Source: Escherichia phage bumzen. Taken from it: a stretch of DNA of 64,000 bases. The translations under genes were made by a program, and so were the position numbers. The notes under the pieces were generated by a model. That model saw only the letters and a program-made list of their open reading frames with translations. It was not told the DNA's origin and searched no databases. How positions within the stretch are numbered: position 1 is the stretch's first letter; every line of letters begins with the position of its first letter. Of this stretch, positions 1-64,000 are shown piece after piece. Where the stretch lies: the sequence record MN850635.1; one strand, given 5' to 3'.

Positions 1-3387
<3,387 letters not shown>

Positions 3388-3389
3388 TA

Positions 3390-4538
3390 ATGGCAGTAGG
3401 TGAAATTCAAATTAGTGCCTTGCCTCAAGCAGCCTTACCAATTGACCTTAGTGATATCTTCCATCTTAAACAGGGTATCGAGGATAAGAGATGTACTCTT
3501 GAGCAATTACTTGCTCCACACTCAAGCCTAAGAAATAACCCTCATGGTGTTACTAAGACACAAATTGGTTTAGATAACGTTATTAATGCTCTCCAGTTAG
3601 TCGCTGCAAATAACTTATCAGATATTGTTAATGTAGCTGAGGCAAGAGCAAATCTACAGATTATGTCTTCAGAAGAGGTTAATAGCCTTATTCAACAGCA
3701 TATTAATGACAAGAGCAACCCACACAATACAACTAAGGCGCAGGTTGGTTTAAGTAATGTCCAGAACTGGGTGACATCTAACCTTTATAATGAGGATGCA
3801 GATAAGTATGCTACAGCAAGAGCAGTAAATAACTTGTACAAGGCTGTTCAGGCTTCTTATCCAGTAGGTACTATCCATCTCTCTATGAATCCTGCAAACC
3901 CTTCTACATATTTAATTTGTGGAGGTACTTGGGAGTTAGTTTCAAAAGGAAGAGCACTTGTAGGTTATGATAGAGATTCTAGGCCAGTTGGTTCAACGTT
4001 TGGTTCACAGACTACTGCACTGACGGTTAATAACATCCCTGCACATACCCACTCAGTGTATGTCACTGGTGGTGGTCACACTCATGGTGCAACGGCCTCT
4101 GTCAGTGCTTTTGATTATGGCACTAAAGGGACTACAACGTTTGACTACGGAACCAAGACCGTATCTACTTACGACTATGGCAACAGAACAACAAGTGCCG
4201 CTGGCTTAACACAAACAACATTCATTAACCGTGGCTATGCTGATGGTGGCTGGAGAGGTTTATCGGTTGAGGGGGCAAGCTATGACCCAAGAGCTACGTT
4301 GACAACAGCTAACAACCACACTCACTCTGTAGCAATTGGTGCGCATAATCACACAGTGGGGATTGGTGCTCACAGCCATTCTGTTGCAATTGGTTCCCAC
4401 AACCACTCAGCAACAGTAACAGTAACCGGAGCAGGTGAGCATTCGCACTCTGGCACAACTGGCACAACTGGTTCTGGTCAAGCATTTAGCGTTGAGCAGC
4501 CATCCTTCGTATTGTATGTATGGCAGAGAACAGCTTAA
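3390..4538 (+). CDS. tail fiber protein (short paralog) with His-x-His repeat tip
   Basis: 382 aa; repeats HTHSV/GAHNHTVGIGAHSHSVAIGSHNHS and SFDYGTK; C-terminus (GSGQAFSVEQPSF..W.RTA) shared with next gene. Confidence 0.7.
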   Translation: MAVGEIQISALPQAALPIDLSDIFHLKQGIEDKRCTLEQLLAPHSSLRNNPHGVTKTQIGLDNVINALQLVAANNLSDIVNVAEARANLQIMSSEEVNSLIQQHINDKSNPHNTTKAQVGLSNVQNWVTSNLYNEDADKYATARAVNNLYKAVQASYPVGTIHLSMNPANPSTYLICGGTWELVSKGRALVGYDRDSRPVGSTFGSQTTALTVNNIPAHTHSVYVTGGGHTHGATASVSAFDYGTKGTTTFDYGTKTVSTYDYGNRTTSAAGLTQTTFINRGYADGGWRGLSVEGASYDPRATLTTANNHTHSVAIGAHNHTVGIGAHSHSVAIGSHNHSATVTVTGAGEHSHSGTTGTTGSGQAFSVEQPSFVLYVWQRTA

Positions 4539-4584
4539 TTTCTTTACAGGGGCTGTATAGCCCCTTTTAAGAGGAAAATTTATA

Positions 4585-6939
4585 ATGGCAGATTACAAGT
4601 TGAGTGAATTAAACTCAATTGATACAATTCGTTCAGACGACCTCCTTCATATCAGGGTTAAAAAGAGACCTGAAATGCTGGGTGATGAAGACCGTCGAAT
4701 GACCTATCAAGACTTCTTAGCGTCTTTTAAACTAGAAAGATTTGTCCAGATTGCTGGTAGCACTATGACGGGTGACTTAGGAATTGTCAAGTTACTTTAT
4801 GGTGGTAAGGCAGTATTTGACCCTACAGGTTCTTCTGAGATTACTATGGGGGATGTTTTAAAGGCTTTTAAAATCAATGCAAATGGTCTTAAACTAACTA
4901 TTGCAGATGCTTCAAGGTCTGCAACTGTTTATCATACTCTTAATAAGCCAAGTCCTAATGAACTTGGGATGAGAACTAATGAAGAGAATGATGCAAGATA
5001 CTCAAGATTGGCTGCAAATAACACCTTTAGAGGTACTCAAAATATTCTATCTGATAATGAAACTATTATTGTTAAGAATATTACACAAGGAATGCCGCTG
5101 TATATTCGCGGTCAAGATGCAGATGGTACTAACAGGTGGTATCTAGGTAATGATAACAAAGGTACAGACAATCTTGTTTTAAAAAATGTTAAATCTGGTG
5201 CATATGTAGCTATTTTGGGTAGCTTAATCACTGTGAACAAATCTATCCAGATTACTGGTCAAGTTCAACCTTCTGATTGGTCTAACTTAGATACTAGATA
5301 CTTTACTCAGACAGCAGCTAATCAGAGATTTGCACAGCTAGTTGGTAATAACACCTTCAGGGGTATTAACAATTTTGTAGGAGAGTTCAATATCACCAGA
5401 GATAACGCTGTGCTAGTCGTTAAGAATGCCACTGCTGCAACTGGACTGTACTTGCTGGGGCAGAAGGCTGATGGGACAAACAAGTTCTACTTAGGGACTG
5501 ATGACTCTGATTCTGTAGTTAATCTACATAACTACATCACAAGCACAACCATCTCTTTGTCAAATGTGATTACCACTACTAAGACTGTGAAAATCACTGG
5601 ACAAGTTCAACCTTCAGATTGGACTAACATTGACTCTAGATACATCTCAGCAGGAACTTTGAGTAATCTTGCTAAGTTAAGTGATGTAAACACTTTTAGG
5701 ATTGCACAGATTATTAATCAGAATGGTTCATTGTTACAGCTAAAGAATACTACACAAGACAAAGAGCTATACTTTGCTGGTCATAATGCTGATGGTGTTA
5801 GAAGGTGGTACATTGGGAATGGGGAACCATCCAACCCAGAAAGATTTATTATCCATAACGACAGAACTGCAACTACGATTTATATGCAAGATGATTTCTT
5901 GCTGAATAAAACTGTTAAAATTACTGGTCAAGTTCAACCATCTGATTGGTCTAACTTAGATGCTAGATACTTCACTCAGGCAGCAGCTAATCAGAGATTT
6001 ATGTATGCAGGTTCTACAGGAGAAGCTACAGAGCAGAATGCAGATGGTGTGGCATGGAACGCTAAAACAGGCTTATATAATGTAACCTCAACAAATGCTG
6101 ATTACACAGCACTTGTGTTTCAAATGTATCAGGGGGTGACCTCTTCTACTGCCTGTGCGCAATTAAAGTTCCAGTATAAAAACGGTGGAATGTGGTACAG
6201 AACATCTGTAGCTAGTAAAGGTTTTGAAGCTAAGTGGTCTAAGGTTTACACAGAGGCTCAGAAACCAACCCCTTCAGAGCTTGGTGCATACACTAAAGCA
6301 GAAACTGACCAGAAGATTGCACAGGCAGTAAGTGACTCTACAGACCTTAATAAAATCTACCCAGTAGGTATTGTAACGTGGTTTAACAGTAATGTTAACC
6401 CTAATACAGCACTGCCTGGTCTAACTTGGACGTACCTTAACAATGGTGTTGGTAGAACTATCAGAATTGCAGCAGCAAACGGTTCAGATGTTGCTACAAC
6501 AGGTGGTTCAGACTCTGTGACGTTAGCTGTTGGTAACTTACCATCACACACTCACAGTTTTTCTGCTACCACTTCATCTTTTGACTACGGAACAAAAAAC
6601 ACTAACACGACTGGTGCTCACGCTCACTCTGTAAGTGGCTCTACTTCATCTGCTGGTAACCACAACCATTCCATTTCGTGGATTGGTCAGAACTCTAAAC
6701 ACTACTCTGGTGGTGGTGGTGGTAGTATTGGTGTAGGACCGGGTTACACCGATGCTAACGGTGCTCACACCCACTCTGTAAGTGGTACTGCCGCTTCTGC
6801 TGGTAACCATGCTCACAGTGTAGGTATCGGTGCTCACACCCATACAGTTAGTGGTAACACTGGTGGTACAGGTTCTGGTTCAGCATTTAGTGTTACTAAC
6901 CAGTTCTACAAGTTAATGGCTTGGGTAAGAACTGCTTAA
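4585..6939 (+). CDS. tail fiber protein (long paralog) with internal tandem repeats and His-x-His tip
   Basis: 784 aa; three ~110 aa repeats each ending [15 protein letters not shown]; C-terminal GAH.HSV repeats and shared C-terminal motif. Confidence 0.75.
4987..5980 (+). repeat. three in-frame tandem ~330 bp repeats inside long tail fiber gene
   Basis: Near-identical DNA segments at ~5255, ~5593 and ~5923 (attactggtcaagttcaacc.tc.gattgg.ctaac). Confidence 0.7.
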
Positions 6940-7018
6940 TCCCTTGTTGACTGATTGTTAAGATGGTGTTAATATTCTTTATGGGTATTCTCACCATCTT
7001 GGCTGATGAGGTGATTAA

Positions 7019-7213
7019 ATGCCTACAATCCTAGCAATTCTTCTAAAAAATCTAGGTAGCTTCTTCTGGAAACTCATTTTATCCCTTCTAAGTGAATACA
7101 TGATTGAGAAAGTGTTCTTTAAGCTTGCAAGATACCTTGCGAGTAAAACAGACACACCTATTGATGATGAGTTCGTAGATAACTTAGAAAAAGCTTTTAA
7201 GGGGGAGAAATAA
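7019..7213 (+). CDS. small membrane protein (holin candidate)
   Basis: 64 aa, hydrophobic N-terminal segment, charged C-terminus; follows fiber genes. Confidence 0.3.
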   Translation: MPTILAILLKNLGSFFWKLILSLLSEYMIEKVFFKLARYLASKTDTPIDDEFVDNLEKAFKGEK

Positions 7214-7585
7214 ATGAAGTGGCTAGAGGAAGCTTTTAAAAATAATATTGGTGCAATTGTAGTTGGTATTTTTAGTGTTATTGGGATGTATACCACGATG
7301 CAAGTCTCAAGTGGTAAGCAAGAAGTATCTGTCACAACAAAGTTACAGCAGCTAGATAATTATTCCAAAAGTAACTATTCAGCTATTCGTGATTTACAGT
7401 CTGACATGAGACTGATTCAGCTAGGGATGGAGAACCAGAAAGTTCAGTTAGAGAATGTTAAGGGTGAAAACGCAAAACTTACCAAAACTCTTGATAAATT
7501 CTCTGACAGTGTGAACAATCTGGCTCAATCAGTATCAGCCTTGCAAGCTATTACTGAAAAGAACACAAAGAATACTGAAAAATAA
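7214..7585 (+). CDS. membrane-anchored coiled-coil protein
   Basis: 123 aa; N-terminal TM segment (IGAIVVGIFSVIGMY) then heptad-rich region. Confidence 0.35.
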   Translation: MKWLEEAFKNNIGAIVVGIFSVIGMYTTMQVSSGKQEVSVTTKLQQLDNYSKSNYSAIRDLQSDMRLIQLGMENQKVQLENVKGENAKLTKTLDKFSDSVNNLAQSVSALQAITEKNTKNTEK

Positions 7586-7590
7586 AATTT

Positions 7591-7620
7591 AAGGCTCCCG
7601 TAAAAAGGAGCCTTTTTTGT
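7591..7620. terminator. bidirectional rho-independent terminator between convergent blocks
   Basis: aaggctcc-cgtaaaa-ggagcctt followed by tttttt; A/T runs on both sides. Confidence 0.7.
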
Positions 7621-7622
7621 TT

Positions 7623-8522
7623 TTACTTACCTACTGACAGAGGTGCTTCAATCTTCCCTGCATGTTGGTAGTTGTTAATACCACCAATAAAATCACTTGC
7701 AGTAAGATGTTTCAGGTCACTCAGGGTGTTAAGCTGTACACCAATCTCAAAAGTAGGTGCATGGAACTCTTCATTGTTCATCAGTTTATAAACCTGCTTC
7801 ATATGGTTCTGATAAATCTGGGTATCCCCAAAGACACCTATCAAGTACCGTGGAGTGTATCCAGTCATCTTGCAAAGAACTTCTAAGATGAAGCCATAAG
7901 ACGCAATGTTAAATGGAAGCCCTAAAAAGGTGTCTACAGAACGTTGATACCATTGCAAGTCAACTTCACCTTCGTTAGTGATATAAATCTGAAACAGGAC
8001 ATGACAAGGTGCTAAAGCCATTGAGTTTGCTGCGATATCTGCTGCATTCCAAGCATTAACAAGCATGTATCGGTCTGTGATATCACCCTTCATCTTCGTT
8101 ACTAAGGTCTCTAGCTGGTCTACAACACAACCGTTATAACCTTCAAAGTTTCTCCACTGAACTCCATAGATTCTCCCACCTGCATCCTCTAACCAATCTT
8201 GTTCAGAAGAATAATTAGAGCTTAACCAACGTTTAAAATCATCTGACCAGATAGTCCAGCGTTCTCCGTCATTTTCATCCCAAGTACGGTAACGAAGTTC
8301 ACCCAGCTTATTCTCACCATTCAGGAACCATAAAGCCTCCCCAATAACTTGCCGTGTAAACACCTGTTTAGATGTTAAGAGCGGGAAACCAGTCCTCATA
8401 TCAAAACGAAACTGAGGTGGAGCAAAAGCAGAGATAACATCTCCAGTTCGTGTAGTACGCAGTTCACCAACGGATAAAACATGGTTCAGGATATTTTTGT
8501 AACTTGTATCTGCTTGTGACAT
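7623..8522 (-). CDS. thyA: thymidylate synthase
   Basis: 299 aa; motifs CHVLFQIY and QRSVDTFLGLPFNIASY. Confidence 0.9.
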   Translation of the reverse strand: MSQADTSYKNILNHVLSVGELRTTRTGDVISAFAPPQFRFDMRTGFPLLTSKQVFTRQVIGEALWFLNGENKLGELRYRTWDENDGERWTIWSDDFKRWLSSNYSSEQDWLEDAGGRIYGVQWRNFEGYNGCVVDQLETLVTKMKGDITDRYMLVNAWNAADIAANSMALAPCHVLFQIYITNEGEVDLQWYQRSVDTFLGLPFNIASYGFILEVLCKMTGYTPRYLIGVFGDTQIYQNHMKQVYKLMNNEEFHAPTFEIGVQLNTLSDLKHLTASDFIGGINNYQHAGKIEAPLSVGK

Positions 8523-8523
8523 A

Positions 8524-9069
8524 TCAAAAGTGTCCTTTTACTTGTGGAACATAAATTTCAAAAGTTGCTTTACCATCCTCTGATGGTTTTGACTGTACCT
8601 TTGTAAACACACGGTTATCATACAGCTTCTCAAAGAAGTTTTCAAAAGGTAAATGCACAGTGGCCTCTTCAGTAACTTTATGGAAAACAGTATGGAACAC
8701 CACACTAGCATACGGTAAAGCATTGACAAGGATACCTGCACCACCAATTACAAAGACATCTTCATCAATAGAGCTATCAAGATACTTCAAAAATGCTCCA
8801 AATGACTCTTTACTGGCTTTAGCATACATTACATCATCTTTGCCAAAGTCTATGCCTAAGTATGGTACAGAATTTGTTAAGATGAGGTTTGCACGTTCTG
8901 GTAAAGGTTTACTACCCAGAGTCTTAAAAGTCTCATTACCCATGACTACTAAGTTATTTTTAGTGAGCCTCTTAAACTCTTGCATGTCCTGTTTATGTCG
9001 AGGCCACGGCATACCAGTCGGTGTACCAAATTCACCGTTTTCACCACTTGCAAATATTAGCTTAATCAT
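8524..9069 (-). CDS. dihydrofolate reductase
   Basis: 181 aa; N-terminal MIKLIFA..G.PW pattern, VVMGNETF, PLPERANLILT; adjacent to thyA. Confidence 0.75.
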   Translation of the reverse strand: MIKLIFASGENGEFGTPTGMPWPRHKQDMQEFKRLTKNNLVVMGNETFKTLGSKPLPERANLILTNSVPYLGIDFGKDDVMYAKASKESFGAFLKYLDSSIDEDVFVIGGAGILVNALPYASVVFHTVFHKVTEEATVHLPFENFFEKLYDNRVFTKVQSKPSEDGKATFEIYVPQVKGHF

Positions 9070-9326
9070 TTTGTAAATCCTTTCTTAATGAACCAGTTAA
9101 TAACATTCTTCACAGCTTTATTGCTGTGATAGATTAAGTGTGGTGTAGGTTGGTATGAACCATAGGCCCAGAATGATAGATGCTCACCACAACCAACACA
9201 TGTCGTACTCTCTTCAGCTATATGACCATTAACAATCACATGAACTTCACCTTGCAAGTCTGTACATCCACAATGTGGGCATCGGATAGGTGTTCCATCA
9301 GACTCATAGCAGTGTTCAATTTTCAT
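9066..9326 (-). CDS. small zinc-ribbon protein
   Basis: 86 aa; CPHCGC ... CVGCGEH cysteine pairs. Confidence 0.4.
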   Translation of the reverse strand: MKIEHCYESDGTPIRCPHCGCTDLQGEVHVIVNGHIAEESTTCVGCGEHLSFWAYGSYQPTPHLIYHSNKAVKNVINWFIKKGFTK

Positions 9327-9842
9327 TTATTTAACCTCAAAAACTGGCTCAAGAACCAATATAAAATCTACACAGTCATCTTCTTCATCCAGAATACCAT
9401 CAAAGTTCTTAGGAACGAAGTCGAAGAGGCTCATCACAAAACAGTCAGAAGTAACCTTTATAGTTCCTCCCATGTTCTCTACAGTTAACACTGTACGACT
9501 TTCTTTTACCTCCCTCAGAAGATTACCTACAAAGTCATCTAAGAAGTACTTCATCAATGACTTAAAACCTTTAGGATAATCTGTACCAGAGTATGTTTCA
9601 ATCTGCGGTACAAGCTTAACATTTATACTAGTCTTTGTTAAGAATGCACTAGAGAACATACTATCAGGTAGCTTACAAACAGTCTTTCCAGTACCTTCAT
9701 GTTCAATCTCAACAAAACCAGCTTCGTCGCCACATGTAACTATTTTAAAAGATGCTTCATTCTCATACTGTGAAGCCATAAACTTTTTAAGCATCTCTTT
9801 AAGGAAATCTGCATGAGCATCTTGTAAGTAGACATCAATCAT
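9327..9842 (-). CDS. hypothetical protein
   Basis: 171 aa ORF, operon packing. Confidence 0.45.
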   Translation of the reverse strand: MIDVYLQDAHADFLKEMLKKFMASQYENEASFKIVTCGDEAGFVEIEHEGTGKTVCKLPDSMFSSAFLTKTSINVKLVPQIETYSGTDYPKGFKSLMKYFLDDFVGNLLREVKESRTVLTVENMGGTIKVTSDCFVMSLFDFVPKNFDGILDEEDDCVDFILVLEPVFEVK

Positions 9843-9855
9843 AGTTAATCACCTA

Positions 9856-10215
9856 TTATGGGAACAGACACTTAATGTCATCGTTTTTGAAAACAAAACT
9901 CGTGTAGTTATGACCGTCAACATCCAGCCAAACAGCCTGAACATCTACACCATCAAGATTCTGGTAAAGCTCTTTGATGAAGTGGTCTTTCACAATCTGA
10001 CTGCTAGTTGTTTCCAGCTTAATGTTCGAGATTGCTGAACCTACAGCCATATAGCCCATGACACGTTTCTTCTCAGTATGCTTAATCTTACCATCTTTGT
10101 AAGCCATAATGAGATTGGAAAGAATTTTTACACCATAATACTTTTCAAGGTGAGTAGGTACACCATAAAAACCTAATGCGAAGTTTTCAGAGTGGATAAT
10201 GTTTTCACGTTTCAT
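9856..10215 (-). CDS. hypothetical protein
   Basis: 119 aa ORF. Confidence 0.45.
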   Translation of the reverse strand: MKRENIIHSENFALGFYGVPTHLEKYYGVKILSNLIMAYKDGKIKHTEKKRVMGYMAVGSAISNIKLETTSSQIVKDHFIKELYQNLDGVDVQAVWLDVDGHNYTSFVFKNDDIKCLFP

Positions 10216-10216
10216 A

Positions 10217-10546
10217 TTAATCTGCCAACCTTAAATTAAAATTAACACCAAATTTTTCACATACTTCCAACATATACTCAAGGGAAACATTCCCAGTGAG
10301 GTGGATTATGTTGGATACACGAGCCTGAGAGATACCACAAATTTTAGCAACTTGCTCTTGAGAAAGACCTCTGGATTTAATCTCTCTCTTAAAACGATGT
10401 GCAACGAAGTCTCTCATTTCGTCTACATCCATTGGACAAATATAACTCTCCATTTCAGCCTCTCTATCAGCCTCCCAATCATCTTGTGGGGCATAAGGGT
10501 CAAAAACCTCATTCATCTTTCTTCTTCCGTTTACGTGAAGTATCAA
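10217..10546 (-). CDS. helix-turn-helix DNA-binding protein
   Basis: HTH-like segment LSQEQVAKICGISQARVSNIIHL; true start may be internal Met (MNEVFDPY). Confidence 0.45.
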   Translation of the reverse strand: MILHVNGRRKMNEVFDPYAPQDDWEADREAEMESYICPMDVDEMRDFVAHRFKREIKSRGLSQEQVAKICGISQARVSNIIHLTGNVSLEYMLEVCEKFGVNFNLRLAD

Positions 10547-10721
10547 TTAATGAGTCTATGTTTGTAGCTCTGACCTTTTCACGTTCATCATTAAGATAAT
10601 CATCAAGAGCCTTTTCAATCTGTGAATCATCTTGACAGATAACTGTAAAGACTGTAAAGCCGTCTGTATCGTCAATTATCTTACCATAACCGCTTCTGGG
10701 ATGTAACTTTTTAAGAGCCAT
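10509..10721 (-). CDS. hypothetical small protein
   Basis: 70 aa ORF overlapping neighbour; basic C-terminus. Confidence 0.3.
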   Translation of the reverse strand: MALKKLHPRSGYGKIIDDTDGFTVFTVICQDDSQIEKALDDYLNDEREKVRATNIDSLIDTSRKRKKKDE

Positions 10722-10722
10722 A

Positions 10723-11106
10723 TCAAATACCTGTGCAGCTTCTGTTTTCTAAGAAATACTCAACACCATACATAGCTTTTTGCATCAAATCTTCTTTAAA
10801 CTGGATACGATGATTGAGCATAGACTGTACATCAATATCATCAGGGTGTTTCTCTTTAATATTTGCAGATTGCAGGAAATACTCTGCAAGAACACGATAT
10901 TGGTAGTCAGTTACCTTATCAGTCATCTCTGTCAAAGACTCTTCAGAGATTGGTTTAAGTAGCTCACCATTAGCCAGAGCAACACCTTTTACAATCTGGC
11001 AAGTATCTTCTGGAACACCTGACAAGTCCACATTTGGAAGTTCTGTTGCATTGACTGGTAAATTCATTGTCATAACCATTGCAGCAGCTAATAAAATCTT
11101 TTTCAT
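10723..11106 (-). CDS. secreted/periplasmic protein
   Basis: 127 aa; N-terminal signal peptide MKKILLAAAMVMTMNLPVNA. Confidence 0.45.
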   Translation of the reverse strand: MKKILLAAAMVMTMNLPVNATELPNVDLSGVPEDTCQIVKGVALANGELLKPISEESLTEMTDKVTDYQYRVLAEYFLQSANIKEKHPDDIDVQSMLNHRIQFKEDLMQKAMYGVEYFLENRSCTGI

Positions 11107-11224
11107 AATGACCTCAAAGTTATATTAAATTTTGTATTACGTTGAGTATAAAAATAAGCTATAACACCTGACTTGTCAACAGACTTTATAGCTTATTTGG
11201 CAGATTTTTTATAAGGTTACTGCC

Positions 11225-11570
11225 ATCCTTCCATACCAAACCTCACCTGACCTCGCCTAACCCTACCTTACCCCACCATACAGCACCTTATTAAAACACC
11301 CTGTTTAAAGACCTTTTAAAAAGGTAAGTCTCATTTTAATGTAGCTGAGACTAACTACCCATACCTCACCCTACCAGACCCTACCAGACCAGACCTTACC
11401 CTACCAGACCCTACCGAACATCACTTAAAAACCCTATGAGATACTCTATCGAATATAATTTAAAGACTCTTAAGTGATGTAATCGAATTTTAATGTAGCT
11501 CCGATTAACTACCCATACCTCACCTCACCCAACCATACCATGCCTTGCCAGACCGCACCTTACCTCATTA
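11225..11570. repeat. repeat module with three C+A-rich tracts and conserved hairpin-containing units
   Basis: Tracts at ~11225-11290, 11370-11425, 11513-11570; conserved unit aagaccttttaaaaaggtaagtctcattttaatgtagctgagactaactaccc. Confidence 0.7.
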
Positions 11571-11590
11571 AAAGACCCTCTTAAAAGACC

Positions 11591-11618
11591 TTTTAAAAAG
11601 GAGCCTCCGAAGAGGCTA
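11591..11618 (-). terminator. rho-independent terminator (minus strand)
   Basis: agcctc-ttcg-gaggct hairpin followed by T-run on minus strand, just 3' of gene 11629-12069. Confidence 0.5.
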
Positions 11619-11628
11619 CCTAGTCAAC

Positions 11629-12069
11629 TTAGAAAGGTTTTCTACGTTGCTTGTTAATGTTAGCTTTCATAGCAGCTAAATGGTTTTGCTGTTCAATCAG
11701 TCGTGAACGTTCTTGATGACTAAGCGCCATAGTGTTCACATTCTCAATTGCTTGAGTGGCTTGCTTTAAAGCTCGACCAATCTTACCAGACATTTTGCGT
11801 TTTGCAATAGTTGCTTGATGCTTAGGTTCAACCACACGATAACCAACACCCATTGAAGCAACCAGATAAATCTTCTCTTCTTTAAGAAGCTTTTCAATAA
11901 ACTTCTCAAGTCGGTTTAGACGTGTAAGTGCATAAGCCTTCATTTCATCTTCGTACTTAACAATGTCACCTTGATAAGTTGGCTTCACAATACCTAAGAA
12001 GGTATCCATCTCGGAATGTGATACAGTGTCGCCGTAACTAAACTTTGCTGCTAATGCTTTTGTATTCAT
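11629..12069 (-). CDS. hypothetical protein
   Basis: 146 aa ORF. Confidence 0.45.
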   Translation of the reverse strand: MNTKALAAKFSYGDTVSHSEMDTFLGIVKPTYQGDIVKYEDEMKAYALTRLNRLEKFIEKLLKEEKIYLVASMGVGYRVVEPKHQATIAKRKMSGKIGRALKQATQAIENVNTMALSHQERSRLIEQQNHLAAMKANINKQRRKPF

Positions 12070-12071
12070 AA

Positions 12072-12677
<606 letters not shown>

Positions 12678-12754
12678 TTAGTTGATTGTTAAGTTGTTTG
12701 TAAAGAACCCTCAACAGAAGACTCTTTAGAAACTTGGTAGATTTTTAACGTGGA

Positions 12755-12965
12755 TACTACCATCCACCCATACCGTGCCACACCACACCGGACCGTACCA
12801 TGCCCAACCCTACTACACCAGACCTTATTAAAAGACCCTCTCCAAAGACCTTTTAAAAAGGTAAGTCTCATTTTAATGTAGCTGAGACTAACTACCCATA
12901 CATTACCGCACCATATTATACCCTACCCCACCATACTTCACTGCACCGAGCCACGCATTACATCA
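12755..12965. repeat. second copy of C+A-rich tract/hairpin repeat module
   Basis: 58 bp identical to 11310-11368 (aaagaccttttaaaaaggtaagtctcattttaatgtagctgagactaactacccatac) flanked by C+A-rich tracts. Confidence 0.7.
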
Positions 12966-13213
12966 CTTAAAAACCCTTTTCAAAGACTCTTAAGTGATGC
13001 TGGTGAGTACCCGTTGGTTTATGATGCTCAGTATACTCACCAAATTTCCTATGTCAACAACTTTTATAAAAAAGTTCTGATAGCTATATGCGTCACGAAA
13101 CAAAAGATTGTAAACAAGACACCCATTGCAAAAGATGTGTCCAAAAGCTTACTTGCAACGTATGACAATACAAAGACAACCAGTATAAATAGAATGACTG
13201 TACTGAACATAGT

Positions 13214-14350
13214 TTACTCATAATCCCTAATAACTAGCCCTACAGGAAACTGTAAAGAACCTTTACGAGTCATCTTCTGGAACTGAACAGTTAAAGGTTT
13301 CCCGATAAACTCTTCAGGATGTTCAGCAAGATACTGTTTCTTCTCGTGTGTAGTTTTCCATGAAACATCTACAAAGACGTTAGGAAGAGTCTCTACAACG
13401 AACTTACCATGACCACGCTTATCGGTCTTTACACCAGTCACTTTAAACTCTTCAGTGTGCATCTTCTTGTGCTTAATCAAGAAGTATGAACGGTGACAAC
13501 ACTCATAGAAGGAGTCTTCAGAGATTGAACGGTACATTGCACCTTCAAACTTAGCTTCAACCCACTTATCATGAGCTTCATCAAACTCTTCCCAAGAATT
13601 TACACGGATAGTCTGTACAGGAACAACTCTACAGGTATCCCCAAGCTCAACAATAGGTGAGTTATCAATAACTTCACGACGCTCAGGCCAAGATTTTGAA
13701 TTGTCACAGATATCATACCAGTAGAATTTAAGAAGGTGACGGTCTGGATTGTCAGCATTCTTAATCATAGATACAATATCTTCTAAGTCCCAACCATGAG
13801 CATAAATCTCGCCATCAAAGTCTTCAACTTGCGGGTGTAATTTAAGCAGCAAAAGCAAATCTGGGATTAGTTCTGCTGGAACGTTGTAAACAGTATTCTC
13901 ACGAGAATAAGCCGTGAAACTAACTGAATCAGCATCTCTTGAAATTCTGCAACGTACACCATCAAGTTTTGGTTGAGCATCAGCAGGGAACTTCAAATAC
14001 TTTGCGTGGCTAACCTTTGCAGCATCATGAGCAAGCTGTACACCTGCCTTTTCAGTATTCTGTGCAGACTCTTTTGTGTAAGCATAACCTTTGCGGTCAA
14101 CTTGCTTTTTGTACTTAGCAGCAACTTCAAAGAGAGCTTGCTGTTCAGCGTTACGCTCATTCTTTTTACCGATGTTTTTAGGTTCTGCTGTATACTCTTC
14201 AAACATCATCTTGCCATTTTCTTTACCGTAGGTTGTAATAACTTTGTTACCTACAGCAACGCATGACCAGACGTTAAAAGAGCCATCTTTATTTTGTTTG
14301 TATAGAATTGTCATTTTTAACCTCTGAGTGATACCAAGTATTGCAAGCAT
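13214..14350 (-). CDS. ATP-dependent DNA ligase
   Basis: Adenylation motif I PKLDGVRC; size as for phage ligases; start may be internal Met (MTILYK). Confidence 0.75.
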   Translation of the reverse strand: MLAILGITQRLKMTILYKQNKDGSFNVWSCVAVGNKVITTYGKENGKMMFEEYTAEPKNIGKKNERNAEQQALFEVAAKYKKQVDRKGYAYTKESAQNTEKAGVQLAHDAAKVSHAKYLKFPADAQPKLDGVRCRISRDADSVSFTAYSRENTVYNVPAELIPDLLLLLKLHPQVEDFDGEIYAHGWDLEDIVSMIKNADNPDRHLLKFYWYDICDNSKSWPERREVIDNSPIVELGDTCRVVPVQTIRVNSWEEFDEAHDKWVEAKFEGAMYRSISEDSFYECCHRSYFLIKHKKMHTEEFKVTGVKTDKRGHGKFVVETLPNVFVDVSWKTTHEKKQYLAEHPEEFIGKPLTVQFQKMTRKGSLQFPVGLVIRDYE

Positions 14351-14502
14351 TACATGCGTAAAGCTCTAAGTCATTTTTATCTGGTTTATGAAAACAGTTT
14401 GCTCCGCAGTGGCAACGAAATGGCTTTCCACCAACTGTCAGGACGAAGGACTGAATCTTTCCATCAGGAGTCCGTACAGCATTTTATGCTTATCTTCTTT
14501 GT

Positions 14503-14808
14503 TCATTTCCTCTTGCCACCAATTTCTACGTCAATAACTTGAACATCACCAGCAACATCAAACTTATGAATGATGCTTTCCACAGTGTAAGTCCAACCAT
14601 CAATGCGAACCAACTCACCTTCTCGTGGGACGATTGGGTTACGTTGAGCTACCGTTGTAGTAGAGTGAACAACATCATAACAATAGATATAGTTTACTAG
14701 GACTTCCATCGTGAAACCCTCACTCAATAACCGTAGTGTGTGATTGACCATTTTTGCCATAGCTATAAGATGTTGTTGTTTGGGAGTTTGGACATCTGAC
14801 AACAACAA
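14503..14808 (-). CDS. hypothetical protein (start uncertain)
   Basis: ORF overlaps upstream lipoprotein gene; real start probably an internal Met. Confidence 0.3.
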   Translation of the reverse strand: MLLSDVQTPKQQHLIAMAKMVNHTLRLLSEGFTMEVLVNYIYCYDVVHSTTTVAQRNPIVPREGELVRIDGWTYTVESIIHKFDVAGDVQVIDVEIGGKRK

Positions 14809-14956
14809 TATCTCTGCTTATAGCATCACCATGTAACTTGTATACTCTGCAATCTTGCATCTCTGGTGGGAGGCTGTAAGAAGCATTTTTATCTTCATAA
14901 GAAGGGTTGCAGCCAGATAGAAAAATAACACCAAGCGCAATTACTGATTTCCACAT
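14720..14956 (-). CDS. small lipoprotein
   Basis: Signal peptide with lipobox MWKSVIALGVIFLSGC; start set at internal Met. Confidence 0.4.
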   Translation of the reverse strand: MWKSVIALGVIFLSGCNPSYEDKNASYSLPPEMQDCRVYKLHGDAISRDIVVVRCPNSQTTTSYSYGKNGQSHTTVIE

Positions 14957-15143
14957 AATACACCCCTGTTTACTGTTCACGATGCTCTACTTCTCTGTAT
15001 GTACGTCGATAATGAATGATAAGTGGTGCTAATTCATTGCTTTTAACATTTGAGCGTAACAGTTGCCAGTCAAAACCTTTACCAACTCTTCCATATAAAT
15101 TAAAAAACTTAACTTTGCGTTTCATTTTCGGTATCTCCAATAT

Positions 15144-15371
15144 TCAGAGGTTAATATTAATACGTTCGCCCTTAAGGACTCCAGTACGGTCCCTTGCAAT
15201 CTTACCATCAACAATAAGGATATGCGCAGACCTTAAAGAGTCATTATTAAAACCTTTTACGAACTTACTAGGCATCACTACAATAAGCATCTCCTGAATC
15301 AACTCTGGAGTATAGCAGTTATCATGAAGTTGTTGGATAACGTCTGCAAGTGTCATTTTTGATGTCTCCAA
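15144..15371 (-). CDS. hypothetical small protein
   Basis: 75 aa ORF. Confidence 0.3.
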   Translation of the reverse strand: METSKMTLADVIQQLHDNCYTPELIQEMLIVVMPSKFVKGFNNDSLRSAHILIVDGKIARDRTGVLKGERININL

Positions 15372-15562
15372 TACTCAATGTCAATAAGTTCTTGTGCAAT
15401 GCTTTTCAGATTACCTTTCAAGAAAACCTTCTCAGAACCTGAAAGAGATGAATTGTCAATTAACCTGTTCATTCTCTCAAACAACTTCTGCTTACGGTTC
15501 TTGATAGTTTCCTTTGAAGCGCCTTTCATCATCGCTGCATGGGTTCTTCCACGATGGCTCAT
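15353..15562 (-). CDS. hypothetical small basic protein
   Basis: 69 aa ORF. Confidence 0.3.
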   Translation of the reverse strand: MSHRGRTHAAMMKGASKETIKNRKQKLFERMNRLIDNSSLSGSEKVFLKGNLKSIAQELIDIEYWRHQK

Positions 15563-15613
15563 AAGTCCTCCTATACAAGATATTGTATAAGGTACTCTTC
15601 CCTGAGCACCTTG

Positions 15614-16147
15614 TCAACTTAGTTTTGCAAACTCTCCGTGGAGTTTAATAGCAGCTTCACAGTAAGCTTTATGGGCTTCTTCAGGGGTGTCATGGTGACC
15701 TAAAAACATCTTCTTACCTTTATAACTTATCTGTGCGACCCACTTACCAGACTTCTTCTTAAGACTTACACCCTTGTACCCAGATTTATTGGTGACTGGT
15801 TTACCTTTATTCCAAGCACTTTGAAAATCATCTGCTTCCCTTAAGTTTACAATCCTGTTGTCAAGTGAGTCTCCGTTGATATGGTCAATGATACCTTTTG
15901 GCATCTTGCCATACACGTAAAGCCATGCGAGTCTGTGTGCTTTATGTGCTTTCTTGTCAAAATAGATACTAATCTGTTTATGACCACTTGAATCAGTCTG
16001 GATATTACCTGCCACCTTTCCTGCATAATTACTGTTAAAAACACTAACAGCTCTTGATTTACCTTCTCTACGAAGCCAAGTAAAGACCCCTGTTTCGGGG
16101 TCATAGTGCAGCAGCTCCTTTAAACGTTTTTGTAAAATTAAATCCAT
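15614..16147 (-). CDS. HNH homing endonuclease
   Basis: 177 aa; paralog of 25743-26243 (shared LHYDPETGVFTW, HRLAW, IDHINGD..DNR..NLR, SGYKGVS); sits beside DNA polymerase gene. Confidence 0.7.
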   Translation of the reverse strand: MDLILQKRLKELLHYDPETGVFTWLRREGKSRAVSVFNSNYAGKVAGNIQTDSSGHKQISIYFDKKAHKAHRLAWLYVYGKMPKGIIDHINGDSLDNRIVNLREADDFQSAWNKGKPVTNKSGYKGVSLKKKSGKWVAQISYKGKKMFLGHHDTPEEAHKAYCEAAIKLHGEFAKLS

Positions 16148-16150
16148 TAA

Positions 16151-18880
16151 TCAATGTACCTCATACCAGCTCTTACCAACCTTTGCTGTACCAGTTACAA
16201 GTGTTTCTTTCCTCAAACCTAAGTTTTTTGAAGCTTGTCCATACATCCAGTCAGCAATTGCTTTCATATCATGTGTCATACCCTCTGGACATTCCCAACT
16301 ATTTTCATCGTGATATGCCAGAAGTAACCTTGCTCCGATAGCTGGTTTTCGAGCATTCAGTTTTGTCAGGCCATCTTCACAGGCTTTTCTTGCTGCTAGG
16401 TTGATGGCCTCATTCTGAATCTGTGCTTCCGAACTCATCAGGAGGTAGTTCAGTAGTTTATGTGGAGATTTGCACCATATCCATGCTCCAGCGACCCTGA
16501 TATAACCACCTTTAGCAATTGAAGAATTCTTCCCAAAAACCTCTTCCAGAGCCTTTTTAGACGCCTTAAAATCGGCTTCTAAACTATCAAGTAACTTCTT
16601 AATCTTTGGCAGACGCATATAGTAAGTTTGTTTAGTCAATGCACCTTCTTCCGTAGATGATGCCTTGATAGTTTTTGCAAACTTCTCGTCTCCGGCTCCA
16701 AATAACAGGGCGTAGATGCCATTTTTGCTCTTCTTACGGCCTTTTGTAATCTCGTGAAGAAGTTCCTCATCCTGTGTCTCCCTACAACGAACAATATCTT
16801 CTTCCTTGTTCAGACCAAAGTAAATACTGTTCAGTGTATGCGCATCAGTCCCTGTGTAGACTTCATAGAGGTCGTTCTCAGCATCATAACGAAGATACTT
16901 GTCAGTTTCTGGATTAAGATACTTATCGAGATGCTTGCAATAGTATCTGCCATCCTCTTGCTTAGTGAACTCTACTGACTCTTTACCCTCAGTTACCGCT
17001 TTAGTGAAGTCTTCATCACCCATAAAGTTACAAAGAAGAACTAGCTGTGCAGAGTTCTGGTCAACTGAAACGATATTAGTACCTTCCTCGCAAATCCAAA
17101 CCTCCCTCATAGGTGCTCCATAGACAGCAGCACCAGACGGTACGTTTACAATACCATATTGTGTCATACGTCCAGTTGAAGTACCAAACACCATTGCACC
17201 AGCACTAAGGCGACCATCAGGACGAATCTGGTTCAACCAACCTTTTTCATCATCCTTTGAGTTCTCAATAGTTCTGCGTCTGTGCATCAAAGTATAGTAC
17301 TTAGCAATCTTCTGTCCAAGCTCACCTTCAATCGTATCATAAGATGACTCAGTAAGTTTTGGTGAAGTACGGATTAAGCAAGGCTCAAGCAAATCTGTGT
17401 ATTTCTTCACAGACCAGTTATGCTCAATGTACTGGACACCTTCATGTTCAACATAACTTAAACCACATCGTTCCACCATCTCCTGCCACTTAGGATGTTT
17501 TGTAATCATCTTTTTATTGTCTTTGAAACGACAAACTTTGACAGGGCGACCGTCTGAGTCTTTCTTGTAGTTCCAGTCATCTGGAATCCAACCAACTGAT
17601 TTCAAGTAGTCTTTAACAACTGCTACCTGAGTCATACGAGAAACTTCAAACTCAATTGGTGTATATGGTGCATCAATCAAACCTGTGTAGCGACTTGACT
17701 CAAGTTCAAAGTGGTTAACAACGTGGCTGTTATAGTACTTCACAGTTTTGACTGTTTTTACTGGCTTCCAGTCTTTGCATTTCTTACCAATCTTTGCATT
17801 CAACTCATTGCAAATTGCACGAGCATCCTTCATTGCTACAAAACCTTCCTTGTACTCTTCACCAGTTACAGAGTTGGTTGGTGTATAGCAATTCCTTTTT
17901 TCAATGTTAAAAATCTTTGTAGTTGGCTTACCAAATGGCTTGATTTCATATGTCTGCATCTCACCGTTACGTACCTGCTGACGGTACTTCGTCTTAGGGT
18001 ACTTGGTAATTCTCTTCAGTCCATCTGCATGACCAAATGTTTCAACATACTCATTCCAAGCCCTTGCAAACTCTTCTCCAGTGACTTTACCTTTGGTCTT
18101 AATAGTTGGAGGAAGATGTGGTTCAACCTCTGAAGCAAGCTCATTAGTCAACTTGTCAAGTTCCTTTACATGGAACTCCATAAGCTCTTTGTCAGCTTTC
18201 CAACCATTGATAGCTTGCTGGCTCATCCAGAAAGATGTCTCTTTAGCTCGCATGTAGGTTTCATAAGTGTCTATGCCACACTTCTTAAGCTTGAGATACT
18301 CATTATCAAGTGCCCGTTTAGTTTTGGCGTTAATACGGATATCTTCTACAACACGAGTGAAGATTTCTGCATTCCACACACCCCAATGCTCAATCTCTGG
18401 CTTACGAACACCAACACGAGCACCCCATGCAGCCAAGCCATGAGCACCTTTATAACCCTTTGGGGTTGGTCTATCCATCCACTGAACACGAGACTGGATA
18501 AGAGAGTCCTGAAAGAAATTACTCCACGGTTTACACTTTGGATTATCAAAGTTCCATAAATCAGGTGCAATGTGATTGAAAACCCACCAGTCATAACCGA
18601 GACCATTATGGATGCAAAGACGTTTTGCCTTTAACGCAAATTCAACACCTTCACGTAAACCACCTTTGATGTACTTGGTATACTTGTGACCGAGGATAGG
18701 CTCATCTGTAAAGACCCATACAGGTGGCTCTTCATCGTCAGATTTATAGTCTGCGAAAGCCATTACGTGCACTTTAGTGAACTCAAGGAGTAAACCATCA
18801 GTTTCTGTATCACCAACCAAATGTAAGTTTTTAAAATCTACGTTTTCCATTTTTACTCCCTCTAAAATCATTAACCTCAT
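16151..18880 (-). CDS. DNA polymerase, family A, with 3'-5' exonuclease domain
   Basis: 909 aa; N-terminal exo motif VGDTETDGL; motif C-like LLLAYHDEN; motif A-like DQNSAQL. Confidence 0.85.
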   Translation of the reverse strand: MRLMILEGVKMENVDFKNLHLVGDTETDGLLLEFTKVHVMAFADYKSDDEEPPVWVFTDEPILGHKYTKYIKGGLREGVEFALKAKRLCIHNGLGYDWWVFNHIAPDLWNFDNPKCKPWSNFFQDSLIQSRVQWMDRPTPKGYKGAHGLAAWGARVGVRKPEIEHWGVWNAEIFTRVVEDIRINAKTKRALDNEYLKLKKCGIDTYETYMRAKETSFWMSQQAINGWKADKELMEFHVKELDKLTNELASEVEPHLPPTIKTKGKVTGEEFARAWNEYVETFGHADGLKRITKYPKTKYRQQVRNGEMQTYEIKPFGKPTTKIFNIEKRNCYTPTNSVTGEEYKEGFVAMKDARAICNELNAKIGKKCKDWKPVKTVKTVKYYNSHVVNHFELESSRYTGLIDAPYTPIEFEVSRMTQVAVVKDYLKSVGWIPDDWNYKKDSDGRPVKVCRFKDNKKMITKHPKWQEMVERCGLSYVEHEGVQYIEHNWSVKKYTDLLEPCLIRTSPKLTESSYDTIEGELGQKIAKYYTLMHRRRTIENSKDDEKGWLNQIRPDGRLSAGAMVFGTSTGRMTQYGIVNVPSGAAVYGAPMREVWICEEGTNIVSVDQNSAQLVLLCNFMGDEDFTKAVTEGKESVEFTKQEDGRYYCKHLDKYLNPETDKYLRYDAENDLYEVYTGTDAHTLNSIYFGLNKEEDIVRCRETQDEELLHEITKGRKKSKNGIYALLFGAGDEKFAKTIKASSTEEGALTKQTYYMRLPKIKKLLDSLEADFKASKKALEEVFGKNSSIAKGGYIRVAGAWIWCKSPHKLLNYLLMSSEAQIQNEAINLAARKACEDGLTKLNARKPAIGARLLLAYHDENSWECPEGMTHDMKAIADWMYGQASKNLGLRKETLVTGTAKVGKSWYEVH

Positions 18881-19107
18881 ACATTACTGCAAAAAATTAT
18901 AAAAAGCAAGTTGACAATGCACTTGACAAGGTGTTAATCTTTGCGAAGTGGGTTTTTACTTAAAAGGTTACTTAACAGTTTAACTATACAGATACTTTAA
19001 AACTCTTAAAAGATTATTTAATAGCTTTTAAAAAGCTTTAAAGTATAACGTATAGAATACGTTAAGATAAAAGATTAAAACTTAATAGTTACTTAAAAGA
19101 GGCTTAC

Positions 19108-19530
19108 ATGCAGAAAATGTTTGTTCACCCAGACATAGCTGACTTTGTTAGAGCTTTGCAGAAGTTGGAAGAACTTGACATTGCTGCTCAACGGGAATAT
19201 GCTCACCATCACAGGAGAATGGTTGATATACAACATGAAATAGAGTTATCTGAAAACTATGAAGATGACTTAAAATGCTCTGTGTTTGAGCATATGAAAG
19301 ATGTTGCTACAGCGAGACGTAAAGCTAAAGACACAGTTGCTTTACTAGACTCTCTTAAAAAGAGGTTGCAAAGTGGTACAGACCTGTGTAATCTAGCGTC
19401 ACTGATTAACGATGTTGAAACTTCTTGGGATAGGCACTATTATCCACGTTCTGAAAAGACACTTGACTTTTCTTCATCCGAAAACTTAAAATGTTCTAGA
19501 AAGAAACTTAACCAACTGAGAGAGAAATAA
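19108..19530 (+). CDS. hypothetical protein
   Basis: 140 aa ORF, first gene of plus-strand block. Confidence 0.5.
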   Translation: MQKMFVHPDIADFVRALQKLEELDIAAQREYAHHHRRMVDIQHEIELSENYEDDLKCSVFEHMKDVATARRKAKDTVALLDSLKKRLQSGTDLCNLASLINDVETSWDRHYYPRSEKTLDFSSSENLKCSRKKLNQLREK

Positions 19531-19531
19531 T

Positions 19532-20332
19532 ATGAATATCGATGTAGAAAAGATGCTTGAAGAAAAAGGTATTGACGAAGCATTTTTAATCAATGCCGTA
19601 GAAAGCATGGCTATGATTCTTCGTGGGAACAACTACACAGAACAGTTTATGCCTTCAAGCTATAACTTGCCTGAAGACAAGTCTGATAATGGTGCTTTTG
19701 CAGAACAGGTTAACATGATGTTGACAGACACTACACTTGCTTTAGCATCTATAGTCGTAGGTGTTGATGCTCTTGCAGAGTTCATTTTTAAGGAGATGCA
19801 GAAAAATGACTATATCTCCCTTAACTCTGAAGAAAAGGACTTATTACTGTCATTAGGTAATAATGAGTTAATTTCCATGATAATTTCATCAACAAGTGCT
19901 GTTATGGCTGCTCTTGAGAAGCGAATGGGAGAGAAGCTGTCACGATATGAAAAACTTGATTGGGGGGTAGAAGAACTAAACCCACGAATCCAAGAAATTA
20001 TCCAGCAAACCAAAGATTCTTTGGAAGAAGCTGTTGAAAATGACTCTGTAGCTGATATAGAACCACTTCAGGTGAAAGTTGCACTGATGATTCCAGCTAT
20101 CTCTACGATGATGAATATCGTTGCACTAATCCAACTTTCACAGATGATGGGTGTAAGTATTGAGTTCATTGAGGAGATGACTGGTGGCGTTAGTATGCAA
20201 GCCATCAATGATGTTTTGGTGAACATTGGTGCTTCAATCATTGAAGAAAAACTACGCATTAACTTCGGTGATGATTTTGTGAAGCAAATCTCAGCTATGG
20301 CTGAAAAAGAGTATGCTGACCAACTGCACTAA
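19532..20332 (+). CDS. hypothetical acidic protein
   Basis: 266 aa ORF. Confidence 0.5.
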   Translation: MNIDVEKMLEEKGIDEAFLINAVESMAMILRGNNYTEQFMPSSYNLPEDKSDNGAFAEQVNMMLTDTTLALASIVVGVDALAEFIFKEMQKNDYISLNSEEKDLLLSLGNNELISMIISSTSAVMAALEKRMGEKLSRYEKLDWGVEELNPRIQEIIQQTKDSLEEAVENDSVADIEPLQVKVALMIPAISTMMNIVALIQLSQMMGVSIEFIEEMTGGVSMQAINDVLVNIGASIIEEKLRINFGDDFVKQISAMAEKEYADQLH

Positions 20333-20350
20333 GTCTTTATAAATCTTACA

Positions 20351-20375
20351 AGCCTCCTTAGTTGGGGGCTTTTTA
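20351..20375 (+). terminator. rho-independent terminator
   Basis: agcctcc-ttagttg-ggggct then ttttt. Confidence 0.5.
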
Positions 20376-20393
20376 GTAATTAAGGGAGATAAA

Positions 20394-21137
20394 ATGAGTA
20401 ATATTATCGCATTTACTGGAAAGGCACGTTCTGGAAAAGACACCTCGTGTTCTATTGTGAAGAACATCTTAGAGGATGAGTACGGCTACAATGTTGCAGT
20501 AATGGCCTATGCAGACAACCTTAAACTATCTGCATCAAAGATATTTGACCTGACTTGGAATGACCTGTATGGTGAAACTAAAGAGACTCCACAGGTTTTT
20601 GATTTATCATATCCTGAATTGATGTTCAAAGTTACAGAAGTTATGGAGTTTACCTTCAAAGATGAACGTTACCATATGGATTTTAAGCTTATGTCAGAAC
20701 TAACCGGACGATTAATCATGGAGCTTAAGAAGATTGCTAAACCGACTCTATTAACACGTCTAGGATTTAGCAACAAGTATAAATTCTCATCAAGACAAAT
20801 TCAACAGATTTGGGGTACTGAAGTCATCCGTAAAGTTATGGGTGACAAATTCTGGGCTAAAGACCTTGAAAAACGAATGGCTCGCTTCTTTGAATCTTGT
20901 TCACTTATGAATCAAGAGGGTGTTGTTTTAATCAGTGACTTAAGGTTTGACTCTGAAGCTGAGTGGCTGAGTAGATTTGCACACCAGACTATTGAAGTAA
21001 AAAGAGACAATGTGGACAAGGTTTCATCACATGTTTCAGAAAATGGAATTTCTACCAAATATGCGCGTGACATTATCCATAATAATGGTACTCTTGCAGA
21101 CCTTGAAAGTAAGCTAAGAGCTATCCTGAAGATTTAA
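20394..21137 (+). CDS. deoxynucleoside monophosphate kinase
   Basis: P-loop GKARSGKDT near N-terminus as in phage dNMP kinases; 247 aa; good RBS. Confidence 0.6.
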   Translation: MSNIIAFTGKARSGKDTSCSIVKNILEDEYGYNVAVMAYADNLKLSASKIFDLTWNDLYGETKETPQVFDLSYPELMFKVTEVMEFTFKDERYHMDFKLMSELTGRLIMELKKIAKPTLLTRLGFSNKYKFSSRQIQQIWGTEVIRKVMGDKFWAKDLEKRMARFFESCSLMNQEGVVLISDLRFDSEAEWLSRFAHQTIEVKRDNVDKVSSHVSENGISTKYARDIIHNNGTLADLESKLRAILKI

Positions 21138-21145
21138 AAGAGAGA

Positions 21146-21346
21146 ATGAAGATGAGAGTAAAAGACAATTTTAAAGTTATTGACCACCGTTTAGTGGAAC
21201 TCTCATCTCTTTCCAATGAGGTAATGATTGAACGTCTTAAGAGAGTTGAATCACGAAGGAAAGAGATTGCAGATGAAATTCATGAACTGGACAAGATTGA
21301 AAATGGATTGAAGGCAGAACTACAACGAAGAGGTGCTAATGTCTAA
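21146..21346 (+). CDS. small coiled-coil protein
   Basis: 66 aa ORF. Confidence 0.35.
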   Translation: MKMRVKDNFKVIDHRLVELSSLSNEVMIERLKRVESRRKEIADEIHELDKIENGLKAELQRRGANV

Positions 21347-23324
21347 AGGTCGTAAATTGAAAGAGGCTGGTCAGTTTATTGGTCATTGTGCATGTCCACG
21401 TTGTGGTTCATCAGATGCTGGTTCAATCTATCATCATGACGATGATTCTTATTCGATGACTTGCTTTAGCTGTAACAAAGGTTTCCCAGAGTGGGATTTT
21501 GATAAAGGACAAATCGTGAGCACTTATTCTACTGGTTCAGATAACAAAAACCGTACTTTCCGTGGAATGGATTTAGACGATGTAAAAGAAAACCTAGAAG
21601 CAATGGACTTGAAAGACAGGAAGATTCCTGCAAAAGTCCTTGAACGCTTAGGTATCAAGGTTGACATTGACAGTGACGGTGAAATTGATGCGCATTTCTA
21701 TCCAACTTACAAACGTAATGAAGATGGTAAGCTAGAGCATGTTGGTTACCGTGTTCGTCACCGTTACCCAGAAGACCATCCAAAAGAGCACCTACGTGGT
21801 AAGCTAAAAGACTTTTCTGGTGGTGTTGGAGACATTAAAGGTGAACTGGCAATGTTCGGTTCATGGATTGCTCCAGAAGGTGGTAACCGTCTATTCATCT
21901 GGGAAGGTGAGATGGAATGTGCGACAGCAATCTATATGACTTCTCTTGCGATTAAAGATAAGTCTCGTCGTAAGAATTACTGTCACGTATCTGTACCATC
22001 AGGTGCAAACATTAAGTCTATCAAAGACAACTATCAGTACATCACATCATTTGATGAGATTTACTTGTGCTTTGATAACGATGAAGCAGGTGCTAAAGCC
22101 ACTAAAGAGGCTGCTGGCATTCTCCCTATCGAGAAGGTTCGTTTATTCCAGTATCCAGAGGGTGTAAAAGACCTTAACGAATGGTGGACAAAGTTCTATA
22201 AAGAGAAAGATACAGTTCTTGAAGGGTTTAAGCAGCGTATATACAATGCACCCCGTTACTGCCCTGCTGGTATCAAGAACTTCGCAGATGGTTTTGAGGC
22301 AATGAAGAATCGTGGTCAGATTCCATTGATTCCTTTCCCAGAATCATTCGGAGATTTGAACAGACTGACTTATGGCGGTTATGGTTTAGGTGAGATTACA
22401 ACTCTGGCAGCACCCTCTTCAGTGGGTAAATCTGCATACACTCGTGAAATGATTTACACAGCTTGGAAAGAAACCGATTACAATATTGGTGTAATTCCTG
22501 TAGAAGATACCTATGAAGAGTTGATGGAGATGCTTTGTGCAATCCACCTTAGCAAGCAGATTTCTGAGATTCCTTATGACGAACGCGATTGGGATGAATT
22601 GAAGGAAGCACACGCAGAACTGTCTAAAGGTCGTCGTATCCACATCGTAGACCATCAAGGGGCAATTGACCAAGATAACTTGCTGGAGTTTGTTGACTAT
22701 CTTGTTAATAGCTTAGACTGTAAGATTATTATTCTTGACCCTATTACGTTGGCTCTGTCACGTTCAGATACGGATGAAGAGGAAGTTTTGTCTGAGCTAT
22801 TGCGTCGTTGCAAACGCTACCAGTATGCACAAGTGAACGTCTGTCACGTTCGTAAGAGTGCAGGTGGTCAGAAGGCTAACTCTGAAGGTGGGGATATCTC
22901 TGAAGAGGATATTAAAGGCTCTGGTGCGTATTTCCAGATTTCTATGAACAACATTCTGTTAATGCGTAACAAGGTTGACCCAGACCCTGTTAAGAAAAAC
23001 TTGACAAAAATCAAGCTAACTAAATGTCGTCGTCACGGTAAGTCAACGGGTATTGCTGGTCATACTTGGTACAATCCAGATACAGGACGCCTCATCAAAG
23101 CATCTGGTTGCGGAGTTGACATTGATGGTGCAGCAGAAAATATTCGCCAACAGTTTGGTATTGGTGAAGCTGAAGACCATTACGATGACTCTTTGCCACA
23201 TTATGAGGATGAAGTGTTTGACCGTGAGACTGGTGAAGTCTATACTGAAGAGCAGCGCCAAAGCTCAACGATTCCACCTGTATTAAGTGAGGATGCAGAT
23301 GACTGCCCATTCGAAACTGAGTGA
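21333..23324 (+). CDS. bifunctional DNA primase-helicase (T7 gp4-like)
   Basis: N-terminal Zn-ribbon CACPRCG...CFSCNKG; central primase region; C-terminal helicase with Walker A APSSVGKSA. Confidence 0.85.
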   Translation: MLMSKGRKLKEAGQFIGHCACPRCGSSDAGSIYHHDDDSYSMTCFSCNKGFPEWDFDKGQIVSTYSTGSDNKNRTFRGMDLDDVKENLEAMDLKDRKIPAKVLERLGIKVDIDSDGEIDAHFYPTYKRNEDGKLEHVGYRVRHRYPEDHPKEHLRGKLKDFSGGVGDIKGELAMFGSWIAPEGGNRLFIWEGEMECATAIYMTSLAIKDKSRRKNYCHVSVPSGANIKSIKDNYQYITSFDEIYLCFDNDEAGAKATKEAAGILPIEKVRLFQYPEGVKDLNEWWTKFYKEKDTVLEGFKQRIYNAPRYCPAGIKNFADGFEAMKNRGQIPLIPFPESFGDLNRLTYGGYGLGEITTLAAPSSVGKSAYTREMIYTAWKETDYNIGVIPVEDTYEELMEMLCAIHLSKQISEIPYDERDWDELKEAHAELSKGRRIHIVDHQGAIDQDNLLEFVDYLVNSLDCKIIILDPITLALSRSDTDEEEVLSELLRRCKRYQYAQVNVCHVRKSAGGQKANSEGGDISEEDIKGSGAYFQISMNNILLMRNKVDPDPVKKNLTKIKLTKCRRHGKSTGIAGHTWYNPDTGRLIKASGCGVDIDGAAENIRQQFGIGEAEDHYDDSLPHYEDEVFDRETGEVYTEEQRQSSTIPPVLSEDADDCPFETE

Positions 23325-23580
23325 TAGTTATAAAAGAGAGGGGTTCACACCCTTCTTTGAAGAAAAAAGTTTAAATAAATTTCAGGAAGAGTGTTTGACA
23401 AAGATTGATAGATTCTATAGAATGCTCCTCATGAAATGCGATGGAGAGGTTGAGATAAAAGAAGATTTTCACCAGAGCATGATTACAGTCATCATTGCGC
23501 TGCCTCAGCATAATATTAGTTGGCTGTTTATAATTAAAGAAAATGTGTTTGAATATCAAGTATATCGGAGAATATCATGA
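23287..23580 (+). CDS. hypothetical protein (start uncertain)
   Basis: 97 aa ORF overlapping end of primase-helicase. Confidence 0.3.
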   Translation: MRMQMTAHSKLSDSYKREGFTPFFEEKSLNKFQEECLTKIDRFYRMLLMKCDGEVEIKEDFHQSMITVIIALPQHNISWLFIIKENVFEYQVYRRIS

Positions 23581-23724
23581 AACACTCTAAAGCATTTGAA
23601 AAAGTTTTTGGGGATTCCTTAAAAGCCACTGCTGGAAAACCAGCAAAATACTATGAAGAAAAACGTGTAAGAACTGGAAAAACTGCACGCAAAGCAGCTT
23701 CTAAAGATAAGCACAATTTCCAGT
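23578..23724 (+). CDS. small basic protein (below ORF-track cutoff)
   Basis: 48 codons from ATG at 23578 (MKHSKAFEKVFGD...), ATGA overlap with upstream stop. Confidence 0.3.
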
Positions 23725-23733
23725 AATTAGTAT

Positions 23734-23762
23734 TTGACAATAGGGTATCAACAAACTAGAAT
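23734..23762 (+). promoter_or_regulatory. sigma70-like promoter upstream of SSB gene
   Basis: TTGACA - 17 bp - TAGAAT. Confidence 0.6.
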
Positions 23763-23798
23763 TGGTACTCTTCATAAATTGAGATAGAGGTTTAAATA

Positions 23799-24656
23799 AT
23801 GTCTAAAGTTGTTAAAATGAAAGCTCCGGTAGAGAAGTACAACGGTACTGAACGTCAAACTCTGCGTTACCTGCTGAAAGATGTCTGGTTTTATTACCTG
23901 AACACTTCACCACGTCCGGGGAAAGGTAAGTCTATTGATAAGAAATTCCCAGGCAAAGACTGTAACTACAGCGTATCAATTCTGGCAGAAGACGGTAACA
24001 AACTCTTTAAAGAGTTTACTAAGTCTAAGAAGAACCCAGAAGGTTGGGATAAAGTTACTACTGAAGCAGTTGATGCAGATGACTTCGAAGAGAAGTTTGG
24101 TTGTAAACCACCTTTTGAAGCAGACACTTACTACATCTTGAAAGTAAGTCGTGCAGCAGCTTATAAAGATGGTGCTGTATGGACAGCTAAACAGTCATTC
24201 CCTGTAATGCTGATTGAAGAAGTAAATGGTAAGCGTGTAGCTGTTAAGCAGCCGATGAAGAAAATCAAAGCTCAAGCATCTGATAAACATGAAGATGACA
24301 AGAACTATGATGTAATTCATCCAGATATCGCAGTTGGTAATGGTTCTTTTGGTAGTGTGATTCTTTCTACTCACTTCTACACTTTTGAGAACAATGTTCT
24401 GACAAAACCTATTCAGGAACAGTTTATCATTGATACTCTTGTACCTTACACTGGTGGTAACGGTGCTAATGGTGAACCTGAACTTGATGAAGATGAACTG
24501 GCTATGCTTGGTCTTGATGGTGTTGAAGATAACGGTGAAATCACTGAAGAAGACGCAACAGACCATAAACCTTCGAATGCTTCTGATGATGGTGATGATG
24601 AAGATTTGCCAGACCCAGATGACGAAGAAGATGAAGACTTCGATACAGAAGACTAA
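23799..24656 (+). CDS. single-stranded DNA-binding protein
   Basis: 285 aa with strongly acidic C-terminal tail (DDGDDEDLPDPDDEEDEDFDTED); located between primase-helicase and exonuclease. Confidence 0.5.
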   Translation: MSKVVKMKAPVEKYNGTERQTLRYLLKDVWFYYLNTSPRPGKGKSIDKKFPGKDCNYSVSILAEDGNKLFKEFTKSKKNPEGWDKVTTEAVDADDFEEKFGCKPPFEADTYYILKVSRAAAYKDGAVWTAKQSFPVMLIEEVNGKRVAVKQPMKKIKAQASDKHEDDKNYDVIHPDIAVGNGSFGSVILSTHFYTFENNVLTKPIQEQFIIDTLVPYTGGNGANGEPELDEDELAMLGLDGVEDNGEITEEDATDHKPSNASDDGDDEDLPDPDDEEDEDFDTED

Positions 24657-24718
24657 TCTCTAAAAGTTACTTTAAAGCCCTGTACTTAGTATGGGGCTTT
24701 TTCATATGGAGAGCCATA

Positions 24719-25765
24719 ATGGAGAAGTACACATTAACAAAACTTCCCGATTCAGTTACACATGTTTTTATTGACTCTGATAGTATTGCCTATAAAGGTG
24801 CTTGTGTAGTTGAGAAAGCAAAATATAAATATGTCAATAAACTCACAGCAGAAGAATCTGAGCCATTTGATAATGCTAAAGATGCTGCAAGATGGTTAGC
24901 AGACCAGAGAATCCTTGTGGAAGAACTTGGCCTAGCATTTGATGAAGATGAATGGGAAAGACAGACTTGGAAAGAAGCTAAGAGTGAAAAAGAAGCTATC
25001 ATGGCTACTCAACAGGTTCTTCAGGAATGGCTTAAGGTTGTTGGTAAAGAGAGAACTTGGGTAGGTTACTTAACAGAGAAAGGTGTGCATAAACATAAAG
25101 ACATTAAAGGTCTTGAGCACCAATATCAAGGTAACCGTAAAGATGCTGTCACACCAACACACTTAGTTGCTTGTCGTGAATATCTTCTGTCAAGACCAGA
25201 GTTCAAACTCTTAAGGGGAGGCTTCGAAGCCGATTCAATCGTAATTGCTAAAGCTGAAAAGATGGGTAAGAAAGCTGCTCTTATGAGTATTGACAAAGAC
25301 CTTCGACAAGCTGAAGGGACTTATTGTATTGATATGACTTATGAAAAATCACCACTAATTTTTATCGCTGATAATAATGTTGGTAATATCTGGGATTGCC
25401 CTATCAAATCAAAACCAAAAGCTGCAAAAACAGTTGGTGTAGGTTTTAAATTCTTGTGTTATCAGGCTGTTGCTGGAGATAATGCAGACAACTACTTCGG
25501 CCTAAAAGGTGCTGGTAAAGTAGCTGTGATGAATGCTTTAGAGGGTAAAGAGACCTACAAAGAGTGTCTTGACGCTATCTATGAACTTTATGCTAAAAAA
25601 GACTCTTATACCTATGTGTCATGGGATGGACAGACCGTTACAAAGACGCCGTTAGAGTTAATGGAACAGCATTTCTTCCTAGCTTATCAAGAGCGAAATA
25701 AATCAGATATTTTTTCATTTGAAAAGTATGGTTGGACTCCAAATGTTGACTCAGCAGATACTTAA
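24719..25765 (+). CDS. 5'-3' exonuclease (T7 gp6-like)
   Basis: N-terminal acidic cluster HVFIDSDSIAY; replication-module context. Confidence 0.55.
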   Translation: MEKYTLTKLPDSVTHVFIDSDSIAYKGACVVEKAKYKYVNKLTAEESEPFDNAKDAARWLADQRILVEELGLAFDEDEWERQTWKEAKSEKEAIMATQQVLQEWLKVVGKERTWVGYLTEKGVHKHKDIKGLEHQYQGNRKDAVTPTHLVACREYLLSRPEFKLLRGGFEADSIVIAKAEKMGKKAALMSIDKDLRQAEGTYCIDMTYEKSPLIFIADNNVGNIWDCPIKSKPKAAKTVGVGFKFLCYQAVAGDNADNYFGLKGAGKVAVMNALEGKETYKECLDAIYELYAKKDSYTYVSWDGQTVTKTPLELMEQHFFLAYQERNKSDIFSFEKYGWTPNVDSADT

Positions 25766-26243
25766 AGAATATCTACACTATGACCCCGAAACAGGGGTCT
25801 TTACGTGGATAAAGAAATCAGCTAAAAGAACAGTTATAGGTTCCATTGCAGGTACACCACATAAGCGAGGTTATATTAGGATAAAAATTAAAAGAAAACC
25901 CTATATGGCTCATGATTTAGCAATCCTGTACACAGACGGTTTCCTACCTAACAGAGTAGACCATCGAAACGGTATTACTAATGATAATCGGAGATTAAAT
26001 CTAAGGGTTTGCACACAAGCTGAAAACTCTTGGAATAGAAGAACACACTCCAACAACACATCTGGAGTTAAGGGTGTATCTTTCTATAAGGCTAACCAAA
26101 AATGGAAGGCCAGAGTTATGACACACGGAGTATCTCACTTTCTGGGGTATTTTGACAGTATTGAAGATGCCAAAGATGCAGTCACAAAGAAAAGAGAAGA
26201 ACTACATAAAGAGTTTTCAAATCACGGAGAAGCTTATGAATGA
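25743..26243 (+). CDS. HNH homing endonuclease
   Basis: Paralog of 15614-16147; start moved to internal Met aligning with paralog; overlaps end of exonuclease gene. Confidence 0.7.
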   Translation: MLTQQILKEYLHYDPETGVFTWIKKSAKRTVIGSIAGTPHKRGYIRIKIKRKPYMAHDLAILYTDGFLPNRVDHRNGITNDNRRLNLRVCTQAENSWNRRTHSNNTSGVKGVSFYKANQKWKARVMTHGVSHFLGYFDSIEDAKDAVTKKREELHKEFSNHGEAYE

Positions 26244-26737
26244 AGATTAAAGGATTTGGCAATTGCCCTACCTACGGTCATTGGGTATCTTTATGTGGGG
26301 AAGTTGACCCCACTAAACATTTTGGCTTTGTCTATTTAGTACACTGTAAGAAGACTGGACAGTATTATATCGGAAAGAAACAGTTTAACAGTGTGACCAA
26401 AAGAAAAGTTGCTGGGAAGACTCGGAAGAAGATAGTCACTAAGGAAAGTGATTGGATGACTTATGAGACTTCTTCTGAGTATATTAAAAAAGATATTGAG
26501 AGTTTTGGAAAAGAATTTTTTGACTTTTACATTATTCAGACCTACTACACAAAAGGTGGCCTAGTCTATGGTGAAGCAAACCTTCAACATAAATTCGATG
26601 TAATGACAAAAAGGATTGACTCTAAGCTCAGACTCTTCTACAATGCCAATATTGCAGCAATTAAGTTTATCACTAAAGAAACTTATGAAGATGCTGAAAA
26701 AAGAATCCATAAGGTAATGAAAGCAAATTGTGCTTGA
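26240..26737 (+). CDS. putative GIY-YIG endonuclease
   Basis: FVYLVHCKKTGQYYIGKK resembles GIY-(9-11 aa)-YIG spacing; tandem with HNH gene. Confidence 0.45.
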   Translation: MKIKGFGNCPTYGHWVSLCGEVDPTKHFGFVYLVHCKKTGQYYIGKKQFNSVTKRKVAGKTRKKIVTKESDWMTYETSSEYIKKDIESFGKEFFDFYIIQTYYTKGGLVYGEANLQHKFDVMTKRIDSKLRLFYNANIAAIKFITKETYEDAEKRIHKVMKANCA

Positions 26738-26743
26738 TAACTA

Positions 26744-27007
26744 TTGAGAGAGAATAAAATGTTTAACAAAAGTAAAGCTGTGAGTCATGTAGCAAAAGTT
26801 GACAGCAAGATTGAAGAACTTGAGCGCATCCTTGCAAATGCTAGAGAGTCAATAATTAAAGAAGTTGAAGCTGTTGAGTCTCAAATGCAGCACCTAATGC
26901 TTAAACGTCAAGAGCTACGTGAACATCTAGAATATATTGAAACACGAGAGCTAAAGGTTAACAAATATTTTAAGGAGTCCGAATGTTTAACTCAAGAGAA
27001 TCAGTAA
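26744..27007 (+). CDS. hypothetical coiled-coil protein
   Basis: 87 aa ORF. Confidence 0.4.
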   Translation: MRENKMFNKSKAVSHVAKVDSKIEELERILANARESIIKEVEAVESQMQHLMLKRQELREHLEYIETRELKVNKYFKESECLTQENQ

Positions 27008-27738
27008 AAAACTGGAACCTTCGTTGTGGAAACACTCAAAAGCAACCTTACAGTGATGAGTATTGGGAATCTTTAAAATCTCAATCTCTGTGTATGCTTG
27101 AAGAAGCAAAAGAGCTTGTAAAAGCAATTGAAGAGAAAGACCCCATTGAGACACTGGATGCTCAGGCAGATTTGCAATATGTTCTTGACGGCTTGATTTA
27201 TCTGTCACAACATGACCATAACGGTGCTATGAAAGCTGTTTGCCGTAATAATGACCTGAAGTACACAGATGACTATGAAGAAGCTTTAAAACGTCTTGCA
27301 GACATTGAAAAGCGTACTGGTCAAGAGTGTATTATCAGAATGTCAGTAGTTGATGGTAAAGAGTGGTATGCTATTGTTCGTGCAGCCGATGGGAAGATTA
27401 TGAAGCAATCAAATCTCCCTAAAGTACAGCTTGGTGAATACATTGTAGAACTTGAAAGCCAAGAACTTTTTGTGGTAGTATCTGAGACATGCGTTATCTG
27501 CAAAGGTATTGTAGGTAGCTTAAAGGATTTGGGTGTAGATGGTTTTGTAGAAGTTAATCCAATTACCTCTAAAGCAGATAAAGACTTCTGTAAAGAGAAC
27601 GGACTATGGATTGCAGATATTGTCTACTATGATGGTGAGCAGTTCCATGTAACCTCATACCCGAAACTGAATTATGATGCTAATAACCTGAAGTGCTGGT
27701 TAAAAGGGGTTGGTTATAATGGATTCACAGAACATTAA
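26983..27738 (+). CDS. hypothetical protein, possible MazG-like NTP pyrophosphohydrolase domain
   Basis: EEAKELVKAIEE...ETLDAQADLQYVL resembles all-alpha NTP-PPase acidic motifs; weak. Confidence 0.3.
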   Translation: MFNSRESVKNWNLRCGNTQKQPYSDEYWESLKSQSLCMLEEAKELVKAIEEKDPIETLDAQADLQYVLDGLIYLSQHDHNGAMKAVCRNNDLKYTDDYEEALKRLADIEKRTGQECIIRMSVVDGKEWYAIVRAADGKIMKQSNLPKVQLGEYIVELESQELFVVVSETCVICKGIVGSLKDLGVDGFVEVNPITSKADKDFCKENGLWIADIVYYDGEQFHVTSYPKLNYDANNLKCWLKGVGYNGFTEH

Positions 27739-28042
27739 TAAAGAGGGTGTGGCTCAGAAGAGCCACTTCTCAAACTACAATATTTCTATGACGGTGTTTA
27801 TGAATGACCCGTTACTAGAAAAATATGGTGAGACTCCAGATACACTTCTGGACAATGAACAAGTTTTAAAAGCAGTCCTGTACAAATACGGTATTGATAT
27901 TGAGAAAGAGTATTCTTTTGAAATCTGCCAACACAGAAACACTTTTGGTAAAGTTGTGATGGCTCCACTCTTTATGGGCGTAGAAAGGACTGACTATGGC
28001 TGGTTGTATCTGAAAAGAAACTTGGAGAAATACCGTGTCTAA
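27710..28042 (+). CDS. hypothetical protein
   Basis: 110 aa ORF. Confidence 0.4.
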   Translation: MVIMDSQNINKEGVAQKSHFSNYNISMTVFMNDPLLEKYGETPDTLLDNEQVLKAVLYKYGIDIEKEYSFEICQHRNTFGKVVMAPLFMGVERTDYGWLYLKRNLEKYRV

Positions 28043-28370
28043 AGCAAAAAAGCTATCTTATGATGACATTATCTCAGGTGCTAAGTTAGGTGTTGATAGT
28101 ATCGGACAAGATGTTAAGCACGGAGACACAGTCATGTACTGTGATGACCGAAGAGGTAGAAGTGCAATCTTGTTTGGAAGAATTGTTTGCAAGATGAGAG
28201 GTAATTACGTTGTTGCAGACATGGATGTGAACGTTACACAAAAACTTGAAACAATTATGGATGCTAGCGCACCATCATGGTTCCTAAATTGTATGCACAC
28301 CTCGTCAGTCACAAAAGTAAGTGATAAGTTTTACGATATGTGGCAGAATGAGCAAATTTTCAAGATTTAA
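28035..28370 (+). CDS. hypothetical protein
   Basis: 111 aa ORF. Confidence 0.4.
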   Translation: MSKAKKLSYDDIISGAKLGVDSIGQDVKHGDTVMYCDDRRGRSAILFGRIVCKMRGNYVVADMDVNVTQKLETIMDASAPSWFLNCMHTSSVTKVSDKFYDMWQNEQIFKI

Positions 28371-28375
28371 ACTAT

Positions 28376-28400
28376 GGAGCCTCTTCGGAGGCTCTTTTCA
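28376..28400 (+). terminator. rho-independent terminator with UUCG loop
   Basis: ggagcctc-ttcg-gaggctc then ttttc. Confidence 0.7.
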
Positions 28401-28416
28401 TCTGTAGGATTCAAAA

Positions 28417-30651
28417 ATGATTAAGACAATTAAAAAATCAAATGGTACAGTAGTAAGCTTTGACCCAGAAAGACTGAATAAGTGGGCATCATGGGCAGAT
28501 AAACGTGGAATTATCTGGTCAGAAGTCACTATGGAAGCTATGAAACGTGTTTATGAAGGATGCACCACAAAAGAGATGCACCAAGCCATGATTGATGTTT
28601 GTGTTGATAAACAAACTCAAGAGTACTCAGATATGGCTGGACGGCTACTTCTGGGGATTATCTACAAAGAAGCCTTTGGAGGCTTTACTAAAGTTCCTAC
28701 ACTGGTTACCTTCGTTAAAAATATGGAGAGAGCAGGACTTTGGGAGAAGATGGACTATTCACAGGAAGAGCTTGAATATCTGCAAGGTTACATCGTACAC
28801 TCAAAAGATATCTCTTACGGTTATGCAGTCTTGAAACAGTTCAGAGACAAGTATGGTATCCGTGATATTAAAACGGGAAGACTTTTTGAGTCACCACAAT
28901 TTATGTTTATGGGTATGGCTATGAAAGCCTTTGAGAAGCAACCAAAGCACCGTAGACTGCAAGATGTTATCAAGCTGTACACTTACCTATCTGACCTGAA
29001 GATTAACGCCCCTACGCCTTATTTAAATGGCTTAAGAGCAACTAAATCAGGTTATGCGTCATGCTGTTTGATTAAGGCAAATGATACCGCTGAGTCTCTC
29101 GGTATTGCTGCAAAGGTTGCTTATGATATGACCACAAAGCAAGCTGGTATTGGTATGCTGATGGAGACACGTACTATTGGTGATGGTATCCGTCAAAATA
29201 CGATTGAGCACATGGGTAAACTACCTTATTACAAGCTTGTACGTTCATCTGTAGAGGCAAACAAACAGAAGAGTCGTGGCGGTTCAGCTAATAACTTCTA
29301 CACTGCTCTAGACCCGCAGATTGAAGATTTACTGCGTTTGAAGCACCCTACAACGGTTCCTTCTAAACGTATTAATGAGATGGACTACTCATTCGGCACA
29401 AACGATTATTTCTGGCAGTGTGTTCAGTATGATACAGATTGGTTGCTATTCTCTTACAAAGATGCACCAAAACTCTATGACATGTTCTACACAGCATCTG
29501 CTGATGAGTTTGCTATGGCAGTTGGTCACGCAGTACATTCAGGAGTTAAGCACAGACGAGTAAAGGCTCGTGAAATTGCTAAGCTGTTTATTCAACAGCG
29601 TTATGCTACAGGTCGTGTGTATCCATTCTTCACTAACAATGCAAACACGCATACACCATTTAAAGAGTCATTGAAGATGTCAAATCTTTGTATGGAAATT
29701 GTGTTGCCAGTGTATGGTTTTGAGAAAGAGACAGACCTTTACAGAGATGATGCTGTGAAAGAGGATGGTGAGGTGGCTCTTTGCTTCCTAGCTAGTTTGG
29801 TTGCAGGGAGAATTTCAGAAGATGAATACGCTGACGTTGCTTATTATGCTCTTGCAATGGTTGACTCCGTTATTGACCTTATGGATTATCCGTATCCGTC
29901 GATGCGTAACCATGTTCAGAAGCGTCGTTCTGTTGGGATTGGCCTTACAAATGTGGCTCATTACCTTGCGAAGAACTACGTGAACTACTCTTCACGAGCA
30001 GGTAAAACGAAGCTTCATGAGCTTGCTGAAATGCACTCTTACTATCTGCATGAAGCCTCTCTGAGACTTGCTAAAGAGCGTGGTGTTCCAGAGTACATGA
30101 AGTTCACTAAGTATCCTGAAGGCTGGGTTCCTCCAAAGACAGCTAACAAGAAGATTGATGAAAAGCATGATGCAAAACTAAGATATGATTGGGATGACTT
30201 AGCACAACGTATCAAAGAGAATGGTGGAATCCGAAACTCTGTATTAGAAGCTTACATGCCTAATGAGAGTTCTTCACTAGCAACTAATACGACAAATGGC
30301 TTGTACCCAATTCGTGACTTTATTTTAACTAAAAAATCTGCAACTGGTAACGTACTGTTTATTGTTCCAGATTATGAAGAGTTGAAGTATGTCTATGAAA
30401 TTGCTTGGGATATTGACACCTTTGATATGATTGATTGTTATGCAATTGTTCAAAAGTTCACTGGTCAGGCTATCTCTTCAGACTTCTATGTTGACTATGC
30501 AAAGTCTAAGAAGGTATCATTGGCTCAAGCTTTGAAGTACATGATTTATGCCAACTCGGTAGGTATGAAAACCATGTACTACCTTAACAGTCGCATTGGT
30601 GTAGGTAAATCTGCACTGCAAGATGCTTATTGCGAGGGTTGTGGTGTTTAG
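28417..30651 (+). CDS. nrdA: ribonucleotide reductase class I large subunit
   Basis: 744 aa; N-terminal ATP-cone-like segment; active-site SNLCMEI; C-terminal CEGCG. Confidence 0.9.
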   Translation: MIKTIKKSNGTVVSFDPERLNKWASWADKRGIIWSEVTMEAMKRVYEGCTTKEMHQAMIDVCVDKQTQEYSDMAGRLLLGIIYKEAFGGFTKVPTLVTFVKNMERAGLWEKMDYSQEELEYLQGYIVHSKDISYGYAVLKQFRDKYGIRDIKTGRLFESPQFMFMGMAMKAFEKQPKHRRLQDVIKLYTYLSDLKINAPTPYLNGLRATKSGYASCCLIKANDTAESLGIAAKVAYDMTTKQAGIGMLMETRTIGDGIRQNTIEHMGKLPYYKLVRSSVEANKQKSRGGSANNFYTALDPQIEDLLRLKHPTTVPSKRINEMDYSFGTNDYFWQCVQYDTDWLLFSYKDAPKLYDMFYTASADEFAMAVGHAVHSGVKHRRVKAREIAKLFIQQRYATGRVYPFFTNNANTHTPFKESLKMSNLCMEIVLPVYGFEKETDLYRDDAVKEDGEVALCFLASLVAGRISEDEYADVAYYALAMVDSVIDLMDYPYPSMRNHVQKRRSVGIGLTNVAHYLAKNYVNYSSRAGKTKLHELAEMHSYYLHEASLRLAKERGVPEYMKFTKYPEGWVPPKTANKKIDEKHDAKLRYDWDDLAQRIKENGGIRNSVLEAYMPNESSSLATNTTNGLYPIRDFILTKKSATGNVLFIVPDYEELKYVYEIAWDIDTFDMIDCYAIVQKFTGQAISSDFYVDYAKSKKVSLAQALKYMIYANSVGMKTMYYLNSRIGVGKSALQDAYCEGCGV

Positions 30652-30706
30652 TTTTAATAACTATGAGGGTCGTAAAAGACCCTCTAAAAATAACTTTGGA
30701 GAGACC

Positions 30707-30964
30707 ATGAAAGATTTAATAGAAAAACATGAGCGGCCTATATACTTGCTCCACAAGCCTCGGAAAACGATGTACTATGTTAGTAGCACAGATATGATGA
30801 TAAAACAAAATGATGACTCATGGGTTGCTGGTATCTCTTACATCTCTACAGCAGATGGTAAAATATACGCAAGACCTTATGAGATGTTCAACAAAGAAAA
30901 TTGGGAAGTTTTAGACAGAAAACAAGCCTTAGAAATGATAAAGAAAGGAGAAATCACACTATGA
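30707..30964 (+). CDS. hypothetical protein
   Basis: ORF 30623-30964 trimmed to first Met after nrdA stop (MKDLIEK). Confidence 0.35.
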   Translation: MKDLIEKHERPIYLLHKPRKTMYYVSSTDMMIKQNDDSWVAGISYISTADGKIYARPYEMFNKENWEVLDRKQALEMIKKGEITL

Positions 30965-32034
30965 TTAACCAGCACCCAATCTTTTTAGGTGGTGAGAGAA
31001 AAACTTTTGACTCACTCAATAAGCACTACCCAAAAATCTTTGAACTTTATAAACAACAAAAAGCACAAGATTGGTCAGAAGATGAGTTCCCTTTTGAACA
31101 ATCACGTCTTGATTTTGAGAGTGTCCCAGCATCAATGTCAGGTGTAATGCTTGAGATTCTTAAGTGGCAATGGGAAGCAGACACTCAAGTTGCTAAGAGC
31201 TTGGCATTTGCCTTTGCACCTTTTATCTCTGATGACATATATGCAACTGCAATTATGAAGCAGTCTGAGATTGAAAACCTACATGCTCTTACTTACTCAG
31301 AGATTGTAAGGCAATGTATTAAAAACCCTGAAACAATCTTAGATGAGATTAACCAGAATGTTGCTGTGCAAGACCGATTAAAAACTGTGAATCGTGTTCT
31401 TGAAGAATTATTGGATGAAGGGATAAACTACCGACTGAGTTATGTACGTGATTCACTTCTGGACAAAGACCCTTTACACTTCCATAAAGTGATTCTAAAA
31501 GGTCTGTTTGCAGTGACTGCACTTGAAGGTATATCTTTTATGGCATCCTTTGCATGTACCTTTGCACTTGATGCTCAAGATAAATTTCAGGGTATTGCTC
31601 AAGCTGTCCAGAAGATTATGCTTGACGAAATCCTTCACACTAAAATTGATATTGAAGTTTTAAAAGAAACTTTAAGAGATGATGAGTGGCAGAAAGCTTT
31701 TCAACAGATTCTTCCAGAGATTAAAGTAATCTTAGATGAAGTAGTTGAAAGTGAAGAGAAATGGTCGTATTATATCTTCTCCGAAGGACGTGCTGTAGTT
31801 GGCTTAAATACAAAGCTTCTTCATGAGTGGGTTTACTATAATGCTGCCCCACTGTATGATATGTTTGGCATTCCAAGAGATTTTGTAGCTCCCAAAGAAC
31901 CACCTTTGAAGTACATGATTAAGAAGATGGAAATTGATAAAGAGCAGAATGCTAATCAGGAGCAACAGAACGGTGCGTACCTGTTGAATACTGTTGTAGA
32001 TGATTTGAATAGTGGATTTTTAGAGGTTCCTTAA
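30961..32034 (+). CDS. nrdB: ribonucleotide reductase class I small subunit
   Basis: Start at ATG 30961 after aaggag RBS (track ORF begins earlier at 30901); 357 aa ferritin-like protein immediately after nrdA. Confidence 0.8.
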   Translation: MINQHPIFLGGERKTFDSLNKHYPKIFELYKQQKAQDWSEDEFPFEQSRLDFESVPASMSGVMLEILKWQWEADTQVAKSLAFAFAPFISDDIYATAIMKQSEIENLHALTYSEIVRQCIKNPETILDEINQNVAVQDRLKTVNRVLEELLDEGINYRLSYVRDSLLDKDPLHFHKVILKGLFAVTALEGISFMASFACTFALDAQDKFQGIAQAVQKIMLDEILHTKIDIEVLKETLRDDEWQKAFQQILPEIKVILDEVVESEEKWSYYIFSEGRAVVGLNTKLLHEWVYYNAAPLYDMFGIPRDFVAPKEPPLKYMIKKMEIDKEQNANQEQQNGAYLLNTVVDDLNSGFLEVP

Positions 32035-32276
32035 TGACTTATATAATTTACTCCAAAACTGGATGCCCTCAGTGTGAGACTGCAAAGAATTTTGCAAAAG
32101 CTCGTGGTATTGACCATGTTGTGAGAATGTTAGGGCAGGATTATGAACTGTCAGACCTGATGGATATTGCACAGATGCCAGTTCGTCAGATGCCATTCAT
32201 CATGAAAACCGATGGACAAAACCTAAAACCTGTTGGGACGCTACAGAATTTTATGGCAGAGGTGAATAATGCTTAA
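32034..32276 (+). CDS. glutaredoxin/NrdH-like redoxin
   Basis: 80 aa; N-terminal CPQC active-site motif. Confidence 0.6.
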   Translation: MTYIIYSKTGCPQCETAKNFAKARGIDHVVRMLGQDYELSDLMDIAQMPVRQMPFIMKTDGQNLKPVGTLQNFMAEVNNA

Positions 32277-32475
32277 ACGCATTTGGGAAGGTTTGGTTGT
32301 TGATGCACCAGCTATTGTGATTGGTATGCTTATTGTTAACCTATTTACTGACTTTGAACAAGGTTCATTGTTTGGAGCCATGTTACTATGGGTTATCTTC
32401 GAAATATTAGAGATACAGCTAGGCATCACTGAAAAACTAAGAGAAATCTTTGCGAAGTTTTCTAAAAAGATTTAA
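32269..32475 (+). CDS. small membrane protein
   Basis: 68 aa, hydrophobic. Confidence 0.35.
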   Translation: MLKRIWEGLVVDAPAIVIGMLIVNLFTDFEQGSLFGAMLLWVIFEILEIQLGITEKLREIFAKFSKKI

Positions 32476-32481
32476 AATGAA

Positions 32482-32505
32482 AGGGTCTCTTCGGAGACCT
32501 TTTTA
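32482..32505 (+). terminator. rho-independent terminator with UUCG loop
   Basis: ggtctc-ttcg-gagacc then ttttt. Confidence 0.65.
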
Positions 32506-32523
32506 GCATGTAAAGGGGCAATA

Positions 32524-34668
32524 ATGAACAAAGTACAGATTATTAAAAAGAATGGCTCACTTGAAGAACCTGATATCAAAAAAGTTTTAGCAGCAGTCAC
32601 AAAGTCAGCTAACAGAGTTGGTTATAAAGAGCTTCCACCAGATGTTACTCAAGCTCTTGAGTCAGCATTTATGAGGATTCTGGTAAAGTCCACTAAGCAG
32701 AATAATTTGCTAATTTCGGTAAATGATATTCACAGTATTGTTGAGGGTGCTTTGGCAGAAGTCAATCACGAGATTTATGAGTCTTACTCAACATATAGAA
32801 ATTACCGTAAAGAGGTTGCTCAAAATTGGGATGAGCTTTACCAAAAGACTAGAGATACACTCTTCTTAGGTGACCGTGAAAATGCTAACTTTGACAGCAG
32901 TTTAATTTCTACAAAAGGCTCAATTATTCGTGGTTACTTGACTAAAGAAATCTTTAAACAGTACCATTTAACACCAGAGGAACTTGAAGCCATTGAAAAA
33001 GGGTTTATCTACATCCATGATTTAAGAGACCTAATTTTTGGTGGTATCAACTGTTGCCTGTTTGACATCGGTAAAGTACTGAAAGGTGGCTTTGAAATGT
33101 CTGGTATCGAATACTGTGAACCAAAGTCTGTGCTGTCAGCCTTACAGGTTATTGGCGATGTAGTTCTTTCAGCAACTGCACAGCAATTTGGTGGCTTTAC
33201 TTTAGCAGAGATTGATAAGGTACTTGTACCGTATGCTAAAAAATCTTTAGTGTACCACTCAGAGAAAGCTGAAGAGTACGGAATACCTAAAGAGCAACAC
33301 TATAATTACGTAATGGAGCAATTACAGAATGAGTTAACACAAGGTTTCCAATCTCTTGAAATGAAACTTAACACTGTTCCTTGCAGTCGCGGTGATTTTG
33401 CATTTACTACTCTGACATTTGGCCTGTTGGAACCAGATATGCACAATGAAGATAACCGTCTTCAGTTTATGATTGCCAATACAATCCTTAATGTAAGGAT
33501 GAACGGGCAAGGAAAAAGCAAAAAACCTGTTGTGTTTCCTAAACTTGTGTATATCTATGAAGAGACAAGACATAAACTTGATGTATGCCAAGCAAGGTTG
33601 TTTGAAAAAGCTATTGAGTGTTGCTCTAAAGCGATGTATCCAGATTTCTTAAGTGTATCTGGTCATGGTGCTGTAGCAGATGCTTTTAAGCGTTCTGGTA
33701 AGGTGATTTCACCGATGGGTTGCAGAGCTTTCTTATCTCCATATCTTAACGAGAATGGAGAAGAGTTCTATGTTGGTCGTGCTAACATTGGTGCTGTATC
33801 TTTGAACTTGCCAATGATTTACCAGTATTCTAAAGAGAATGGTTTAGATTTCTGGAAAGAGCTTGATAAGTACCTAGAGATGATTCGCAGCTTCCACAAG
33901 AAACGCTACGAAATGATTGCTAACATGCCAGCAAGCTCTAACCCTCTTGCATTCACACAGGGTGGTCTGTACAAAGGGAATAAGAAACCTACTGACAAGG
34001 TTGGCTGGGATATCGTGAAGTCCTTCACAGCTTCTTTTGGGGTTACTGCGCTTGATGAGCTATCTGTTCTTGCTGAAGGTAAACGACTCCATGAAGTTGG
34101 AAGCTGTAGTTTTGCATATGATGTTCTGGCATACATTAACATGAAAACTGAAGAGTTTAAGAACGAAGATGGCTTCTTGTATGCGGTATATGGCACTCCA
34201 GCAGAATCACTTTGTGGAACTCAGTTAAAACAGTTCAGAGATATGTTTGGCGTTATTAAAGGTGTCTCTGACAAGGAATACTTTACAAACAGTTTCCATA
34301 TGAATGTTGCAGCAGACATCTCACCATTTGAGAAGCAGGACTTAGAAGAGCCATTCTTCCATATCTGTAGAGGTGGTAGAATCCAGTATGTAAGGGTAGC
34401 TAACCCAGAAAACTTAACAGCACTTAAAAGTTGTATTACAAGAGGGATGTTGAAAGGTTTCTATCAGGGGCTTAACTTTGACTTAGCAATCTGTGAACAT
34501 TGTGGTAACAGACCAAAGGCTGATGTTGAAGAATGTGAGGTTTGCCATTCACATGATATCTCTGTGATTAACAGGGTGTGCGGGTACTTGTCATTCACAA
34601 AAATTAAAGGTCAGTCTCGAATGAATGACGCTAAGATGGCAGAAATTAAGGATAGGGTTTCTATGTAA
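32524..34668 (+). CDS. nrdD: anaerobic ribonucleoside-triphosphate reductase (class III)
   Basis: 714 aa; C-terminal Zn-ribbon CEHCG...CEVCH and glycyl-radical motif RVCGYL. Confidence 0.85.
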   Translation: MNKVQIIKKNGSLEEPDIKKVLAAVTKSANRVGYKELPPDVTQALESAFMRILVKSTKQNNLLISVNDIHSIVEGALAEVNHEIYESYSTYRNYRKEVAQNWDELYQKTRDTLFLGDRENANFDSSLISTKGSIIRGYLTKEIFKQYHLTPEELEAIEKGFIYIHDLRDLIFGGINCCLFDIGKVLKGGFEMSGIEYCEPKSVLSALQVIGDVVLSATAQQFGGFTLAEIDKVLVPYAKKSLVYHSEKAEEYGIPKEQHYNYVMEQLQNELTQGFQSLEMKLNTVPCSRGDFAFTTLTFGLLEPDMHNEDNRLQFMIANTILNVRMNGQGKSKKPVVFPKLVYIYEETRHKLDVCQARLFEKAIECCSKAMYPDFLSVSGHGAVADAFKRSGKVISPMGCRAFLSPYLNENGEEFYVGRANIGAVSLNLPMIYQYSKENGLDFWKELDKYLEMIRSFHKKRYEMIANMPASSNPLAFTQGGLYKGNKKPTDKVGWDIVKSFTASFGVTALDELSVLAEGKRLHEVGSCSFAYDVLAYINMKTEEFKNEDGFLYAVYGTPAESLCGTQLKQFRDMFGVIKGVSDKEYFTNSFHMNVAADISPFEKQDLEEPFFHICRGGRIQYVRVANPENLTALKSCITRGMLKGFYQGLNFDLAICEHCGNRPKADVEECEVCHSHDISVINRVCGYLSFTKIKGQSRMNDAKMAEIKDRVSM

Positions 34669-34679
34669 AACTTGACAAG

Positions 34680-35066
34680 GTGGTGTGGGTCTTGATAGGC
34701 TTACATCACCTTTTTATTTGGAGTTACATTATGGACTTGTGGCTTTATGTAGCAGTTTGTGGGATTGTATGTCTGATAATCTTATTTATTCTTGGAATAA
34801 TGCGATTTAGAGACATCATACAGTCAGATTTTTTGCCTGAGTTTACCATGATAGTTGGAGTTATTACACTTTGTGTCTTGGCTGTGTTCTATTCATACAA
34901 AACTGTGATATGGATGGAGGCAAACAATTGTGTAAAAACTCATCAGCATCGTGAGGTTACTCATTTTGTGAGTGTACTTAGTGGTAGCACCACTATACTT
35001 GTCCCACAAACTTCTGTAGAGTATCTTTACACATGTGATAATGGTAAAACTATATGGTGGAATTAA
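34680..35066 (+). CDS. membrane protein
   Basis: 128 aa with several hydrophobic segments. Confidence 0.35.
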   Translation: MVWVLIGLHHLFIWSYIMDLWLYVAVCGIVCLIILFILGIMRFRDIIQSDFLPEFTMIVGVITLCVLAVFYSYKTVIWMEANNCVKTHQHREVTHFVSVLSGSTTILVPQTSVEYLYTCDNGKTIWWN

Positions 35067-35269
35067 CAATGACAACACTCTTAAAAGTATTGATACCCAT
35101 ACTACATATAGCAGTCTTCTTTTTTGGTGTTAGTGTTATGGTATGGGGATTTTCAGACCCACAATGGAGTTTCTCATATCATGGTCAGATGGATTTATGG
35201 TCATGCTTCAAACCATTTTTAGGGTTAGCTATAGCATTCAGTGCATTACCAACTAAGGTGAAATTATGA
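35054..35269 (+). CDS. small membrane protein
   Basis: 71 aa, two hydrophobic segments. Confidence 0.3.
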   Translation: MVELTMTTLLKVLIPILHIAVFFFGVSVMVWGFSDPQWSFSYHGQMDLWSCFKPFLGLAIAFSALPTKVKL

Positions 35270-35661
35270 TTAAGTTGAACCAAAAACAGTTAGAGTGGAT
35301 TAAAGATTATGCCTCAGAGTGTGGCTCTTGTGAAAAGAATCACGTAAGGTACTCAACATTCCATACGAACTTCACATTGTATATTGGTGACAATGTTCTA
35401 AGTGATTCTGTAGAAGATGGTGTAGTATTGCCTAATGAATTACTTGATAAACTAGCTGTAGTCTCTGGAACTTGGTCTGAAGAAGATGGTCACGAGCTGT
35501 CTGATGATGTTGTCTTCTACACCCTTGAAAACATCATGAACCCAGAGTACATTATGCTAATGACTTGCGCACAAGATTGTGTACCATTACAAAACTTCAT
35601 TAAAGAGCACTGTGAAGAATTTATTACTAAACAGGTTCCTTGTCAGGTGGTATTTGAATGA
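35266..35661 (+). CDS. hypothetical protein
   Basis: 131 aa ORF. Confidence 0.4.
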   Translation: MIKLNQKQLEWIKDYASECGSCEKNHVRYSTFHTNFTLYIGDNVLSDSVEDGVVLPNELLDKLAVVSGTWSEEDGHELSDDVVFYTLENIMNPEYIMLMTCAQDCVPLQNFIKEHCEEFITKQVPCQVVFE

Positions 35662-35957
35662 GTAAAACAATTCGAAGAAAAGGTTTAAAGAACGTTCATG
35701 GACTTTATGAGTGGAGAAATGAGGTACGTAACAGAGAAAATGCTTCAGAGGTCTACTACCACTCTGATATGATGTCTAGAAAAGGTGGCTCTTACGACTT
35801 CACAAGCCAGCCTTGTAGAGAGATTAAGAAGGCTACTAAACGTCTTACAAGAACACAAATAAGGCAGCTTTCTAAGACATCCTACTTAGATGAAGACTTT
35901 GACATTGATAGCAAGTCTCCAAAGAAAGCTGCTCAGAGCACTTATATGTATTGGTGA
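35658..35957 (+). CDS. hypothetical basic protein
   Basis: 99 aa ORF. Confidence 0.4.
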   Translation: MSKTIRRKGLKNVHGLYEWRNEVRNRENASEVYYHSDMMSRKGGSYDFTSQPCREIKKATKRLTRTQIRQLSKTSYLDEDFDIDSKSPKKAAQSTYMYW

Positions 35958-35966
35958 GGTAACTAG

Positions 35967-36452
35967 ATGAATTACATGGAGATTCGACCATTTGATACAG
36001 CTAATGGTGAAGGGGTTCGTGTAAGCCTCTTCGTAGCTGGCTGTAAACATCACTGTGAAGGCTGCTTTAACAGGGAGTCTTGGAAGTTTAATGCTGGTAA
36101 AGTGTTCACTTATGCAAACCTCTACGGCATCATTAAGTTAATGGATGATGATGCTGTCAGTGGGCTGTCAATACTTGGTGGAGAACCTCTGGATGATAGA
36201 AATATTCAAGAGGTTACCAACATATGCAAACGTATTAAAACCGTTTACCCAGAAAAATCTATCTGGCTCTGGACAGGTTTTCAGTTACACGAAAAAATTC
36301 ACCTAGATGTGATGAAATATGTTGACGTGGTGATTGATGGTAAGTATGATTCATCTAAACCAACAGTTAAACCATATCGTGGTTCTGATAACCAAAACCT
36401 CTGGAGAAAAGAGTATGGATGGCAAGGCGATTGTCAATGGCGAGCAGAGTGA
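35967..36452 (+). CDS. nrdG: anaerobic ribonucleotide reductase activating protein (radical SAM)
   Basis: CKHHCEGC (Cx3Cx2C) cluster near N-terminus; ~160 aa; follows nrdD region. Confidence 0.8.
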   Translation: MNYMEIRPFDTANGEGVRVSLFVAGCKHHCEGCFNRESWKFNAGKVFTYANLYGIIKLMDDDAVSGLSILGGEPLDDRNIQEVTNICKRIKTVYPEKSIWLWTGFQLHEKIHLDVMKYVDVVIDGKYDSSKPTVKPYRGSDNQNLWRKEYGWQGDCQWRAE

Positions 36453-36690
36453 TTATTCTGGCAAATGGACTTACGACATCAACAAGTTAGATGCTTGGAT
36501 GATTTATACGAGAGAAAAATTTGGTGCAAGTTCATTATGTGCTCTTGCAACGATGGTGAAGAACGTTACCTTTGACATTCATGACTCAGATAAGTTTGGA
36601 GACTTCTACAGGATTCAAAACATCAGAGAAGGCATGACTCCAATTGGTATCACTGAAGAAGAACTTCATAAGTTCTGTATTAAACTTTAA
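36334..36690 (+). CDS. hypothetical protein (start probably internal, after nrdG stop)
   Basis: ORF overlaps nrdG 3' end. Confidence 0.3.
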   Translation: MMVSMIHLNQQLNHIVVLITKTSGEKSMDGKAIVNGEQSDYSGKWTYDINKLDAWMIYTREKFGASSLCALATMVKNVTFDIHDSDKFGDFYRIQNIREGMTPIGITEEELHKFCIKL

Positions 36691-36971
36691 TGAGGGAGAC
36701 TAAAATGGGAATTTTAGGTAATATGAAAGCTGGCTTCTTGAAGGCACTGGCAAAAGCAGCAGCAATCATTTCTATGACTGGAAAGCAGGTTGGTGTAGAT
36801 GCTTCAGCAGTTGCACAAGTTCTTACAAGCCAAATTGAACAGCAACCTTACATCTACGTAGGCCGTGGCAAAGGTGGTAAAAAACAAGCACATCGACCAA
36901 CTGGTGCAGCAGCAATTAAACGTGCAGCTAAAAAAGCTCGTAACCGTAAACGTAATAAGAAGGCTAAATAA
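36690..36971 (+). CDS. small protein with highly basic C-terminal tail
   Basis: C-terminus KRAAKKARNRKRNKKAK. Confidence 0.4.
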   Translation: MRETKMGILGNMKAGFLKALAKAAAIISMTGKQVGVDASAVAQVLTSQIEQQPYIYVGRGKGGKKQAHRPTGAAAIKRAAKKARNRKRNKKAK

Positions 36972-36973
36972 TC

Positions 36974-37294
36974 ATGAGCAAAGTTTATAACACTCGCAAA
37001 TTACAGATTTTCGTACTGTGCCAGTTTATGGCTAAAGAATACAACTTCTACTATTGCGGCACAGGTTTTATTAGCGACGATGATGGTTCATACCTACCAT
37101 TCAAAGAAGCTGTAAAACTCTTTAATGAAGAGAAAAGCTCTAAGAAAGATATTGAAAAGGTTAAGCTAACTTACAGTAAGAAAGATAAGAAGATTATCTG
37201 CCTAGATAACTTTGTAAAAGTTACTGGAGAAGCAAAAGAGTTTATGGATGAGAGTGAGATTTCATTCACAAGCATCTTGAAAGTAGCTCAGTAA
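36974..37294 (+). CDS. hypothetical protein
   Basis: 106 aa ORF. Confidence 0.4.
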   Translation: MSKVYNTRKLQIFVLCQFMAKEYNFYYCGTGFISDDDGSYLPFKEAVKLFNEEKSSKKDIEKVKLTYSKKDKKIICLDNFVKVTGEAKEFMDESEISFTSILKVAQ

Positions 37295-37306
37295 ACAGAT
37301 ACTATA

Positions 37307-37335
37307 AGGGAACTGTAAAGGTTCCCTTTTTATTT
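37307..37335 (+). terminator. rho-independent terminator
   Basis: agggaac-tgtaaag-gttccct then ttttatttt. Confidence 0.65.
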
Positions 37336-37345
37336 TGGAGATGAT

Positions 37346-37861
37346 ATGTATCTGTCAAACCTAAAACGTTCTGCTGCAATGTCAGTGCTAAGACTCAGCT
37401 TTGAGGAACGTCAAGAGTTCATTGACTCCCACCAATACGACCCTTCTAACTCCAATCACATGATTCTCTGGAATCGTGGCAGTACTCGTGAAAGAGCACT
37501 ATTCCGTTACTACCCGCATTACACCATAGATAACCTGTATGAATGTTTTGTTGTGAAGAACACCATTACAGTACTTAATAGACTTTGCAGATACACAGGT
37601 AGTCAATCCTTCACATTAGGCCACCACAAACCTGTTACAAAGGGTGGTGAGCATCACTGTGCAAACTGGTTTATCCAGACTAAACTTGATAATCAGAATC
37701 AAGGAGATAGCCTTCTAAGCACCCCTAAGATGACCTATGAAGAGCAAGAGAAATATATCAAAAATAATATGCCAGAGGTGCTTGACAACAACTATACAGA
37801 TTTGGCAATATCTCTCCTGTTGAAGTTCGAGACAGTTTATAGGGCAACTTACAATGGCTAA
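37346..37861 (+). CDS. HNH endonuclease
   Basis: GHHKPVTKGGEHHCANWFIQTKLDNQNQG matches the HH...N...N pattern of HNH nucleases. Confidence 0.5.
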   Translation: MYLSNLKRSAAMSVLRLSFEERQEFIDSHQYDPSNSNHMILWNRGSTRERALFRYYPHYTIDNLYECFVVKNTITVLNRLCRYTGSQSFTLGHHKPVTKGGEHHCANWFIQTKLDNQNQGDSLLSTPKMTYEEQEKYIKNNMPEVLDNNYTDLAISLLLKFETVYRATYNG

Positions 37862-38132
37862 AGAGAAGTGGGAAATTTTACCATTAGTGAGTGAAGGTGG
37901 TAATGGTTGTGAGATGTACATGATACGTGGTCATGTTCCAGAACCAATTGCACTTGAGATGGTAAACAATTTTACAGATGGCTCTTACAAAGATTTAGGA
38001 GAGCCAACTATAAAGCATCAATGGGTCAAACCTGTACCAGACAGCACAGGTAACTGTAGTGTACTTTATCACGTTGTAGACCCTGCAAAATGCAAATCTG
38101 CAATGGCAGTAACAAACATAACCTTTGATTGA
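37854..38132 (+). CDS. hypothetical protein
   Basis: 92 aa ORF. Confidence 0.35.
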   Translation: MAKEKWEILPLVSEGGNGCEMYMIRGHVPEPIALEMVNNFTDGSYKDLGEPTIKHQWVKPVPDSTGNCSVLYHVVDPAKCKSAMAVTNITFD

Positions 38133-38145
38133 GAGAGAGAAAACT

Positions 38146-39027
38146 ATGAAAACTGTTATTGAAGTCGTTGTCACCGCACAAGAGAAATTCTTCCACACAG
38201 AAAAATTTAATATCATCCAATTCCCATCTGGAGAAATTGGTGGAAACTTCTCTGAAGATTTTGTTAAGTTTACTGAGCGTAATGCTGGTAAGATTGACAA
38301 TGTTATACTTACTGTGCAGGGATATGATAAAGATACACTGTTTGCATTAGCTTTGGCTAAGGATGCCGTTGACAGTCTTGTTCCACATAAATCAGCGATG
38401 AAAACCGTTGTTTTCGGGTTCTTACCGAATGCTCGATATGACCGACATATGTTCAAAGGTGATTCAGCAGCACTGAAAGCTTTTGCCAACCTCGTTAATG
38501 CAATGGGCTTTGATGCAGTATGTGCTCTTGACCCTCACAGCAATGTTGCAGAAAACTTATTTAAGTGCTTTCAGGGCATGAAGCAAAAAGATGTAGCAGC
38601 ACACTTTGCAAGTGACCCACGCATTGATTTCTTGGTAGCCCCAGATGCAGGTGCAGCTAAGAAGACTGAAGAGACTGCTAAAGAGGTGGATAAACCATAT
38701 ATCACAATGTCTAAAATGCGTAACCTTAAGACTGGTGAAATTACTGGTATGCGAATCCTTGATGATGTTGATTTGACCGATAAAACTGTTATGATTCTCG
38801 ACGATATCTGTGATGGCGGTCGAACCTTCATAGAAGCAGCTAAACATCTTCGTGAAGCAGGTGCAAAACGTGTGGAACTCTATGTAACTCATGGCATTTT
38901 CTCTAAAGGTGTTGAAAGCTTACTTGACAATGGTATTGACCATATCTACACTACAAACACTTTAGGTGAAGCTAAAGACCGTGGCTTAACACATTATGGC
39001 CAAGTTACTGTAGCAACCATTGATTGA
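38146..39027 (+). CDS. ribose-phosphate pyrophosphokinase family protein (Prs-like; possible ADPR-pyrophosphate synthetase of NARP1)
   Basis: PRPP-binding signature VMILDDICDGGRT; start set at first ATG (track ORF begins 38125). Confidence 0.75.
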   Translation: MKTVIEVVVTAQEKFFHTEKFNIIQFPSGEIGGNFSEDFVKFTERNAGKIDNVILTVQGYDKDTLFALALAKDAVDSLVPHKSAMKTVVFGFLPNARYDRHMFKGDSAALKAFANLVNAMGFDAVCALDPHSNVAENLFKCFQGMKQKDVAAHFASDPRIDFLVAPDAGAAKKTEETAKEVDKPYITMSKMRNLKTGEITGMRILDDVDLTDKTVMILDDICDGGRTFIEAAKHLREAGAKRVELYVTHGIFSKGVESLLDNGIDHIYTTNTLGEAKDRGLTHYGQVTVATID

Positions 39028-39036
39028 AACTTTATA

Positions 39037-39058
39037 GGGGCTTGAAAGCCCCATTTTG
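39037..39058 (+). other. GC hairpin (ggggcttgaaagcccc) between Prs-like and NAMPT-like genes
   Basis: Perfect 6 bp stem followed by attttg; weak terminator or attenuator/processing site. Confidence 0.4.
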
Positions 39059-39072
39059 AGAGAGATTAAAAG

Positions 39073-40854
39073 ATGACTAAATCACTTTATGCAGTACCAG
39101 CAGGTTTAAACGCAGATGCTTACAAATCTGGTCATGTTTACCAGTATCCTAGTGCAACAGATTACTTGATGTTCAACCTGACACCACGTAGCGACAAATG
39201 GTTTAACAGCCCTTTAGCAATTGATGGTGTAGTGGCTTTTGGTATTCAACGTTTTGTTAAAGATTACTTGATAGACCACTGGAACGCCACTTTCTTTGAA
39301 CGTGATAAAAAAGAAGCAATTGACGAAATCTTAGAAGTTATGAATGGTGTTCTGGGGAAAGATGCTATCGGTCGAGAGCATTGGGAAGCACTTCACGACT
39401 TAGGTTATCTACCAGTTGAAGTGTACGCTGTAGAAGAAGGCACAGTTGTCCCGATGCGTGTCCCAATGATTGTCTTCCAGAACACTGTTTCAGGTTTCCA
39501 TTGGGTAGCAGGTTATCTAGAAGACGCTTTCTCTGCTGAGATTTGGAAGGCTTGCACCATTGCAACTATTGCATTGCACTACAAACGTATCTGTAAGAAG
39601 TGGGCTGACCTCACTTGCGACAACGACTTGCATTTACCTTATCAGTGCCATGACTTTGCTATGCGTGGTATGTCCGGCTTTACTGATGACGCATTCAACG
39701 CTGTAGGACACTTAACCAGCTTTAAAGGGACTGATAGCTTCCCTGCTGTATACACGGCTAAACGTATCTATGGGCAGACCTATCCAATCTCTGATATTGG
39801 AAGCTCTGTACCAGCCACTGAACACTCTGTAATGTGTGCAAACATTGCTTGGGAAGGTGGTAACGAGTTGGTTGAAGAAGAAAGACGATTTAAAGGTGAG
39901 TTACAAACCTTCCGTCGTTTCTTAACAGAAACTTACCCAACTGGTATTGCAAGTATTGTTTCAGACACTTATAACTTCTGGAGAACTGTGTCAGAAATCT
40001 TACCAGCACTTCGTAAAGAAATTATGGAACGTGATGGTAAGCTGGTAATTCGCCCTGACTCTGGAGACCCTGTACATATTGTCACAGGCTATAAAGCAAT
40101 CCACTTAGAGTGTGCTAAGAAGGCTTATTATGAGCACCTAAGCAAGCTGGAAGCTAGTGACACAATGTTGAATGCTGTTCTGAACATGAAGCTTGAAAAC
40201 ATCAACTATGGTATTGCTGGATGGCTACTGTCAGAAGGCTACGAAATGGTTGTTGACAAAGAAGACTTTGAAGTTGCTGATACAGTGATGTTGAAAAATG
40301 CTTATATGGTTGGCTCTGCAAACGTTGTAACACGTCCTGTAGCAGAGATTGATGGAGCTATTAAGACCCTGTACAACATCTTCGGAGGGACTATTAACTC
40401 TAAAGGGTTTAAGGTACTGGATGAGCACATCGGCCTTATCTATGGTGACTCTATCACGCTGGAACGTGCAAACGAAATCCTGAAGCGTCTGTATGAAATG
40501 GGTTTTGCAAGCTCTAACGTAGTGTTTGGTGTAGGCTCTTACACTTACCAGTACATGACTCGTGACACCTTTGCATTTGCTGTCAAAGCAACTCTTGCAA
40601 GCATTGGTGGTAAAGAGATTATGCTTGCAAAAGACCCTAAAACAGATAGTGGTGTTAAGAAATCTGCCTTTGGTGGTGTAGCACCTATGTGGGATGGTGA
40701 TAAGCTGAAAGCTGTAGATGGCTATGGATTCCAGAGTTTTGCAGATGTACTTGACCACCAAGCTTGTGCTTTACGTTTAGTCTTTAGCGACTCTGAGCAG
40801 TTCGGTTATACAACTCTTGGAGATATTCGAAATAATATTGACAAGCAGCTTTAA
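39073..40854 (+). CDS. nicotinamide phosphoribosyltransferase family protein (NAMPT-like; possible Namat of NARP1)
   Basis: 593 aa, recognised as NAMPT/NAPRTase-type by overall sequence character; adjacent to Prs-like gene. Confidence 0.7.
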   Translation: MTKSLYAVPAGLNADAYKSGHVYQYPSATDYLMFNLTPRSDKWFNSPLAIDGVVAFGIQRFVKDYLIDHWNATFFERDKKEAIDEILEVMNGVLGKDAIGREHWEALHDLGYLPVEVYAVEEGTVVPMRVPMIVFQNTVSGFHWVAGYLEDAFSAEIWKACTIATIALHYKRICKKWADLTCDNDLHLPYQCHDFAMRGMSGFTDDAFNAVGHLTSFKGTDSFPAVYTAKRIYGQTYPISDIGSSVPATEHSVMCANIAWEGGNELVEEERRFKGELQTFRRFLTETYPTGIASIVSDTYNFWRTVSEILPALRKEIMERDGKLVIRPDSGDPVHIVTGYKAIHLECAKKAYYEHLSKLEASDTMLNAVLNMKLENINYGIAGWLLSEGYEMVVDKEDFEVADTVMLKNAYMVGSANVVTRPVAEIDGAIKTLYNIFGGTINSKGFKVLDEHIGLIYGDSITLERANEILKRLYEMGFASSNVVFGVGSYTYQYMTRDTFAFAVKATLASIGGKEIMLAKDPKTDSGVKKSAFGGVAPMWDGDKLKAVDGYGFQSFADVLDHQACALRLVFSDSEQFGYTTLGDIRNNIDKQL

Positions 40855-40869
40855 AAGTATATGATAAGA

Positions 40870-40890
40870 GGCTCCTACGGGAGCCTTTTT
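40870..40890 (+). terminator. rho-independent terminator
   Basis: ggctcc-tacg-ggagcc then ttttt. Confidence 0.7.
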
Positions 40891-40907
40891 AATTTCTGGA
40901 GAAGATT

Positions 40908-41243
40908 ATGAAAATCAAAGAAATGAACATTAACGTTGTCCTAGAAGAACGTTGGGAGAACATTAAGAAACCTGAAGATGGTAAAAAGTTCCTTAACAAA
41001 ATTTTAGTAGCAGCTAAAGAAGAACTGACTGGCAAGATTGCAGCAGCAATCACAATAAAAATCTGTGTAAAAGGTCTTCCACAACATCACCAATTTGCAC
41101 TTGACGAGTTTAAAGAAAGCTTCTACAATCCAAACAAACAGATGCTTGAAAGTAACTTTGCAGTGTCTACAAGTATCGTCCATGACAGAAGCTTTATCCT
41201 TTACAAGAATATGAGAGGTGAGTCATGCAAGCATATTGGATAG
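40908..41243 (+). CDS. hypothetical protein
   Basis: 111 aa ORF. Confidence 0.4.
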   Translation: MKIKEMNINVVLEERWENIKKPEDGKKFLNKILVAAKEELTGKIAAAITIKICVKGLPQHHQFALDEFKESFYNPNKQMLESNFAVSTSIVHDRSFILYKNMRGESCKHIG

Positions 41244-41401
41244 AAATTTTACTGTCACTTGGTAGTGTAGCAGTATTTGTTTACCTTCTTTGCAAGTACT
41301 ATGCAGAACACAAGAAGTGTGATTACTGCAACGGGGAAGGGTACACAAGAGCAGGTTGTTGCCCTATTTGTGGTGGTTCTGGTAAAATGTTTAATAAGTA
41401 A
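41225..41401 (+). CDS. small membrane protein with zinc-ribbon (below ORF-track cutoff)
   Basis: 58 codons; N-terminal TM; CDYCNGEGY...CCPICGGSG. Confidence 0.3.
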   Translation: MQAYWIEILLSLGSVAVFVYLLCKYYAEHKKCDYCNGEGYTRAGCCPICGGSGKMFNK

Positions 41402-41429
41402 TTTAACAGTAAACTAAGAGGAAAGTATT

Positions 41430-43796
41430 ATGCGCATGGTAAACGACCACGCAGAAGTGATTAAGAGTTCAACTTCTTTGGAGACATCTCAAGCACAGAT
41501 TACAATGACACCTGAAATGTTCAGCCTTTTGAGTTCAGGTGTATACACATTCAAAGAAAGGGCAGTGATTCGTGAACTGTCATGTAACGCAGTAGATGCT
41601 CAAAAAGAAGCTGGAAAAGAGAACATCCCATTCCATGTGCATTTACCTACTCGATTTGAGCCTTACTTTGAAGTCCGTGACTTTGGAACTGGTTTAACCC
41701 ATGACAAAGTAATGAGTTTGTATCTGAACTATGGGGCTTCTACGAAGAATGACTCCAATGATTACATTGGTGCAATGGGTATCGGCTCAAAATCCCCATT
41801 TGCAATTGCTCAGTCATTCACAGTATCTAGCTATGTTGATGGTGTTGTTAATAAGTACTCTGTTTACCTTGAGAATGGTATCCCTCAAGTAACTAAGCTT
41901 ACTACCAACCCAACAAATGAACCCAATGGTTTAGCTGTACGTGTGGCAGTTGCTGACCATCGTATTTCAAAGTTCTTTGAAGAGGCTGGTCACGTATACT
42001 CATACTTTGCTGTGAAACCAGAAAGTAATATTGTATATGATGACGTGTTAGCAGATATGAACGTCATTGCCCGTGAAGAGGGTGTTTATGATGCCATGAT
42101 TCATAAGCAAAGCTGGCGTTCTAGTAGTAACAGGACAGAGTTTAATGTGGTGATGGGTAACATTGCCTACCCTGTTAACATGGAAGCATTACTTGGTGAT
42201 GATTTCTTCAAAATCTTGCCAGAATTTTTCCGTAGGAGCGTAGACCTTGTAAACATCTACATGCCTATTGGTTCAGTTGCTATTGCAGCTTCTCGTGAAG
42301 CATTGCAGATGAATGACACGACAAAAAATGTTATCATTGAGGCTACTAAAAAGATAACTGAAGCAATTACAAAGGATGTTATCAAGAAAGTTAATAGCCA
42401 ACCTACACTCATGGATGCTGCACAGGCTTATGCTGAGTTACGTTTGAACTCACGAGAGATGTTTAATGCTGTGTGTCCAAAGCTAGAGTGGGGAGGTGTT
42501 AAGCTTGATTCTCTGGAAGAAGAATTACTAAACATTCGTCGTGGAATTATCTACGCAGAAGACGGCTCAGTCATCTATGAACGTGACGGCAAAGGTAATA
42601 TTAAGGTTGACAGTAAAGGAAACAACATTCCTAAAGTGGACTACCTATACAATCCAGTTGCTTATGTTAAGTTCAACTCTTTAGAGAGTAAGATTCGTGC
42701 AACAGCACTTTCCTACACTCAAGAAGCAAGCATGTTCAATATCTTTGGTGCAATGCGTAAAAGTCAAATTGAACAGTTTTTGTTCGTGATTAATGACCGT
42801 CGCAATAAAAACGGTACTGAGAAGACTGTAGGACGCAATCAAATCTTGCGTGGTGCATGTCGAGATTATGCCAGTGAGTCGAATCTGTTTCACAGATACA
42901 ATGGTATTGTGTTTGTATTCTCGACTGAAAAAGAGTTAGATGATTTAATCAATCTACATAAACTTGATAAAAGCTTGTTAAAGATTGTGAAGATGTCTGA
43001 TAAGGAACACCATTATCAGCGTAAAGAAGCTGTGAGAGGTGTTGTAAAACTCTGGAAAGCTGTTCCAGCAGAAGGTGTAGCCTCATACACAGAGGTGTCA
43101 GAAGACTTAGACACGATTGAAGAGCCTCAGCTTTATATTAAGGCAGTAGGTGACACAGTTGATGGCGAATGTTTTTGCTCATCTCCAGATGATGTAGCTA
43201 AGTCAGTTGCCAATGTCATTGGAAAGACAGTCTATGTTTTCCGAAAAGCAAATTGGAAAAAGATACCAGAAGACTGGATTGAAGTAGATGAGAAGCTCTT
43301 GAACGACAGCTTAACTGATGTTCATTGGATTAATCATAACAGGTATATGACACGCGTCTGTATGCGTGGTGTCCTAGACCTTACAAGCTGTTGGATTATT
43401 ACCAGAAACTTTACGTTCAATAACAGGAAGATTTCTGATGGTTATTGCTATTCACGGGATACAAACAAAACTATCTTCCTAGAAGGTAATGAAGATGCTG
43501 TTGAGGCAATGTTCGGTAAAATCCAATACATTGCTGCACAATTTGCATACACTTACACTATTAGTGTGTTGCAAGATTTGAAAAGGTGTCTTGATAATGA
43601 TACAAAACTTTACAAGAAAATTAAGAAAGCTGGTGACCGTATGTTTATTAAGGTAACAAACTACTTCTCAAAAAGAAAACAAGAAAACTTCTTGCTTTCT
43701 CATCTAGATTGGAATAAAGTGTCACCCGTCGAAGTAAGTAAGTTCTTAGGCTTTGATGTGAAGTGTGTCCCAGAAGGTACTACAATTTACAATTAA
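41430..43796 (+). CDS. rIIA: rIIA-like protein with GHKL-type ATPase domain
   Basis: 788 aa; RAVIRELSCNAVDA, RDFGTGLT, SNDYIGAMGIGSKSPF match remembered T4 rIIA N-terminal motifs. Confidence 0.65.
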   Translation: MRMVNDHAEVIKSSTSLETSQAQITMTPEMFSLLSSGVYTFKERAVIRELSCNAVDAQKEAGKENIPFHVHLPTRFEPYFEVRDFGTGLTHDKVMSLYLNYGASTKNDSNDYIGAMGIGSKSPFAIAQSFTVSSYVDGVVNKYSVYLENGIPQVTKLTTNPTNEPNGLAVRVAVADHRISKFFEEAGHVYSYFAVKPESNIVYDDVLADMNVIAREEGVYDAMIHKQSWRSSSNRTEFNVVMGNIAYPVNMEALLGDDFFKILPEFFRRSVDLVNIYMPIGSVAIAASREALQMNDTTKNVIIEATKKITEAITKDVIKKVNSQPTLMDAAQAYAELRLNSREMFNAVCPKLEWGGVKLDSLEEELLNIRRGIIYAEDGSVIYERDGKGNIKVDSKGNNIPKVDYLYNPVAYVKFNSLESKIRATALSYTQEASMFNIFGAMRKSQIEQFLFVINDRRNKNGTEKTVGRNQILRGACRDYASESNLFHRYNGIVFVFSTEKELDDLINLHKLDKSLLKIVKMSDKEHHYQRKEAVRGVVKLWKAVPAEGVASYTEVSEDLDTIEEPQLYIKAVGDTVDGECFCSSPDDVAKSVANVIGKTVYVFRKANWKKIPEDWIEVDEKLLNDSLTDVHWINHNRYMTRVCMRGVLDLTSCWIITRNFTFNNRKISDGYCYSRDTNKTIFLEGNEDAVEAMFGKIQYIAAQFAYTYTISVLQDLKRCLDNDTKLYKKIKKAGDRMFIKVTNYFSKRKQENFLLSHLDWNKVSPVEVSKFLGFDVKCVPEGTTIYN

Positions 43797-43801
43797 AGTG
43801 T

Positions 43802-43831
43802 TTGACAAGGGGCTTTGAAGCCCCTTAGAAT
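43802..43831 (+). promoter_or_regulatory. sigma70-like promoter with embedded GC hairpin
   Basis: TTGACA - 18 bp (aggggctttgaagcccct) - TAGAAT upstream of 43876 gene. Confidence 0.45.
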
Positions 43832-43875
43832 AACCTCACAAAATGATTTATTAACTAACAAGAGAGAGTAATAAG

Positions 43876-44985
43876 ATGACTACTAAAACTAAAGCACAGA
43901 TTGACGCAGAAATTTACAAACTGGTTAAAGAAGGTAAGCTGACTAAAACAGCTATTGCACAGAAGTTCAATACTTCAACCCGTTCAGTTGGTCGTGCTGT
44001 AGAGCGTCATGAAGCAACCTTAAAGGGTAAGAAAAAGGTAGCTTCTAAGCCAGCTACGAAGACTTTGAAGCAAGTTGCTAAATCAGTTAAAAAGAAAGCT
44101 GGAAAACCAGTTGAAAAGGTTGTTAAAGAGGCTGTACAGAAAGCTCCGGTAAATAAACTACACGAAGCTATGCAGAAAGATGACAAGATTGAGTACATGA
44201 TTACTGGTGACTCTGTAATTATGACTTATGGTTCAGAATCTGAAATTGTTGAGTCTACTCATCCGAACTATCAAGAGATTGTAGTTCATGTTGTGAAAGG
44301 TGAGTTCAAGAAAGCTTTCGAACTGATGAACATTCGTAAATCTATCGAAAACTTCACTCAGGGTGCTATCACAATCAAAGGTGACAAGTTATTCTATGGT
44401 GCTGTTGAGATGCGTTCTACTCTGGTTGACCGTATCCTTCACATGATGAAGACTGGTGATAAAGGTTTTGAACGACTTGTAATGTTCTTCGAAAAACTGA
44501 TGGAAAACCCATCTAAAGACTCTGTAGAACAACTTTGGGGATTTGTATCTCACCTTGATGTTGAAATTGATGAAGAAGGTTACATCATTGGTTGGAAGAA
44601 AGTCTCTACTCGTGAAGGCAAGTTGGTTGACTCCCACACCTACAAAGTACCTAATGATTTGGGTAACATTGTAGAGATGCCACGTTGGATGGTTGATAAC
44701 AATCGTAACGTAACTTGCTCTCAAGGTCTTCATGTCGGTGCTTGGGATTATGTTCGTTACTTCTCAGGTGATACCATCCTGAAGGTTCGTGTCCATCCAC
44801 GAGATGTTGTATCTGTTCCAACTGATTACAACGATATGAAGATGCGTTCCTCTCGTTATGAAGTTGCAGCAATCGTTGATAATCAACGTAAAGTGCTGAA
44901 AGAATGGGATGGCAAGACTGAAGCTTTGCATGTCATCGTTGGCACTGCTGGTGAACTAATCTCCCAACGTAAACGTGAAATCTAA
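43876..44985 (+). CDS. rIIB: putative rIIB-like protein
   Basis: 369 aa directly downstream of rIIA-like gene; synteny only. Confidence 0.4.
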   Translation: MTTKTKAQIDAEIYKLVKEGKLTKTAIAQKFNTSTRSVGRAVERHEATLKGKKKVASKPATKTLKQVAKSVKKKAGKPVEKVVKEAVQKAPVNKLHEAMQKDDKIEYMITGDSVIMTYGSESEIVESTHPNYQEIVVHVVKGEFKKAFELMNIRKSIENFTQGAITIKGDKLFYGAVEMRSTLVDRILHMMKTGDKGFERLVMFFEKLMENPSKDSVEQLWGFVSHLDVEIDEEGYIIGWKKVSTREGKLVDSHTYKVPNDLGNIVEMPRWMVDNNRNVTCSQGLHVGAWDYVRYFSGDTILKVRVHPRDVVSVPTDYNDMKMRSSRYEVAAIVDNQRKVLKEWDGKTEALHVIVGTAGELISQRKREI

Positions 44986-45001
44986 TAAGTAATTTCTTAA
45001 A

Positions 45002-45030
45002 AGGCTGCTTCGGCGGCCTTTTTTATTTGT
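45002..45030 (+). terminator. rho-independent terminator with UUCG loop
   Basis: aaggctgc-ttcg-gcggcctt then ttttatttg. Confidence 0.7.
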
Positions 45031-45085
45031 ATTTTGTGCAGAGTGCTGTATAATTGTTGTCACGATAAACTAAACAGGAGAACCA

Positions 45086-45634
45086 ATGAAGAAATTGATT
45101 CTAGGTTTGTGCTTAATGTTTACAGCACACTTATCTTATGCAGTTGACTGCCCAGAGCTATCAATTAGCCAAAAAGTAAACATGTTAAAAGCTTACCAGT
45201 ATGGTGAGAATAACATGGGTAAAGGTTGGGGTATCACTCTAGCTGCTATAGCCTTACAAGAGTCAGAGTTAGGTCTGAAGGTAGAGAATAAAAAGACACA
45301 TGATTATGGTATCTTCCAGAATCACTTGAAGACTGTTGTAAAGCGTAACAAAATTAGTCCTAATGTGGCTAAAAAGAAACTCTTAAGAGACTTTGATTAT
45401 GCTGCGAAGGAAACTCACAAAGAGCTTGAGTTTTGGACAAAGGTGCATGGTCAGCCAAAGTCAAAGAAGACTTTACAAAAAGTTTTAGCATCATATAATG
45501 CTGGGTATTCGTACAAAATTCCTAAAGCTAAGAAATACTCTCAAGATGTCTATAACAATATGAAAGTCATCGCTCAATGTGAATTTGCAATAAACATTTC
45601 TAAGGTAAACCATGAAAAAATTAAAAAAGTCTGA
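45086..45634 (+). CDS. secreted lytic transglycosylase-like (SLT domain) protein
   Basis: Signal peptide MKKLILGLCLMFTAHLSYA; AIALQESELG...DYGIFQ resembles SLT catalytic-Glu motif. Confidence 0.4.
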   Translation: MKKLILGLCLMFTAHLSYAVDCPELSISQKVNMLKAYQYGENNMGKGWGITLAAIALQESELGLKVENKKTHDYGIFQNHLKTVVKRNKISPNVAKKKLLRDFDYAAKETHKELEFWTKVHGQPKSKKTLQKVLASYNAGYSYKIPKAKKYSQDVYNNMKVIAQCEFAINISKVNHEKIKKV

Positions 45635-46307
45635 TGAAGTACTGTGTCATGCTTACGACTTACATCCTCATGAGTTAGGTCTTGATTCCTGTGTATGGAC
45701 TCCAGAACAGTGTAGGGATTTTGAAGACACTGCAAGAGAAGTTGTATGTTCACTCGAAGAGTTCCACACATCAGAGCCAATTGTGAATGTTGTAGATAAA
45801 GAGACTGGACAAACTATAGGTGTAAGTCGTGATAGCTTAGTCATAGTCAATAAAGACCTTGTAGAAAAAGGTAACCTCATCTTAGCAGATATTGATGGTG
45901 TTCTTACAAATTTTAATCACGAAGATTGCTCAACGGAATTGACTGATGGGTCATTCTCACAGTACACTAATCTTCTTGACTCTGTAAGAGCAAAACCAAC
46001 GTATGTCTTTAGTATTATTGATGCAATTGCTAATCATGCTGCCATTGGACTCTTGACAGCGAGAGGTGAATCTCAGAGAATACCTACTGAGATGTTTTTA
46101 AGGCATAACACAGAGCATGACTACATGCTTTTTATGCGTGGTTTTGGGACTAACTCTATAAGTGCAGAAAGTTTGAAAGTGAGGATGATTCAGTCTTGCA
46201 TTCTGCCTTACTTTAATATAGTATGTTTTATAGAAGATACAGAGAAGAATGTGCAGAAGGTGAACAGAATCCTTCCACACATCAAAACCATGTTAGTTAA
46301 ACATTGA
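45612..46307 (+). CDS. HAD-superfamily hydrolase-like protein (possible nucleotidase/phosphatase)
   Basis: ILADIDGVLT (DxDxT/V motif I) and GLLTARGES (motif II-like). Confidence 0.4.
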   Translation: MKKLKKSDEVLCHAYDLHPHELGLDSCVWTPEQCRDFEDTAREVVCSLEEFHTSEPIVNVVDKETGQTIGVSRDSLVIVNKDLVEKGNLILADIDGVLTNFNHEDCSTELTDGSFSQYTNLLDSVRAKPTYVFSIIDAIANHAAIGLLTARGESQRIPTEMFLRHNTEHDYMLFMRGFGTNSISAESLKVRMIQSCILPYFNIVCFIEDTEKNVQKVNRILPHIKTMLVKH

Positions 46308-46317
46308 GAGAAAACTT

Positions 46318-46782
46318 ATGAACAATATCATTACGGTAGCACTGGACGTTACGGCAAACAAATCTGAAGTAGTTCGTAACATTATCAAGAGCAACTTTGA
46401 GGGTAAAATTTTCCGTGCTGTCAACGTAAAAGCAGACGGTAACATCCGAGAGTATCGTGCTCTTTTGAATGTTAAGAAACACGTAAAAGGTTCTGGCTCA
46501 ACCACAGCACACAAAGAAAACCTGATGACTATCTATGATATGGGGATGGCTTCAGAATTAGGTGCTGAAGGTATCGTTAAAGAAGGTGCTCCGTATCGCT
46601 CTTTCAATCTGGAAACTGCTCTTATGCTTTCCTTTACAAGTGGTTCTAAAACAACTACTTATCTCTTTACTGATGCTGCAACGGTATCTGCTATCAAGGA
46701 TAGCACTGTCAAAGCTGGGGTAGCTGCTGCTGCAAAAGCTTCTTCGATGGCTGCAAATGTCCTTGCTAAAGTCCTCGGTTAA
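46318..46782 (+). CDS. hypothetical protein
   Basis: 154 aa ORF with good RBS. Confidence 0.45.
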   Translation: MNNIITVALDVTANKSEVVRNIIKSNFEGKIFRAVNVKADGNIREYRALLNVKKHVKGSGSTTAHKENLMTIYDMGMASELGAEGIVKEGAPYRSFNLETALMLSFTSGSKTTTYLFTDAATVSAIKDSTVKAGVAAAAKASSMAANVLAKVLG

Positions 46783-46793
46783 GGTTAAGATAC

Positions 46794-46818
46794 AGGCTCC
46801 TTCGGGAGCCTTTTTCAT
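46794..46818 (+). terminator. rho-independent terminator with UUCG loop
   Basis: aggctcc-ttcg-ggagcct then ttttc. Confidence 0.7.
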
Positions 46819-46834
46819 TTCAGGAGATTGTTAA

Positions 46835-47182
46835 ATGACATTTAAAGAGTTCTGTCAAGCTACTTTCATAATTGTTTTCTTAGTTGGGGCAGGTGTCTGG
46901 GGAGGATACTCTTACAGAGACTACCAAGTTGCTGAAGCTGAGTTAAGCAATGAGAAACTAATAAGTGTTGCTAAAGACGCTTATCAGGAAGGTTTAGCCA
47001 CACTGAGCACCAATTACAAAAATGATTTGAAAGATGTGCTTGCTAAGAATAAGCATACAAAAGAGGTACTAACATATGAAAAAACTAAGCCAGAGTTTTA
47101 TAATGTTTGTGTTACTGATAACTATGTCAGGGTGTTCAACGAACAAAGTGAGCAGTACATTCAAAAACTCCCAAGTAAGTGA
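46835..47182 (+). CDS. type II membrane protein (i-spanin-like)
   Basis: 115 aa; N-terminal TM FIIVFLVGAGVWGGY then charged domain; overlapped by lipoprotein gene. Confidence 0.4.
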   Translation: MTFKEFCQATFIIVFLVGAGVWGGYSYRDYQVAEAELSNEKLISVAKDAYQEGLATLSTNYKNDLKDVLAKNKHTKEVLTYEKTKPEFYNVCVTDNYVRVFNEQSEQYIQKLPSK

Positions 47183-47345
47183 GGGTGATAAGTACACCCA
47201 AGAAGAATCACGGTATATCATCAAAGGCAACACAGGCAGCGATGTAGCAGCAGCCCTTGAGTTCTATCGTGACGGCTTTTACCAGTGCACAATCAAAGCT
47301 AACAACCTTATTGACATGATTTTATTAGGGAATAAGCAGCAATGA
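47076..47345 (+). CDS. lipoprotein (o-spanin-like)
   Basis: 89 aa; lipobox LITMSGCS; begins inside previous gene in another frame. Confidence 0.4.
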   Translation: MKKLSQSFIMFVLLITMSGCSTNKVSSTFKNSQVSEGDKYTQEESRYIIKGNTGSDVAAALEFYRDGFYQCTIKANNLIDMILLGNKQQ

Positions 47346-47611
47346 CAGAGAATCAAGATACTTTTTACGTAGAAGGGTACTTACTGTTACCACGACCAAA
47401 AGAGACTTATATGCGAATTGATTTCTCACCAACCATTATGGATAATGTGATGTGCCATATCTTTATGCAAGGTGTCACAGCACAGCTTAAACATGTTGGT
47501 AAAGAGTGCAAAATAAAGGTTGACACTCATCCAGAAATCAAAGAGAATCACTACACATGGTTCTTACCAGATTCTAAAGAAATCTTAGCAGTTCTTAAAA
47601 CGAGGAAGTAG
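47342..47611 (+). CDS. hypothetical protein
   Basis: 89 aa ORF. Confidence 0.4.
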   Translation: MTENQDTFYVEGYLLLPRPKETYMRIDFSPTIMDNVMCHIFMQGVTAQLKHVGKECKIKVDTHPEIKENHYTWFLPDSKEILAVLKTRK

Positions 47612-47613
47612 CT

Positions 47614-47940
47614 ATGCAGATTAATGGAAGAGACTTTGTAGCCGTTTACTATGATAACAATAAAGAAGTTGGTGTAGCACAGGTAACCTATGGCAATGGT
47701 AAGTGGCTATATGGAACAATCGCAGTAGTAGGAACAAGAAGTGATACAAAAACTTTTAAAGATTGTGTTGACCTTCTTGAAGAATCCATCCACAATCATT
47801 GGTGTCTGATATGGATGACTGACAATGAAGTGATGGAACGTTTCAAAAAGATTGATATCAACATTGATAGTATTGAGCATGTTGATTTATATGAGCTAAC
47901 TGAGAAGGTAAATTATGAGAGTAATTCTAGCCAGAGATAA
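47614..47940 (+). CDS. hypothetical protein
   Basis: 108 aa ORF. Confidence 0.4.
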   Translation: MQINGRDFVAVYYDNNKEVGVAQVTYGNGKWLYGTIAVVGTRSDTKTFKDCVDLLEESIHNHWCLIWMTDNEVMERFKKIDINIDSIEHVDLYELTEKVNYESNSSQR

Positions 47941-48142
47941 AAAGACACGGAAACTCATCCGGTCAGCAGTATTCATTGGAAGAAATGAAGTCATCCCGTT
48001 TACAACAAACCTTGTGATAGCTTACAGGAAAAACTTAGTATTTAGTGATTGCTTGCGCGGCTTCATCTCCCAACCGTTGGAAGACTTTAAAAGCCGTTGT
48101 GGTAAAGGTATCATCATTCAAGAGGCAATTATTCATGGCTGA
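47915..48142 (+). CDS. hypothetical protein
   Basis: 75 aa ORF. Confidence 0.3.
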   Translation: MRVILARDKKTRKLIRSAVFIGRNEVIPFTTNLVIAYRKNLVFSDCLRGFISQPLEDFKSRCGKGIIIQEAIIHG

Positions 48143-48335
48143 TTTCTGCAAAGACTGTGCTATCGAAATGTTCGGACGTGATACAGGTGACTTAAAAGGT
48201 CTTATCACTGAAGATGACTTTAAAGCTGGCTATGCAATGCCAGTAATCTGTGAAGGTTGTGGATGTATCTGGGTAGACCACGAAGGACAACGTGTAAAAC
48301 CTTCAGAAGATAAAGAATCTTGGGAGAGATGCTAA
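48135..48335 (+). CDS. small zinc-ribbon protein
   Basis: Start at internal ATG 48135 (MADFCKDCAIEM...CEGCGC). Confidence 0.35.
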   Translation: MADFCKDCAIEMFGRDTGDLKGLITEDDFKAGYAMPVICEGCGCIWVDHEGQRVKPSEDKESWERC

Positions 48336-49121
48336 ATGGGTATTGTAAAAATCATCAATGGGGATATCTTCTCCGCATTTGATAAAGGTAAGTTTGATAT
48401 TATTGGTCACGGTTGCAACTGTATGAATTTAATGGGTGCAGGTATCGCTGACAAGATTTCTAAACTTTACCCAAAAGCATATGAGACCGATACAGAAGTT
48501 TATCTGTATGCAGGTGGCATAGGCCACAAACCCTGTGAAAATTTACTAGGGAATTTCTCTGTAGCACGTTTAGAACAAGGCCGTATAGCTAACCTTTACA
48601 CACAACTTCATACTGGTAAAGATGCCCGATACAGTGCTTTAGAGTCATCTTTGAAGAAACTTAACATGTACTGTGAAGTCAATCAGTTGAAGAAAGTCGG
48701 GTTACCTATGATTGGCGCAGGTATCGGTGGACTAGACCCTCAAGCCGTCACAGTTATCATTAATCAGGTGATGAAGAGTGTAGATGTTTATCTGTATGTC
48801 TACGAAGGAGAGATGTACCACAAGTTACGCTCAGGTTGGAATAACTACTGTGAACCAGAATACTTTGCAGGTGTAGTAATGTTCACAGATGATACAGTTA
48901 CCCTCTTCAGACGAAGAAAAGGTAAGATACATCAAAGTAACCCTCCGGTTGAGAAGATGTCTCTAAGTAACGCTCTAGTTACCCACCTGTCAAAGAGCAA
49001 TCACAGAATTGCTGTAACATTTGGTAGTGATGCAGAAGCTTATATCTATGCAAGAACTGATGAGGATATCGAGGCAATCTTCTCTTCACCAGAAGTTACC
49101 TTCTTAGACGCAAAGAACTAA
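48336..49121 (+). CDS. macro-domain-like protein (ADP-ribose binding/hydrolase fold) with C-terminal extension
   Basis: NGDIFSAF...DIIGHGCNCMNLMGAGIA and LPMIGAGIGGLDPQAV resemble macro-domain motifs. Confidence 0.4.
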   Translation: MGIVKIINGDIFSAFDKGKFDIIGHGCNCMNLMGAGIADKISKLYPKAYETDTEVYLYAGGIGHKPCENLLGNFSVARLEQGRIANLYTQLHTGKDARYSALESSLKKLNMYCEVNQLKKVGLPMIGAGIGGLDPQAVTVIINQVMKSVDVYLYVYEGEMYHKLRSGWNNYCEPEYFAGVVMFTDDTVTLFRRRKGKIHQSNPPVEKMSLSNALVTHLSKSNHRIAVTFGSDAEAYIYARTDEDIEAIFSSPEVTFLDAKN

Positions 49122-49189
49122 GAAACTCTGTAGTATATTCACAATAGCCTAAGCCTTTCTTATCTGGTAAATTTTTCAGGTAAGGAGGG

Positions 49190-49375
49190 CTTTTTCATTT
49201 TAGAATTGTGCAGGTAGAGTTCTGTAGAGAAATCTGTAGAGAGAATTTTGAACTCCAAAGGGAAAATTCATTTTCAAACTGTGCAGGTAATCTCCAAAGA
49301 GCTTTTTCATTTTCAAAACGTGCAGACCCCGCTCAGGTCGGGCAAGAAAAATCATTTTAGATTTGTGCAGGTAGG
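49190..49375 (+). repeat. four direct repeats of a ~22 bp motif upstream of the early-gene array
   Basis: cattttagaattgtgcaggta / cattttcaaactgtgcaggta / cattttcaaaacgtgcagacc / cattttagatttgtgcaggta, then C-rich tract 49393-49428. Confidence 0.6.
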
Positions 49376-49571
49376 TTTTTATAGAGAGCCAGACCAACCC
49401 CTCTCCCCCTCTTACTCCCCCTCTCCCCAAAAGTCAAGAGAAAAATTTGTAGCGGATTGAAAAATAATTCTTGATTTGTGTTCTGTTTTGTGGTAGTCGT
49501 GTGCGCCCGTTTCATTACAGTTTTGCCAAAAATATTTTTAAAATTTTTTCTTGACTCTTTGAACGTGGTTA

Positions 49572-49600
49572 TCTAGTATTTGCATCAACGGGGAGGGAAT
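49572..49600 (+). promoter_or_regulatory. strong sigma70-like promoter at head of small-gene array
   Basis: TTGACT - 17 bp - TAGTAT with AT-rich UP-like region upstream; then hairpin leader and RBS. Confidence 0.65.
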
Positions 49601-49642
49601 GACCTTCCCCACTAAATAAAGTCCTAAACTGGAGATTCAAAA

Positions 49643-50023
49643 ATGGCATATCGCGCACCTAAATTCATCAATAAAGACAACTTTCGCAACGCACTGGAGA
49701 AGTCACTTGATGAAAATTTTAAAGGTAACATTATCGTTGTTCACGCATTCAATTTTAAGTATGATGTAAACGGGAATAGAATCAACCATTACACGGCAAC
49801 CATGTTAGATGGTACACTATCAAGTGAAAAAGCCGTACTGAATGCACTAGCAGGACGCGGAAAAGTATTAGTAAGATGCGATAAGCGACGTTATCAGGGT
49901 GGCGCATATGGTTATGATGATGCTGTTTATCATCTTGAAAATATGGGCTATAAAGTAGAAAAAGCTGGGGTATCGCAAATCATCGGGAGCGATGGTTATG
50001 TAACAATCTTCAAAATTAACTGA
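49643..50023 (+). CDS. hypothetical early protein
   Basis: 126 aa; own promoter cassette and conserved leader/RBS. Confidence 0.5.
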   Translation: MAYRAPKFINKDNFRNALEKSLDENFKGNIIVVHAFNFKYDVNGNRINHYTATMLDGTLSSEKAVLNALAGRGKVLVRCDKRRYQGGAYGYDDAVYHLENMGYKVEKAGVSQIIGSDGYVTIFKIN

Positions 50024-50032
50024 TAAAGTACT

Positions 50033-50061
50033 TTACAAGGGGCTTATAGTTCGATAGAGTA
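50033..50061 (+). promoter_or_regulatory. family-A promoter cassette
   Basis: TTTACA - 17 bp - TAGAGT; spacer and -10 lie within palindrome ggggctta...taagcccc; conserved ~60 nt leader. Confidence 0.55.
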
Positions 50062-50113
50062 AGCCCCAGATAAAGAGCTTTACCACTCAATCCTAAATTG
50101 GAGAATCTGAAAA

Positions 50114-50407
50114 ATGGCTATTATCAAAAACGTTGTAATTACTGCAAAAACTCGTGATGACGCTCGCGTTATGGCTAAAAAGTTATGCGGGAAAGTTGTT
50201 GACAATGGGAAAAAATCTGCTGTAAGGTGGGGCGTGAAGGTTGATAAACAGTTGAAGTTAAAAAATTCACCGATAAACCTTTTTACATGTGTAAACACTA
50301 TCGGGAAGACAAATGTATACACGAAAAAGGCATACATTAGACGCGTAGCATTAACATCCCCCATTCGTACAATGAGAAGTTATGCAAAGCTGAAAATTAA
50401 CAAATAA
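50114..50407 (+). CDS. hypothetical early protein
   Basis: 97 aa; conserved leader; N-terminus MAII. Confidence 0.5.
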   Translation: MAIIKNVVITAKTRDDARVMAKKLCGKVVDNGKKSAVRWGVKVDKQLKLKNSPINLFTCVNTIGKTNVYTKKAYIRRVALTSPIRTMRSYAKLKINK

Positions 50408-50412
50408 AGTAC

Positions 50413-50441
50413 TTTACAGGGGGCTTAAAAGTTGATATCTT
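50413..50441 (+). promoter_or_regulatory. family-A promoter cassette
   Basis: TTTACA - 17 bp - TATCTT with palindrome gggggcttaa...taagcccc. Confidence 0.5.
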
Positions 50442-50494
50442 AAGCCCCAGATAAAGAGCTTTACCACTTAATCCTTAAACTAGGAGATTCAAAA

Positions 50495-51007
50495 ATGAAA
50501 ACTGTAGACGCTACCTTTGAAGTTGTAAAAGAAAAATTCACCATTATTTACGAAGCTGTCAATTGTTATGAAGCAAGCCATAACCTTGATAATTGGAAGT
50601 TTACAGATGACCATCAAGGCGGCGTGACTATTAAAAACCCCAATTGTCAGCGTAATGATTTTAAATATGCAATCCCTTTAAATTATAGCCTTAAACAGCT
50701 TTCTAGTGACTATGCAAAACAAGGCCGGGAAAATCCATCAAAAGAGGCTTACGCAAGCTTACAGAAAGAACTAGAAAGAGATTTAGAGGCTTCAGAGTAC
50801 AACCTTGCCGCGAAAGTTGTGGATGCAAACGGTAACACGGTTTTAGAAAGTTTTTATCTTGGTTATGCTTTCGATTGGTGTTATCGTGACGGCGATGATT
50901 TAGAGGATAGACTAAAAGAAGAGGTGAACAACGCAGACGCAGAATCTGAAGTATTAGAACGTTTGGAATCATTGAAAGACTCAGTGATGAATATCTTTAA
51001 GAACTAA
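50495..51007 (+). CDS. hypothetical early protein
   Basis: 170 aa. Confidence 0.5.
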   Translation: MKTVDATFEVVKEKFTIIYEAVNCYEASHNLDNWKFTDDHQGGVTIKNPNCQRNDFKYAIPLNYSLKQLSSDYAKQGRENPSKEAYASLQKELERDLEASEYNLAAKVVDANGNTVLESFYLGYAFDWCYRDGDDLEDRLKEEVNNADAESEVLERLESLKDSVMNIFKN

Positions 51008-51016
51008 ATAGATTTC

Positions 51017-51045
51017 TTTACACGGGGTTATCAAGCTGGTAGGAT
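51017..51045 (+). promoter_or_regulatory. family-A promoter cassette
   Basis: TTTACA - 17 bp - TAGGAT with palindrome cggggtta...atagcccc. Confidence 0.5.
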
Positions 51046-51099
51046 AGCCCCAGATAAAGAGATTTATCAAATAAAGCCCTTAAACTAGGAGATTCTAAA

Positions 51100-51396
51100 A
51101 TGAAATTATCAAATCAAGTGCGTGAAAATTTGAGCAAATTACTCAACAAAATTGATTTCATTGAAACATCAAGGAATAGTCATGATGTTATGGAATGGTT
51201 ACACGGCAAAATAAAAGGTCGTCGTGTAGTGATTTGCTTATGGAATAGCTGCAGGGAGTATAAAAAACCTGTATTGCAAGTCAATATTTATGATGACACC
51301 TTTAAAAGTCCTGTAAAGTCTAAAAGCGATTTATTAGAATCCTATGAGATAACTGTAAATGGCAAAGTATCACGTAAAGAGGAATCGCCATGCTGA
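51100..51396 (+). CDS. hypothetical early protein
   Basis: 98 aa. Confidence 0.5.
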   Translation: MKLSNQVRENLSKLLNKIDFIETSRNSHDVMEWLHGKIKGRRVVICLWNSCREYKKPVLQVNIYDDTFKSPVKSKSDLLESYEITVNGKVSRKEESPC

Positions 51397-51722
51397 TGAT
51401 TGGTATCACTGCAACCATTGCCATTTTCGCGCTATATAAGGCATATAAAGCCTATAATCTAGCAAATAAGGCAATCACACAACAGGTTAGCAATAACCTT
51501 GTAGGGAGCTTTCTAGAGCGTTTAAATGATGAGCAAATAAAGCGGCTAGAGATGAGCTTCAGATACAAAGCGAAAACCTATCAGATAAGTGACATCTTCA
51601 AAGATGATTTTCAGTTAGTTGATGATTATAATTCTCTGATAAATGCTTTAAATGTCAGTGACTTAAAAGACTACTACGCTGTAATTGTTCAAGAATTGAG
51701 CAAACGAAAAAATTCCTCTTGA
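51390..51722 (+). CDS. hypothetical early membrane protein
   Basis: 110 aa; N-terminal hydrophobic segment; no own cassette (co-transcribed). Confidence 0.45.
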   Translation: MLMIGITATIAIFALYKAYKAYNLANKAITQQVSNNLVGSFLERLNDEQIKRLEMSFRYKAKTYQISDIFKDDFQLVDDYNSLINALNVSDLKDYYAVIVQELSKRKNSS

Positions 51723-51747
51723 TTTTGGTTTTTAAAACAAGTAAATT
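51719..51747 (+). promoter_or_regulatory. family-B promoter cassette
   Basis: TTGATT - 17 bp - TAAATT, then leader hairpin gggaggtaataacctcccc and conserved RBS. Confidence 0.5.
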
Positions 51748-51809
51748 ACTAATCAACGGGAGGTAATAACCTCCCCACTAAGTAAAGTCCTTAAACTAGG
51801 AGATTCAAA

Positions 51810-52082
51810 ATGTACACTACTAACAACGGTCGCACCTTAAACGTAACCATTCGTCACTATGTGAACGGTGTAATGCACTTCGAAGATTTACAAGCCGAAC
51901 AACATATCTTAGATTGGCAACTTGCAGGACTACAAAAAACTGCTACAGGATACGGGAAAAAGATTCCAACCAGTTGGAAAGTATACTACGAAGGCCGTTT
52001 GCGCAGAATTTATCAGGATGTGCAAAGCAATAGCGCATCGAGTTACATCATAGTAAAAGGTAAAAAGCTGCATTTAGTGTAA
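51810..52082 (+). CDS. hypothetical early protein
   Basis: 90 aa. Confidence 0.5.
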   Translation: MYTTNNGRTLNVTIRHYVNGVMHFEDLQAEQHILDWQLAGLQKTATGYGKKIPTSWKVYYEGRLRRIYQDVQSNSASSYIIVKGKKLHLV

Positions 52083-52087
52083 AGTAC

Positions 52088-52116
52088 TTTACAGGGGGCT
52101 TATAGTTCGATAAAGT
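52088..52116 (+). promoter_or_regulatory. family-A promoter cassette
   Basis: TTTACA - 17 bp - TAAAGT with palindrome. Confidence 0.55.
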
Positions 52117-52168
52117 AAGCCCCAGATAAAGAGCTTTACCACTAAATCCTAAATTGGAGAACTTAAAA

Positions 52169-52573
52169 ATGGCTATTAATAACCGTGAATTATCAATCTT
52201 AAAAGCACGTTTGACCGTTAACCGGATTAATGTTATCACGTCATCAGCGCCTGATGAGACATTGCACAACATTATCGGGAAGATTCAAAGCGTTATCTTA
52301 GACGTTGAAAACGTAAAAAAATCATTGGCTGACGTTGCATCAGGTATCACGCTAGACGGCGCACAATATGAAATGGCTGACATGTTAGGCAAATCAAAGA
52401 TAATGAATAAAGAGCTTGATTTAAAAATGTTTCGATTTGCTGTTAAAGTATGGCTATCCGTCGAGTATGACGCTAATTTTGCAATCGCTGATTTCTTTGC
52501 CACTTGGTTACAACGTAATTTGACAAATCACGATTTTCGTGATGTCTGTGATGCAATTTATGCAGAACTCTAA
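52169..52573 (+). CDS. hypothetical early protein
   Basis: Start placed at ATG 52169 matching the conserved leader-to-ATG spacing (track ORF starts at TTG 52154). Confidence 0.5.
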   Translation: MAINNRELSILKARLTVNRINVITSSAPDETLHNIIGKIQSVILDVENVKKSLADVASGITLDGAQYEMADMLGKSKIMNKELDLKMFRFAVKVWLSVEYDANFAIADFFATWLQRNLTNHDFRDVCDAIYAEL

Positions 52574-52581
52574 AAATTTTG

Positions 52582-52610
52582 TTGACACCGGTTTTTAGAT
52601 AGATTAAATT
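52582..52610 (+). promoter_or_regulatory. family-B promoter cassette
   Basis: TTGACA - 17 bp - TAAATT, then leader hairpin ggggagggaatgaccttcccc. Confidence 0.6.
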
Positions 52611-52673
52611 ACACATCAACGGGGAGGGAATGACCTTCCCCACTAAGTAAAGTCCTAAACTGGAGATTCTAAA

Positions 52674-52877
52674 ATGGCTATTATTAACGGTTTAAACATT
52701 GAAACTACACACATCAAAGATATCAAAGTTGGCGATATAGTCCTTTCCCACGGCGTAGAAAAAACTGTCACTACAAAGGATATCAAAGAGGATTCTTTCA
52801 TGGGTAGGACTCTCTTCGGTGATTCTTATTGCTTAGGGTATCTTGCAGTCTTAAAAGTTGTCAAAAATAACAAATAA
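52674..52877 (+). CDS. hypothetical early protein
   Basis: 67 aa; N-terminus MAII. Confidence 0.5.
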   Translation: MAIINGLNIETTHIKDIKVGDIVLSHGVEKTVTTKDIKEDSFMGRTLFGDSYCLGYLAVLKVVKNNK

Positions 52878-52882
52878 AGTAC

Positions 52883-52911
52883 TTTACAAGGGGCTTATAG
52901 TTCGATAAAGT
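52883..52911 (+). promoter_or_regulatory. family-A promoter cassette
   Basis: TTTACA - 17 bp - TAAAGT with palindrome; near-identical to cassette at 50033. Confidence 0.55.
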
Positions 52912-52964
52912 AAGCCCCAGATAAAGAGCTTTACCACTTAATCCTTAAACTAGGAGATTCAAAA

Positions 52965-53531
52965 ATGAAATGCTATCACGGCACTACTCTGAAAAACTTT
53001 GTAAACCTGCTTAAAGGTGGCGACAAGCCGGAAGGTATCTGGAACTGCTCTTACATGGATGATTGTTTTTACGTTTACCCGATGGATAAGATTATCAAGA
53101 CGGGATGCCTGGAAGATGAAGAAGTCTCTTACATCCGTGAACGCTGCATGCAAAACGCTTTAGAGTCGGGGCTTATTACGGCAGCTTTCCAAATGGAAAC
53201 GCAGGAAGTGATTGTAATTGAGATGGATATCCCAGAGGAAGAACTTGAGGACGATTATTCTTGTGACAACATGAGCGAAATCGCCAGCTTTACCGGTTAC
53301 TTTGATAAAGATTGGATTATCGGTATTCACTCAACGAAATTTAGTGCAATGTATGCGCCATTCTTTGTACCTGATACAACTAACCGCAATTTGGGCTATA
53401 TTGACGATGATTTGTTGAGTATTGCAAAAATTGTACAGAATAGCGGGGATACTTCTTCTGTGTTTTGTGACCTGCTGGATAAAATTACCGAGAATCTCAC
53501 AGAGCGCAATCTAAGCGACTTTTTAGACTAA
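52965..53531 (+). CDS. hypothetical early protein
   Basis: 188 aa, acidic. Confidence 0.5.
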   Translation: MKCYHGTTLKNFVNLLKGGDKPEGIWNCSYMDDCFYVYPMDKIIKTGCLEDEEVSYIRERCMQNALESGLITAAFQMETQEVIVIEMDIPEEELEDDYSCDNMSEIASFTGYFDKDWIIGIHSTKFSAMYAPFFVPDTTNRNLGYIDDDLLSIAKIVQNSGDTSSVFCDLLDKITENLTERNLSDFLD

Positions 53532-53594
53532 GTAGTACAAAGACACTAATTTCCAACTTAAGGCCTATACAGGGCCATTTAAGAGGCTTAAATC

Positions 53595-53828
53595 ATGCTT
53601 ACAACCGTTTATCTTATCCTTTCTATATGTAATGGTCATTCATGTGATTTTAAAGGGCTTGAGGAGTTTACAGGGAGTAAAGAAAATGCTATTCAAGTTT
53701 GCCAGATAGCAAGACAAGACTATCCCGCCAGTGATGATATTCAATGCTACTTTAAGACAGAAGATGAAGACGGCGTCTATTTTGACAGTGTCGATGGTCA
53801 ATATGAAATTATCATTGAAAAAGACTAG
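53595..53828 (+). CDS. hypothetical early protein
   Basis: 77 aa; N-terminal hydrophobic stretch. Confidence 0.45.
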   Translation: MLTTVYLILSICNGHSCDFKGLEEFTGSKENAIQVCQIARQDYPASDDIQCYFKTEDEDGVYFDSVDGQYEIIIEKD

Positions 53829-53854
53829 ACAAGCCTGATAAAAGTCTGTAAATT
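53826..53854 (+). promoter_or_regulatory. family-B promoter cassette
   Basis: TAGACA - 17 bp - TAAATT, then leader hairpin ggggagggaatgaccttcccc. Confidence 0.5.
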
Positions 53855-53919
53855 GTCAATCAACGGGGAGGGAATGACCTTCCCCACTAAATAAAGTCCT
53901 TAAACTAGGAGATTCTAAA

Positions 53920-54261
53920 ATGGCTTATGTAACTGTAATTACCGATAAAGAAGATTCATCTTGGTCAACTCAAGTAAGTGATAAGATGTCACCTATGCAG
54001 TGCCTAAAATACTTTGAGCAGTGGAACAAAGGCGAGGATGTCAGCCCCTTTCAAGTGATGCAGATTATTCATGTAGACAATGAAGGGAAGAAAACGACTC
54101 TGAACAGTGAGTACTATGCGAGCCGCTTCGAAACGAGAAGTAAAACAATGAAGCTTCTACGTGAATCCGGTTATTCTCATATTGCCGCGCTAATCTGGGA
54201 TGACCTGCTAAAAAACCAACGTATCAGCTACGTAAAACCTGAAAAAATATTCATCAGTTAA
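53920..54261 (+). CDS. hypothetical early protein
   Basis: 113 aa. Confidence 0.5.
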   Translation: MAYVTVITDKEDSSWSTQVSDKMSPMQCLKYFEQWNKGEDVSPFQVMQIIHVDNEGKKTTLNSEYYASRFETRSKTMKLLRESGYSHIAALIWDDLLKNQRISYVKPEKIFIS

Positions 54262-54390
54262 TCAATAACTTACAAAAAACTTTTTAAAAAGTATTGACAA
54301 TACCCCTTGACATTGGTAAATTTGTTCGAGGGGGTTTATCTAAAAGGGATTCACTTAAAAGATTCTTTATAGATAGACTTAAAAAATTGC

Positions 54391-54419
54391 TTGCAATCAG
54401 CTATCAAAACAAGTAAATT
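54391..54419 (+). promoter_or_regulatory. family-B promoter cassette
   Basis: TTGCAA - 17 bp - TAAATT, then leader hairpin ggggaggcaataacatcccc. Confidence 0.5.
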
Positions 54420-54481
54420 ACTAATCAACGGGGAGGCAATAACATCCCCACTAAATAAAATCCTAAACTGGAGATTCTAAA

Positions 54482-55012
54482 ATGAACAAATTTCAAGCTA
54501 TCAACCACATTCGTTCAAATAGTGTCATGTCTAAGCCTGTAAAAGACACATACGAATTTCGCTGCAATGGTGTACACTTTGCAACCATCACCAAATCAGA
54601 AAACGGAGCTTATTATGTACATCGTCGTAATGTTGCAACCGTTGTAGTCTCTCACTTTATGCAAGCTGTAGCGGAATTATTGCCGTTATTCTTAGAGATT
54701 TACTTAGATGAGTGTAAAAACGTTCGTAACCACGTTAAAAACCTTTTAAACGGCTATAAAATGGCTTATGAGCGTTCTATCCAGAATCTTAACAAGTTCT
54801 ATAAAGCCCCTGAAAACTCTGTTGCTTCAGCCTATGGCGTAGGCGGTTGGACTGTTAGTCTCTTCGAAGTGGAAGAAATCGAGCTTTACGACCATCGACC
54901 TAGCGGTTACTCTAAGACACTGGGAGAAGGTTTATCTTTCAATATCAAGAACTTAGAAAAAACTTTAAAAGATATTGAAAAAGATATTGACGAAACAATC
55001 AAAAGTCTGTAA
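54482..55012 (+). CDS. hypothetical early protein
   Basis: 176 aa. Confidence 0.5.
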   Translation: MNKFQAINHIRSNSVMSKPVKDTYEFRCNGVHFATITKSENGAYYVHRRNVATVVVSHFMQAVAELLPLFLEIYLDECKNVRNHVKNLLNGYKMAYERSIQNLNKFYKAPENSVASAYGVGGWTVSLFEVEEIELYDHRPSGYSKTLGEGLSFNIKNLEKTLKDIEKDIDETIKSL

Positions 55013-55015
55013 ATT
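54987..55015 (+). promoter_or_regulatory. family-B promoter cassette (overlaps 3' end of previous gene)
   Basis: TTGACG - 17 bp - TAAATT; -10 contains stop codon of 54482-55012. Confidence 0.55.
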
Positions 55016-55091
55016 GTCAATCAACGGGGAGGGAATGACCTTCCCCGCTAAACAAAACCCTTAATCAACTTCCTAAACTGGAGATTCTAAA

Positions 55092-55340
55092 ATGGCTACT
55101 ATCCGCGCAACTGTTAACGAATTTGGCTTCTACTCTCTGGACGTTAAATTTGACCTTGTAGGTACTGATAACGCCTTTGAAATGGTGAAAGGCCTTATCA
55201 GCCAGACCATCAGTGACTACAACCCCTCTGATGAATTCTGGAAAGAAACAAAAGAGGAAGTTCTTAAAGATGGTTACACTTTTCACTATTGGGGAGAAAA
55301 AATCGTCTCCCTGTACTACAACAAACAAGGTTGCAACTAA
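55092..55340 (+). CDS. hypothetical early protein
   Basis: 82 aa; last gene of array. Confidence 0.5.
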   Translation: MATIRATVNEFGFYSLDVKFDLVGTDNAFEMVKGLISQTISDYNPSDEFWKETKEEVLKDGYTFHYWGEKIVSLYYNKQGCN

Positions 55341-55392
55341 TCGACGCAGCGGGGCTAAATAGCCCAGATACCTTTATACAGCCCCTTAAATG

Positions 55393-55420
55393 GGGCTTTT
55401 TGCATCCTATCGAATCCTTA
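55393..55420 (+). terminator. rho-independent terminator ending the plus-strand array
   Basis: cagcccc-ttaaat-ggggct then ttttt. Confidence 0.6.
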
Positions 55421-56971
55421 TACAATCCCTTTCCCTTTCCTTTCTAGAATCTTATCAGACCTTAAAAAGCAATAACTTTACAGCCTTTTACTAAGTCAAT
55501 TAATTGGCCTTATTAATAAGCCCTTAAACATAAGCCAATAACCCCAGAAAGGGGGCAACCCATTTAAACGCCATATAAAGCCCTATAACGGCCTTTTTAA
55601 CCTAACTTAAGGGATTGCATTACCTCACCCTTAAAAGCCCTTTATAAAGCTTCACAGAGCCTTAAAAGAATCTTATAAGGGTGTAAGCTTTATTATCTCG
55701 TTAGCTATCTTGTGAACTACTAAACAACCCCCTTGATAGTAACTGAAAAGTATGTTATAGGGGCTTTAAAGTTACTTTGAAGTAGCTTAAGAGTTACGTA
55801 AATGCTAGCCCCCTTAACATTTTCTTAACAATTTCTTAACAATCCCTACATAGTTATGCTTGTTAGAGACTTGTTAGCCCCTTGTTAAATCTCTGTTAAG
55901 ACCACGTAAAAGCCTTGTAAGAACCTTTGGCATAGCCTTAAAAGCCCCTGAAAAGCCCTATAAAGAGCTATCCATACAGTTGAGGGGTAAATACTAGGAA
56001 GAGACTTAAAAGGGCTTATAAGGGGCTATAGAGAGCTTTTAAGAGGTATGTTTAGAGATTCACTAAGAGGGAAAGGGAACGATAAGAAAAGAGATAGTGA
56101 CCATGTTAATAGCTTGTTAAAAAGATTAAACACTTGTTAGAGACTTGTTAATTATCTTAACAAAATAACTCTTAACATTTAACTACTTAGCTCTTGTTAG
56201 TCATCTGTTAAGATTCTGTAAAGACTATTCAGCACTTGTTAGAAAACTGTTACATCCTTGTTAGTTCTGTTAAGAATCTGTTAAGACCTTTGAAGAGTTG
56301 TTAAGAAGATGTAAGGACTGTTAAGAGATTGTTAAGGATATTTTAAAATTTTGCAAAGTACTTGTAAGGGAGCTGTTAAGGGCTACCAAGCAGATATACA
56401 TCCTAGACAGATATTTTTCAGTTCCTTCAAAGACCCTAAAAAATGACTTGATAGTCCTATTTTATAAAAATTTTAAAATTCTGAATAATTACCTATACAG
56501 TCTTTTAAAAATACAGGTAGAAACAGGCTTACAAGATACCTTGTTAGTACCGTGTTAGACCTTGTGAGGTAAGGTCTGTAAAGATATTCCTGTTAAGTTT
56601 GTTAAAACAGTCTATATAGAGGCTTAGTATTACCTAGTGAACACCTATAGAGAGTGTCATAGCTAACCTAGAGATTAAGAGGTGTATAGGAGCTTCTAAG
56701 AGGGTGTAGAGGGATGGTTAAGGTGATTGTATAGGTGGTTAAGAGGGCTTGTTAGAAGAGTGTTTAGAAGGCTATTTAGAAGGGCTATACAGAGGGCTAT
56801 TAAGACCACTAGATAGTTACTAAGATACTATATAGTACTATATAACTATATAGAGAGTAAGATTAAGAAGGTTGTTAAGAAGGATAGATATTTTATTCAC
56901 ATATGATGGTGACCCAGAGGTTGGGACAACCGATAAAATTTTATAAAAATTATAAATTTCGTAAATTTTAC
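55421..56971. repeat. 1.55 kb ORF-free region with dense short direct repeats
   Basis: More than 30 same-orientation copies of YTGTTARR (cttgttag, ctgttaag, ttgttaaga) at 55.85-56.9 kb plus gccttaaaagc / gccctataaag motifs at 55.5-56.05 kb; no ORF of 60 aa or more on either strand. Confidence 0.8.
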
Positions 56972-57002
56972 TCAATAAAAAGCCCCCAATTAAGGAGGCT
57001 CT
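56972..57002 (-). terminator. rho-independent terminator (minus strand)
   Basis: Minus strand agcctcc-ttaattg-ggggct then ttttt, just 3' of gene 57013-57564. Confidence 0.5.
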
Positions 57003-57012
57003 TAAGATATTT

Positions 57013-57564
57013 TTAAACCAATGTTTCCAGAACTGTTCTTAATGATGGCTTGGTTGTCTGATAAAAATGAGTGAATCCATTGTTGTTATCAAATACCTGC
57101 ATCATGATATCATCTCCCTTGATTGGGTAAACTCGGATATCATAGTGAAAACCATTAAAGACACAAGAACCACTACAGAATGCTCTAAAGTCATCCACTG
57201 AGATGTACTCTTCATGACCTGTGATTTTTATACAAACACCTTTACTCGGCCTCTTAGGGTTGATATCTTCCATCACAGACATACTCTGTCCACCAAGAGA
57301 TACCATAGTGACCACTTTACGGTTCTTCTGTTTAAAGTGCATCTTAACTTTCTGTAAAGTGTCTTCATAGAACGGATAAGACTTCTCTACAAAGATTCCT
57401 TCAAGTGGCTTTTTACCATTTACAGTCTCTCTATTATGCCGTACTGCAAAGATAAGTTGTCTTAGTATGTCGAGACTTTCTTCGGAGAGTGCTTCTCGAA
57501 TATCACTCCAGTCAAGGACTAGGTAGTTACCTTCAACATCTTTTACATCTTTAAAAACTTGCAT
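57013..57564 (-). CDS. hypothetical protein
   Basis: 183 aa ORF. Confidence 0.5.
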   Translation of the reverse strand: MQVFKDVKDVEGNYLVLDWSDIREALSEESLDILRQLIFAVRHNRETVNGKKPLEGIFVEKSYPFYEDTLQKVKMHFKQKNRKVVTMVSLGGQSMSVMEDINPKRPSKGVCIKITGHEEYISVDDFRAFCSGSCVFNGFHYDIRVYPIKGDDIMMQVFDNNNGFTHFYQTTKPSLRTVLETLV

Positions 57565-57618
57565 ATTCGCTACCTTCTAAGCTTCTACAAAGGGGATATC
57601 AAGTAACCCCTCAAGTTA

Positions 57619-57843
57619 CTACTCAGACTTTTCAGTCTTCTTATCGGATTTCTTACTAGTCTTCTTCTCAGCTTTCTGTTCAGGTTCCTTCTCAGAAGTT
57701 GCCTTGATAACCATATCAAGAAGCTCTGATAAATCACTCTTCAGCAAAGTAACAGGCTGCTCGTTGTAGAAGTTTTTGTCAAGATAAACTTTAAACTCTT
57801 CTATAGAAGGAAATCCAAAAATTGGTACAGGTGTTTTAATCAT
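57619..57843 (-). CDS. hypothetical small protein with basic C-terminus
   Basis: 74 aa ORF. Confidence 0.4.
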   Translation of the reverse strand: MIKTPVPIFGFPSIEEFKVYLDKNFYNEQPVTLLKSDLSELLDMVIKATSEKEPEQKAEKKTSKKSDKKTEKSE

Positions 57844-57919
57844 TACTTAGTCTCTCCATAGGCATCTTTTAAGATTGCCTTGTTAATCATTTCAGCGATT
57901 GCAAAACGAACACATACAG

Positions 57920-58465
57920 CTATAATTGTAGGTTGCATTCTTTACTTACCTCTTCAAGTTTAACCTCAGAATCCTTAAGTCGTTTCTTATGAACTCTGAA
58001 CCTTATTAGTGAGATGATAATACCAGCTAAAGGAACAGCATACAAGTACCAGATATCATGTATCTTTGTAGTAATCTGTGTAGTAATCTGTGTAATGGTC
58101 AAATCTTGAGCTATGCAGCTAATTGCTGATACTGCCAGTAACGTTGCTAAGAAGAACGCCAGTACCATAACAATACTTAGGCAACCTCTGGCATGGTGTT
58201 CATGCTTAATACACTTATTCTTTTCGTCAACAACCCTGTTGTAGTCATTTGCAAAGTCTCTGTAGAAAGCTTTCAGGTATTCTTGAGTGTAGCCTTCAAA
58301 GCAACCTGTACCATACCAATAATCACCACCAAAATGTGCTATGATACCAACCTCTCCATTTGGTTTCGTCACTCTTAAAGAAGTATGATGGCAAGTATCC
58401 TGAAAATCTATCTTGTATCTTTCTTCGTAAATCATTTTCCAACCCCTCTCAATCGTTTGTTCCAC
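57920..58465 (-). CDS. membrane protein
   Basis: 181 aa; two C-terminal hydrophobic segments. Confidence 0.45.
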   Translation of the reverse strand: MEQTIERGWKMIYEERYKIDFQDTCHHTSLRVTKPNGEVGIIAHFGGDYWYGTGCFEGYTQEYLKAFYRDFANDYNRVVDEKNKCIKHEHHARGCLSIVMVLAFFLATLLAVSAISCIAQDLTITQITTQITTKIHDIWYLYAVPLAGIIISLIRFRVHKKRLKDSEVKLEEVSKECNLQL

Positions 58466-58650
58466 TCAAGGTCAACAAGTCTTTGCAGGACTTTCCCTCT
58501 AGGTGTTACGCCTTTTAAATCTGCATCATAGCAACGGTAAAAGTCACCTTCAGCGTGCTTACCATAGCATTTTCTGATATTCTGGCTTCTACGATACTGT
58601 TCTAACAGGGAAAGTTTGTAGTAATCTTCAACTGTAGTTAACTTTTTCAT
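58432..58650 (-). CDS. hypothetical small protein
   Basis: 72 aa ORF overlapping neighbour start. Confidence 0.35.
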   Translation of the reverse strand: MKKLTTVEDYYKLSLLEQYRRSQNIRKCYGKHAEGDFYRCYDADLKGVTPRGKVLQRLVDLEWNKRLRGVGK

Positions 58651-58733
58651 TCTTTTACCATGTCTCTTATCTAGAAACTAAAAAGGGAACTACCTCTCGA
58701 TAGCTCCCATCATAATCAGTTTTGTATACTCGG

Positions 58734-59315
58734 TCAAGAGTATTTTTTAGGCAGTAATGCACTGCGCTTGTTACTCTCTTCACTCAATAGTGCGATAAAA
58801 TCATCACTTTTACCTTTCCACGGGCTGAATGAAGGGATATGTTCACGGATAGCCTCGATAACCGTCTTAAGTGCTGTGTTCTTCATCCACCAATCAGGGT
58901 CTGCTGATGCTACCACGTAGTACCCACCGTCATCAGTTAAAATCGGCTCTGAAATACATGGTGAAATCAAAGTGGTGATGATTGAGCCATTGTTCATGTA
59001 ATATGTACGCTTAATAACCTTTTCAAGAAGCTTGTGGAGGTCACCAAACAGTGTTACAAGTTCTTTATGGTCAATATCTTTTTCAAGACTAGCTCGATAC
59101 TTCAAAAGTGCAGCATCAACTTCTCTGTCATTAAACTTGAAGTACTGGACTTCATCAACAAGGCAGGCACTAATGTTATTAACATTCATAGTCAACTTGC
59201 AAACTTTTGCAGGGGAATTGATACTTGGTTGAAAAAGTGCAACACACCCTTCAATGTTTCCAAAATGTTGAACTAGTGTTACTTGTGGAATGATATCCTG
59301 TTGCTCTTCGGACAT
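58734..59315 (-). CDS. hypothetical protein
   Basis: 193 aa ORF. Confidence 0.5.
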   Translation of the reverse strand: MSEEQQDIIPQVTLVQHFGNIEGCVALFQPSINSPAKVCKLTMNVNNISACLVDEVQYFKFNDREVDAALLKYRASLEKDIDHKELVTLFGDLHKLLEKVIKRTYYMNNGSIITTLISPCISEPILTDDGGYYVVASADPDWWMKNTALKTVIEAIREHIPSFSPWKGKSDDFIALLSEESNKRSALLPKKYS

Positions 59316-59659
59316 TACAGTTTCCTCATTAAATACTTTTTAAGTTGTGTGTTAGGTTTCTCAAAAACTTCTATAGAAGATATCTTGACAGCTTCACCAC
59401 GCATACCTGTATGTTTGAATATATAATACTCTAACATCCCTATGTACTTTGCTGGTAAGTCATATTTGACATACACCGTCACAGAATCTTCAAATTCAAC
59501 GACCTTTGTACCATCTTTGTAGTTAAACTCTTTAGGATGGTTGTAGTTGTCTATGTCGTACATTAAAAAGAGTCTTTTACGTTGTAAGTCAAGCTTATTT
59601 GTTAAAGACTCTTTGATATCTGAGAAGTTTTTGTACACTGTGACATGGAGCTTACTCAT
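59315..59659 (-). CDS. hypothetical protein
   Basis: 114 aa ORF, overlapping stop/start with neighbours. Confidence 0.45.
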   Translation of the reverse strand: MSKLHVTVYKNFSDIKESLTNKLDLQRKRLFLMYDIDNYNHPKEFNYKDGTKVVEFEDSVTVYVKYDLPAKYIGMLEYYIFKHTGMRGEAVKISSIEVFEKPNTQLKKYLMRKL

Positions 59660-59945
59660 CGTTAAACTCTCTGACGAAGAAATAGTTGACTTTGTTATTA
59701 CCTACCATAAGGTCAAAGCAGGTATTCTCAAAAGGTTTGTTGTAGGCATCATATGAAACATATGGGTCAGCTACTTGCTTAGTGCTTAACTTCTTACTTG
59801 ATGGGTTTAAGAGGCCACCATACAGTTTCTTGATAGCCTCTTCTACAACAGACCAGATGATTTCGTCAGTAATTTCTTCGTACAGGTCAAGTTCACGCTC
59901 TAGTGAGAAGTCACAAATAGGGAAAATAACCTGCACTTTACTCAT
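59652..59945 (-). CDS. hypothetical protein
   Basis: 97 aa ORF. Confidence 0.45.
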   Translation of the reverse strand: MSKVQVIFPICDFSLERELDLYEEITDEIIWSVVEEAIKKLYGGLLNPSSKKLSTKQVADPYVSYDAYNKPFENTCFDLMVGNNKVNYFFVREFNDE

Positions 59946-60343
59946 TAACGGATAACCTGTGTGACTTGAATTGCTTCAGTTACTGACAAGTCACCTACTT
60001 TCTCTTCTTTGATAAAAGTGAAGGTGAGTTCAACAGGCTCTTGCTCTTCTTGCTCAACTGGAACACCGTTAAGCTCATCAAAGATTGATTGAGTTGTCCA
60101 GTCTTCTCCACCATCTGGATAGTGGATTGCGTAAAGAGGGAACTCTAAATCAAACCAACCAAATACAGGACAACCGTCTTCATCATCTCGTACTCGATGA
60201 AGTGTGCTTCCAGACCCTGTAAACTGAAGGAATAAATCTCCGTTGCACTTGTATATTACTGCGTCGGCAAAACCAATGTCTTCTCGACCATCATGACCAA
60301 ATGTGTCCACCTTTACTTGGATATCTCTAACATCTTTATTCAT
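59945..60343 (-). CDS. hypothetical acidic protein
   Basis: 132 aa ORF. Confidence 0.45.
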   Translation of the reverse strand: MNKDVRDIQVKVDTFGHDGREDIGFADAVIYKCNGDLFLQFTGSGSTLHRVRDDEDGCPVFGWFDLEFPLYAIHYPDGGEDWTTQSIFDELNGVPVEQEEQEPVELTFTFIKEEKVGDLSVTEAIQVTQVIR

Positions 60344-60734
60344 AAAAACCTCTCTCTGCTTGTTCGATTTTTGCTTTTAGAACTTCACACCGTTCAATGT
60401 GATATCTGGCTTCATGCTCATGTGTCGCCAAAGTTCTTTCAAGAATGGTTTTATAGTAACCTGCAAGTTGCTCTCTTGTCAATGGGTTCTCTGAAATAAT
60501 ATCGAGACCACTTTCACCTAGAGTATTAAACTGTCCATGCTCATTTACATGGTAAGTTTCAAACTTGAATAAACCATTATTAGCAGACTCAATAGGCGAT
60601 AGTTCAACCAACTCAACAGTAAACCTTGTATGTACCCTATCTCCAACTGTAACAACGTTACTTCCAATGATACGTACAAGCGAGCCGTTACGAGTGTACT
60701 TAAAAGTTCCAAAGTCACTAGCCCAAAGCTTCAT
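60336..60734 (-). CDS. hypothetical protein
   Basis: 132 aa ORF; aaggag RBS on minus strand. Confidence 0.5.
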   Translation of the reverse strand: MKLWASDFGTFKYTRNGSLVRIIGSNVVTVGDRVHTRFTVELVELSPIESANNGLFKFETYHVNEHGQFNTLGESGLDIISENPLTREQLAGYYKTILERTLATHEHEARYHIERCEVLKAKIEQAERGFYE

Positions 60735-60750
60735 AGTTTTCTCCTTAGAA

Positions 60751-60776
60751 AATAAAAAAGGCTCCCGAAGGAGCCT
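60751..60776 (-). terminator. hairpin with UUCG loop followed by U-tract (minus strand)
   Basis: Minus strand aggctcc-ttcg-ggagcct then tttttt, between endolysin and next gene. Confidence 0.6.
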
Positions 60777-60785
60777 ATGAAGATA

Positions 60786-61250
60786 TTACTTTGGATATAC
60801 ACTGTCAAGATAAATGTCAGCTTCCATTCTACGTCTGTTTTTCAGGCCGTTTGAAGTGACCTTCTTACCTTTCACTGTAACCTTGTTCCACCACTGCATA
60901 GCTTCTGCACAACCTACCTTATTACCAGCATTGTGGCGCTTGATAAATGTAGAATCCTGCATAGCTGTGATGCCGATGTTGTATGTTTCACTTACAAGTG
61001 CATCAAACTCGTTCTGAGAAGTTGGAACCTTGATGGCTTTGTTCACTGCTGCAACGAACTTTTCAACATCTGCAAGAAGATACTGTTCAGCTTGTTCAGC
61101 GGTAATCTTCATACCCATCTTAACAGGCTTCCCACCAATACGAATTGTCCCATACCCGATTGTAGGGATTCCGGCAGAGTCTTCGTAAGCCTCTAACTTC
61201 AGACCTTCAAAGAACTTAATAGCTTCTAAACCTTTTCTTGAGAGTTGCAT
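60786..61250 (-). CDS. endolysin, GH24 lysozyme family
   Basis: N-terminal EGLKLEAYEDSAGIPTIGYG matches the Glu-Asp-Thr catalytic motif of T4/lambda-type lysozymes. Confidence 0.8.
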   Translation of the reverse strand: MQLSRKGLEAIKFFEGLKLEAYEDSAGIPTIGYGTIRIGGKPVKMGMKITAEQAEQYLLADVEKFVAAVNKAIKVPTSQNEFDALVSETYNIGITAMQDSTFIKRHNAGNKVGCAEAMQWWNKVTVKGKKVTSNGLKNRRRMEADIYLDSVYPK

Positions 61251-62134
61251 TATGCCTCCCCTGCTGGATTAACTGTAACTGTTGCTGCATTAGATGTTAC
61301 AGAGCCACCTGCGCCAGTAACTACACAGGTGTAGCTTCCTGAATCAGCAGCGGTTGCTCCTTCTTTGGTGTAGGTTGCAGTAGTTGCATCGAGGATGTCT
61401 TCCTCATCTTTCTTCCACTGATAACCTGTTGCACCTGTTGCCACAACATTCAACGTTAAGGTCTCACCTTCATTGATTTCTTGATTGGTTGGCTGTTGAG
61501 TGATGACAGGAAGTGCATTCACAGTCACTGTTGCTGCATCTGAGGTAACACTTGTTCCACCCTCTCCAGATACAACACAAGTGTATGAACCAGCATCAGA
61601 AGGTGCTACTGACTGTTTTGTGTAAGTTGCAGAATTGGCACTAGGGATGTCCTCACCATCCTTCTTCCACTGATATCCAGTGGCGTTAGTTGCTAGAATG
61701 CTTAGAGTAAGTGTGCCACCCTCATTGACTGTTTGACCTGTCGGTTGCTGAGTAATTGCTGGTGGCTTAATAGCATCCTTCAACTTAGCATTCAACATTG
61801 AGAACGGCTTAACTCTTGCCAACCATTCACAGTAAATTGTGTCAACATCTTTACCATTGATGATTGCATACTGCAAATCCATGAAGAAATCAGCAGTTCT
61901 CATCTGTGCACCAACACTGTAAAGCAATTCATCACTAAATGGAACTTTGTAGTCTGGTTTGTAGTCAAACTTCTCAACTTCTGCAATATCAGCTTCAGGC
62001 CAATATGAACTATAGGTAAGTGGTAAAATAGCCTCTTGATATGTTCTAAAATCATACCTCTTACCAGCCTTTACATTTGCAATGAAACCCTTCACAAACT
62101 CTTTGAAGTCTGGGTAAGTCTTTGCTTTAATCAT
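61250..62134 (-). CDS. protein with N-terminal conserved domain and two tandem Ig-like domains
   Basis: Two repeats TGYQWKKD(G/E)EDI...ATYTK...D(A/S)GSYTCVV...ATVTVN; stop overlaps endolysin start (TAATG). Confidence 0.65.
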   Translation of the reverse strand: MIKAKTYPDFKEFVKGFIANVKAGKRYDFRTYQEAILPLTYSSYWPEADIAEVEKFDYKPDYKVPFSDELLYSVGAQMRTADFFMDLQYAIINGKDVDTIYCEWLARVKPFSMLNAKLKDAIKPPAITQQPTGQTVNEGGTLTLSILATNATGYQWKKDGEDIPSANSATYTKQSVAPSDAGSYTCVVSGEGGTSVTSDAATVTVNALPVITQQPTNQEINEGETLTLNVVATGATGYQWKKDEEDILDATTATYTKEGATAADSGSYTCVVTGAGGSVTSNAATVTVNPAGEA

Positions 62135-62502
62135 TTCTTTTTAGCCTCTAAATGTGCGTTTAGTCTAAAATAACCTTTGTGATGCGGAGATACATCACCA
62201 ACAACAATACCTTTAACCTTATAGCCTTTACCAATTACATACTGGATATCCATAAGGAATCTTCCAAGTCCAACAATATGGAACATTGGATATAATAGGT
62301 TCTCAGAATCTGGAATATTGATTTCAGGTTTGTAGGTACGCTGTTCGATTGTTGGTGTAATATCTTCTTCAGGCCATTTGCTGAGTCTCCATGTCAAAGG
62401 TGTTGGGATAACATCATTAAGGTTGTACCTTTCACCATTTTGCACGGAATTGATATAGGATTGTAGGAAGCAATAAAAGTCTTTTGCACTCTTAGCTTTC
62501 AT
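62131..62502 (-). CDS. paralog of the N-terminal domain of the Ig-like protein
   Basis: 123 aa alignable with residues 1-120 of 61250-62134; ATGA overlap. Confidence 0.5.
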   Translation of the reverse strand: MKAKSAKDFYCFLQSYINSVQNGERYNLNDVIPTPLTWRLSKWPEEDITPTIEQRTYKPEINIPDSENLLYPMFHIVGLGRFLMDIQYVIGKGYKVKGIVVGDVSPHHKGYFRLNAHLEAKKK

Positions 62503-62549
62503 TAAATATCCTTATAAATAGTTAAAGGGGCATCAGCCCCTATTCACAC

Positions 62550-63140
62550 TTAAGCTTTGGTCTTAAGTAGGTTCTTAAGTTTTTTAAGATTCATACTCTC
62601 ATCAAACTTAAAACCAAATCCATTGACATAATCAATGAACTCGGATTTCTTACTAAGTGACAATGCGTAACTCATATCAAAGTTCTTACTTGTTTCTGCG
62701 TCTGGACTAGAGTTCACATCAAATGAAATTTCTGTAGGCTCTTGCTTACTTTTTCTCATATTATCAACCAACAAACATGTATAGTTTGCTGGATAGAAGT
62801 TTACACTACCATCAACGTAGCTGTACTTATTATTATGGATAAGGTTGGAAAATACCTTAAGGAATGTTTCTGAGTCGTGGCAAACAAGTTTGAATTGGCT
62901 GCTCTCTCCAAGCGCAACTAATGAGTACGGACTTTCACTATCAAAGTCATAATTTAGATTCGATGCCGTCACTGTTACACGCATCAAGTTATTAGCAATA
63001 GTCTTCTGTTTAAAAGAATTTTGAACATAGTGAAGACCTCTATCACACTGATTGACTAGCTCTTTAAGCAGGTCATTTGCATATGGTGAATTAATTGATA
63101 CAGAGCCATCACTATTGTAATTAAAACTTACTGTTAACAT
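62550..63140 (-). CDS. hypothetical protein
   Basis: 196 aa ORF. Confidence 0.5.
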   Translation of the reverse strand: MLTVSFNYNSDGSVSINSPYANDLLKELVNQCDRGLHYVQNSFKQKTIANNLMRVTVTASNLNYDFDSESPYSLVALGESSQFKLVCHDSETFLKVFSNLIHNNKYSYVDGSVNFYPANYTCLLVDNMRKSKQEPTEISFDVNSSPDAETSKNFDMSYALSLSKKSEFIDYVNGFGFKFDESMNLKKLKNLLKTKA

Positions 63141-63367
63141 TTTTCAGTTCTCCTGCGATTTATAATTTTGCTGCAATAGAGAAACGAAGTAAACTCACTG
63201 GAAGAAACTACTAAGTGTTGTTCACTAGATTGAGCCATTGCCCTGAAATACATTCCAGTCAAAGCATCATAGTGACTATTCTTTCCAATTGAGGTTATAT
63301 AGCCATGACTCTTTGCAGTTTGATATAAATCTATAATATCTGCGATTTCTAATTGGGAACTACACAT
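63134..63367 (-). CDS. hypothetical protein
   Basis: 77 aa ORF. Confidence 0.4.
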   Translation of the reverse strand: MCSSQLEIADIIDLYQTAKSHGYITSIGKNSHYDALTGMYFRAMAQSSEQHLVVSSSEFTSFLYCSKIINRRRTEKC

Positions 63368-63531
63368 AGATAATCCTCTTGTCTTCTGTAATTTTGAAAG
63401 AACAGGTACAGACCAATTTCAGAGGATGAATAGTAGAGTAACTCTACCCTTTTTGATTCCTTACAGTGATTGGTATTTTTACCTTTCTTCGGGTTGTTTG
63501 ATTTTCTCATTAAGTCTCCTTTGTAGAACAA
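63349..63531 (-). CDS. hypothetical small basic protein
   Basis: 60 aa ORF, first gene of minus-strand block. Confidence 0.3.
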   Translation of the reverse strand: MFYKGDLMRKSNNPKKGKNTNHCKESKRVELLYYSSSEIGLYLFFQNYRRQEDYLCVVPN

Positions 63532-63758
63532 GGCAGACCTACAGCTTTAAGTAAGATGGTACAGTAATCCATACAACAAGTCAAGAACTATTGCAAGTTA
63601 AAAAAGTTGTTGACAAAGTACTTGACAAGGTGTAGGCTTATAAATACTTAGAAGATAACTTAAAAGGTTCCTCTAAAAAGGCTATTTAAACAGATATCTT
63701 TCTGGATATCTATCTTTTATCTTAAAAGCCTTTTAAGAGGTCTTATAAGAGGCATACC

Positions 63759-64000
63759 AATGAAAAACAGAACAAACAAAGGCCAGTTTAAAAAAGGCCA
63801 GTCTGGAAACCCATCTGGAAGACCAAAAGGCTCTCGTAACAAAAGCTCACTCGTAAAAGCTCAACTGACCATTGATAATTCTGCTGAGTTTGCTGCAAAG
63901 TTGTTTGAGGCGATTGTTACAAGGGACGCTGCTAAGCTTGCAGAGTTCGGGTTAAACACAGATGATGTAACCATCAAGAGTATGATTGAGGTCGGTAAAA
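63759..64000 (+). CDS. 3'-truncated CDS, basic N-terminus with GNPSGRPKG motif (possible DNA-binding/packaging protein)
   Basis: ATG 63759, open to window end; MKNRTNKGQFKKGQSGNPSGRPKGSRNK. Confidence 0.4.

What the first reader, a model, noticed from the sequence alone, without database searches (positions are those of the whole stretch)
3390..6939. Two paralogous tail fibers with shared C-terminus and His-x-His repeats; long one has three in-frame 110 aa repeats
Seen: both genes end with G-A-H-x-H-S-V repeats and the same last ~25 residues; the longer gene contains three ~330 bp tandem repeats (4987-5980). Established: His-x-His repeats coordinate metal ions in T4 long-tail-fiber tips. Inference: swappable receptor-binding tips on a common scaffold, with repeat number a likely source of length variation.
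Basis: partly seen in the sequence, partly recalled or inferred. Interest (0 to 1): 0.4.

Follow-up and report, generated by a model that had tools for sequence, protein, structure and literature searches.

The report
Felixounavirus short and long tail fibres
These two genes are the already-described short and long tail fibres of a Felix O1-like coliphage, both ending in a T4-type histidine-rich receptor-binding needle; the three repeats in the long fibre are old, diverged shaft domains fixed at three copies, and related phages differ by swapping whole domains, not by changing repeat number.

Summary
ORF 3390-4538 (382 aa) and ORF 4585-6939 (784 aa) share a homologous C-terminal ~200-245 aa with 7 and 6 His-x-His motifs. 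The long ORF holds three in-frame repeats of 110/114/109 aa (nt 4999-5997).

It is already known. The window is a Felixounavirus: the long protein is 100% identical to Escherichia phage bumzen. The two genes are orthologues of Bas63 gp26 (short fibre, 98.7% identity) and gp27 (long fibre, 74.4%), both placed in the virion by cryo-EM in 2025. VpaE1 homologues were found in virions by mass spectrometry in 2015. Both tips match the T4 gp37 tip (PDB 2XGF).

The repeats are only 56-61% identical in DNA, so assembly collapse and slippage are not an issue. All 120 close homologue clusters have exactly three copies. Two distant syntenic contigs have four and five.

What varies is module identity. Each repeat body, a fourth domain (aa 472-560) and the small tip head come in discrete allele classes. 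These classes recombine independently at conserved linkers, giving 75 haplotypes among 120 sequences. In the long fibre the collar, needle and C-end are the conserved scaffold. I did not find this cassette pattern spelled out in the papers I read. Overall interest is low.

The parts
3085..3387 (+). 100-aa long-fibre platform protein (orthologue of Bas63 gp25), the baseplate attachment point for the long fibre
   Evidence: 97% identical to Bas63 gp25. The paper assigns gp25 as the LTF platform and a T4 gp9 analogue. Matches phrog_4141.
3390..4538 (+). Short tail fibre gene (382 aa), orthologue of Bas63 gp26
   Evidence: 98.7% identical to Bas63 gp26 with the same 7 HxH positions. phrog_2097 tail fiber, E 2e-127. 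Pfam Gp10_C at 65.9 bits against a cut-off of 27. Matches 2XGF at E 3e-14.
3390..3809 (+). Short fibre aa 1-140: N-terminal baseplate-binding part and helical shaft with two NPHxxTKxQ[IV]GL motifs (aa 50 and 110)
   Evidence: Per-20-aa mean identity 0.69-0.85 across 70 homologues; aa 1-60 is 88-100% identical in genus-level homologues. Motifs found. The role is taken from the Bas63 cryo-EM paper.
3810..4043 (+). Short fibre aa 141-218: collar domain (T4 gp10/gp37-collar type)
   Evidence: Pfam Gp10_C covers aa 154-259. PDB hits to T4 gp10 (2FKK, 5HX2) at aa 144-227. This is the only stretch of the AF2 monomer model with pLDDT 75-85.
4044..4175 (+). Short fibre aa 219-262: outgoing half of the HxH needle (HxH at 219 and 230; FDYGTK repeats)
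   Evidence: aligned to the T4 gp37 needle in 2XGF.
4176..4307 (+). Short fibre aa 263-306: hypervariable head at the distal tip, the probable receptor contact
   Evidence: 2-30% identity in every homologue cluster except its own. DNA blocks are replaced in TH10, UAB_69 and VpaE1. The DNA stretch 4120-4400 that contains it (head plus flanking needle) is found in 34 phage records, all Escherichia/Shigella-named and mostly isolated on K-12-type strains.
4308..4454 (+). Short fibre aa 307-355: returning half of the needle (HxH at 310, 319, 328, 337, 351)
4455..4535 (+). Short fibre aa 356-382: conserved C-terminal end (TGSGQAFSV...W.RTA), inferred to run back into the collar
   Evidence: 14 of the last 25 residues are identical to the long fibre. 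The Bas63 paper describes the chain doubling back to the collar. The structural role is inferred.
4548..4565 (+). Conserved 7-bp hairpin followed by UUU, between the two fibre genes and just before the long-fibre ribosome-binding site
   Evidence: Folding energy -12.3 kcal/mol, z -2.0. The stem is identical in 11 of 12 relatives, and in those only the loop varies G/U. It did not meet the terminator scan's T-run rule. Function untested.
4585..6939 (+). Long tail fibre gene (784 aa), orthologue of Bas63 gp27
   Evidence: 100% identical to the Escherichia phage bumzen 'tail fibers protein'. 74.4% identical to Bas63 gp27 with HxH at the same positions. phrog_4277 matches end to end.
4585..4998 (+). 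Long fibre aa 1-138: conserved N-terminal baseplate/platform-binding region
   Evidence: Mean 97% identity over 120 homologues, minimum 93%.
4999..5328 (+). Repeat 1 (aa 139-248): variable beta-rich body (aa ~141-220) plus conserved linker [27 protein letters not shown]
   Evidence: Repeat definition; Pfam PF20744. The body falls into 9 allele classes; body identity to the window spans 28-100%. DNA breakpoints at aa 139/150 and 222-223.
5329..5670 (+). Repeat 2 (aa 249-362): body with a 6-aa insertion, plus linker
   Evidence: 11 allele classes. Breakpoints at aa 250-259 and 332-339. Bodies at this position never cluster with bodies from positions 1 or 3.
5671..5997 (+). Repeat 3 (aa 363-471): body plus a linker 90% identical in DNA to the repeat-1 linker (5234-5331 versus 5903-6000)
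   Evidence: 9 allele classes. Breakpoints at aa 352-360 and 445-453. Some body classes occur at both position 1 and position 3.
5998..6264 (+). Fourth shaft domain 'D5' (aa 472-560): gp37_C / Mu fibre S-like domain, the most often replaced module
   Evidence: Pfam PF12604. PDB 8JU3 Mu tail fibre, E 2e-16; Foldseek 8JU3 at E 1.9e-6 on a low-confidence model. 14 allele classes, some with no Pfam match and lengths up to 180 aa.
6265..6540 (+). Long fibre aa 561-652: helical linker and collar domain
   Evidence: 97% mean identity. Pfam Gp10_C scores 26.3 bits, just under the cut-off of 27. Aligned to the short-fibre collar by hhalign.
6541..6675 (+). Long fibre aa 653-697: outgoing half-needle (HxH at 655, 679, 693)
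   Evidence: aligned to 2XGF.
6676..6759 (+). Long fibre aa 698-725: small variable head at the distal tip
   Evidence: 7-96% identity, 6 allele classes. The DNA stretch 6640-6790 that contains it is found in 27 phage records, all Escherichia.
6760..6864 (+). Long fibre aa 726-760: returning half-needle (HxH at 728, 742, 751)
   Evidence: Pfam Phage_fiber covers aa 747-759.
6865..6936 (+). Long fibre aa 761-784: near-invariant C-terminal end ([24 protein letters not shown])
   Evidence: Mean identity rounds to 100% over 120 homologues, minimum 92%.

Best explanation
The two genes encode the short and long lateral tail fibres of a Felixounavirus (phage bumzen or a near-identical isolate).

How the fibres are built (taken from the published Bas63 cryo-EM work, not shown here): each is a homotrimer anchored to the baseplate by its N-terminus. 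The short fibre binds wedge protein 2. The long fibre binds the platform protein encoded just upstream at 3085-3387.

Both fibres end in the same kind of receptor-binding tip as T4 gp37. The chain forms a collar, runs out as three strands of a needle lined with His-x-His motifs, forms a small head, and runs back as three more strands. Its last ~25 residues return to the collar. That return would account for the shared C-terminal end. By homology to T4, the His pairs coordinate metal ions along the needle axis, and the head contacts the LPS core.

The three 110-aa repeats are ancient duplicated shaft domains: a beta-rich body followed by a conserved, partly helical linker. They set fibre length and are fixed at three copies in this genus.

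Diversity arises by homologous recombination at the conserved linkers, not by changing copy number. Recombination exchanges whole modules between related phages: repeat bodies 1, 2 and 3, the aa 472-560 domain, the long-fibre head, and the short-fibre head with its needle.

Shown here: ORFs, homologies, repeat anatomy, conservation profile, block-wise mosaic and independent assortment of modules.
Inferred: trimer state, metal binding, LPS receptor, and recombination as the mechanism.
For: Identity:
- The long protein is 100% identical to the phage bumzen tail fibre.
- 239 phage records match the region, almost all Felixounavirus.
- The locus is syntenic with Bas63, and identities to gp23, gp24, gp25, gp26 and gp27 are 99.6, 99.3, 97, 98.7 and 74.4%.

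Virion location and architecture:
- Bas63 cryo-EM, Sf14 cryo-EM and VpaE1 virion mass spectrometry.

Tip homology:
- 2XGF matches at E 1e-17 and 3e-14; T4 gp10 collar hits; Pfam Gp10_C and Phage_fiber.
- HxH enrichment was never reached in 20,000 shuffles.

Repeats:
- 41-47% amino-acid and 56-61% DNA identity, and no Tandem Repeats Finder hit.
- Three copies in 120 of 120 homologue clusters.

Modular exchange:
- Per-module identities form discrete classes, e.g. ~95% versus ~30%.
- In DNA, 90-100% blocks abut ~50% blocks. JLBYU32 differs only in body 3, ESCO49 only in body 2, and CL1 and momo only in the aa 472-560 domain.
- HMM breakpoints cluster at the linkers.
- There are 75 five-module haplotypes among 120 sequences, and four-gamete violations between every module pair.
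- Body classes are shared between positions 1 and 3, up to 85.5% identity.
- At identical amino acids, the repeat-1 and repeat-3 linkers share 22 of 25 codons against 12 of 22 in the bodies, Fisher p = 0.02.

Receptor:
- LPS core dependence is published for Bas63 and VpaE1.
- The window's short-fibre tip stretch (head plus flanking needle, nt 4120-4400) and long-fibre head stretch occur in 34 and 27 records, nearly all isolated on K-12-type strains. Its shaft alleles occur in only 8-17 records.
Against: - No trimer model could be made. The AF2 monomer models are poor (mean pLDDT 49.8 and 58.4), so collar, needle and head boundaries rest on sequence alignment to 2XGF and on the Bas63 paper.
- Metal binding and receptor contact are not testable here.
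- The homologue sets are the 120 best hits to this window, so allele frequencies are biased toward its own classes.
- Allele classes were defined by single-linkage clustering at 70-75% identity.
- Profile comparison did not detect the N-terminal similarity between the two fibres that the Bas63 paper reports at the structural level.
- The Bas63 paper counts five beta-helix domains, whereas only three are detectable as sequence repeats. I assume the other two are the N-terminal domain and aa 472-560, but did not show it.
Confidence: 0.85

Rival explanations
1. Repeat-number variation. The three repeats expand and contract by unequal crossing-over or slippage, giving fibres of different length and host range among close relatives.
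For: The repeat-1 and repeat-3 linkers are 90% identical over 98 nt and could support unequal crossing-over. Two syntenic Ounavirinae-like contigs carry 5 copies (1015 aa, L013) and 4 copies (L014).
Against: 120 of 120 homologue clusters at 70% identity or more have exactly 3 copies. Lengths of 778-843 aa fit alternative aa 472-560 alleles of 118-180 aa; momo's 843-aa fibre carries the 180-aa allele. Copies are only 56-61% identical in DNA and Tandem Repeats Finder reports nothing. The Bas63 paper reports no variable repeat number in 18 species. The 5-copy phage is only ~71% identical in the baseplate genes, so the change is old.
Confidence: 0.07
2. The repeats are an assembly artefact, either a collapse or a spurious duplication.
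For: None beyond the general risk with repeats.
Against: Copies are 56-61% identical in DNA, far too diverged to mis-assemble. The same three-unit architecture and gene length are present in over 100 independent genomes and contigs from many laboratories.
Confidence: 0.01
3. The variable shaft modules (repeat bodies and aa 472-560) are themselves glycan-binding sites. The long fibre would then be a multivalent adhesin whose specificity is set combinatorially by the cassettes it carries, not only by the tip head.
For: Discrete allele classes ~30% identical to each other are maintained and reshuffled. aa 472-560 is homologous to part of the Mu fibre (8JU3) and weakly resembles the T7 gp17 tip fold, and it can be replaced by unrelated domains. 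In a Salmonella Felixounavirus, mutations arising during a host challenge mapped to long-fibre aa 497 and 534, which falls in this domain if the numbering corresponds. The Sf14 authors raise receptor contacts proximal to the tip.
Against: Phages isolated on the same K-12 host carry many different cassette combinations while sharing the tip alleles, so the cassettes are not needed to define K-12 recognition. The homologous T4 gp34 rod domains are regarded as structural. There are no binding data.
Confidence: 0.3
4. The shaft mosaic has no effect on receptor binding. The modules are structurally interchangeable spacers, and frequent recombination at the conserved linkers shuffles old alleles neutrally, or under a pressure unrelated to adsorption such as docking on the sheath or evading a host factor.
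For: Cassette diversity is seen on a single isolation host. The conserved linkers provide recombination sites. [quoted passage not shown]
Against: Neutral shuffling does not by itself explain why allele classes stay as far apart as ~30% identity with few intermediates. It also does not explain why copies within one fibre are never more than 59% identical.
Confidence: 0.45

Closest known systems
Bas63 (Escherichia phage JohannRWettstein) gp26 short and gp27 long tail fibres; cryo-EM, Sci Adv 2025, PMC12609058
   Same: Same genes in the same locus, with identical lengths (382 and 784 aa). Identities are 98.7% and 74.4%. HxH motifs sit at the same positions, 7 and 6.
   Different: The window's long fibre carries other alleles of repeat body 1, repeat body 2 and the aa 472-560 domain. 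The paper counts five beta-helix domains, of which only three are sequence repeats.
T4 gp37 receptor-binding tip (PDB 2XGF, Bartual et al. 2010)
   Same: Collar, HxH needle and head architecture. Significant sequence matches at E 1e-17 and 3e-14, with aligned HxH and FDYGTK motifs. T4 has 7 HxH motifs, like the short fibre.
   Different: Here the tip sits on single-protein fibres of 382 and 784 aa, rather than on a four-protein, 1026-aa-distal-subunit fibre. The long-fibre needle is shorter, with 6 HxH. No relative of the chaperones that fold T4 gp37 was looked for here.
T4 gp34 proximal rod repeats (PDB 5NXH), as compared in the Bas63 paper
   Same: Beta-helical domains alternating with 'triple alpha-helix and turn' linkers. 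The AF2 monomer model gives beta-rich bodies and helical linkers.
   Different: I did not find a sequence or fold match to 5NXH with the tools used. The resemblance rests on the paper.
Phage Mu tail fibre S/S' (PDB 8JU3)
   Same: Long-fibre aa 469-578 align to chain residues 320-426 at E 2e-16. Foldseek top hit.
   Different: In this fibre the domain lies mid-shaft and is followed by a T4-type tip. Mu switches fibres by DNA inversion and needs a chaperone; neither an invertible segment nor a chaperone was looked for in this window.
T-even gp37/gp38 adhesin mosaicism by recombination at conserved motifs (Tetart et al. 1998; recalled from my own knowledge, not read here)
   Same: Variable segments flanked by short conserved motifs that act as recombination sites, producing chimeric fibres.
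   Different: Here the conserved junctions are the inter-repeat linkers (K-T-V[11 protein letters not shown]...R-Y) and the exchanged units are whole shaft domains. The HxH needle itself is conserved.
VpaE1 gp74/gp75 (Viruses 2015, PMC4690856) and Sf14 gp52/gp53 (Commun Biol 2025, PMC11821841)
   Same: Orthologous fibre pairs. VpaE1's were detected in virions and shown to share T4 gp37 homology, and its paper notes that the middle of gp75 is highly variable. Sf14 has two retracted fibres of 391 and 792 aa.
   Different: VpaE1 differs from the window in the short-fibre tip and in most long-fibre modules. VpaE1 uses truncated B-type LPS core and not K-12-type.

Membership tests
Felixounavirus short tail fibre (Bas63 gp26 orthologue) | Encoded directly after the long-fibre platform gene in the baseplate module | tested here: met
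   Gene order wedge 2, wedge 1, platform, short fibre, long fibre is identical to Bas63 and 11 other phages.
Felixounavirus short tail fibre (Bas63 gp26 orthologue) | Full-length sequence similarity and equal length | tested here: met
   98.7% identity over 382 of 382 aa. phrog_2097 at E 2e-127.
Felixounavirus long tail fibre (Bas63 gp27 orthologue) | Full-length similarity, conserved N-terminus and C-terminal tip, three PF20744 repeats | tested here: met
   74.4% identity over 784 aa. phrog_4277 covers 1-784. PF20744 is called three times.
Felixounavirus tail fibres | Physical presence on the virion baseplate as trimers | not testable with these tools
   Shown for orthologues only, by cryo-EM and mass spectrometry.
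T4 gp37-type receptor-binding tip | Collar domain of the gp10/gp12/gp37 type preceding the needle | tested here: met
   Short fibre: Pfam Gp10_C at 65.9 bits (cut-off 27) and T4 gp10 PDB hits. Long fibre: 26.3 bits, just below the cut-off, but aligned to the short-fibre collar at 99.9% probability.
T4 gp37-type receptor-binding tip | Two runs of His-x-His motifs (outgoing and returning needle strands) separated by a head insert | tested here: met
   Short fibre has 2 + 5 motifs around aa 263-306. Long fibre has 3 + 3 around aa 698-725. Both align to 2XGF.
T4 gp37-type receptor-binding tip | Metal ions (Fe2+ in T4) coordinated by the His pairs on the trimer axis | not testable with these tools
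   Inferred from homology only. The monomer models are unusable in this region, with pLDDT below 50.
T4 gp37-type receptor-binding tip | Dependence on dedicated folding chaperones (gp57A, gp38 in T4) | not tested
   No search for chaperone homologues was made in the window. The Sf14 authors report that both its fibres appear to consist of a single protein and that its genome has no homologues of the Mu fibre chaperones.
Slippage-prone or copy-number-variable tandem repeat locus | High nucleotide identity between adjacent copies | tested here: not met
   56-61% DNA identity between copies, and no Tandem Repeats Finder array.
Slippage-prone or copy-number-variable tandem repeat locus | Copy-number polymorphism among close relatives | tested here: not met
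   Three copies in 120 of 120 clusters. 4 and 5 copies occur only in distant contigs, ~70% protein identity in the wedge genes.
Pfam PF20744 (gp37_trimer) repeat | Score above the curated cut-off | tested here: met
   180.9 bits against a cut-off of 21.7, in three stretches. The profile of the three units finds 144 representatives in 1.84 billion proteins, with 1-16 matched stretches each.

The most novel reading that the evidence does not exclude
The long fibre may be a combinatorial adhesin. Its three repeat bodies and the aa 472-560 domain would be interchangeable glycan-binding cassettes. They come in at least 9, 11, 9 and 14 allele classes, and some can occupy either position 1 or position 3. 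Recombination at the repeated linkers reshuffles them, so host range on natural, smooth hosts would be set by the cassette combination along the shaft as well as by the tip head. The shuffling is shown here. The binding function is not.
Probability: 0.3. Interest if true: 0.5.

Novelty: already known. Interest (0 to 1): 0.2.

Why it matters
As stated, the finding adds nothing new. The two fibres, their T4-like His-x-His tips and the repeated shaft domains are published for orthologues that are 75-99% identical.

The modest added value is a map of the exchangeable units. Conserved linkers bound five modules that assort independently across the genus, while the collar, needle and C-end of the long fibre and the N-termini of both fibres are fixed. 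That gives natural splice points for engineering Felix O1-type phages, which are used in Salmonella and E. coli diagnostics and biocontrol. It also gives a concrete test of whether shaft domains contribute to LPS or O-antigen recognition.

Tried and rejected
- Tandem Repeats Finder on 3000-7500 gave no arrays, so the repeats are protein-level only.
- BLASTP of the long protein against itself returned only the self hit. The units had to be cut out and compared pairwise.
- An HMM of the repeat unit found no cryptic fourth copy in the long fibre and none in the short one.
- The AF2 monomer models of both fibres were poor (pLDDT 49.8 and 58.4), as expected for intertwined trimers.
- Foldseek against the PDB therefore gave only the Mu fibre and a weak T7 gp17 match; the rest was noise.
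- The PDB sequence search found no Bas63 or Sf14 fibre chains. For Bas63 the paper says the fibre density was unsuitable for modelling rotamers.
- Profile-profile comparison detected only the C-terminal homology, not the N-terminal baseplate-binding similarity reported structurally.
- Alternative aa 472-560 alleles had no Pfam match, and the one queried against the PDB sequences (the 180-aa momo type) had no meaningful hit.
- A viral-contig scan for the 5-repeat protein found nothing. The exact-sequence look-up did find its contig.
- The promoter and terminator consensus scan was no better than shuffles and missed the intergenic hairpin.
- Literature searches for an explicit description of cassette shuffling in Felixounavirus fibres found only general statements of variability. 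This is absence in the held library, not proof of novelty.
- The PhageMaP Bas63 paper has no fibre-specific statement.

Full report
**What is in the sequence**

ORF 3390-4538 (382 aa) and ORF 4585-6939 (784 aa) lie head to tail on the + strand. They follow baseplate genes and precede a small ORF, a holin-like ORF, and convergent thyA and DHFR genes.

- The short protein has 7 His-x-His motifs and the long one has 6, mostly as (I)GAHxH(S/T)V. Shuffling each protein 20,000 times never reached those counts; the means were 0.99 and 0.39.
- The two proteins are homologous over their C-terminal parts. BLASTP gives 35% identity at E 7e-28. Profile-profile comparison aligns short aa 155-382 with long aa 590-784 at E 5.6e-33.
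- The last 25 residues are similar rather than the same: 14 of 25 are identical.
- The long protein has three in-frame repeats, aa 139-248, 249-362 and 363-471 (nt 4999-5997). They are 41-47% identical in protein and 56-61% in DNA.
- Tandem Repeats Finder reports nothing. Only a 67-98 nt core at the end of each unit is 75-90% identical.

The repeats are diverged protein domains, not DNA tandem repeats, and assembly collapse is not a concern.

**What it is**

- The region matches 239 phage records at megablast level, essentially all Felixounavirus. The long protein is 100% identical to the 'tail fibers protein' of Escherichia phage bumzen.
- The locus is collinear with phage Bas63 (JohannRWettstein) genes 23-29. 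Protein identities to gp23, gp24, gp25, gp26 and gp27 are 99.6, 99.3, 97, 98.7 and 74.4%.
- The 2025 Bas63 cryo-EM paper assigns gp26 as a 430-Å short tail fibre bound to wedge 2. It assigns gp27 as a 630-Å long tail fibre bound to the gp25 platform.
[quoted passage not shown] It counts 7 HxH in the short fibre and 6 in the long one, at the positions found here.
- Sf14 shows the same pair of retracted fibres. VpaE1 gp74 and gp75 were detected in virions by mass spectrometry and noted to share T4 gp37 homology in 2015.

My own tests agree.

- Both proteins hit the T4 gp37 tip (2XGF) at E 1e-17 and 3e-14. The short one also hits the T4 gp10 collar.
- Pfam gives Gp10_C for both: above the cut-off for the short fibre and 0.7 bits below it for the long one. 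For the long fibre it also gives Phage_fiber, PF20744 three times, and gp37_C.
- Long-fibre aa 469-578 match the Mu tail fibre 8JU3 at E 2e-16.

**Repeat number**

- An HMM of the unit finds exactly three copies in all 120 best homologue clusters (70-100% identity, 778-843 aa).
- The Bas63 authors likewise report no variable repeat number in 18 species.
- A profile search of 1.84 billion representatives found long-fibre-like proteins with five copies (1015 aa) and four copies (901 aa as called).
- Both are encoded in fully syntenic Ounavirinae-like loci on 77-kb and 87-kb contigs. The five-copy phage is only ~70% identical to the window in the wedge proteins.

Copy number has therefore changed in the history of the subfamily, but it is not a source of variation among close relatives.

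**What does vary**

- Across 120 long-fibre homologues the N-terminal 138 aa, the collar and the last 24 aa are 97-100% conserved.
- The three repeat bodies, aa 472-560 and the head at ~aa 698-725 average 51-64% identity.
- The variation is discrete. A module is either ~85-100% identical to the window or ~10-50%.
- In DNA, blocks of 90-100% identity abut blocks of ~50%:
  - JLBYU32 differs from the window only in body 3.
  - ESCO49 differs only in body 2.
  - CL1 and momo differ only in aa 472-560.
  - skuden differs in body 1 plus aa 472-560.
  - Bas63 differs in bodies 1 and 2 plus aa 472-560.
- A two-state HMM places the block edges at the conserved linkers (...[14 protein letters not shown]...R-Y... 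and N-T-F-R-G). The edges fall at aa 139/150-222, 250/259-332/339, 352/360-445/453 and 458/463-550/560.
- Clustering gives 9, 11, 9, 14 and 6 allele classes for the five modules. There are 75 distinct haplotypes among 120 sequences, and four-gamete violations between every pair of modules.
- Some body classes occur at both position 1 and position 3: 101 cross-position pairs at 70% identity or more, with a maximum of 85.5%. None involve position 2. Copies within one protein are never more than 59% identical.
- The repeat-1 and repeat-3 linkers in the window are 90% identical over 98 nt. At identical amino acids they share 22 of 25 codons, against 12 of 22 in the bodies, p = 0.02. This fits exchange between those two junctions.
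- Several aa 472-560 alleles are not recognisable as gp37_C at all, and one is 180 aa long. This fits the 842-843-aa fibres: momo's 843-aa protein carries that allele.

In the short fibre the pattern is the classical one. The N-terminus is 88-100% conserved within the genus, and the head at aa 263-306 is 2-30% identical in every other cluster.

**Function and host**

- Published work points to the LPS core, not a protein, as the receptor. Bas63 depends entirely on an intact K-12 LPS core. VpaE1 adsorbs to a periodate-sensitive, proteinase-insensitive receptor on truncated core.
- In the phage collection the window's short-fibre tip stretch (nt 4120-4400, head plus flanking needle) occurs in 34 records and its long-fibre head stretch in 27. 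All are Escherichia or Shigella-named and most were isolated on K-12-type strains.
- The window's body-1, body-2, body-3 and aa 472-560 alleles occur in only 8, 8, 17 and 15 records.
- So the tip alleles track the isolation host, while the shaft cassettes are polymorphic among phages of the same host. This favours the heads as the primary specificity determinants and leaves the role of the shaft cassettes open.
- One hint that the middle domain matters: a Salmonella Felixounavirus acquired long-fibre changes at aa 497 and 534 during a host challenge. The Sf14 authors also speculate on receptor contacts proximal to the tip.

- Correct: the identification as tail fibres, the T4 analogy and the virion-component assumption.
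- Correct in part: 'swappable tips on a common scaffold' holds for the short fibre and for the small long-fibre head. It misses that the long-fibre collar, needle and C-end are the scaffold, and that the shaft domains are the main exchanged units.
- Not supported at the level of related phages: repeat number as a source of variation.

**Limits**

- No trimer prediction was possible. The monomer models were poor, and the fold search on them was mostly uninformative.
- Metal binding, receptor contact and the recombination mechanism are inferences.
- The homologue sets are biased toward the window's own alleles.
- I did not find the cassette-assortment pattern described in the papers I could search. 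Those papers do note that the middle of the long fibre and its beta-helix domains are highly variable. This is an incremental refinement, not a discovery.

Noticed in passing
window 4548-4565 (intergenic region 4539-4584): A 7-bp GC-rich hairpin (AGGGGCU GUAU AGCCCCU) followed by UUU sits between the short-fibre stop codon and the long-fibre ribosome-binding site. Folding energy is -12.3 kcal/mol, z -2.0. The stem is identical in 11 of 12 relatives, where only the loop varies. It may be an attenuator or stability element setting the ratio of the two fibres. The Bas63 paper notes low long-fibre occupancy.
   Followed up: partly
window 2-337 (HTH codons at 275-283): The window starts inside the homologue of Bas63 gp21, a 207-aa 'baseplate protein'. 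Window residues correspond to aa 97-207 at 99% identity. Its C-terminus carries EHTHH (aa 187-191 in Bas63 gp21). This may be the metal-binding His site of the central tail needle, as described for Sf14 gp47 (His194/His196). That would make a third His-x-His metal-site protein in this tail module.
   Followed up: partly
window 7019-7213 and 7214-7585: A 64-aa ORF (phrog_402; the corresponding ORFs in the two distant syntenic contigs L013/L014 hit Pfam PF26925 Phage_PM2_Gpl) is followed by a 123-aa ORF that most of the annotated relatives label holin. One record labels the small ORF 'L-fuculose phosphate aldolase', which looks like a mis-annotation.
   Followed up: no
window 7591-7614: A bidirectional terminator-like hairpin with T-runs on both strands lies between the holin-like gene and the convergent thymidylate synthase (7623-8522, - strand) and dihydrofolate reductase (8524-9069, - strand) genes.
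   Followed up: no
L013 8001-11048 and L014 6001-8706: Two syntenic Ounavirinae-like contigs from public sequencing data (Logan SRR22802239, 77 kb; ENA ERZ28599557, 87 kb) encode long fibres with five and four repeats. Neither has a close match in the deposited phage collection; the best is ~49% protein identity. In L014 the gene call probably starts at an internal Met, leaving a 153-nt gap upstream.
   Followed up: partly
window 3537-3572 and 3717-3752 (short fibre aa 50-61 and 110-121): The motif NPH(G/N)xTK(T/A)Q(I/V)GL occurs twice. It probably corresponds to the 'triple alpha-helix and turn' elements described for the Bas63 short fibre. By eye, a related KP(S/T)P(N/S)ELG(M/A)x(T) motif ends both the N-terminal domain (aa ~121-131) and the aa 472-560 domain (aa ~560-570) of the long fibre.
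   Followed up: no
window 3000-7000 versus the 'phages' collection: No record in the phage collection was more than ~97% identical across the region, although the protein database holds a 100% identical long fibre from phage bumzen. The window's own genome record seems to be absent from that collection.
   Followed up: no
window 5234-5331 versus 5903-6000: The linkers after repeats 1 and 3 share synonymous codons far more than the repeat bodies do: 22 of 25 against 12 of 22 at identical residues, Fisher p = 0.02. This suggests intragenic gene conversion or exchange between these two junctions.
   Followed up: partly

Follow-up and report, generated by a model that had tools for sequence, protein, structure and literature searches.

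No phage RNA polymerase is found in the Felix O1-like phages, for which sigma70-like promoters have been predicted, P41 among them (Whichard et al. 2010, PMC3185647). RT-PCR in Felix O1 has shown ORFs 41, 42 and 96-99 to be maximal at 25 min (PMC3185647). Infectious Felix O1, VpaE1 and Alf5 have also been made from naked DNA in an all-E. coli cell-free system, and dependence on the host RNA polymerase is supported both by this synthesis and by the Felix O1 paper (PMC3185647). Phages of this type are widely used in Salmonella and E. coli typing, in biocontrol and in cell-free phage engineering, and their promoters have so far been guessed by consensus scans only. In the middle promoters of phage T4, a MotA box at -30 (with AsiA) replaces the -35 element and is found at a fixed distance (11-13 bp) from a good -10. 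In lambdoid PR' complexes, sigma region 4 binds -35-like elements outside normal promoter geometry.

Here we describe a short motif that recurs in 64,000 nucleotides of DNA from Escherichia phage bumzen (MN850635.1), a stretch referred to throughout as the window. Megablast of positions 15000-23000 returned many Escherichia and Salmonella phages at 95-97% identity over the full length, and the gene layout is that of Felix O1; the window thus belongs to Felixounavirus, that is, to a Felix O1-like myovirus. A scan of the whole window against Rfam gave no matches, and no tRNA genes were found in it. The motif, a 13-mer, probably forms the core of promoters of the host sigma70 type, in which the -35 is perfect and the -10 skeletal. 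The observation is real and mostly ordinary, with one conserved architecture, a tandem -35 pair, that is without explanation. The searched literature on Felix O1-like phages contains no start-site mapping, no transcriptome and no mention of the motif. Nor is there any description of the repeated motif, of three of its promoters (c1, c2 and c4 below), of the tandem -35 layout or of a promoter inside a terminator, whereas P41 has been known as a prediction since 2010 (PMC3185647).

The repeated 13-mer and its sites

The 13-mer ACTTGACAAGGTG is present in three exact copies, all on the plus strand and all intergenic, which are named c1 (18921), c2 (34670) and c3 (63620). Their identity had been reported in an earlier note on this DNA and was confirmed by an exact search of the window. 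A fourth site, c4 (15607), is found on the minus strand between an HNH endonuclease gene and the gene at 15353-15562, 44 nt before the ATG at 15562. The 11-mer TTGACAAGGTG is the common core of c1-c4, with c4 included. The features discussed in this report are collected in Table 1.

Table 1. Transcription units, motif sites and associated features of the window, with proposed elements marked as such.
Feature	Position	Strand	Remarks
Late unit, its end	1-7585	+	
Unit with the DNA polymerase gene as last member	7623-18850	-	
Xre/Cro-type HTH protein, candidate binder	10217..10516	-	99 aa; Pfam HTH_3 39.7 bits; PHROG 1373
c4, AGTTGACAAGGTG	15607-15619	-	one mismatch to the 13-mer; intergenic, faces next gene; predicted start about 15582
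Divergent promoter, DNA polymerase unit	18881..18909	-	TTGCTT (18909-18904), 17 bp, TAATGT (18886-18881)
c1, upstream TTGACA, proposed functional -35	18911..18916	+	A-rich tract before; 18-bp spacer to TAATCT
c1, 13-mer copy 1	18921..18933	+	proximal TTGACA 18923-18928, terminal TG 18932-18933; in spacer of putative gp97-unit promoter
c1, proposed -10 TAATCT (TGt-TAATCT)	18935..18940	+	predicted start about 18947
Long unit: replication, nucleotide-metabolism, rII and many small early genes	19108-55340	+	
c2, 13-mer copy 2	34670..34682	+	TTGACA 34672-34677, proposed -35
Intrinsic terminator after nrdD	34677..34719	+	hairpin 34677-34712 (16-pair stem) plus T-run
c2, proposed extended -10 TGaTAGGCT	34693-34701	+	in descending arm of terminator; predicted start about 34708
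c5, third tandem -35 promoter	54294..54322	+	TTGACA-N7-TTGACA-N4-TAAATT; without AGGTG tail; predicted start about 54329
ORF-free gap	55341-57012		
Unit between the ORF-free gap and the c3 region	57013-63531	-	
Divergent promoter, gp40-24 unit	63556..63584	-	TTGACT, 17 bp, TACCAT
c3, upstream TTGACA	63610..63615	+	-35 of published Felix O1 promoter P41
c3, 13-mer copy 3	63620..63632	+	promoter-proximal TTGACA 63622-63627 of tandem -35 pair
c3, proposed -10 TAGGCT	63633..63638	+	17 bp from upstream hexamer; predicted start about 63645
gp41 unit, its start	63760 onward	+	

An exact triple of a 13-mer is not rare in itself and, taken alone, is not overwhelming: first-order Markov simulations gave a mean of 0.65 13-mers with at least three copies per window. 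Matches to the 13-mer with at most two mismatches number 11 in the window, against 2.65 +/- 1.7 in shuffles, and none of the 100 shuffles reached 11. The earlier note had proposed a count in relatives, and the complete 85.9-kb genome of phage ph2-2 contains exact copies only at the same three orthologous sites, with none in the 22 kb that the window lacks. The distribution of the 13-mer is non-random because all of its copies are intergenic, face the downstream gene and recur as the sole exact copies at the orthologous positions of ph2-2. The near-matches at 7999, 10140, 11967, 18149 and 43576 were rejected as sites, being inside genes; those at 7999 (thymidylate synthase gene) and 18149 (DNA polymerase gene), each with one mismatch, are found at the same coding positions in relatives and are therefore conserved as coding sequence. 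A pattern scan of IMG/VR with TTGACANNNNNNTTGACAAG gave, among the matches listed, only unrelated random ones.

The copies had been placed at the heads of three transcription units. This is true of c1 and c3, which head large plus-strand units, whereas c2 is an internal intergenic site directly 3' of nrdD, 61 bp from the downstream ATG at 34731, and does not head a major divergent unit. The downstream genes also need new starts, as longest-ORF starts mislead at 18848-18880, 34680-34733 and 63759-63762. The small membrane-protein gene 3' of c2, previously placed at 34680, has its start instead at ATG 34731, preceded by the ribosome-binding site GGAG, as in the ph2-2 annotation, and GTG 34680 is a wrong start. 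The gp41 homologue after c3 starts at 63760 rather than 63759, and for the DNA polymerase gene the most likely start is ATG 18850, not 18880, which gives a length in agreement with the ph2-2 annotation.

The core CTTGACAAG is, as the earlier note said, a perfect odd palindrome of 9 bp. It is mostly a by-product, because TTGACAA is itself palindromic and the C and G on either side of it change in relatives; orthologous sites keep no more than the 7-bp symmetry that TTGACAA has of its own. An extended dyad, CACCTTGACAAGGTG, is approached by c1 alone, with one base missing, and elsewhere is not conserved. In phages SUSP1 and Mordin TTGACAAGGTG is found exactly at c1, c2 and c4. Single variants of the tail are known at c2 (ATGTG), c4 (GGGTG) and c1 (GGGTG), and at c3 the tail is relaxed in relatives (AGCTG, ACGTG, AGATG, AGGTA); the version in Felix O1 itself is ACTTGACAAGGTA. 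The two bases before TTGACA vary at c2-c4 (AG, TC, TA, GC). The G after TTGACAA varies as well.

Promoter anatomy at the motif sites

The TTGACA of the 13-mer would represent the canonical -35 hexamer, which it matches at 6 of 6 positions at all sites, and the preceding C fits the extended E. coli -35 consensus. The candidate -10 hexamers match at only 3 of 6 positions. At c2 and c4 they are found downstream of the motif's own hexamer (TAGGCT at 18 bp with TGn, and TACCTT at 17 bp), and at c1 and c3 downstream of a second, upstream hexamer (TAATCT at 18 bp with TGn, and TAGGCT at 17 bp). They are the weakest of all the TTGACA promoters in the window, the others matching at 4-5 of 6. A strict consensus scan, in which 4 of 6 matches were required, calls no promoter at c1-c3 on the plus strand or at c4 on the minus strand because of these 3/6 hexamers. 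The tail of the 13-mer would serve a different local purpose from site to site.

At c1 and c3 the second TTGACA is found 12 bp upstream of that of the 13-mer (at 18911 and 63610), in each case preceded by an A-tract. The earlier statement that no good -10 is found 17 bp downstream is correct for the 13-mer's own TTGACA (AAGTGG, ATAGGC and TACTTA at c1, c2 and c3), and at c1 and c3 nothing resembling a -10 is present at 16-18 bp from it. It is the upstream hexamers that have a TAnnnT at 17-18 bp, and the 13-mer of c1 and c3 therefore lies in the putative spacer. The view that the motif is not a plain -35 thus survives in part: its hexamer at c1 and c3 is invariant yet not aligned with a -10, but it is nevertheless a perfect sigma70 -35 hexamer, and a TAnnnT is available through either the upstream TTGACA or an 18-bp spacer. 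The two sites may represent paralogous divergent control regions that head the two large plus-strand units. RNA polymerase would take the upstream TTGACA together with TGtTAATCT (18 bp) or TAGGCT (17 bp), and the 13-mer would fill the spacer and supply the TG next to the -10, with a long, conserved, AT-rich leader following each predicted start. The terminal TG occupies the extended -10 position at c1. At c3 it abuts the -10 rather than being one base away, and Felix O1 has TA there, which counts against the promoter model.

The conservation of these two regions was followed across Felixounavirus, Suspvirus, Mooglevirus and two further lineages, in 12 distinct sequences for c1 and 11 for c3. 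Both TTGACA hexamers are invariant in all of them, and the 6-nt linker between the two varies freely. The -10 at c1 is TAATCT or TAGTCT (the latter in Mooglevirus and a fourth lineage), and that at c3 is TAGGCT, TAGCCT, TAAGTT or TAGTGT; in both cases T, A and the final T are fixed and the changes are in the middle bases. Across genera, this is the substitution pattern to be expected if the -10 elements are real. In the Erwinia-phage relatives (Kolesnikvirus) the c1 locus has one TTGACA, followed after 17 bp by TACATT. The divergent promoter of the DNA polymerase unit has the -10 TAGGGT in Mooglevirus.

A minus-strand TATAAT at 18896-18901 is 10 nt from the reversed hexamer pair, a layout that resembles a pho box. 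The pho boxes have an 11-bp period. A pho-box-like reading was rejected because neither SUSP1 nor the Mooglevirus phages have kept this TATAAT and because the period of the hexamers is 12-13 bp.

At c2 and c4 the motif's own TTGACA would act as the -35, paired with TGaTAGGCT and TACCTT, respectively, and the AAGGTG would double as the 5' arm of a hairpin. The hairpin at c2 (AAGGTG...CACCTT) has a folding energy of -25.9 kcal/mol (z -5.6), with AAGGTG as the 5' foot of the stem. A G+C-containing hairpin followed by a T-run at a gene end is found at c2 only, and in Mordin the equivalent stretch is annotated as a terminator. A transcript from about 34708 would lack the 5' arm of this hairpin and would not be terminated; as the predicted start falls past that arm, c2 is a putative promoter nested in the nrdD terminator. 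Incoming transcripts would stop and new ones start within about 50 bp. At c4, which has a single hexamer with TACCTT at 15594-15589, two small hairpins follow the site; AGGTGCTC pairs with GAGTACCT in a hairpin (z -2.6) that has no T-run. Both c2 and c4 thus have a hairpin after the motif, with a 3' arm that reads (C/T)ACCTT, whereas no significant hairpin is found at c1 or c3 (z -1.5 and -1.8). The -10 candidates of c2 and c4 are invariant in relatives and therefore provide no substitution evidence, and TACCTT at c4 may be conserved only as a stem arm. The two modules stay upstream of the same downstream gene whichever gene precedes them in SUSP1 and Mordin. SUSP1 has a homing endonuclease gene in the interval from nrdD to c2, and in Mordin c4 comes directly after the polymerase gene because there is no HNH gene there. 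At these hairpins transcription would restart inside units.

A third tandem promoter, c5, has conserved counterparts in ph2-2, SUSP1 and Mordin; over the four genomes its -10 varies between TAAATT, TAATGT, TACATT and TAACTT. The architecture common to c1, c3 and c5 is TTGACA, 6-7 nt, TTGACA, 4-6 nt, TAnnnT, and one similar tandem site is found in the Erwinia phage Fifi318 (at 75789). All three show the evolutionary signature of a sigma70-type promoter, in which the hexamers are fixed, the spacer is free and T-A---T is kept.

From this anatomy, the spacing, the orthologous conservation and the substitution pattern we infer that E-sigma70 would use these sites, with start points near those predicted. 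The second hexamer is strictly conserved and therefore does something; it may be a decoy or a second docking site for sigma region 4, or else the site of a factor. The promoter model does not explain why the proximal TTGACA is as invariant as the upstream one beside a freely varying linker, nor does it account for the AGGTG common to the four sites or for the 3/6 -10 hexamers.

A number of other control and repeat regions were seen in the window. In this genome a hairpin commonly comes straight after the -35 of other promoters too, and several of these read TT(G/T)ACA-AGG (43802, 50032, 52883). Such promoter-with-hairpin cassettes are found at 43802-43835, 50023-50090, 52874-52941 and 49584-49620 (and copies), and the one between rIIA and rIIB reads TTGACA-AGGGGCTTTGAAGCCCCT-TAGAAT. 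The early region harbors families of 40-60-bp repeats in which a TTTACA promoter is joined to a hairpin and a ribosome-binding site; they were noted in part, as direct repeats, in the Felix O1 paper (PMC3185647). Mobile endonuclease genes cluster around control sites (SUSP1 5057-5620; ph2-2 2203-4663): nrdD is annotated in two pieces in ph2-2, and the HNH gene between the polymerase gene and c4 is present in Felixounavirus and SUSP1 and absent in Mordin.

The AT-rich leaders of c1 (18940-19107) and c3 (63640-63759) are long and rich in short CTTAAAAG-type repeats, and ACTTAAAAGGTT is present in both at the same offset. That of c1 has seven repeats (CTTAAAAG, CTTAACAG, TTTAATAG) in 135 bp, which is the densest spot in the window, and these often come as pairs 11-12 bp apart. 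The c3 leader has two CTTAAAAG-type repeats as well as the inverted repeat AGATATC-tttctg-GATATCT (63692-63711), and across genera it is more conserved than the genes on either side. The motif family of the c1 leader is also found in the 1.7-kb gap (read on the minus strand) that separates two of the units, in the form of repeats of CTTAACAG, CTAACAAG and CTTACAG phased at about 11 bp. This gap has no ORF, tRNA or Rfam match, has ORF-free equivalents in SUSP1, Mordin and Fifi318, and may be an origin, or else an array of iterons or of protein-binding sites. Finally, repeated modules are found at 11107-11628 and about 12820-13060 (minus strand reading), composed in order of a hairpin (AAAGACCTTTTAAAAAGGTCTTT), about 11-12 GGT triplets and a second hairpin (GGGTAGTTAGTCTCAGCTAC). 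The triplets are 2 nt apart, a 5-nt period that was confirmed with Tandem Repeats Finder. There are more copies of these modules in SUSP1, fewer in ph2-2 and none at the same spot in Mordin; in layout only, they recall the sites to which ring-shaped RNA-binding proteins bind, TRAP for example.

Alternative readings of the motif

It is possible, if rather unlikely, that TTGACA(A/G)GGTG is an operator for a phage DNA-binding protein, most plausibly the Xre/Cro-type HTH protein of Table 1. Bound between the -35 and the -10 at c1 and c3, or on the -35 at c2 and c4, such a protein would shut off or time a regulon made up of the replication, nucleotide-metabolism and tRNA-unit promoters. The four sites have 11 bases in common, with sharp boundaries and no similarity downstream, their positions would occlude RNA polymerase, and, single variants aside, three genera have the motif unchanged at c1, c2 and c4. 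However, the tail is relaxed at c3 and varies singly at c2 (ATGTG) and c4 (GGGTG), and AGG after the -35 is also found in other promoters, where the hairpin starts with it. The HTH protein, which was named in the earlier note and has a 40-residue N-terminal extension, is the only recognizable transcription regulator among the 22 early-region and other window proteins that were scanned, the minus-strand operon included. A cognate candidate regulator is thus encoded by the motif-bearing genomes: homologues are present in 260 phage records (Escherichia, Salmonella, Shigella and Citrobacter phages), with the gene found in Felixounavirus, Suspvirus and Mooglevirus. None is found in the Erwinia or Pectobacterium relatives, though a gp97 homologue is present there; the complete Erwinia-phage genome Fifi318 has no TTGACAAGGTG in its intergenic DNA, and the c1 loci examined in Erwinia and Pectobacterium phages lack the AAGGTG tail. 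This co-distribution agrees with an operator role but is a single clade-level event, and so represents one evolutionary contrast. Conservation of the palindrome stops at TTGACAA, and this speaks against an operator with the dimer symmetry expected for an Xre-type protein. A search of solved structures with the HTH protein returned generic Xre-family relatives only, with no informative operator precedent, and the main text of the CRISPRi-ART paper on SUSP1 has nothing on the HTH regulator. Its match to sigma70 region 4 in Pfam is sub-threshold (22 bits against a cut-off of 24.1) and probably reflects generic HTH similarity. Such an operator could supply a mechanism for the timing of transcription in Felix O1.

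That the sites form a promoter class of the phage's own, read by host polymerase in a remodelled form and resembling the T4 middle promoters in its logic, appears to us improbable. An early phage factor would here alter sigma region 4 or its attachment to the beta-flap, such that the promoter-proximal TTGACA, 4-6 bp from the -10, becomes the element used and transcription switches from early to middle. This would fit the tandem -35 with a proximal hexamer at that distance from the -10 at three loci in three genera, with one such locus in an Erwinia phage, and it would also fit -10 hexamers that are the weakest among the TTGACA promoters of the window. There is the lambdoid PR' precedent for sigma region 4 on -35-like elements, and the sites head replication, nucleotide and tRNA units. 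In Felix O1, ORFs 41, 42 and 96-99 have their RT-PCR maximum at 25 min (PMC3185647), although this published timing is coarse. On the other hand, only one hexamer is present at c2 and c4, and its spacing is ordinary. No AsiA- or MotA-like, sigma-like or polymerase-binding protein was recognized among the 22 proteins scanned, a result that is uninformative rather than negative, as all but the HTH protein are without annotated function; the Felix O1 paper reports no MotA or AsiA relatives (PMC3185647). Least credible of all is that the identity beyond TTGACA is functionless, a product of common descent of duplicated cassettes (c1 with c3, c2 with c4) and of unrelated local constraints. The regions of c1 and c3 do have in common the tandem hexamers with an A-tract before them and ACTTAAAAGGTT at +37/+38, no shuffle reached their local alignment of 44 columns, and c2 and c4 share the hairpin and 3' arm described above. 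However, the c1 leader scores about as high against other AT-rich intergenic regions as it does against c3, AGGTG would have to be common to both pairs by coincidence, and a second hexamer that stays invariant beside a freely varying linker points to selection on it.

Host-type promoters thus remain the preferred reading. More tentatively, and with the odds against it, TTGACA(A/G)GGTG and the tandem -35 may mark a phage-specific regulon, controlled by a factor that recognizes or re-uses a -35-like box. Members of this regulon would be the operons for replication and nucleotide metabolism, the unit 3' of nrdD and the gp41/tRNA unit, and the factor could be either the clade-restricted Xre-type HTH protein, acting as a switch, or an early protein that repositions sigma region 4 onto the proximal hexamer. 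If true, it would provide the missing mechanism of temporal control in Felix O1-like phages. The map given here brings together four related promoters with two divergent partners, a third tandem -35 promoter and corrections to three gene starts. If the second hexamer or the AGGTG tail is a factor site, then the switch between early and middle transcription would have been identified; if not, these are simply well-conserved host-type promoters.

Comparison with known systems

The sites mirror E. coli sigma70 promoters in their perfect -35, a spacer of 17-18 bp to a candidate TAnnnT -10, the TGn at c1 and c2 and the upstream A-tract, and in being correctly placed and oriented before genes. They differ in that the phage -10 matches only 3 of 6 positions and has a G+C-rich middle, and in the second perfect -35 hexamer found inside the spacer at c1, c3 and c5, 4-6 bp from the -10. 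Felix O1 P41 occupies the same locus as c3 and uses the upstream TTGACA as its -35. In contrast to the model presented here, its published -10 is TATAGG at 15 bp, whereas TAGGCT at 17 bp fits the lineages better; that paper reports no promoter between ORFs 96 and 97, which is where c1 is found, and notes neither the repeated motif nor the tandem hexamers (Whichard et al. 2010, PMC3185647).

The T4 middle promoters, like the sites described here, have a phage-specific box near -30 before replication, nucleotide-metabolism and tRNA genes. However, the box of the Felix-type phage holds a canonical -35, and its distance from the weak -10 is not fixed, being 1, 13, 0 and 12 bp at c1-c4, respectively. 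Operators of the Cro/CI (Xre) type resemble the motif as short conserved sites over a promoter core, with a small Xre-type HTH gene in the same genomes; unlike them, the candidate site has no conserved dyad and only 11 bp, and the phage is virulent. Finally, the terminator-promoter modules of compact phage genomes are mirrored by c2, where terminator and promoter are found in the same 50 bp or so, and by the -35-plus-hairpin cassettes at 43802 and in the early region. This likeness fits c2, and loosely c4, but does not extend to c1 and c3.

Follow-up and report, generated by a model that had tools for sequence, protein, structure and literature searches.

We consider it likely that the 64,000-nt stretch of phage DNA analysed here (the window) carries two mobile HNH-AP2 homing cassettes, each with an attenuating hairpin early in its open reading frame (ORF), together with two nuclease genes that are fixed rather than mobile at present. 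This DNA is that of a Felixounavirus (a Felix O1-like myovirus), 99.6% identical to Escherichia phage garuso over positions 24000-28000. In the garuso record the HNH and GIY-YIG genes of this region are already labelled homing endonucleases and the adjoining exonuclease a 5'-3' exonuclease, and about 258 records match the region. No additional HNH or GIY-YIG copy turned up in the window when it was scanned with tblastn and PHROG, the scans taking in 20 other mid-sized ORFs, and Rfam at gathering thresholds gave no match anywhere in it. The first-pass annotation had taken its HNH and GIY-YIG genes for mobile selfish elements. That description fits the two HNH-AP2 genes, which are polymorphic among relatives with sharp boundaries and divergent alleles, but not the GIY-YIG gene or a third gene with an HNH-like motif, both of which occur in every locus compared.

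The first cassette lies at the end of the exonuclease gene, in the following arrangement:

24719-25765, plus strand: 5'-3' exonuclease gene, 348 amino acids (PHROG 107 exonuclease, 1.5e-62, and the garuso annotation), whose 3' end is the HNH insertion site.
25677-25731, plus strand: recoded last ~55 nt of the exonuclease gene and left part of the cassette, from garuso/momo mismatches.
25743-26243, plus strand: free-standing HNH_3/AP2-type endonuclease gene (Pfam HNH_3, PHROG 99).
26240-26737, plus strand: single-domain SegE-type GIY-YIG nuclease gene (Pfam SegE_GIY-YIG, 98.7 bits; cut-off 25).

As had been described from the letters of the DNA, the HNH gene begins inside the 3' end of the exonuclease gene and the GIY-YIG gene comes next, and both ORFs carry their nuclease domains above the Pfam cut-offs. 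The HNH ORF has candidate starts at 25719 (TTG), 25728 (ATG) and 25743 (ATG) and ends at 26243, which gives an overlap of 23-47 nt with the end of the exonuclease gene, depending on the start. Its HNH_3 domain scores 31.1 bits (cut-off 24.8) and it matches PHROG 99 'HNH endonuclease' at 4e-71; the AP2 domain scores 17.6 bits, under the Pfam cut-off of 33.3, and the protein aligns over its full length with AP2-positive homologues. The D-H, N and N of this enzyme align with all four I-HmuI residues compared (D74/H75, N87 and N96). Among relatives, the HNH gene is present in 15 of 33 loci and absent from the other 18, and the alleles found there are 98-100%, 83% and 50-59% identical to that of the window (dN/dS of 0.065 against the 83% allele). 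Relative to momo, the slot shows a net 492-nt indel whose boundaries are sharp to within a few bases.

The exonuclease slot carries a clear target-site signature. When garuso, which has the HNH gene, is compared with momo, which lacks it, there are 17 mismatches in the 55 nt adjoining the insertion and 0 across ~1200 nt upstream. The C-terminal allele of the exonuclease co-segregates with HNH presence in 32 of 32 scorable loci, a count that leaves out phage EC6, whose exonuclease tail is unread, and the length of the exonuclease match (348 versus 341-344 residues) tracks HNH presence in 33 of 33. The 55-nt recoded tract is a putative cleavage-resistant version of the target.

The second cassette lies on the other strand, beside the DNA polymerase gene:

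16151-18880, minus strand: family A DNA polymerase gene (polA), 909 amino acids, uninterrupted here (Pfam DNA_pol_A).
15614-16147, minus strand: free-standing HNH_3 + AP2 endonuclease gene (Pfam HNH_3, AP2), starting 3 nt past the polA stop codon.
15614-15700, minus strand (approximate extent): conserved 3' end specific to the HNH alleles of this slot, running into a downstream TTGACA element.

In some relatives polA contains a group I intron after residue 724. The reported abutment of the HNH gene on polA is borne out, and here both domains pass their thresholds: HNH_3 with 54.5 bits (9e-15; cut-off 24.8) and AP2 with 48.1 bits (1.4e-12; cut-off 33.3), with a PHROG 99 match at 5e-72. The alignment to I-HmuI is complete for the exonuclease-slot enzyme but not for this one, which keeps the D-H and the N87 equivalent and has a serine at the N96 equivalent, as do relatives 73-84% identical to it; an invariant asparagine stands three residues past that serine. 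Judged from its sequence, an enzyme with serine for the metal-binding Asn96 could be a nickase, could use another ligand or could be inactive. The HNH gene occupies this slot in 18 of 30 loci and is missing from 12, with alleles at 98-100%, 84%, 73% and 47-53% identity to that of the window. A net insertion of ~527 nt runs from the polA stop codon to TTGACAAGG, again with sharp boundaries, and the last ~60 nt of the alleles are 87-100% identical although their bodies share only 47-53% amino acid identity. The polymerase slot offers no clean isogenic pair with and without the HNH gene, and the target-site signature sought against endonuclease-free relatives is for this reason limited to the exonuclease slot.

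Both HNH-AP2 genes thus behave as mobile cassettes, present in about half of the relatives, with sharp boundaries and several divergent alleles in each slot. Each follows closely on an essential replication gene (the 5'-3' exonuclease or the DNA polymerase) and has the same orientation. By analogy with T4, whose seg and mob genes undergo intronless homing, the enzyme would, during co-infection, make a cut or nick in the cassette-free allele, close to where the neighbouring gene ends, and recombinational repair off the cassette-bearing genome would then copy the cassette together with some of the flank; the 55 recoded bases of the exonuclease gene would shield the carrier genome.

Presence and absence of the HNH genes could, on the other hand, reflect ordinary modular recombination and deletion in a mosaic population, the HNH proteins serving the phage, in inter-phage competition or DNA processing for instance, instead of promoting their own spread. 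The whole region is indeed mosaic: against phage adrianh, the MazG-like gene (26983-27738) and the 87-amino-acid ORF preceding it are near-identical (pS of 0-0.007), while pS is 0.3-0.5 in the exonuclease and GIY-YIG genes, and the window has an unusual prs allele as well. Mixed exonuclease tails occur in HNH-free loci (L026, L008), the HNH genes are under purifying selection (dN/dS of 0.07-0.15 among the nearer alleles), and ordinary mosaic recombination could also give polymorphism with divergent flanks. We nevertheless regard such an origin as improbable. The insertions fall at precisely the same two junctions, with sharp boundaries, in many backgrounds and with many unrelated alleles per slot; the recoded tract lies exactly beside the insert in the otherwise identical garuso/momo pair; and precise junctions, multiple alleles and a recoded tract together are typical of endonuclease-driven gene conversion (PMC2988022). 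Marker exclusion, moreover, itself follows from homing.

The two HNH genes of the window had been called close paralogs that share identity at the DNA level. They do share an exact 29-mer, CACTATGACCCCGAAACAGGGGTCTTTAC, for which shuffled sequences give no expected occurrence, but the proteins are only 39% identical (tblastn 3e-32) and are not close paralogs for that reason; the DNA identity is an isolated island. Recent gene conversion between the slots was considered and rejected, as no allele body is common to both and identity collapses on either side of the island. The two copies, and a further hairpin in the GIY-YIG gene, are placed as follows:

25776-25804, plus strand: 29-nt island, exonuclease-slot copy, with the hairpin GACCCC-GAAACA-GGGGTC at 25782-25799, then TTTAC.
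16080-16108, minus strand: 29-nt island, polymerase-slot copy, with its hairpin at 16085-16102, flagged by the terminator scan (fold z = -3.2).
26295-26313, plus strand: hairpin 55 nt inside the GIY-YIG ORF, with the GC-rich sequence GTGGGG-AAGTTGA-CCCCAC, from the perfect-hairpin scan.

Both HNH hairpins have a perfect 6-bp stem with five G-C pairs and a 6-nt loop, and they lie at +39 and +45 in their ORFs; RNA of the exonuclease-slot copy (25770-25812) folds at -19.9 kcal/mol (z = -5.2). Their tail, UCUUUAC, is a poor U-tract, and the terminator scan passes the polymerase-slot copy only.

The 29-nt island is constrained at the nucleotide level. In 12 alleles under 85% identity, the codons GAC CCC. 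ACA GGG GTC are near-monomorphic, while other conserved Gly, Pro, Val and Ala positions use 2-5 codons. In pairs less than 60% identical overall, identity per 30 nt is 83-97% at the island and 17-60% beside it. Across alleles the stem is invariant and the loop variable, and there is no covariation in the stem since it never varies. That the island is a mere by-product of the peptide YDPETGVFT was rejected, for in ~50 homologues from outside the Ounavirinae the same peptide is encoded with all synonymous codons. Relatives also have alleles in a third slot, after prs, and there the hairpin is weaker and shifted in register.

The GIY-YIG hairpin shows one compensatory change, U-A to C-G, in distant relatives, and its stability was not found to be above that of shuffled sequences (z = -0.75). 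In the 64 kb, with scan thresholds that were set after the element had been seen, there are only three intragenic perfect GC-rich hairpins, 39-55 nt into the three nuclease ORFs; all others in the window are intergenic, mostly followed by a T run, and a looser threshold adds hairpins just past stop codons, inside the following ORF. As the only nearby GC-rich (AP2-type) site in empty-site alleles, the GIY-YIG hairpin was also considered as a target of the HNH enzyme and rejected: it cannot discriminate HNH-bearing from HNH-free genomes because it is identical in the window and garuso, which have the gene, and in momo, which lacks it.

By its likeness to the elements in T4 mobE and segF, the 29-nt hairpin is probably a weak internal terminator or attenuator, most likely one that would curb read-through expression of the nuclease. 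The island might instead act as DNA, either as an autorepression operator to which the HNH protein binds through its AP2 or N-terminal domain, or as a homology patch for recombination between alleles. We think this rather unlikely, though several observations are consistent with it. Endonucleases of this kind have AP2 domains with a reported preference for GC-rich DNA (PMC10448857), and the island contains a GACCCC/GGGGTC palindrome in a genome of 39% G+C. Operator autorepression by I-TevI is an established precedent (PMC2988022), and the alleles of a slot have conserved 5' and 3' ends round a hypervariable body, as recombination arms would. A common operator is nonetheless unlikely when the AP2 domains of the island-bearing proteins are only 39-59% identical, unless the conserved N-terminus binds it. 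The lack of any allele body common to the slots leaves no sign of recent exchange via the island, and 29 nt is short for recombination. The T-rich tail that follows the island, and a position matching that of the T4 mobE and segF terminators, argue for the RNA attenuator.

The GIY-YIG gene behaves quite differently from its HNH neighbour, the ORF of which it overlaps by ATGA. All 33 loci carry it at one position, and 253 phage records have it with at least 80% identity, against ~258 that match the region. Its dN/dS is ~0.04 (pN ~0.07, pS saturated), a constraint equal to that of the exonuclease gene. The protein has 165 amino acids, with the Pfam domain at 21-138 and a C-terminal remainder of one helix, and its homologues have 157-180; a separate DNA-binding domain of the Seg or I-TevI kind is absent from it. 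Across 13 homologues Y32, Y43, G45, E112, N114 and N135 do not vary, and R62 hardly does. The nearest structure is I-TevI, and sequence searches of solved structures, single and profile, gave no useful match; hhalign of the profile against an approximate I-TevI sequence was non-significant (probability 0.45) and served only as a hint for matching these residues to the catalytic set of GIY-YIG enzymes (the GIY and YIG tyrosines, Arg, Glu and Asn). Felixounavirus records disagree on the name of the gene: some have 'homing endonuclease' and others 'NAD synthetase', the latter an often repeated mis-annotation. The GIY-YIG gene is a fixed, strongly conserved core gene and is not currently mobile.

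The third gene lies well away from both slots:

37346-37861, plus strand: conserved 171-amino-acid core gene with an HNH-like H-N-N motif (H93, N107, N116), PHROG 3500 (unknown function).

It had been proposed as a third HNH-motif gene, and it is sometimes annotated as an HNH homing endonuclease. The motif is present and conserved, but Pfam gives no HNH match for the window protein, and PHROG 3500 is its top hit, ahead of a weak HNH match to PHROG 2214 at 2e-4. Scanned against Pfam, 15 close and 13 distant homologues gave sub-threshold matches only (HNH at E 0.033 and HNH_5 at E 0.027, in two distant homologues). Single and profile searches of solved structures returned nothing useful (PDB 4H9D, E 0.82). 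In a profile search of 1.84 billion proteins the family proved very small, with 18 clusters, and was linked to no named family. Similarity of the N-terminus to staphylococcal protein A repeats was dismissed as a short-motif coincidence, each repeat having an i-Evalue of ~1. Within the motif H93, P96 (+3), G100-G101 (+7, +8), N107 (+14) and N116 (+23) are invariant, a spacing that we take to be that of the canonical DHxxP...GG...N...H/N motif of HNH nucleases, and the motif falls in a predicted beta-beta-alpha element. All 28 loci compared carry the gene at one and the same position, with 73-97% identity, and it is a fixed, strongly conserved core gene rather than a polymorphic element.

Because the GIY-YIG gene and the third gene occupy the same position in all relatives, which the first-pass annotation had itself named as grounds for rejection, they are not currently mobile. 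Both are universal in the subfamily and are most likely housekeeping nucleases of the phage. One could still hold that each of the four genes is a selfish homing endonuclease, active now or until recently, with the GIY-YIG gene and the third gene simply fixed in the sampled lineage and perhaps still homing into unsampled relatives. The GIY-YIG domain is of the SegE type with I-TevI as its nearest structure, the gene lies within a cluster of endonuclease genes beside an essential gene, and such clusters have been reported from other phages (PMC10448857). A frameshifted copy in EC6 (L030), if not a sequencing error, would suit decay after fixation. We consider this unlikely, however, in view of the universal presence of the GIY-YIG gene at one position across genera, beside a neighbour gene only 43-49% identical, and of a level of constraint matching that of the exonuclease, where fixed selfish endonuclease genes are expected to decay. 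The lack of a DNA-binding domain also speaks against it, and no empty GIY-YIG site occurs among the ~258 records, the third gene being likewise without one in its 28 loci.

Our comparative data suggest that in Felixounavirus mobile behaviour is limited to the two HNH-AP2 genes. Both look like ordinary mobile homing-endonuclease cassettes, and current understanding of homing endonucleases is unaltered; two details are of modest interest. We also put forward a linked and tentative proposal in two parts, somewhat less than probable as a whole. The hairpin would be a cis-regulatory module, whether attenuator or endonuclease-bound operator, travelling with Ounavirinae HNH-AP2 cassettes under nucleotide-level selection across slots and across alleles with saturated synonymous sites. 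The single-domain GIY-YIG protein would be a domesticated, possibly essential nuclease of the replication module, its family also conserved in T4-like cyanophages under the misnomer 'NAD synthetase'. The fixed GIY-YIG gene is a candidate case of nuclease domestication, and a nucleotide-constrained hairpin early in the endonuclease ORFs would offer a simple model of how expression of a selfish, potentially toxic nuclease is held in check by a phage. In practical terms, the mobility data bear on how the GIY-YIG and third genes are labelled in Felixounavirus annotations, and markers for phylogeny or engineering should not be taken from the 3' ends of the exonuclease and polymerase genes, which are probable gene-conversion hot spots.

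Among known systems, the closest in domain content are the HNH_3 + AP2 endonucleases of phages, cyanobacteria and protists, including the 'IPA-HNH' genes of ICP1 (PMC10448857), which have in common an N-terminal HNH_3 domain with DH...N...N and a C-terminal AP2 domain; the genes of the window are likewise free-standing and adjoin essential replication genes, and HNH-AP2 homologues occur in more than 2000 phage records. I-HmuI of phage SPO1 differs in being intron-encoded and in having another C-terminal DNA-binding region, whereas the enzymes of the window are free-standing; its Asn96 is a serine in the polymerase-slot enzyme. The third gene resembles canonical HNH nucleases (PF01844; PDB 4H9D) in motif spacing, without zinc-binding cysteines or a significant profile match, and the GIY-YIG protein has a SegE-type domain like T4 SegE and the catalytic domain of I-TevI, without their separate DNA-binding domain. 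In their mobility, the two cassettes are most like the T4 seg and mob genes (PMC2988022), which also lie between or overlap conserved genes, are patchy in close relatives and have a diverged flank by the insertion, although T4 belongs to another phage lineage and its mob enzymes are HNH without AP2 and its seg enzymes GIY-YIG. The free-standing endonucleases of T4 undergo intronless homing with co-conversion and marker exclusion, and mobE and segF have intrinsic terminators in the 5' end of their ORFs (PMC2988022). Termination and homing were measured in T4 and are what we infer for the window, where the U-tract is poor; the T4 terminators match in position the hairpins found here 39-45 nt into the HNH ORFs.

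The first-pass annotation had read the nuclease genes of the window as free-standing, mobile selfish elements, and two of the four bear this interpretation out: both HNH-AP2 genes are polymorphic among related phages, whereas the GIY-YIG gene and a third HNH-motif gene are present in every locus compared. Their layout and domain content are as follows.

24719-25765, exonuclease ORF
25719, 25728 or 25743 (possible starts) to 26243, HNH ORF of the exonuclease slot; Pfam HNH_3, 31.1 bits over 25743-26243 (cut-off 24.8)
26240-26737, GIY-YIG ORF; Pfam SegE_GIY-YIG, 98.7 bits
15614-16147, HNH-AP2 ORF of the polymerase slot; Pfam HNH_3, 54.5 bits, and AP2, 48.1 bits
37346-37861 (+), third gene; PHROG 3500 (unknown function), weak HNH PHROG match (2e-4)

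The arrangement described earlier was confirmed. Given its possible starts, the first HNH ORF begins inside the exonuclease gene, the GIY-YIG-like gene follows with an ATGA overlap with the HNH stop codon, and the second HNH gene starts 3 nt past the polA stop codon. No further HNH or GIY-YIG family copies were found in the window, and scanning 20 more ORFs of medium size gave no match to an endonuclease PHROG.

At the 3' end of the exonuclease gene, we compared 33 loci (28 IMG/VR contigs and four GenBank phages, some duplicates of one another, plus the window). Fifteen carry the HNH gene, the window included, and 18 lack it; identity of its alleles to the window protein is 98-100%, 83%, or just 50-59%. 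The suggested comparison with HNH-free relatives is most direct in garuso (with the gene) and momo (without), which are near-isogenic: there are no mismatches over ~1200 nt upstream, 17 mismatches within the 55 nt directly before the indel (window 25677-25731), then a 492-nt indel and a few mismatches before near identity resumes. In genomes with the HNH gene the exonuclease ends in ...KYGWTPNV(D/N)... (348 aa); in those lacking it, the end is ...(KYNW/KYGW)EPxMNED (346 aa) and overlaps the GIY-YIG start codon. Tail type tracks HNH presence in all 32 loci with a readable tail, and two HNH-free loci have recombinant tails. Distant genera conserve the empty junction, so the ancestral state is probably the one without the insert. 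In sequence terms, the pattern is the one classically left by a free-standing homing-endonuclease cassette that carries its target with it in recoded form (PMC2988022).

In the polymerase slot, 18 of 30 loci carry the HNH gene and 12 lack it, with alleles 98-100%, 84%, 73%, and 47-53% identical to the window's. The cassette, a net insertion of ~527 nt, has sharp borders, from the polA stop codon (TGA TTA, then ATG...) to ...CTAAG followed by TTGACAAGG, and its last ~60-85 nt are almost identical among all alleles even where the bodies are only 47-53% identical. No isogenic pair with and without the gene that could reveal a target-site signature was found among these 30 loci. Between nearer alleles dN/dS is 0.07-0.15, which indicates functional HNH proteins. 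When aligned to I-HmuI (PDB 1U3E), the exonuclease-slot enzyme retains D-H together with both Asn residues, structural and metal-binding. In the polymerase-slot enzyme, and in relatives 73-84% identical to it, D-H and the structural Asn are likewise retained, but Ser stands at the equivalent of I-HmuI Asn96, with an invariant Asn three residues on, so that activity of the polymerase-slot enzyme is less certain.

The two HNH genes had also been called close paralogs sharing sequence at the DNA level. They do share an exact 29-mer (25776-25804, +; 16080-16108, -), where none is expected by chance, but DNA identity is limited to this island and the proteins are just 39% identical. The island encodes HYDPETGVFT and forms a hairpin, GACCCC-GAAACA-GGGGTC followed by TTTAC, with z-scores against shuffles of -5.2 and -3.2. 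Among 12 Ounavirinae alleles below 85% identity, its codons GAC, CCC, ACA, GGG, and GTC are almost monomorphic, whereas other conserved four-fold-degenerate positions use 2-5 codons; the stem is unvarying and the loop varies (GATACA, TTAACA, GACAAA, GAAATA). Measured per 30 nt, the island is 83-97% identical versus 17-60% for the sequence beside it, the flank range referring to pairs below 60% overall. Across ~50 homologues from unrelated viral contigs, all synonymous codons occur for this peptide and most folds are weak; the constraint is therefore nucleotide-level and lineage-specific.

Perfect 6-bp hairpins with at least five G-C pairs, thresholds set after the island hairpin had been seen, number about a dozen in the window, where 1.7 would be expected. 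Three of them are intragenic: the two HNH ORFs hold one each, 39 and 45 nt from the start, and the GIY-YIG ORF holds one at 55 nt. The rest lie between genes and mostly resemble terminators. The GIY-YIG hairpin has one compensatory change (U-A to C-G) in distant relatives, and its stability is not unusual. Because T4 mobE and segF carry intrinsic terminators at the 5' ends of their ORFs, with ~30% of transcripts ending at that of mobE (PMC2988022), we favour the island hairpin as a putative weak terminator or attenuator, which would limit read-through expression of the nuclease and may restore a hairpin near the stop codon of the upstream gene. The U-tract after the hairpin is poor, however, and the stem shows no covariation; the island could alternatively be read as an operator bound by AP2, a domain that prefers GC-rich DNA (PMC10448857), or as a recombination patch.

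As a separate observation, the intergenic GC-rich hairpins recur in two types, GGGGCT...AGCCCC and GGCTCC...GGAGCC, and since T runs follow most of them they are probably the phage's intrinsic terminators. They lie at:

4548-4565
7593-7612
39037-39052
40870-40885
43808-43825
46795-46810
55380-55397
60760-60775
62526-62541

For the GIY-YIG gene, a selfish nature is not borne out, judged by the refuting condition that the first-pass annotation had itself set: it occupies the same position in all 33 loci (86-100% identity), even in genera whose neighbouring 87-aa gene is merely 43-49% identical, and copies at least 80% identical occur in 253 phage records. Against distant orthologues, pN is ~0.07-0.08 with pS saturated at 0.69-0.77; dN/dS of ~0.04 is as tight as for the exonuclease gene and tighter than for the MazG-like gene (26983-27738). 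The GIY and YIG tyrosines, one Glu, and Asn residues are invariant, and one Arg nearly so. On this comparative evidence the gene is fixed, is not mobile at present and probably encodes a domesticated nuclease; its product is predicted to work, and to fold, as a GIY-YIG nuclease does. Relatives at 30-38% identity include several hundred T4-like cyanophage records, widely labelled 'NAD synthetase', and others in Vibrio, Stenotrophomonas, and Sinorhizobium phages; PHROG 447 is labelled likewise, which looks like a propagated mis-annotation. The GIY-YIG gene of phage EC6 (L030:5495-5987) is split by a frameshift, and the HNH ORF of one related locus (L018, 5066-5521) has a stop codon just ahead of PETG in the conserved N-terminal motif; either case may reflect a decaying copy or a sequencing error.

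The third gene had been counted as HNH-motif. It has no Pfam HNH match and only the weak PHROG one, but its H-N-N motif is kept down to 22% identity, with no change at H93, G100, G101, and N107 and almost none at P96, N116, and D121. Their spacing (H, +3 P, +7/+8 GG, +14 N, +23 N) equals that of the canonical HNH motif, and the structure model predicts a strand-strand-helix across them, though at pLDDT 66. The gene is present in all 28 loci compared (73-97% identity), in a very small family (18 clusters among 1.84 billion proteins). We describe it as a conserved core gene whose H-N-N residues probably form a divergent nuclease motif, rather than as a homing endonuclease. Residues 11-56 (window 37376-37510; LSFEERQEFIDSHQYDPSNSN) resemble a 22-letter motif that recurs in the domains of staphylococcal protein A; the E-value summed over the repeats is low only through the repetitive target, every single repeat being non-significant.

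Relatives also showed other insertions and mosaicism. In several, polA is interrupted after residue 724 (window ~16708/16709, codon 724/725), the window allele being uninterrupted: L061 has a 270-nt group I intron there (5611-5894; Rfam RF00028, 62 bits), and L048-L051 and L053 have ~800 nt (L048:5672-6478) with a 160-aa ORF, read as endonuclease VII-like from its DHDH...CHNCN motif alone, and a downstream polymerase exon just 82% identical to the window's. Another HNH-AP2 slot, directly downstream of prs (ribose-phosphate pyrophosphokinase; 38125-39027), is filled in six of 28 relatives (L065, L068, L069, L073, L074, L078) and empty in the window (39027-39073); at the homologous position its alleles carry a hairpin, GAACC...GGTT, that is weaker and shifted in register. 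The window prs allele is 94-97% identical to three relatives and only 76-81% to the other 25, while adjoining genes are 90-100% identical in many of those, a sign of local mosaicism. Comparison with phage adrianh puts a sharp recombination breakpoint at the GIY-YIG 3' end: the two phages are nearly identical in the 87-aa ORF (26744-27007) and the MazG-like gene (pS 0-0.007), and pS is 0.3-0.5 in the genes immediately upstream, exonuclease and GIY-YIG.

Overall, the nuclease-gene finding is real but ordinary. Window 24000-28000 matches 258 phage records and is 99.6% identical to garuso (Escherichia phage; Felixounavirus, Ounavirinae), in which these genes are labelled '5'-3' exonuclease', 'HNH homing endonuclease', and 'GIY-YIG homing endonuclease'; other phage records call the last 'NAD synthetase', and six HNH endonuclease genes were reported in Felix O1 (PMC3185647). 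The feature is thus already annotated, yet uncharacterised, in a well-sampled phage group. Both HNH-AP2 genes, themselves uncharacterised, belong to a phage endonuclease family that is very common (>2000 phage records with homologues). Side results of modest interest are the hairpin under nucleotide constraint and the fixation of the GIY-YIG gene. In comparative behaviour both HNH-AP2 genes resemble the T4 seg/mob elements, cleavage and homing being predicted for them, whereas the window's GIY-YIG gene differs from Seg/I-TevI-type homing endonucleases in lacking two features that define these, a DNA-binding domain and mobility.

Follow-up and report, generated by a model that had tools for sequence, protein, structure and literature searches.

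The 64,000-nucleotide stretch of Escherichia phage bumzen DNA analysed here (MN850635.1; the window) carries adjacent genes for a Prs-family and a NAMPT-family protein, encoded on the plus strand at 38146-39027 and 39073-40854, respectively. We refer to these as adps (ADP-ribose pyrophosphokinase) and namat (nicotinamide ADP-ribose transferase), assignments that are supported by the comparisons below. An earlier note on this DNA had described two co-oriented genes separated by 45 bp, with a GC hairpin in the gap, and both the ORF list and the spacer sequence bear this out. The adps ORF spans 38125-39027, and the ATG at 38146 is preceded by the Shine-Dalgarno-like sequence GAGAGAGAG. Pfam and PHROG matches for Adps (PF00156 and PF14572; phrog_619, E 1.5e-97) and Namat (PF04095; phrog_448, E 6e-202) indicate that both are genuine genes and not chance ORFs.

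Table 1 Features of the adps-namat locus and the distal Macro-domain gene in the window.
Feature	Position	Strand	Details
Terminator-like hairpin and T-run	37306-37328	+	9-bp stem, then TTTATTTT; -12.4 kcal/mol, z -2.1
171-aa gene, phrog_3500	37346-37861	+	Ortholog of bas63_0077; weak HNH-like match
92-aa gene, phrog_4726	37854-38132	+	Immediately 5' of adps; ortholog of bas63_0078
adps, putative ADP-ribose pyrophosphokinase (Prs-family), 293 aa	38146-39027	+	Orthology, PF00156/PF14572, phrog_619
GC hairpin	39037-39052	+	adps/namat spacer; 6-bp stem, GAAA-type loop, then AUUUU
namat, putative nicotinamide ADP-ribose transferase (NAMPT-family), 593 aa	39073-40854	+	Orthology, fold, signature
Selectivity-clamp loop (SCL) SDKWFNSPL	39190-39216	+	Residues ~40-48; Lys42-Trp43
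Insertion subdomain, small alpha/beta module	40093-40353	+	Residues ~341-427; exceeds the short loop of 491-496-aa forms by 72-77 residues
Selectivity-clamp helix (SCH) signature GSYTYQYMTRD	40534-40566	+	Residues 488-498; aromatics at motif positions 3 and 7
Terminator-like hairpin and T-run	40866-40889	+	3' of namat, closes the unit; -16.6 kcal/mol, z -3.9
Adpp-like Macro-domain gene, 261 aa	48336-49121		7.5 kb, about 14 genes, downstream of the pair

Terminators that the earlier note had placed at 37307 and 40870 correspond to hairpins with T-runs at 37306-37328 and 40866-40889 (z-scores in Table 1 compare RNA folding energy with that of shuffled sequences). The pair is thus flanked by hairpins as claimed; the upstream terminator is separated from the Prs-like gene by two small co-oriented genes (37346-37861 and 37854-38132), and the terminator-bounded unit therefore comprises four genes. 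The upstream hairpin, at a place where a terminator is annotated in phage AYO145A, is terminator-like and would close the preceding transcription unit, setting the upstream limit of the four-gene unit. The downstream hairpin is adjoined at 40838-40865 by a strong promoter-like sequence, TTGACA-16-TATGAT, and AYO145A has an annotated promoter at the equivalent place. A tRNA scan of the window returned zero tRNAs.

Within the 45-nt spacer between the two genes, GGGGCTTGAAAGCCCC occupies 39037-39052 and ATTTTGAGAG comes next. RNA folding of the whole spacer gives -12.6 kcal/mol (z = -2.6 relative to shuffles). This hairpin is invariant in phages Bas63 and JK55, and AYO145A is annotated with a rho-independent terminator there; a stricter terminator scan of the window missed it because only 4 T follow the stem. 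The hairpin may terminate transcription weakly or partially between the two genes, or it may influence the stability of the RNA.

The window belongs to a Felixounavirus, and DNA of the region is 99.4% identical to that of Shigella phage JK55 and 95.7% identical to that of Bas63 (JohannRWettstein). At least 80% of the region is covered by 232 phage records, mostly such Escherichia, Salmonella and Shigella phages. Genes 79 and 80 of Bas63 form the operon in which NARP1 (Adps plus Namat) was discovered through deletion and metabolomics (Osterman et al., bioRxiv 10.1101/2024.02.11.579819). Both proteins of the window align with their Bas63 counterparts without gaps and at the same length, with 281 of 293 residues identical (96%) between Adps and bas63_0079 and 584 of 593 (98%) between Namat and bas63_0080. 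Bas63, of the same genus, also shares the gene order, the 45-bp spacer, the identical hairpin and the flanking genes; none of the 12 substitutions in Adps and 9 in Namat falls at a checked catalytic or clamp position, so that the two are effectively the same system. In the published survey, for which Bas63 Adps was a query and a defining member of the Adps clade, Namat adjoins 97% of Adps-clade genes (Osterman et al., bioRxiv 10.1101/2024.02.11.579819). The features that identify NARP1, adjacent co-oriented Prs-family and NAMPT-family genes and orthology to a validated operon, are both found here. From this orthology and the comparisons below, we consider it very probable that the two genes constitute a Felixounavirus NARP1 operon, an already published system. 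The earlier note's proposal of a NARP1-type counter-defence pair, as opposed to housekeeping salvage, is thus supported by Bas63 orthology and also by the Namat signature described below.

Most GenBank records imply a different function for such pairs, namely conventional salvage in which a true Prs makes PRPP, a NadV/NAMPT enzyme makes NMN, and host NadR or PncC completes the route to NAD+. Family names in Pfam, PHROG and NCBIfam are all in line with that reading. NCBIfam holds no curated Adps or Namat model, and returns Prs and NAPRTase names instead. The profile comparison with true Prs that the earlier note had proposed puts the first protein well below the Prs equivalog thresholds. Although Adps passes the broad subfamily model TIGR01251 (136.5 versus 113), this is the only such model it passes; against the NCBIfam Prs equivalog models it scores 47-112 bits where the cut-offs are 296-536 bits, and even the best of them, NF002095 (112 bits versus a cut-off of 296), is far out of reach, which argues against a true Prs. 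Similarly, it scores 53-69 bits against solved Prs structures. Adps is 34% identical to the Adps of Bacillus phage SPbetaL1 (95 bits, versus 53 bits for E. coli Prs) and 100% identical to JK55_00121. The PRPP-binding signature LDDICDGGRT previously noticed in this protein is indeed present (residues 218-227), and K190 (KMRNLKTGEI) aligns with K162 of SPbetaL1 Adps (KQRNFHTGEI), an active-site lysine that has been mutated experimentally and is the counterpart of B. subtilis Prs K197. We found no published sequence or structure rule dividing Adps from Prs in the literature searched, and assignment to Adps thus draws on orthology, on the genomic context and on a single catalytic residue. Together, these comparisons support the first protein as a putative Adps, a diverged PRPP-synthetase homolog.

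The second protein can be placed by both sequence and fold. Its best sequence match in the PDB is SPbetaL1 Namat (9W5W/9W5X, E 6e-128, versus 1e-40 for mammalian NAMPT), the crystal structures of which have been reported (PMC12774641). An AF2 model (pLDDT 93.2, pTM 0.91) has its best fold match in the same entries (E 1e-54, TM 0.95 over the SPbetaL1 chain), with true NAMPT and NadV behind; the comparison with NadV/NAMPT suggested by the earlier note thus also points to SPbetaL1 Namat as the closer match. The residues that define a NAMPT core, which are the nicotinamide-sandwiching Phe/Tyr, an Asp, the catalytic His and the Arg306/Asp308 equivalents, are present (D15, Y17, F195, R198, D221, H251, R327 and D329), and an alignment of 30 sequences shows no variation at Y17, F195, R198, D221, H251, R327 and D329. 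Every NAD+-contacting position listed for SPbetaL1 Namat has a conserved or conservatively substituted equivalent in the window (F392 is replaced by Y490, A362 by S460).

Consistent with conventional salvage, this protein scores 469 bits against the NCBIfam "nicotinate phosphoribosyltransferase" equivalog model, above its cut-off of 405 bits. Against it, the protein carries the Namat clamp motif, which is missing in true Nampts. The SCH motif of Namats is GSxPhixPhixPhiTRD with aromatics at motif positions 3 and 7 (PMC12774641), as in the window (GSYTYQYMTRD) and in SPbetaL1 (GSFTYQYNTRD), and it is absent from true Nampts such as HdNadV (GAQTYQRNTRD) and Xcc Nampt (GGALLQKVDRD). In the SCL, the adenine-stacking residue is either a third-position Arg, or a stacking fourth residue preceded by Lys or Tyr (PMC12774641). 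SPbetaL1 uses Arg40, whereas the window has Lys42-Trp43, and its S40-D41-K42-W43 exactly matches the Bas63 loop described in PMC12774641; Trp43 is accordingly predicted to stack on the adenine, as described for Bas63. Signature, residues and modelled fold together support the second protein as a putative Namat.

The system resembles that of SPbetaL1 in its adjacent adps and namat genes, its conserved Adps lysine (K162/K190) and its Namat core; it differs in sequence (~42% identity for Namat), in gene spacing, since the SPbetaL1 genes abut without a spacer or hairpin, and in the length of Namat. The second protein had been described as about 100 aa longer than a typical NAMPT, which holds when its 593 aa are set against the 491-496 aa of SPbetaL1 Namat (491 aa), HdNadV and many bacterial homologs. 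The extra length consists of two internal insertions of ~15 aa and ~75 aa, both missing from SPbetaL1 Namat. The larger is confidently folded in the model and common to Ounavirinae, and no fold relatives of it were detectable. Homologs carry inserts of 0-78 aa at this one loop, which marks it as an insertion hot spot. We considered and rejected an intein or mobile-element origin, since the insertion lacks intein-type motifs, folds as part of the enzyme and lies at a loop where homologs vary. Judging from its modelled fold, this Ounavirinae-specific subdomain may contribute to regulation or to the binding of a partner.

With the gene structure, near-identity to Bas63, catalytic and clamp residues and fold in place in the window, the NARP1 chemistry and anti-defence phenotype would carry over from published work on orthologous and homologous systems. 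In this scheme, a bacterial NADase defence (SIR2-HerA/Nezha, type I Thoeris, DSR1/2, SEFIR or similar) would split NAD+ into ADP-ribose and nicotinamide. Adps would then move pyrophosphate from ATP to the ribose C1'' of ADP-ribose to form ADPR-PP, and the phosphoribosyltransferase core of Namat would join nicotinamide and ADPR-PP into NAD+ directly. An adenine-binding clamp, made up of the K42-W43 loop and the GSYTYQYMTRD helix, would cause Namat to prefer ADPR-PP over PRPP. The pair shares its folds with cellular Prs (E. coli Prs 4S2U) and with NadV/NAMPT (H. ducreyi NadV 9KE8, human NAMPT), along with the catalytic chemistry, in which ATP donates a pyrophosphoryl group to a ribose C1 and nicotinamide attacks a C1-pyrophosphate; the substrates differ, being ribose-5-phosphate and PRPP for the cellular enzymes and, by homology, ADP-ribose and ADPR-PP for those of the window. 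We infer that the window's copy is expressed early and functional.

Published experiments on relatives weigh on the choice between NARP1 and conventional salvage. Deletion of the Bas63 operon reduced plaquing on SIR2-HerA cells about 20-fold, so protection is partial, and the operon lessened NAD+ depletion (bioRxiv 10.1101/2024.02.11.579819). Even where the host had neither pncC nor nadR, wild-type Bas63 overcame SIR2-HerA, so that its counter-defence is independent of the host genes on which salvage would depend (bioRxiv 10.1101/2024.02.11.579819). Bas63 Adps purified poorly (Osterman et al., bioRxiv 10.1101/2024.02.11.579819), and for this reason the in vitro enzymology used SPbetaL1 homologs. 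SPbetaL1 Adps converted ADPR and ATP to ADPR-PP (bioRxiv 10.1101/2024.02.11.579819), and this Prs homolog gave no Prs-type product (Figure 2D, ribose-5-phosphate versus ADPR; bioRxiv 10.1101/2024.02.11.579819). Formation of NAD+ from ADPR-PP and nicotinamide, with ADPR-PP preferred over PRPP, was demonstrated in vitro for only two enzymes, those of SPbetaL1 and P. foliorum (bioRxiv 10.1101/2024.02.11.579819; PMC12774641). In favor of salvage, SPbetaL1 Namat retains a side activity with PRPP, forming NMN in vitro roughly half as fast as human Nampt does (PMC12774641). By analogy, the pair in the window might perform some conventional salvage alongside NARP1; as the explanation of the locus in place of NARP1, we regard salvage as highly improbable.

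A NAMPT-like enzyme could also work with an Nmnat to raise NAD+ from PRPP regardless of defence, serving phage metabolism in general. Phage Nampt and Nmnat pairs of this type (NARP2) do exist, as in Vibrio phage KVP40, and, as is proposed for the window's pair, they restore NAD+ against NADase defences with a NAMPT-family enzyme; in addition, the operon lies among nucleotide-metabolism genes, with nrdD and nrdG upstream. The KVP40 route runs from PRPP and ATP via NMN, however, and needs Nmnat in place of Adps. The window has Adps and the Namat clamp motif, and we detected no Nmnat or nucleotidyltransferase domain in the seven flanking small ORFs, nor do the JK55 and Bas63 records, in the parts inspected, annotate an Nmnat. 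Adps-linked Namats also fall in a separate clade from Adps-less homologs, including NARP2-type Nampts (Osterman et al.). Finally, ADPR-PP was seen in vivo for Bas63 only when both the operon and a defence system were present, that is, under active NADase defence (bioRxiv 10.1101/2024.02.11.579819), which argues against boosting regardless of defence. General NAD+ boosting of this kind is, in our estimate, slightly less probable still than salvage, and NARP1 is the reading that we retain.

We also searched the neighborhood of the NARP1 pair for accessory functions. No RyR domain (PF02026, the RyDEP cADPR glycosidase) was matched by Pfam among the flanking genes. A NARP1 role for the 171-aa and 92-aa genes upstream found no supporting evidence, the sole domain lead being a weak match of the 171-aa protein to an HNH endonuclease family (phrog_2214, E 2e-4). 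In NARP1-AP (Adps-Adpp-Namat), described in Vibrio phage Gary and relatives with the same Adps and Namat families as in the window, a gene for the Macro-domain phosphatase Adpp lies within two genes of the NARP1 pair (bioRxiv 10.64898/2026.01.28.702374). The seven small ORFs flanking the pair showed no Macro domain (Adpp), which places the locus outside that definition.

The window does encode an Adpp-like Macro protein farther downstream (Table 1), an ortholog of bas63_0095, which is annotated as a "putative phosphatase". Homologous Macro proteins are encoded in Vibrio phage Brizo and Pseudomonas phage PaGz-1 within or beside the NARP1 operon, and the operon-embedded protein of Brizo shares 29% identity with it (E 4e-15). 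In contrast to the operon-embedded gene of NARP1-AP, it lies outside the operon and has an extra C-terminal region of ~100 aa. Because the published NARP1-AP survey covered two genes on either side of NARP1, a Macro gene this distant would go uncounted. This homology raises the possibility, which we consider rather doubtful, that Felixounaviruses run NARP1-AP in trans, with the Macro protein dephosphorylating ADPR-1''-phosphate to ADP-ribose and so feeding Adps and Namat. If so, RES-type (aRES) NAD+ depletion would be a further attack that these phages withstand.

The pair, whose proteins are 96-98% identical to those of the defining operon, adds nothing to the NARP1 concept itself. Its practical value is in annotation: JK55, the closest record, and other public records name these proteins "ribose-phosphate pyrophosphokinase" and "nicotinic acid/nicotinamide phosphoribosyltransferase", and should read Adps and Namat. 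The concept that those names would carry is recent and important: a phage leaves the defence protein unblocked and undoes the metabolic harm, using the products of NAD+ cleavage to make NAD+ again, a route by which it defeats many unrelated NADase systems together.

The adjacent Prs-like (adps) and NAMPT-like (namat) genes of the window are nearly identical to the founding NARP1 operon; the system is already known. The first protein is identical to bas63_0079 at 281 of 293 residues (96%) and the second to bas63_0080 at 584 of 593 (98%), both at equal length and without gaps, and the intergenic hairpin is identical to that of Bas63 (Escherichia phage JohannRWettstein). Judged by sequence, the pair is the Bas63 NARP1 system in a sister phage. 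The decisive evidence for gene identity is the literature on the Bas63 operon. NARP1 was defined starting with Bas63 genes 79-80 (Osterman et al., bioRxiv 10.1101/2024.02.11.579819), and deletion of these genes resulted in ~20-fold fewer plaques on SIR2-HerA cells. NAD+ depletion was milder with wild-type Bas63, and ADPR-pyrophosphate was seen only if cells contained the operon as well as the defence system (bioRxiv 10.1101/2024.02.11.579819). The earlier note had proposed a NARP1-type counter-defence function, and these identities, together with the Namat clamp motifs described below, support that reading.

A megablast search of phage genomes with 37300-40900 matched 258 phage records, mostly from Escherichia, Salmonella and Shigella phages, with at least 80% query coverage in 232. 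The records inspected all belonged to the Ounavirinae, mostly Felixounavirus. Shigella phage JK55 was the best match (99.4%), and its JK55_00121 is 100% identical to the first protein; Bas63 is 95.7% identical over the same interval and has its neighbourhood in the same order (nrdD, small genes, nrdG, small genes, the pair, two small genes, rIIA, rIIB). The rIIA gene is a single intact ORF in the window versus two CDS in JK55 (1-1101 and 1095-2366), and the window spans the point where the JK55 record begins and ends, so the window comes from a genome that is differently permuted or slightly different.

Features of the NARP1 region and of the distal Macro gene
Feature	Position	Strand	Remarks
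Terminator-like hairpin + T-run	37306-37328		upstream boundary of four-gene unit
Small gene	37346-37861	+	171 aa, phrog_3500; opens the unit
Small gene	37854-38132	+	between upstream terminator and adps
adps	38146-39027 (ORF 38125-39027, ATG 38146)	+	293 aa
Spacer hairpin	39037-39052		in 45-bp adps-namat gap
namat	39073-40854	+	593 aa
Terminator-like hairpin + T-run	40866-40889		closes the unit
rIIA	41430-43796	+	788 aa
Macro-domain gene	48336-49121	+	261 aa; 7.5 kb from NARP1

The co-orientation of the two genes and the 45 bp between them were confirmed, and GAGAGAGAGAAAAC upstream of the adps start codon fits a ribosome-binding site. The GC hairpin previously noticed in the spacer (GGGGCTTGAAAGCCCC, then ATTTTGAGAG) is also present; the 45-nt spacer RNA folds at -12.6 kcal/mol (z = -2.6 versus shuffles). 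Hairpins do bound the pair as had been claimed, but two small co-oriented genes lie 3' of the upstream terminator, and the terminator-bounded unit thus comprises four genes, not two. The 171-aa product of the opening gene weakly resembles HNH endonucleases (phrog_2214, E 2e-4), contains GHHKPVTKGGEHHCANW and may be a degenerate HNH protein. Escherichia phage LinBro (OR896830) carries a gene for a 163-aa HNH endonuclease (2035-2526) within the Adps-Namat spacer, equivalent to window 39028-39072, with the genes on either side intact; in this genus, the spacer apparently serves as a homing site. Sigma-70-like hexamer pairs lie directly 5' of both flanking hairpins (TTGAAA-17-TACTAT within 37277-37328; TTGACA-16-TATGAT, an 11/12 match, within 40838-40889, where a promoter is annotated in AYO145A). 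Transcripts from them would start within the hairpin, and the sites may be combined terminator/promoter junctions or 5' stabilising stem-loops.

The second protein belongs to the NAMPT family, as noted earlier (PF04095; phrog_448 'nicotinamide phosphoribosyl transferase', E 6e-202). Crystallography of Namat from Bacillus phage SPbetaL1 set out two Namat-specific elements (PMC12774641). In the selectivity-clamp helix, window Namat has GSYTYQYMTRD at residues 488-498, where SPbetaL1 has GSFTYQYNTRD; true Nampts differ (GAQTYQRNTRD in H. ducreyi NadV, GGALLQKVDRD in Xanthomonas). Its selectivity-clamp loop, S40-D41-K42-W43, has the 'Lys then stacking residue' arrangement described for Bas63 (PMC12774641). 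Core residues D15, Y17, F195, R198, D221, H251, R327 and D329 (SPbetaL1 D13, Y15, F189, R192, D215, the catalytic His, R306 and D308) are present and invariant among 30 homologs. The comparison with true NadV that the earlier note had called for also favoured Namat: by sequence, the top PDB matches were Namat 9W5W/9W5X (E 6e-128), followed by HdNadV (8e-104), Xcc Nampt (2e-52) and mammalian NAMPT (~1e-40). A fold search with an AlphaFold2 model (pLDDT 93.2, pTM 0.91) returned 9W5X as best (E 1e-54, TM 0.95 over target), with HdNadV and mammalian NAMPT ranking below it.

The ~100 aa by which this protein was said to exceed typical NAMPT correspond to two insertions relative to 491-496-aa forms: ~15 aa C-terminal to the catalytic His region (~residues 258-272) and ~72-77 aa after the RPDSGDPV strand (~residues 341-427). 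The large insertion, with its conserved GYEMVVD..ED core, is common to Ounavirinae-type homologs down to ~46% identity, and modelling indicates with high confidence a small alpha/beta module. Other lineages carry differing inserts of 0-78 aa in the same loop, and long forms also occur in Erwinia phage phiEa104 (609 aa) and Pseudomonas phage PaGz-1 (562 aa). The NAR paper aligned and modelled Bas63 Namat, and the insertion is absent from its text. Our homologue search also returned 495-496-aa Namat-like proteins (P0069, P0072, P0085, P0115 and similar; 46-48% identity over aligning parts) with GS[YF]TYQYNTRD; their genes lie on large chromosomal contigs from Klebsiella, Cronobacter, Kosakonia, Erwinia and Phytobacter, which fits reported bacterial NARP1 homologs.

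The evidence for Adps is thinner because our literature search found no published sequence rule to tell Adps from Prs. The first protein matches PF00156, PF14572 and phrog_619 ('ribose-phosphate pyrophosphokinase', E 1.5e-97) and carries the previously noticed LDDICDGGRT at residues 218-227. With SPbetaL1 Adps, an enzyme characterised biochemically, it shares 34% identity (95 bits), and its K190 aligns with the active-site K162 of that enzyme in a common K-x-R-N-x-x-T-G-E-I stretch; against solved Prs structures it scores only 53-69 bits. Among NCBIfam models, the protein passes only the broad TIGR01251 subfamily model and misses every Prs equivalog cut-off by a wide margin (e.g., 112 vs 296 bits). 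Placement in the Adps clade appears effectively settled through the 96% identity to a defining member.

In the mechanism that the cited studies describe for orthologs and homologs, NADase defences set free ADP-ribose and nicotinamide, Adps would pyrophosphorylate ADP-ribose with ATP to give ADPR-PP, and Namat would combine ADPR-PP with nicotinamide to give NAD+. The phenotype and intermediate are known for Bas63 (bioRxiv 10.1101/2024.02.11.579819) and the enzymology for SPbetaL1; the sequence prerequisites are observed in the window. Conventional PRPP/NMN salvage, as GenBank annotations imply, is plausible only as a residual PRPP-to-NMN side activity of the kind SPbetaL1 Namat shows: the effect of wild-type Bas63 on NAD+ depletion was kept when the host had neither pncC nor nadR (bioRxiv 10.1101/2024.02.11.579819), the SPbetaL1 Prs homolog is without Prs activity, and window Namat carries the clamp motif. 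The NARP2 pathway requires an Nmnat partner and has no Adps, whereas the window has Adps, and profile searches of flanking genes found no Nmnat-like domain nearby. For NARP1, we infer that the window pair is expressed as active enzymes: neither reading frame is interrupted, ribosome-binding sites are present, catalytic residues are conserved, and nothing in the sequence speaks against activity.

The flanking genes searched yielded neither a Macro (Adpp) nor a RyR (RyDEP) gene in or adjoining the operon. A tblastn search with the NARP1-adjacent Macro protein of PaGz-1 identified a distal gene (30% identity, E 4.5e-20) whose product has a Macro domain (PF01661) in its N-terminal part and a C-terminal region of ~100 aa that matches no Pfam family. 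The ortholog of this product in Bas63 is bas63_0095 (annotated 'putative phosphatase'), and it shares 29% identity (E 4e-15) with the Macro protein of Vibrio phage Brizo. Unlike this gene, those of Brizo and PaGz-1 are operon-embedded or adjacent; in Brizo the Macro gene lies between Adps and Namat, as it does in the NARP1-AP operon characterised from Vibrio phage Gary. The NARP1-AP preprint survey scanned only two genes on each side of every operon, so the window gene would not have counted. Macro-family members abound in phages, T4-like ones included (2798 records). Co-occurrence with NARP1 alone proves nothing; a link to NARP1 is a lead only. The window pair serves to correct annotation and offers two small leads, the Namat insertion and the distal Macro gene.
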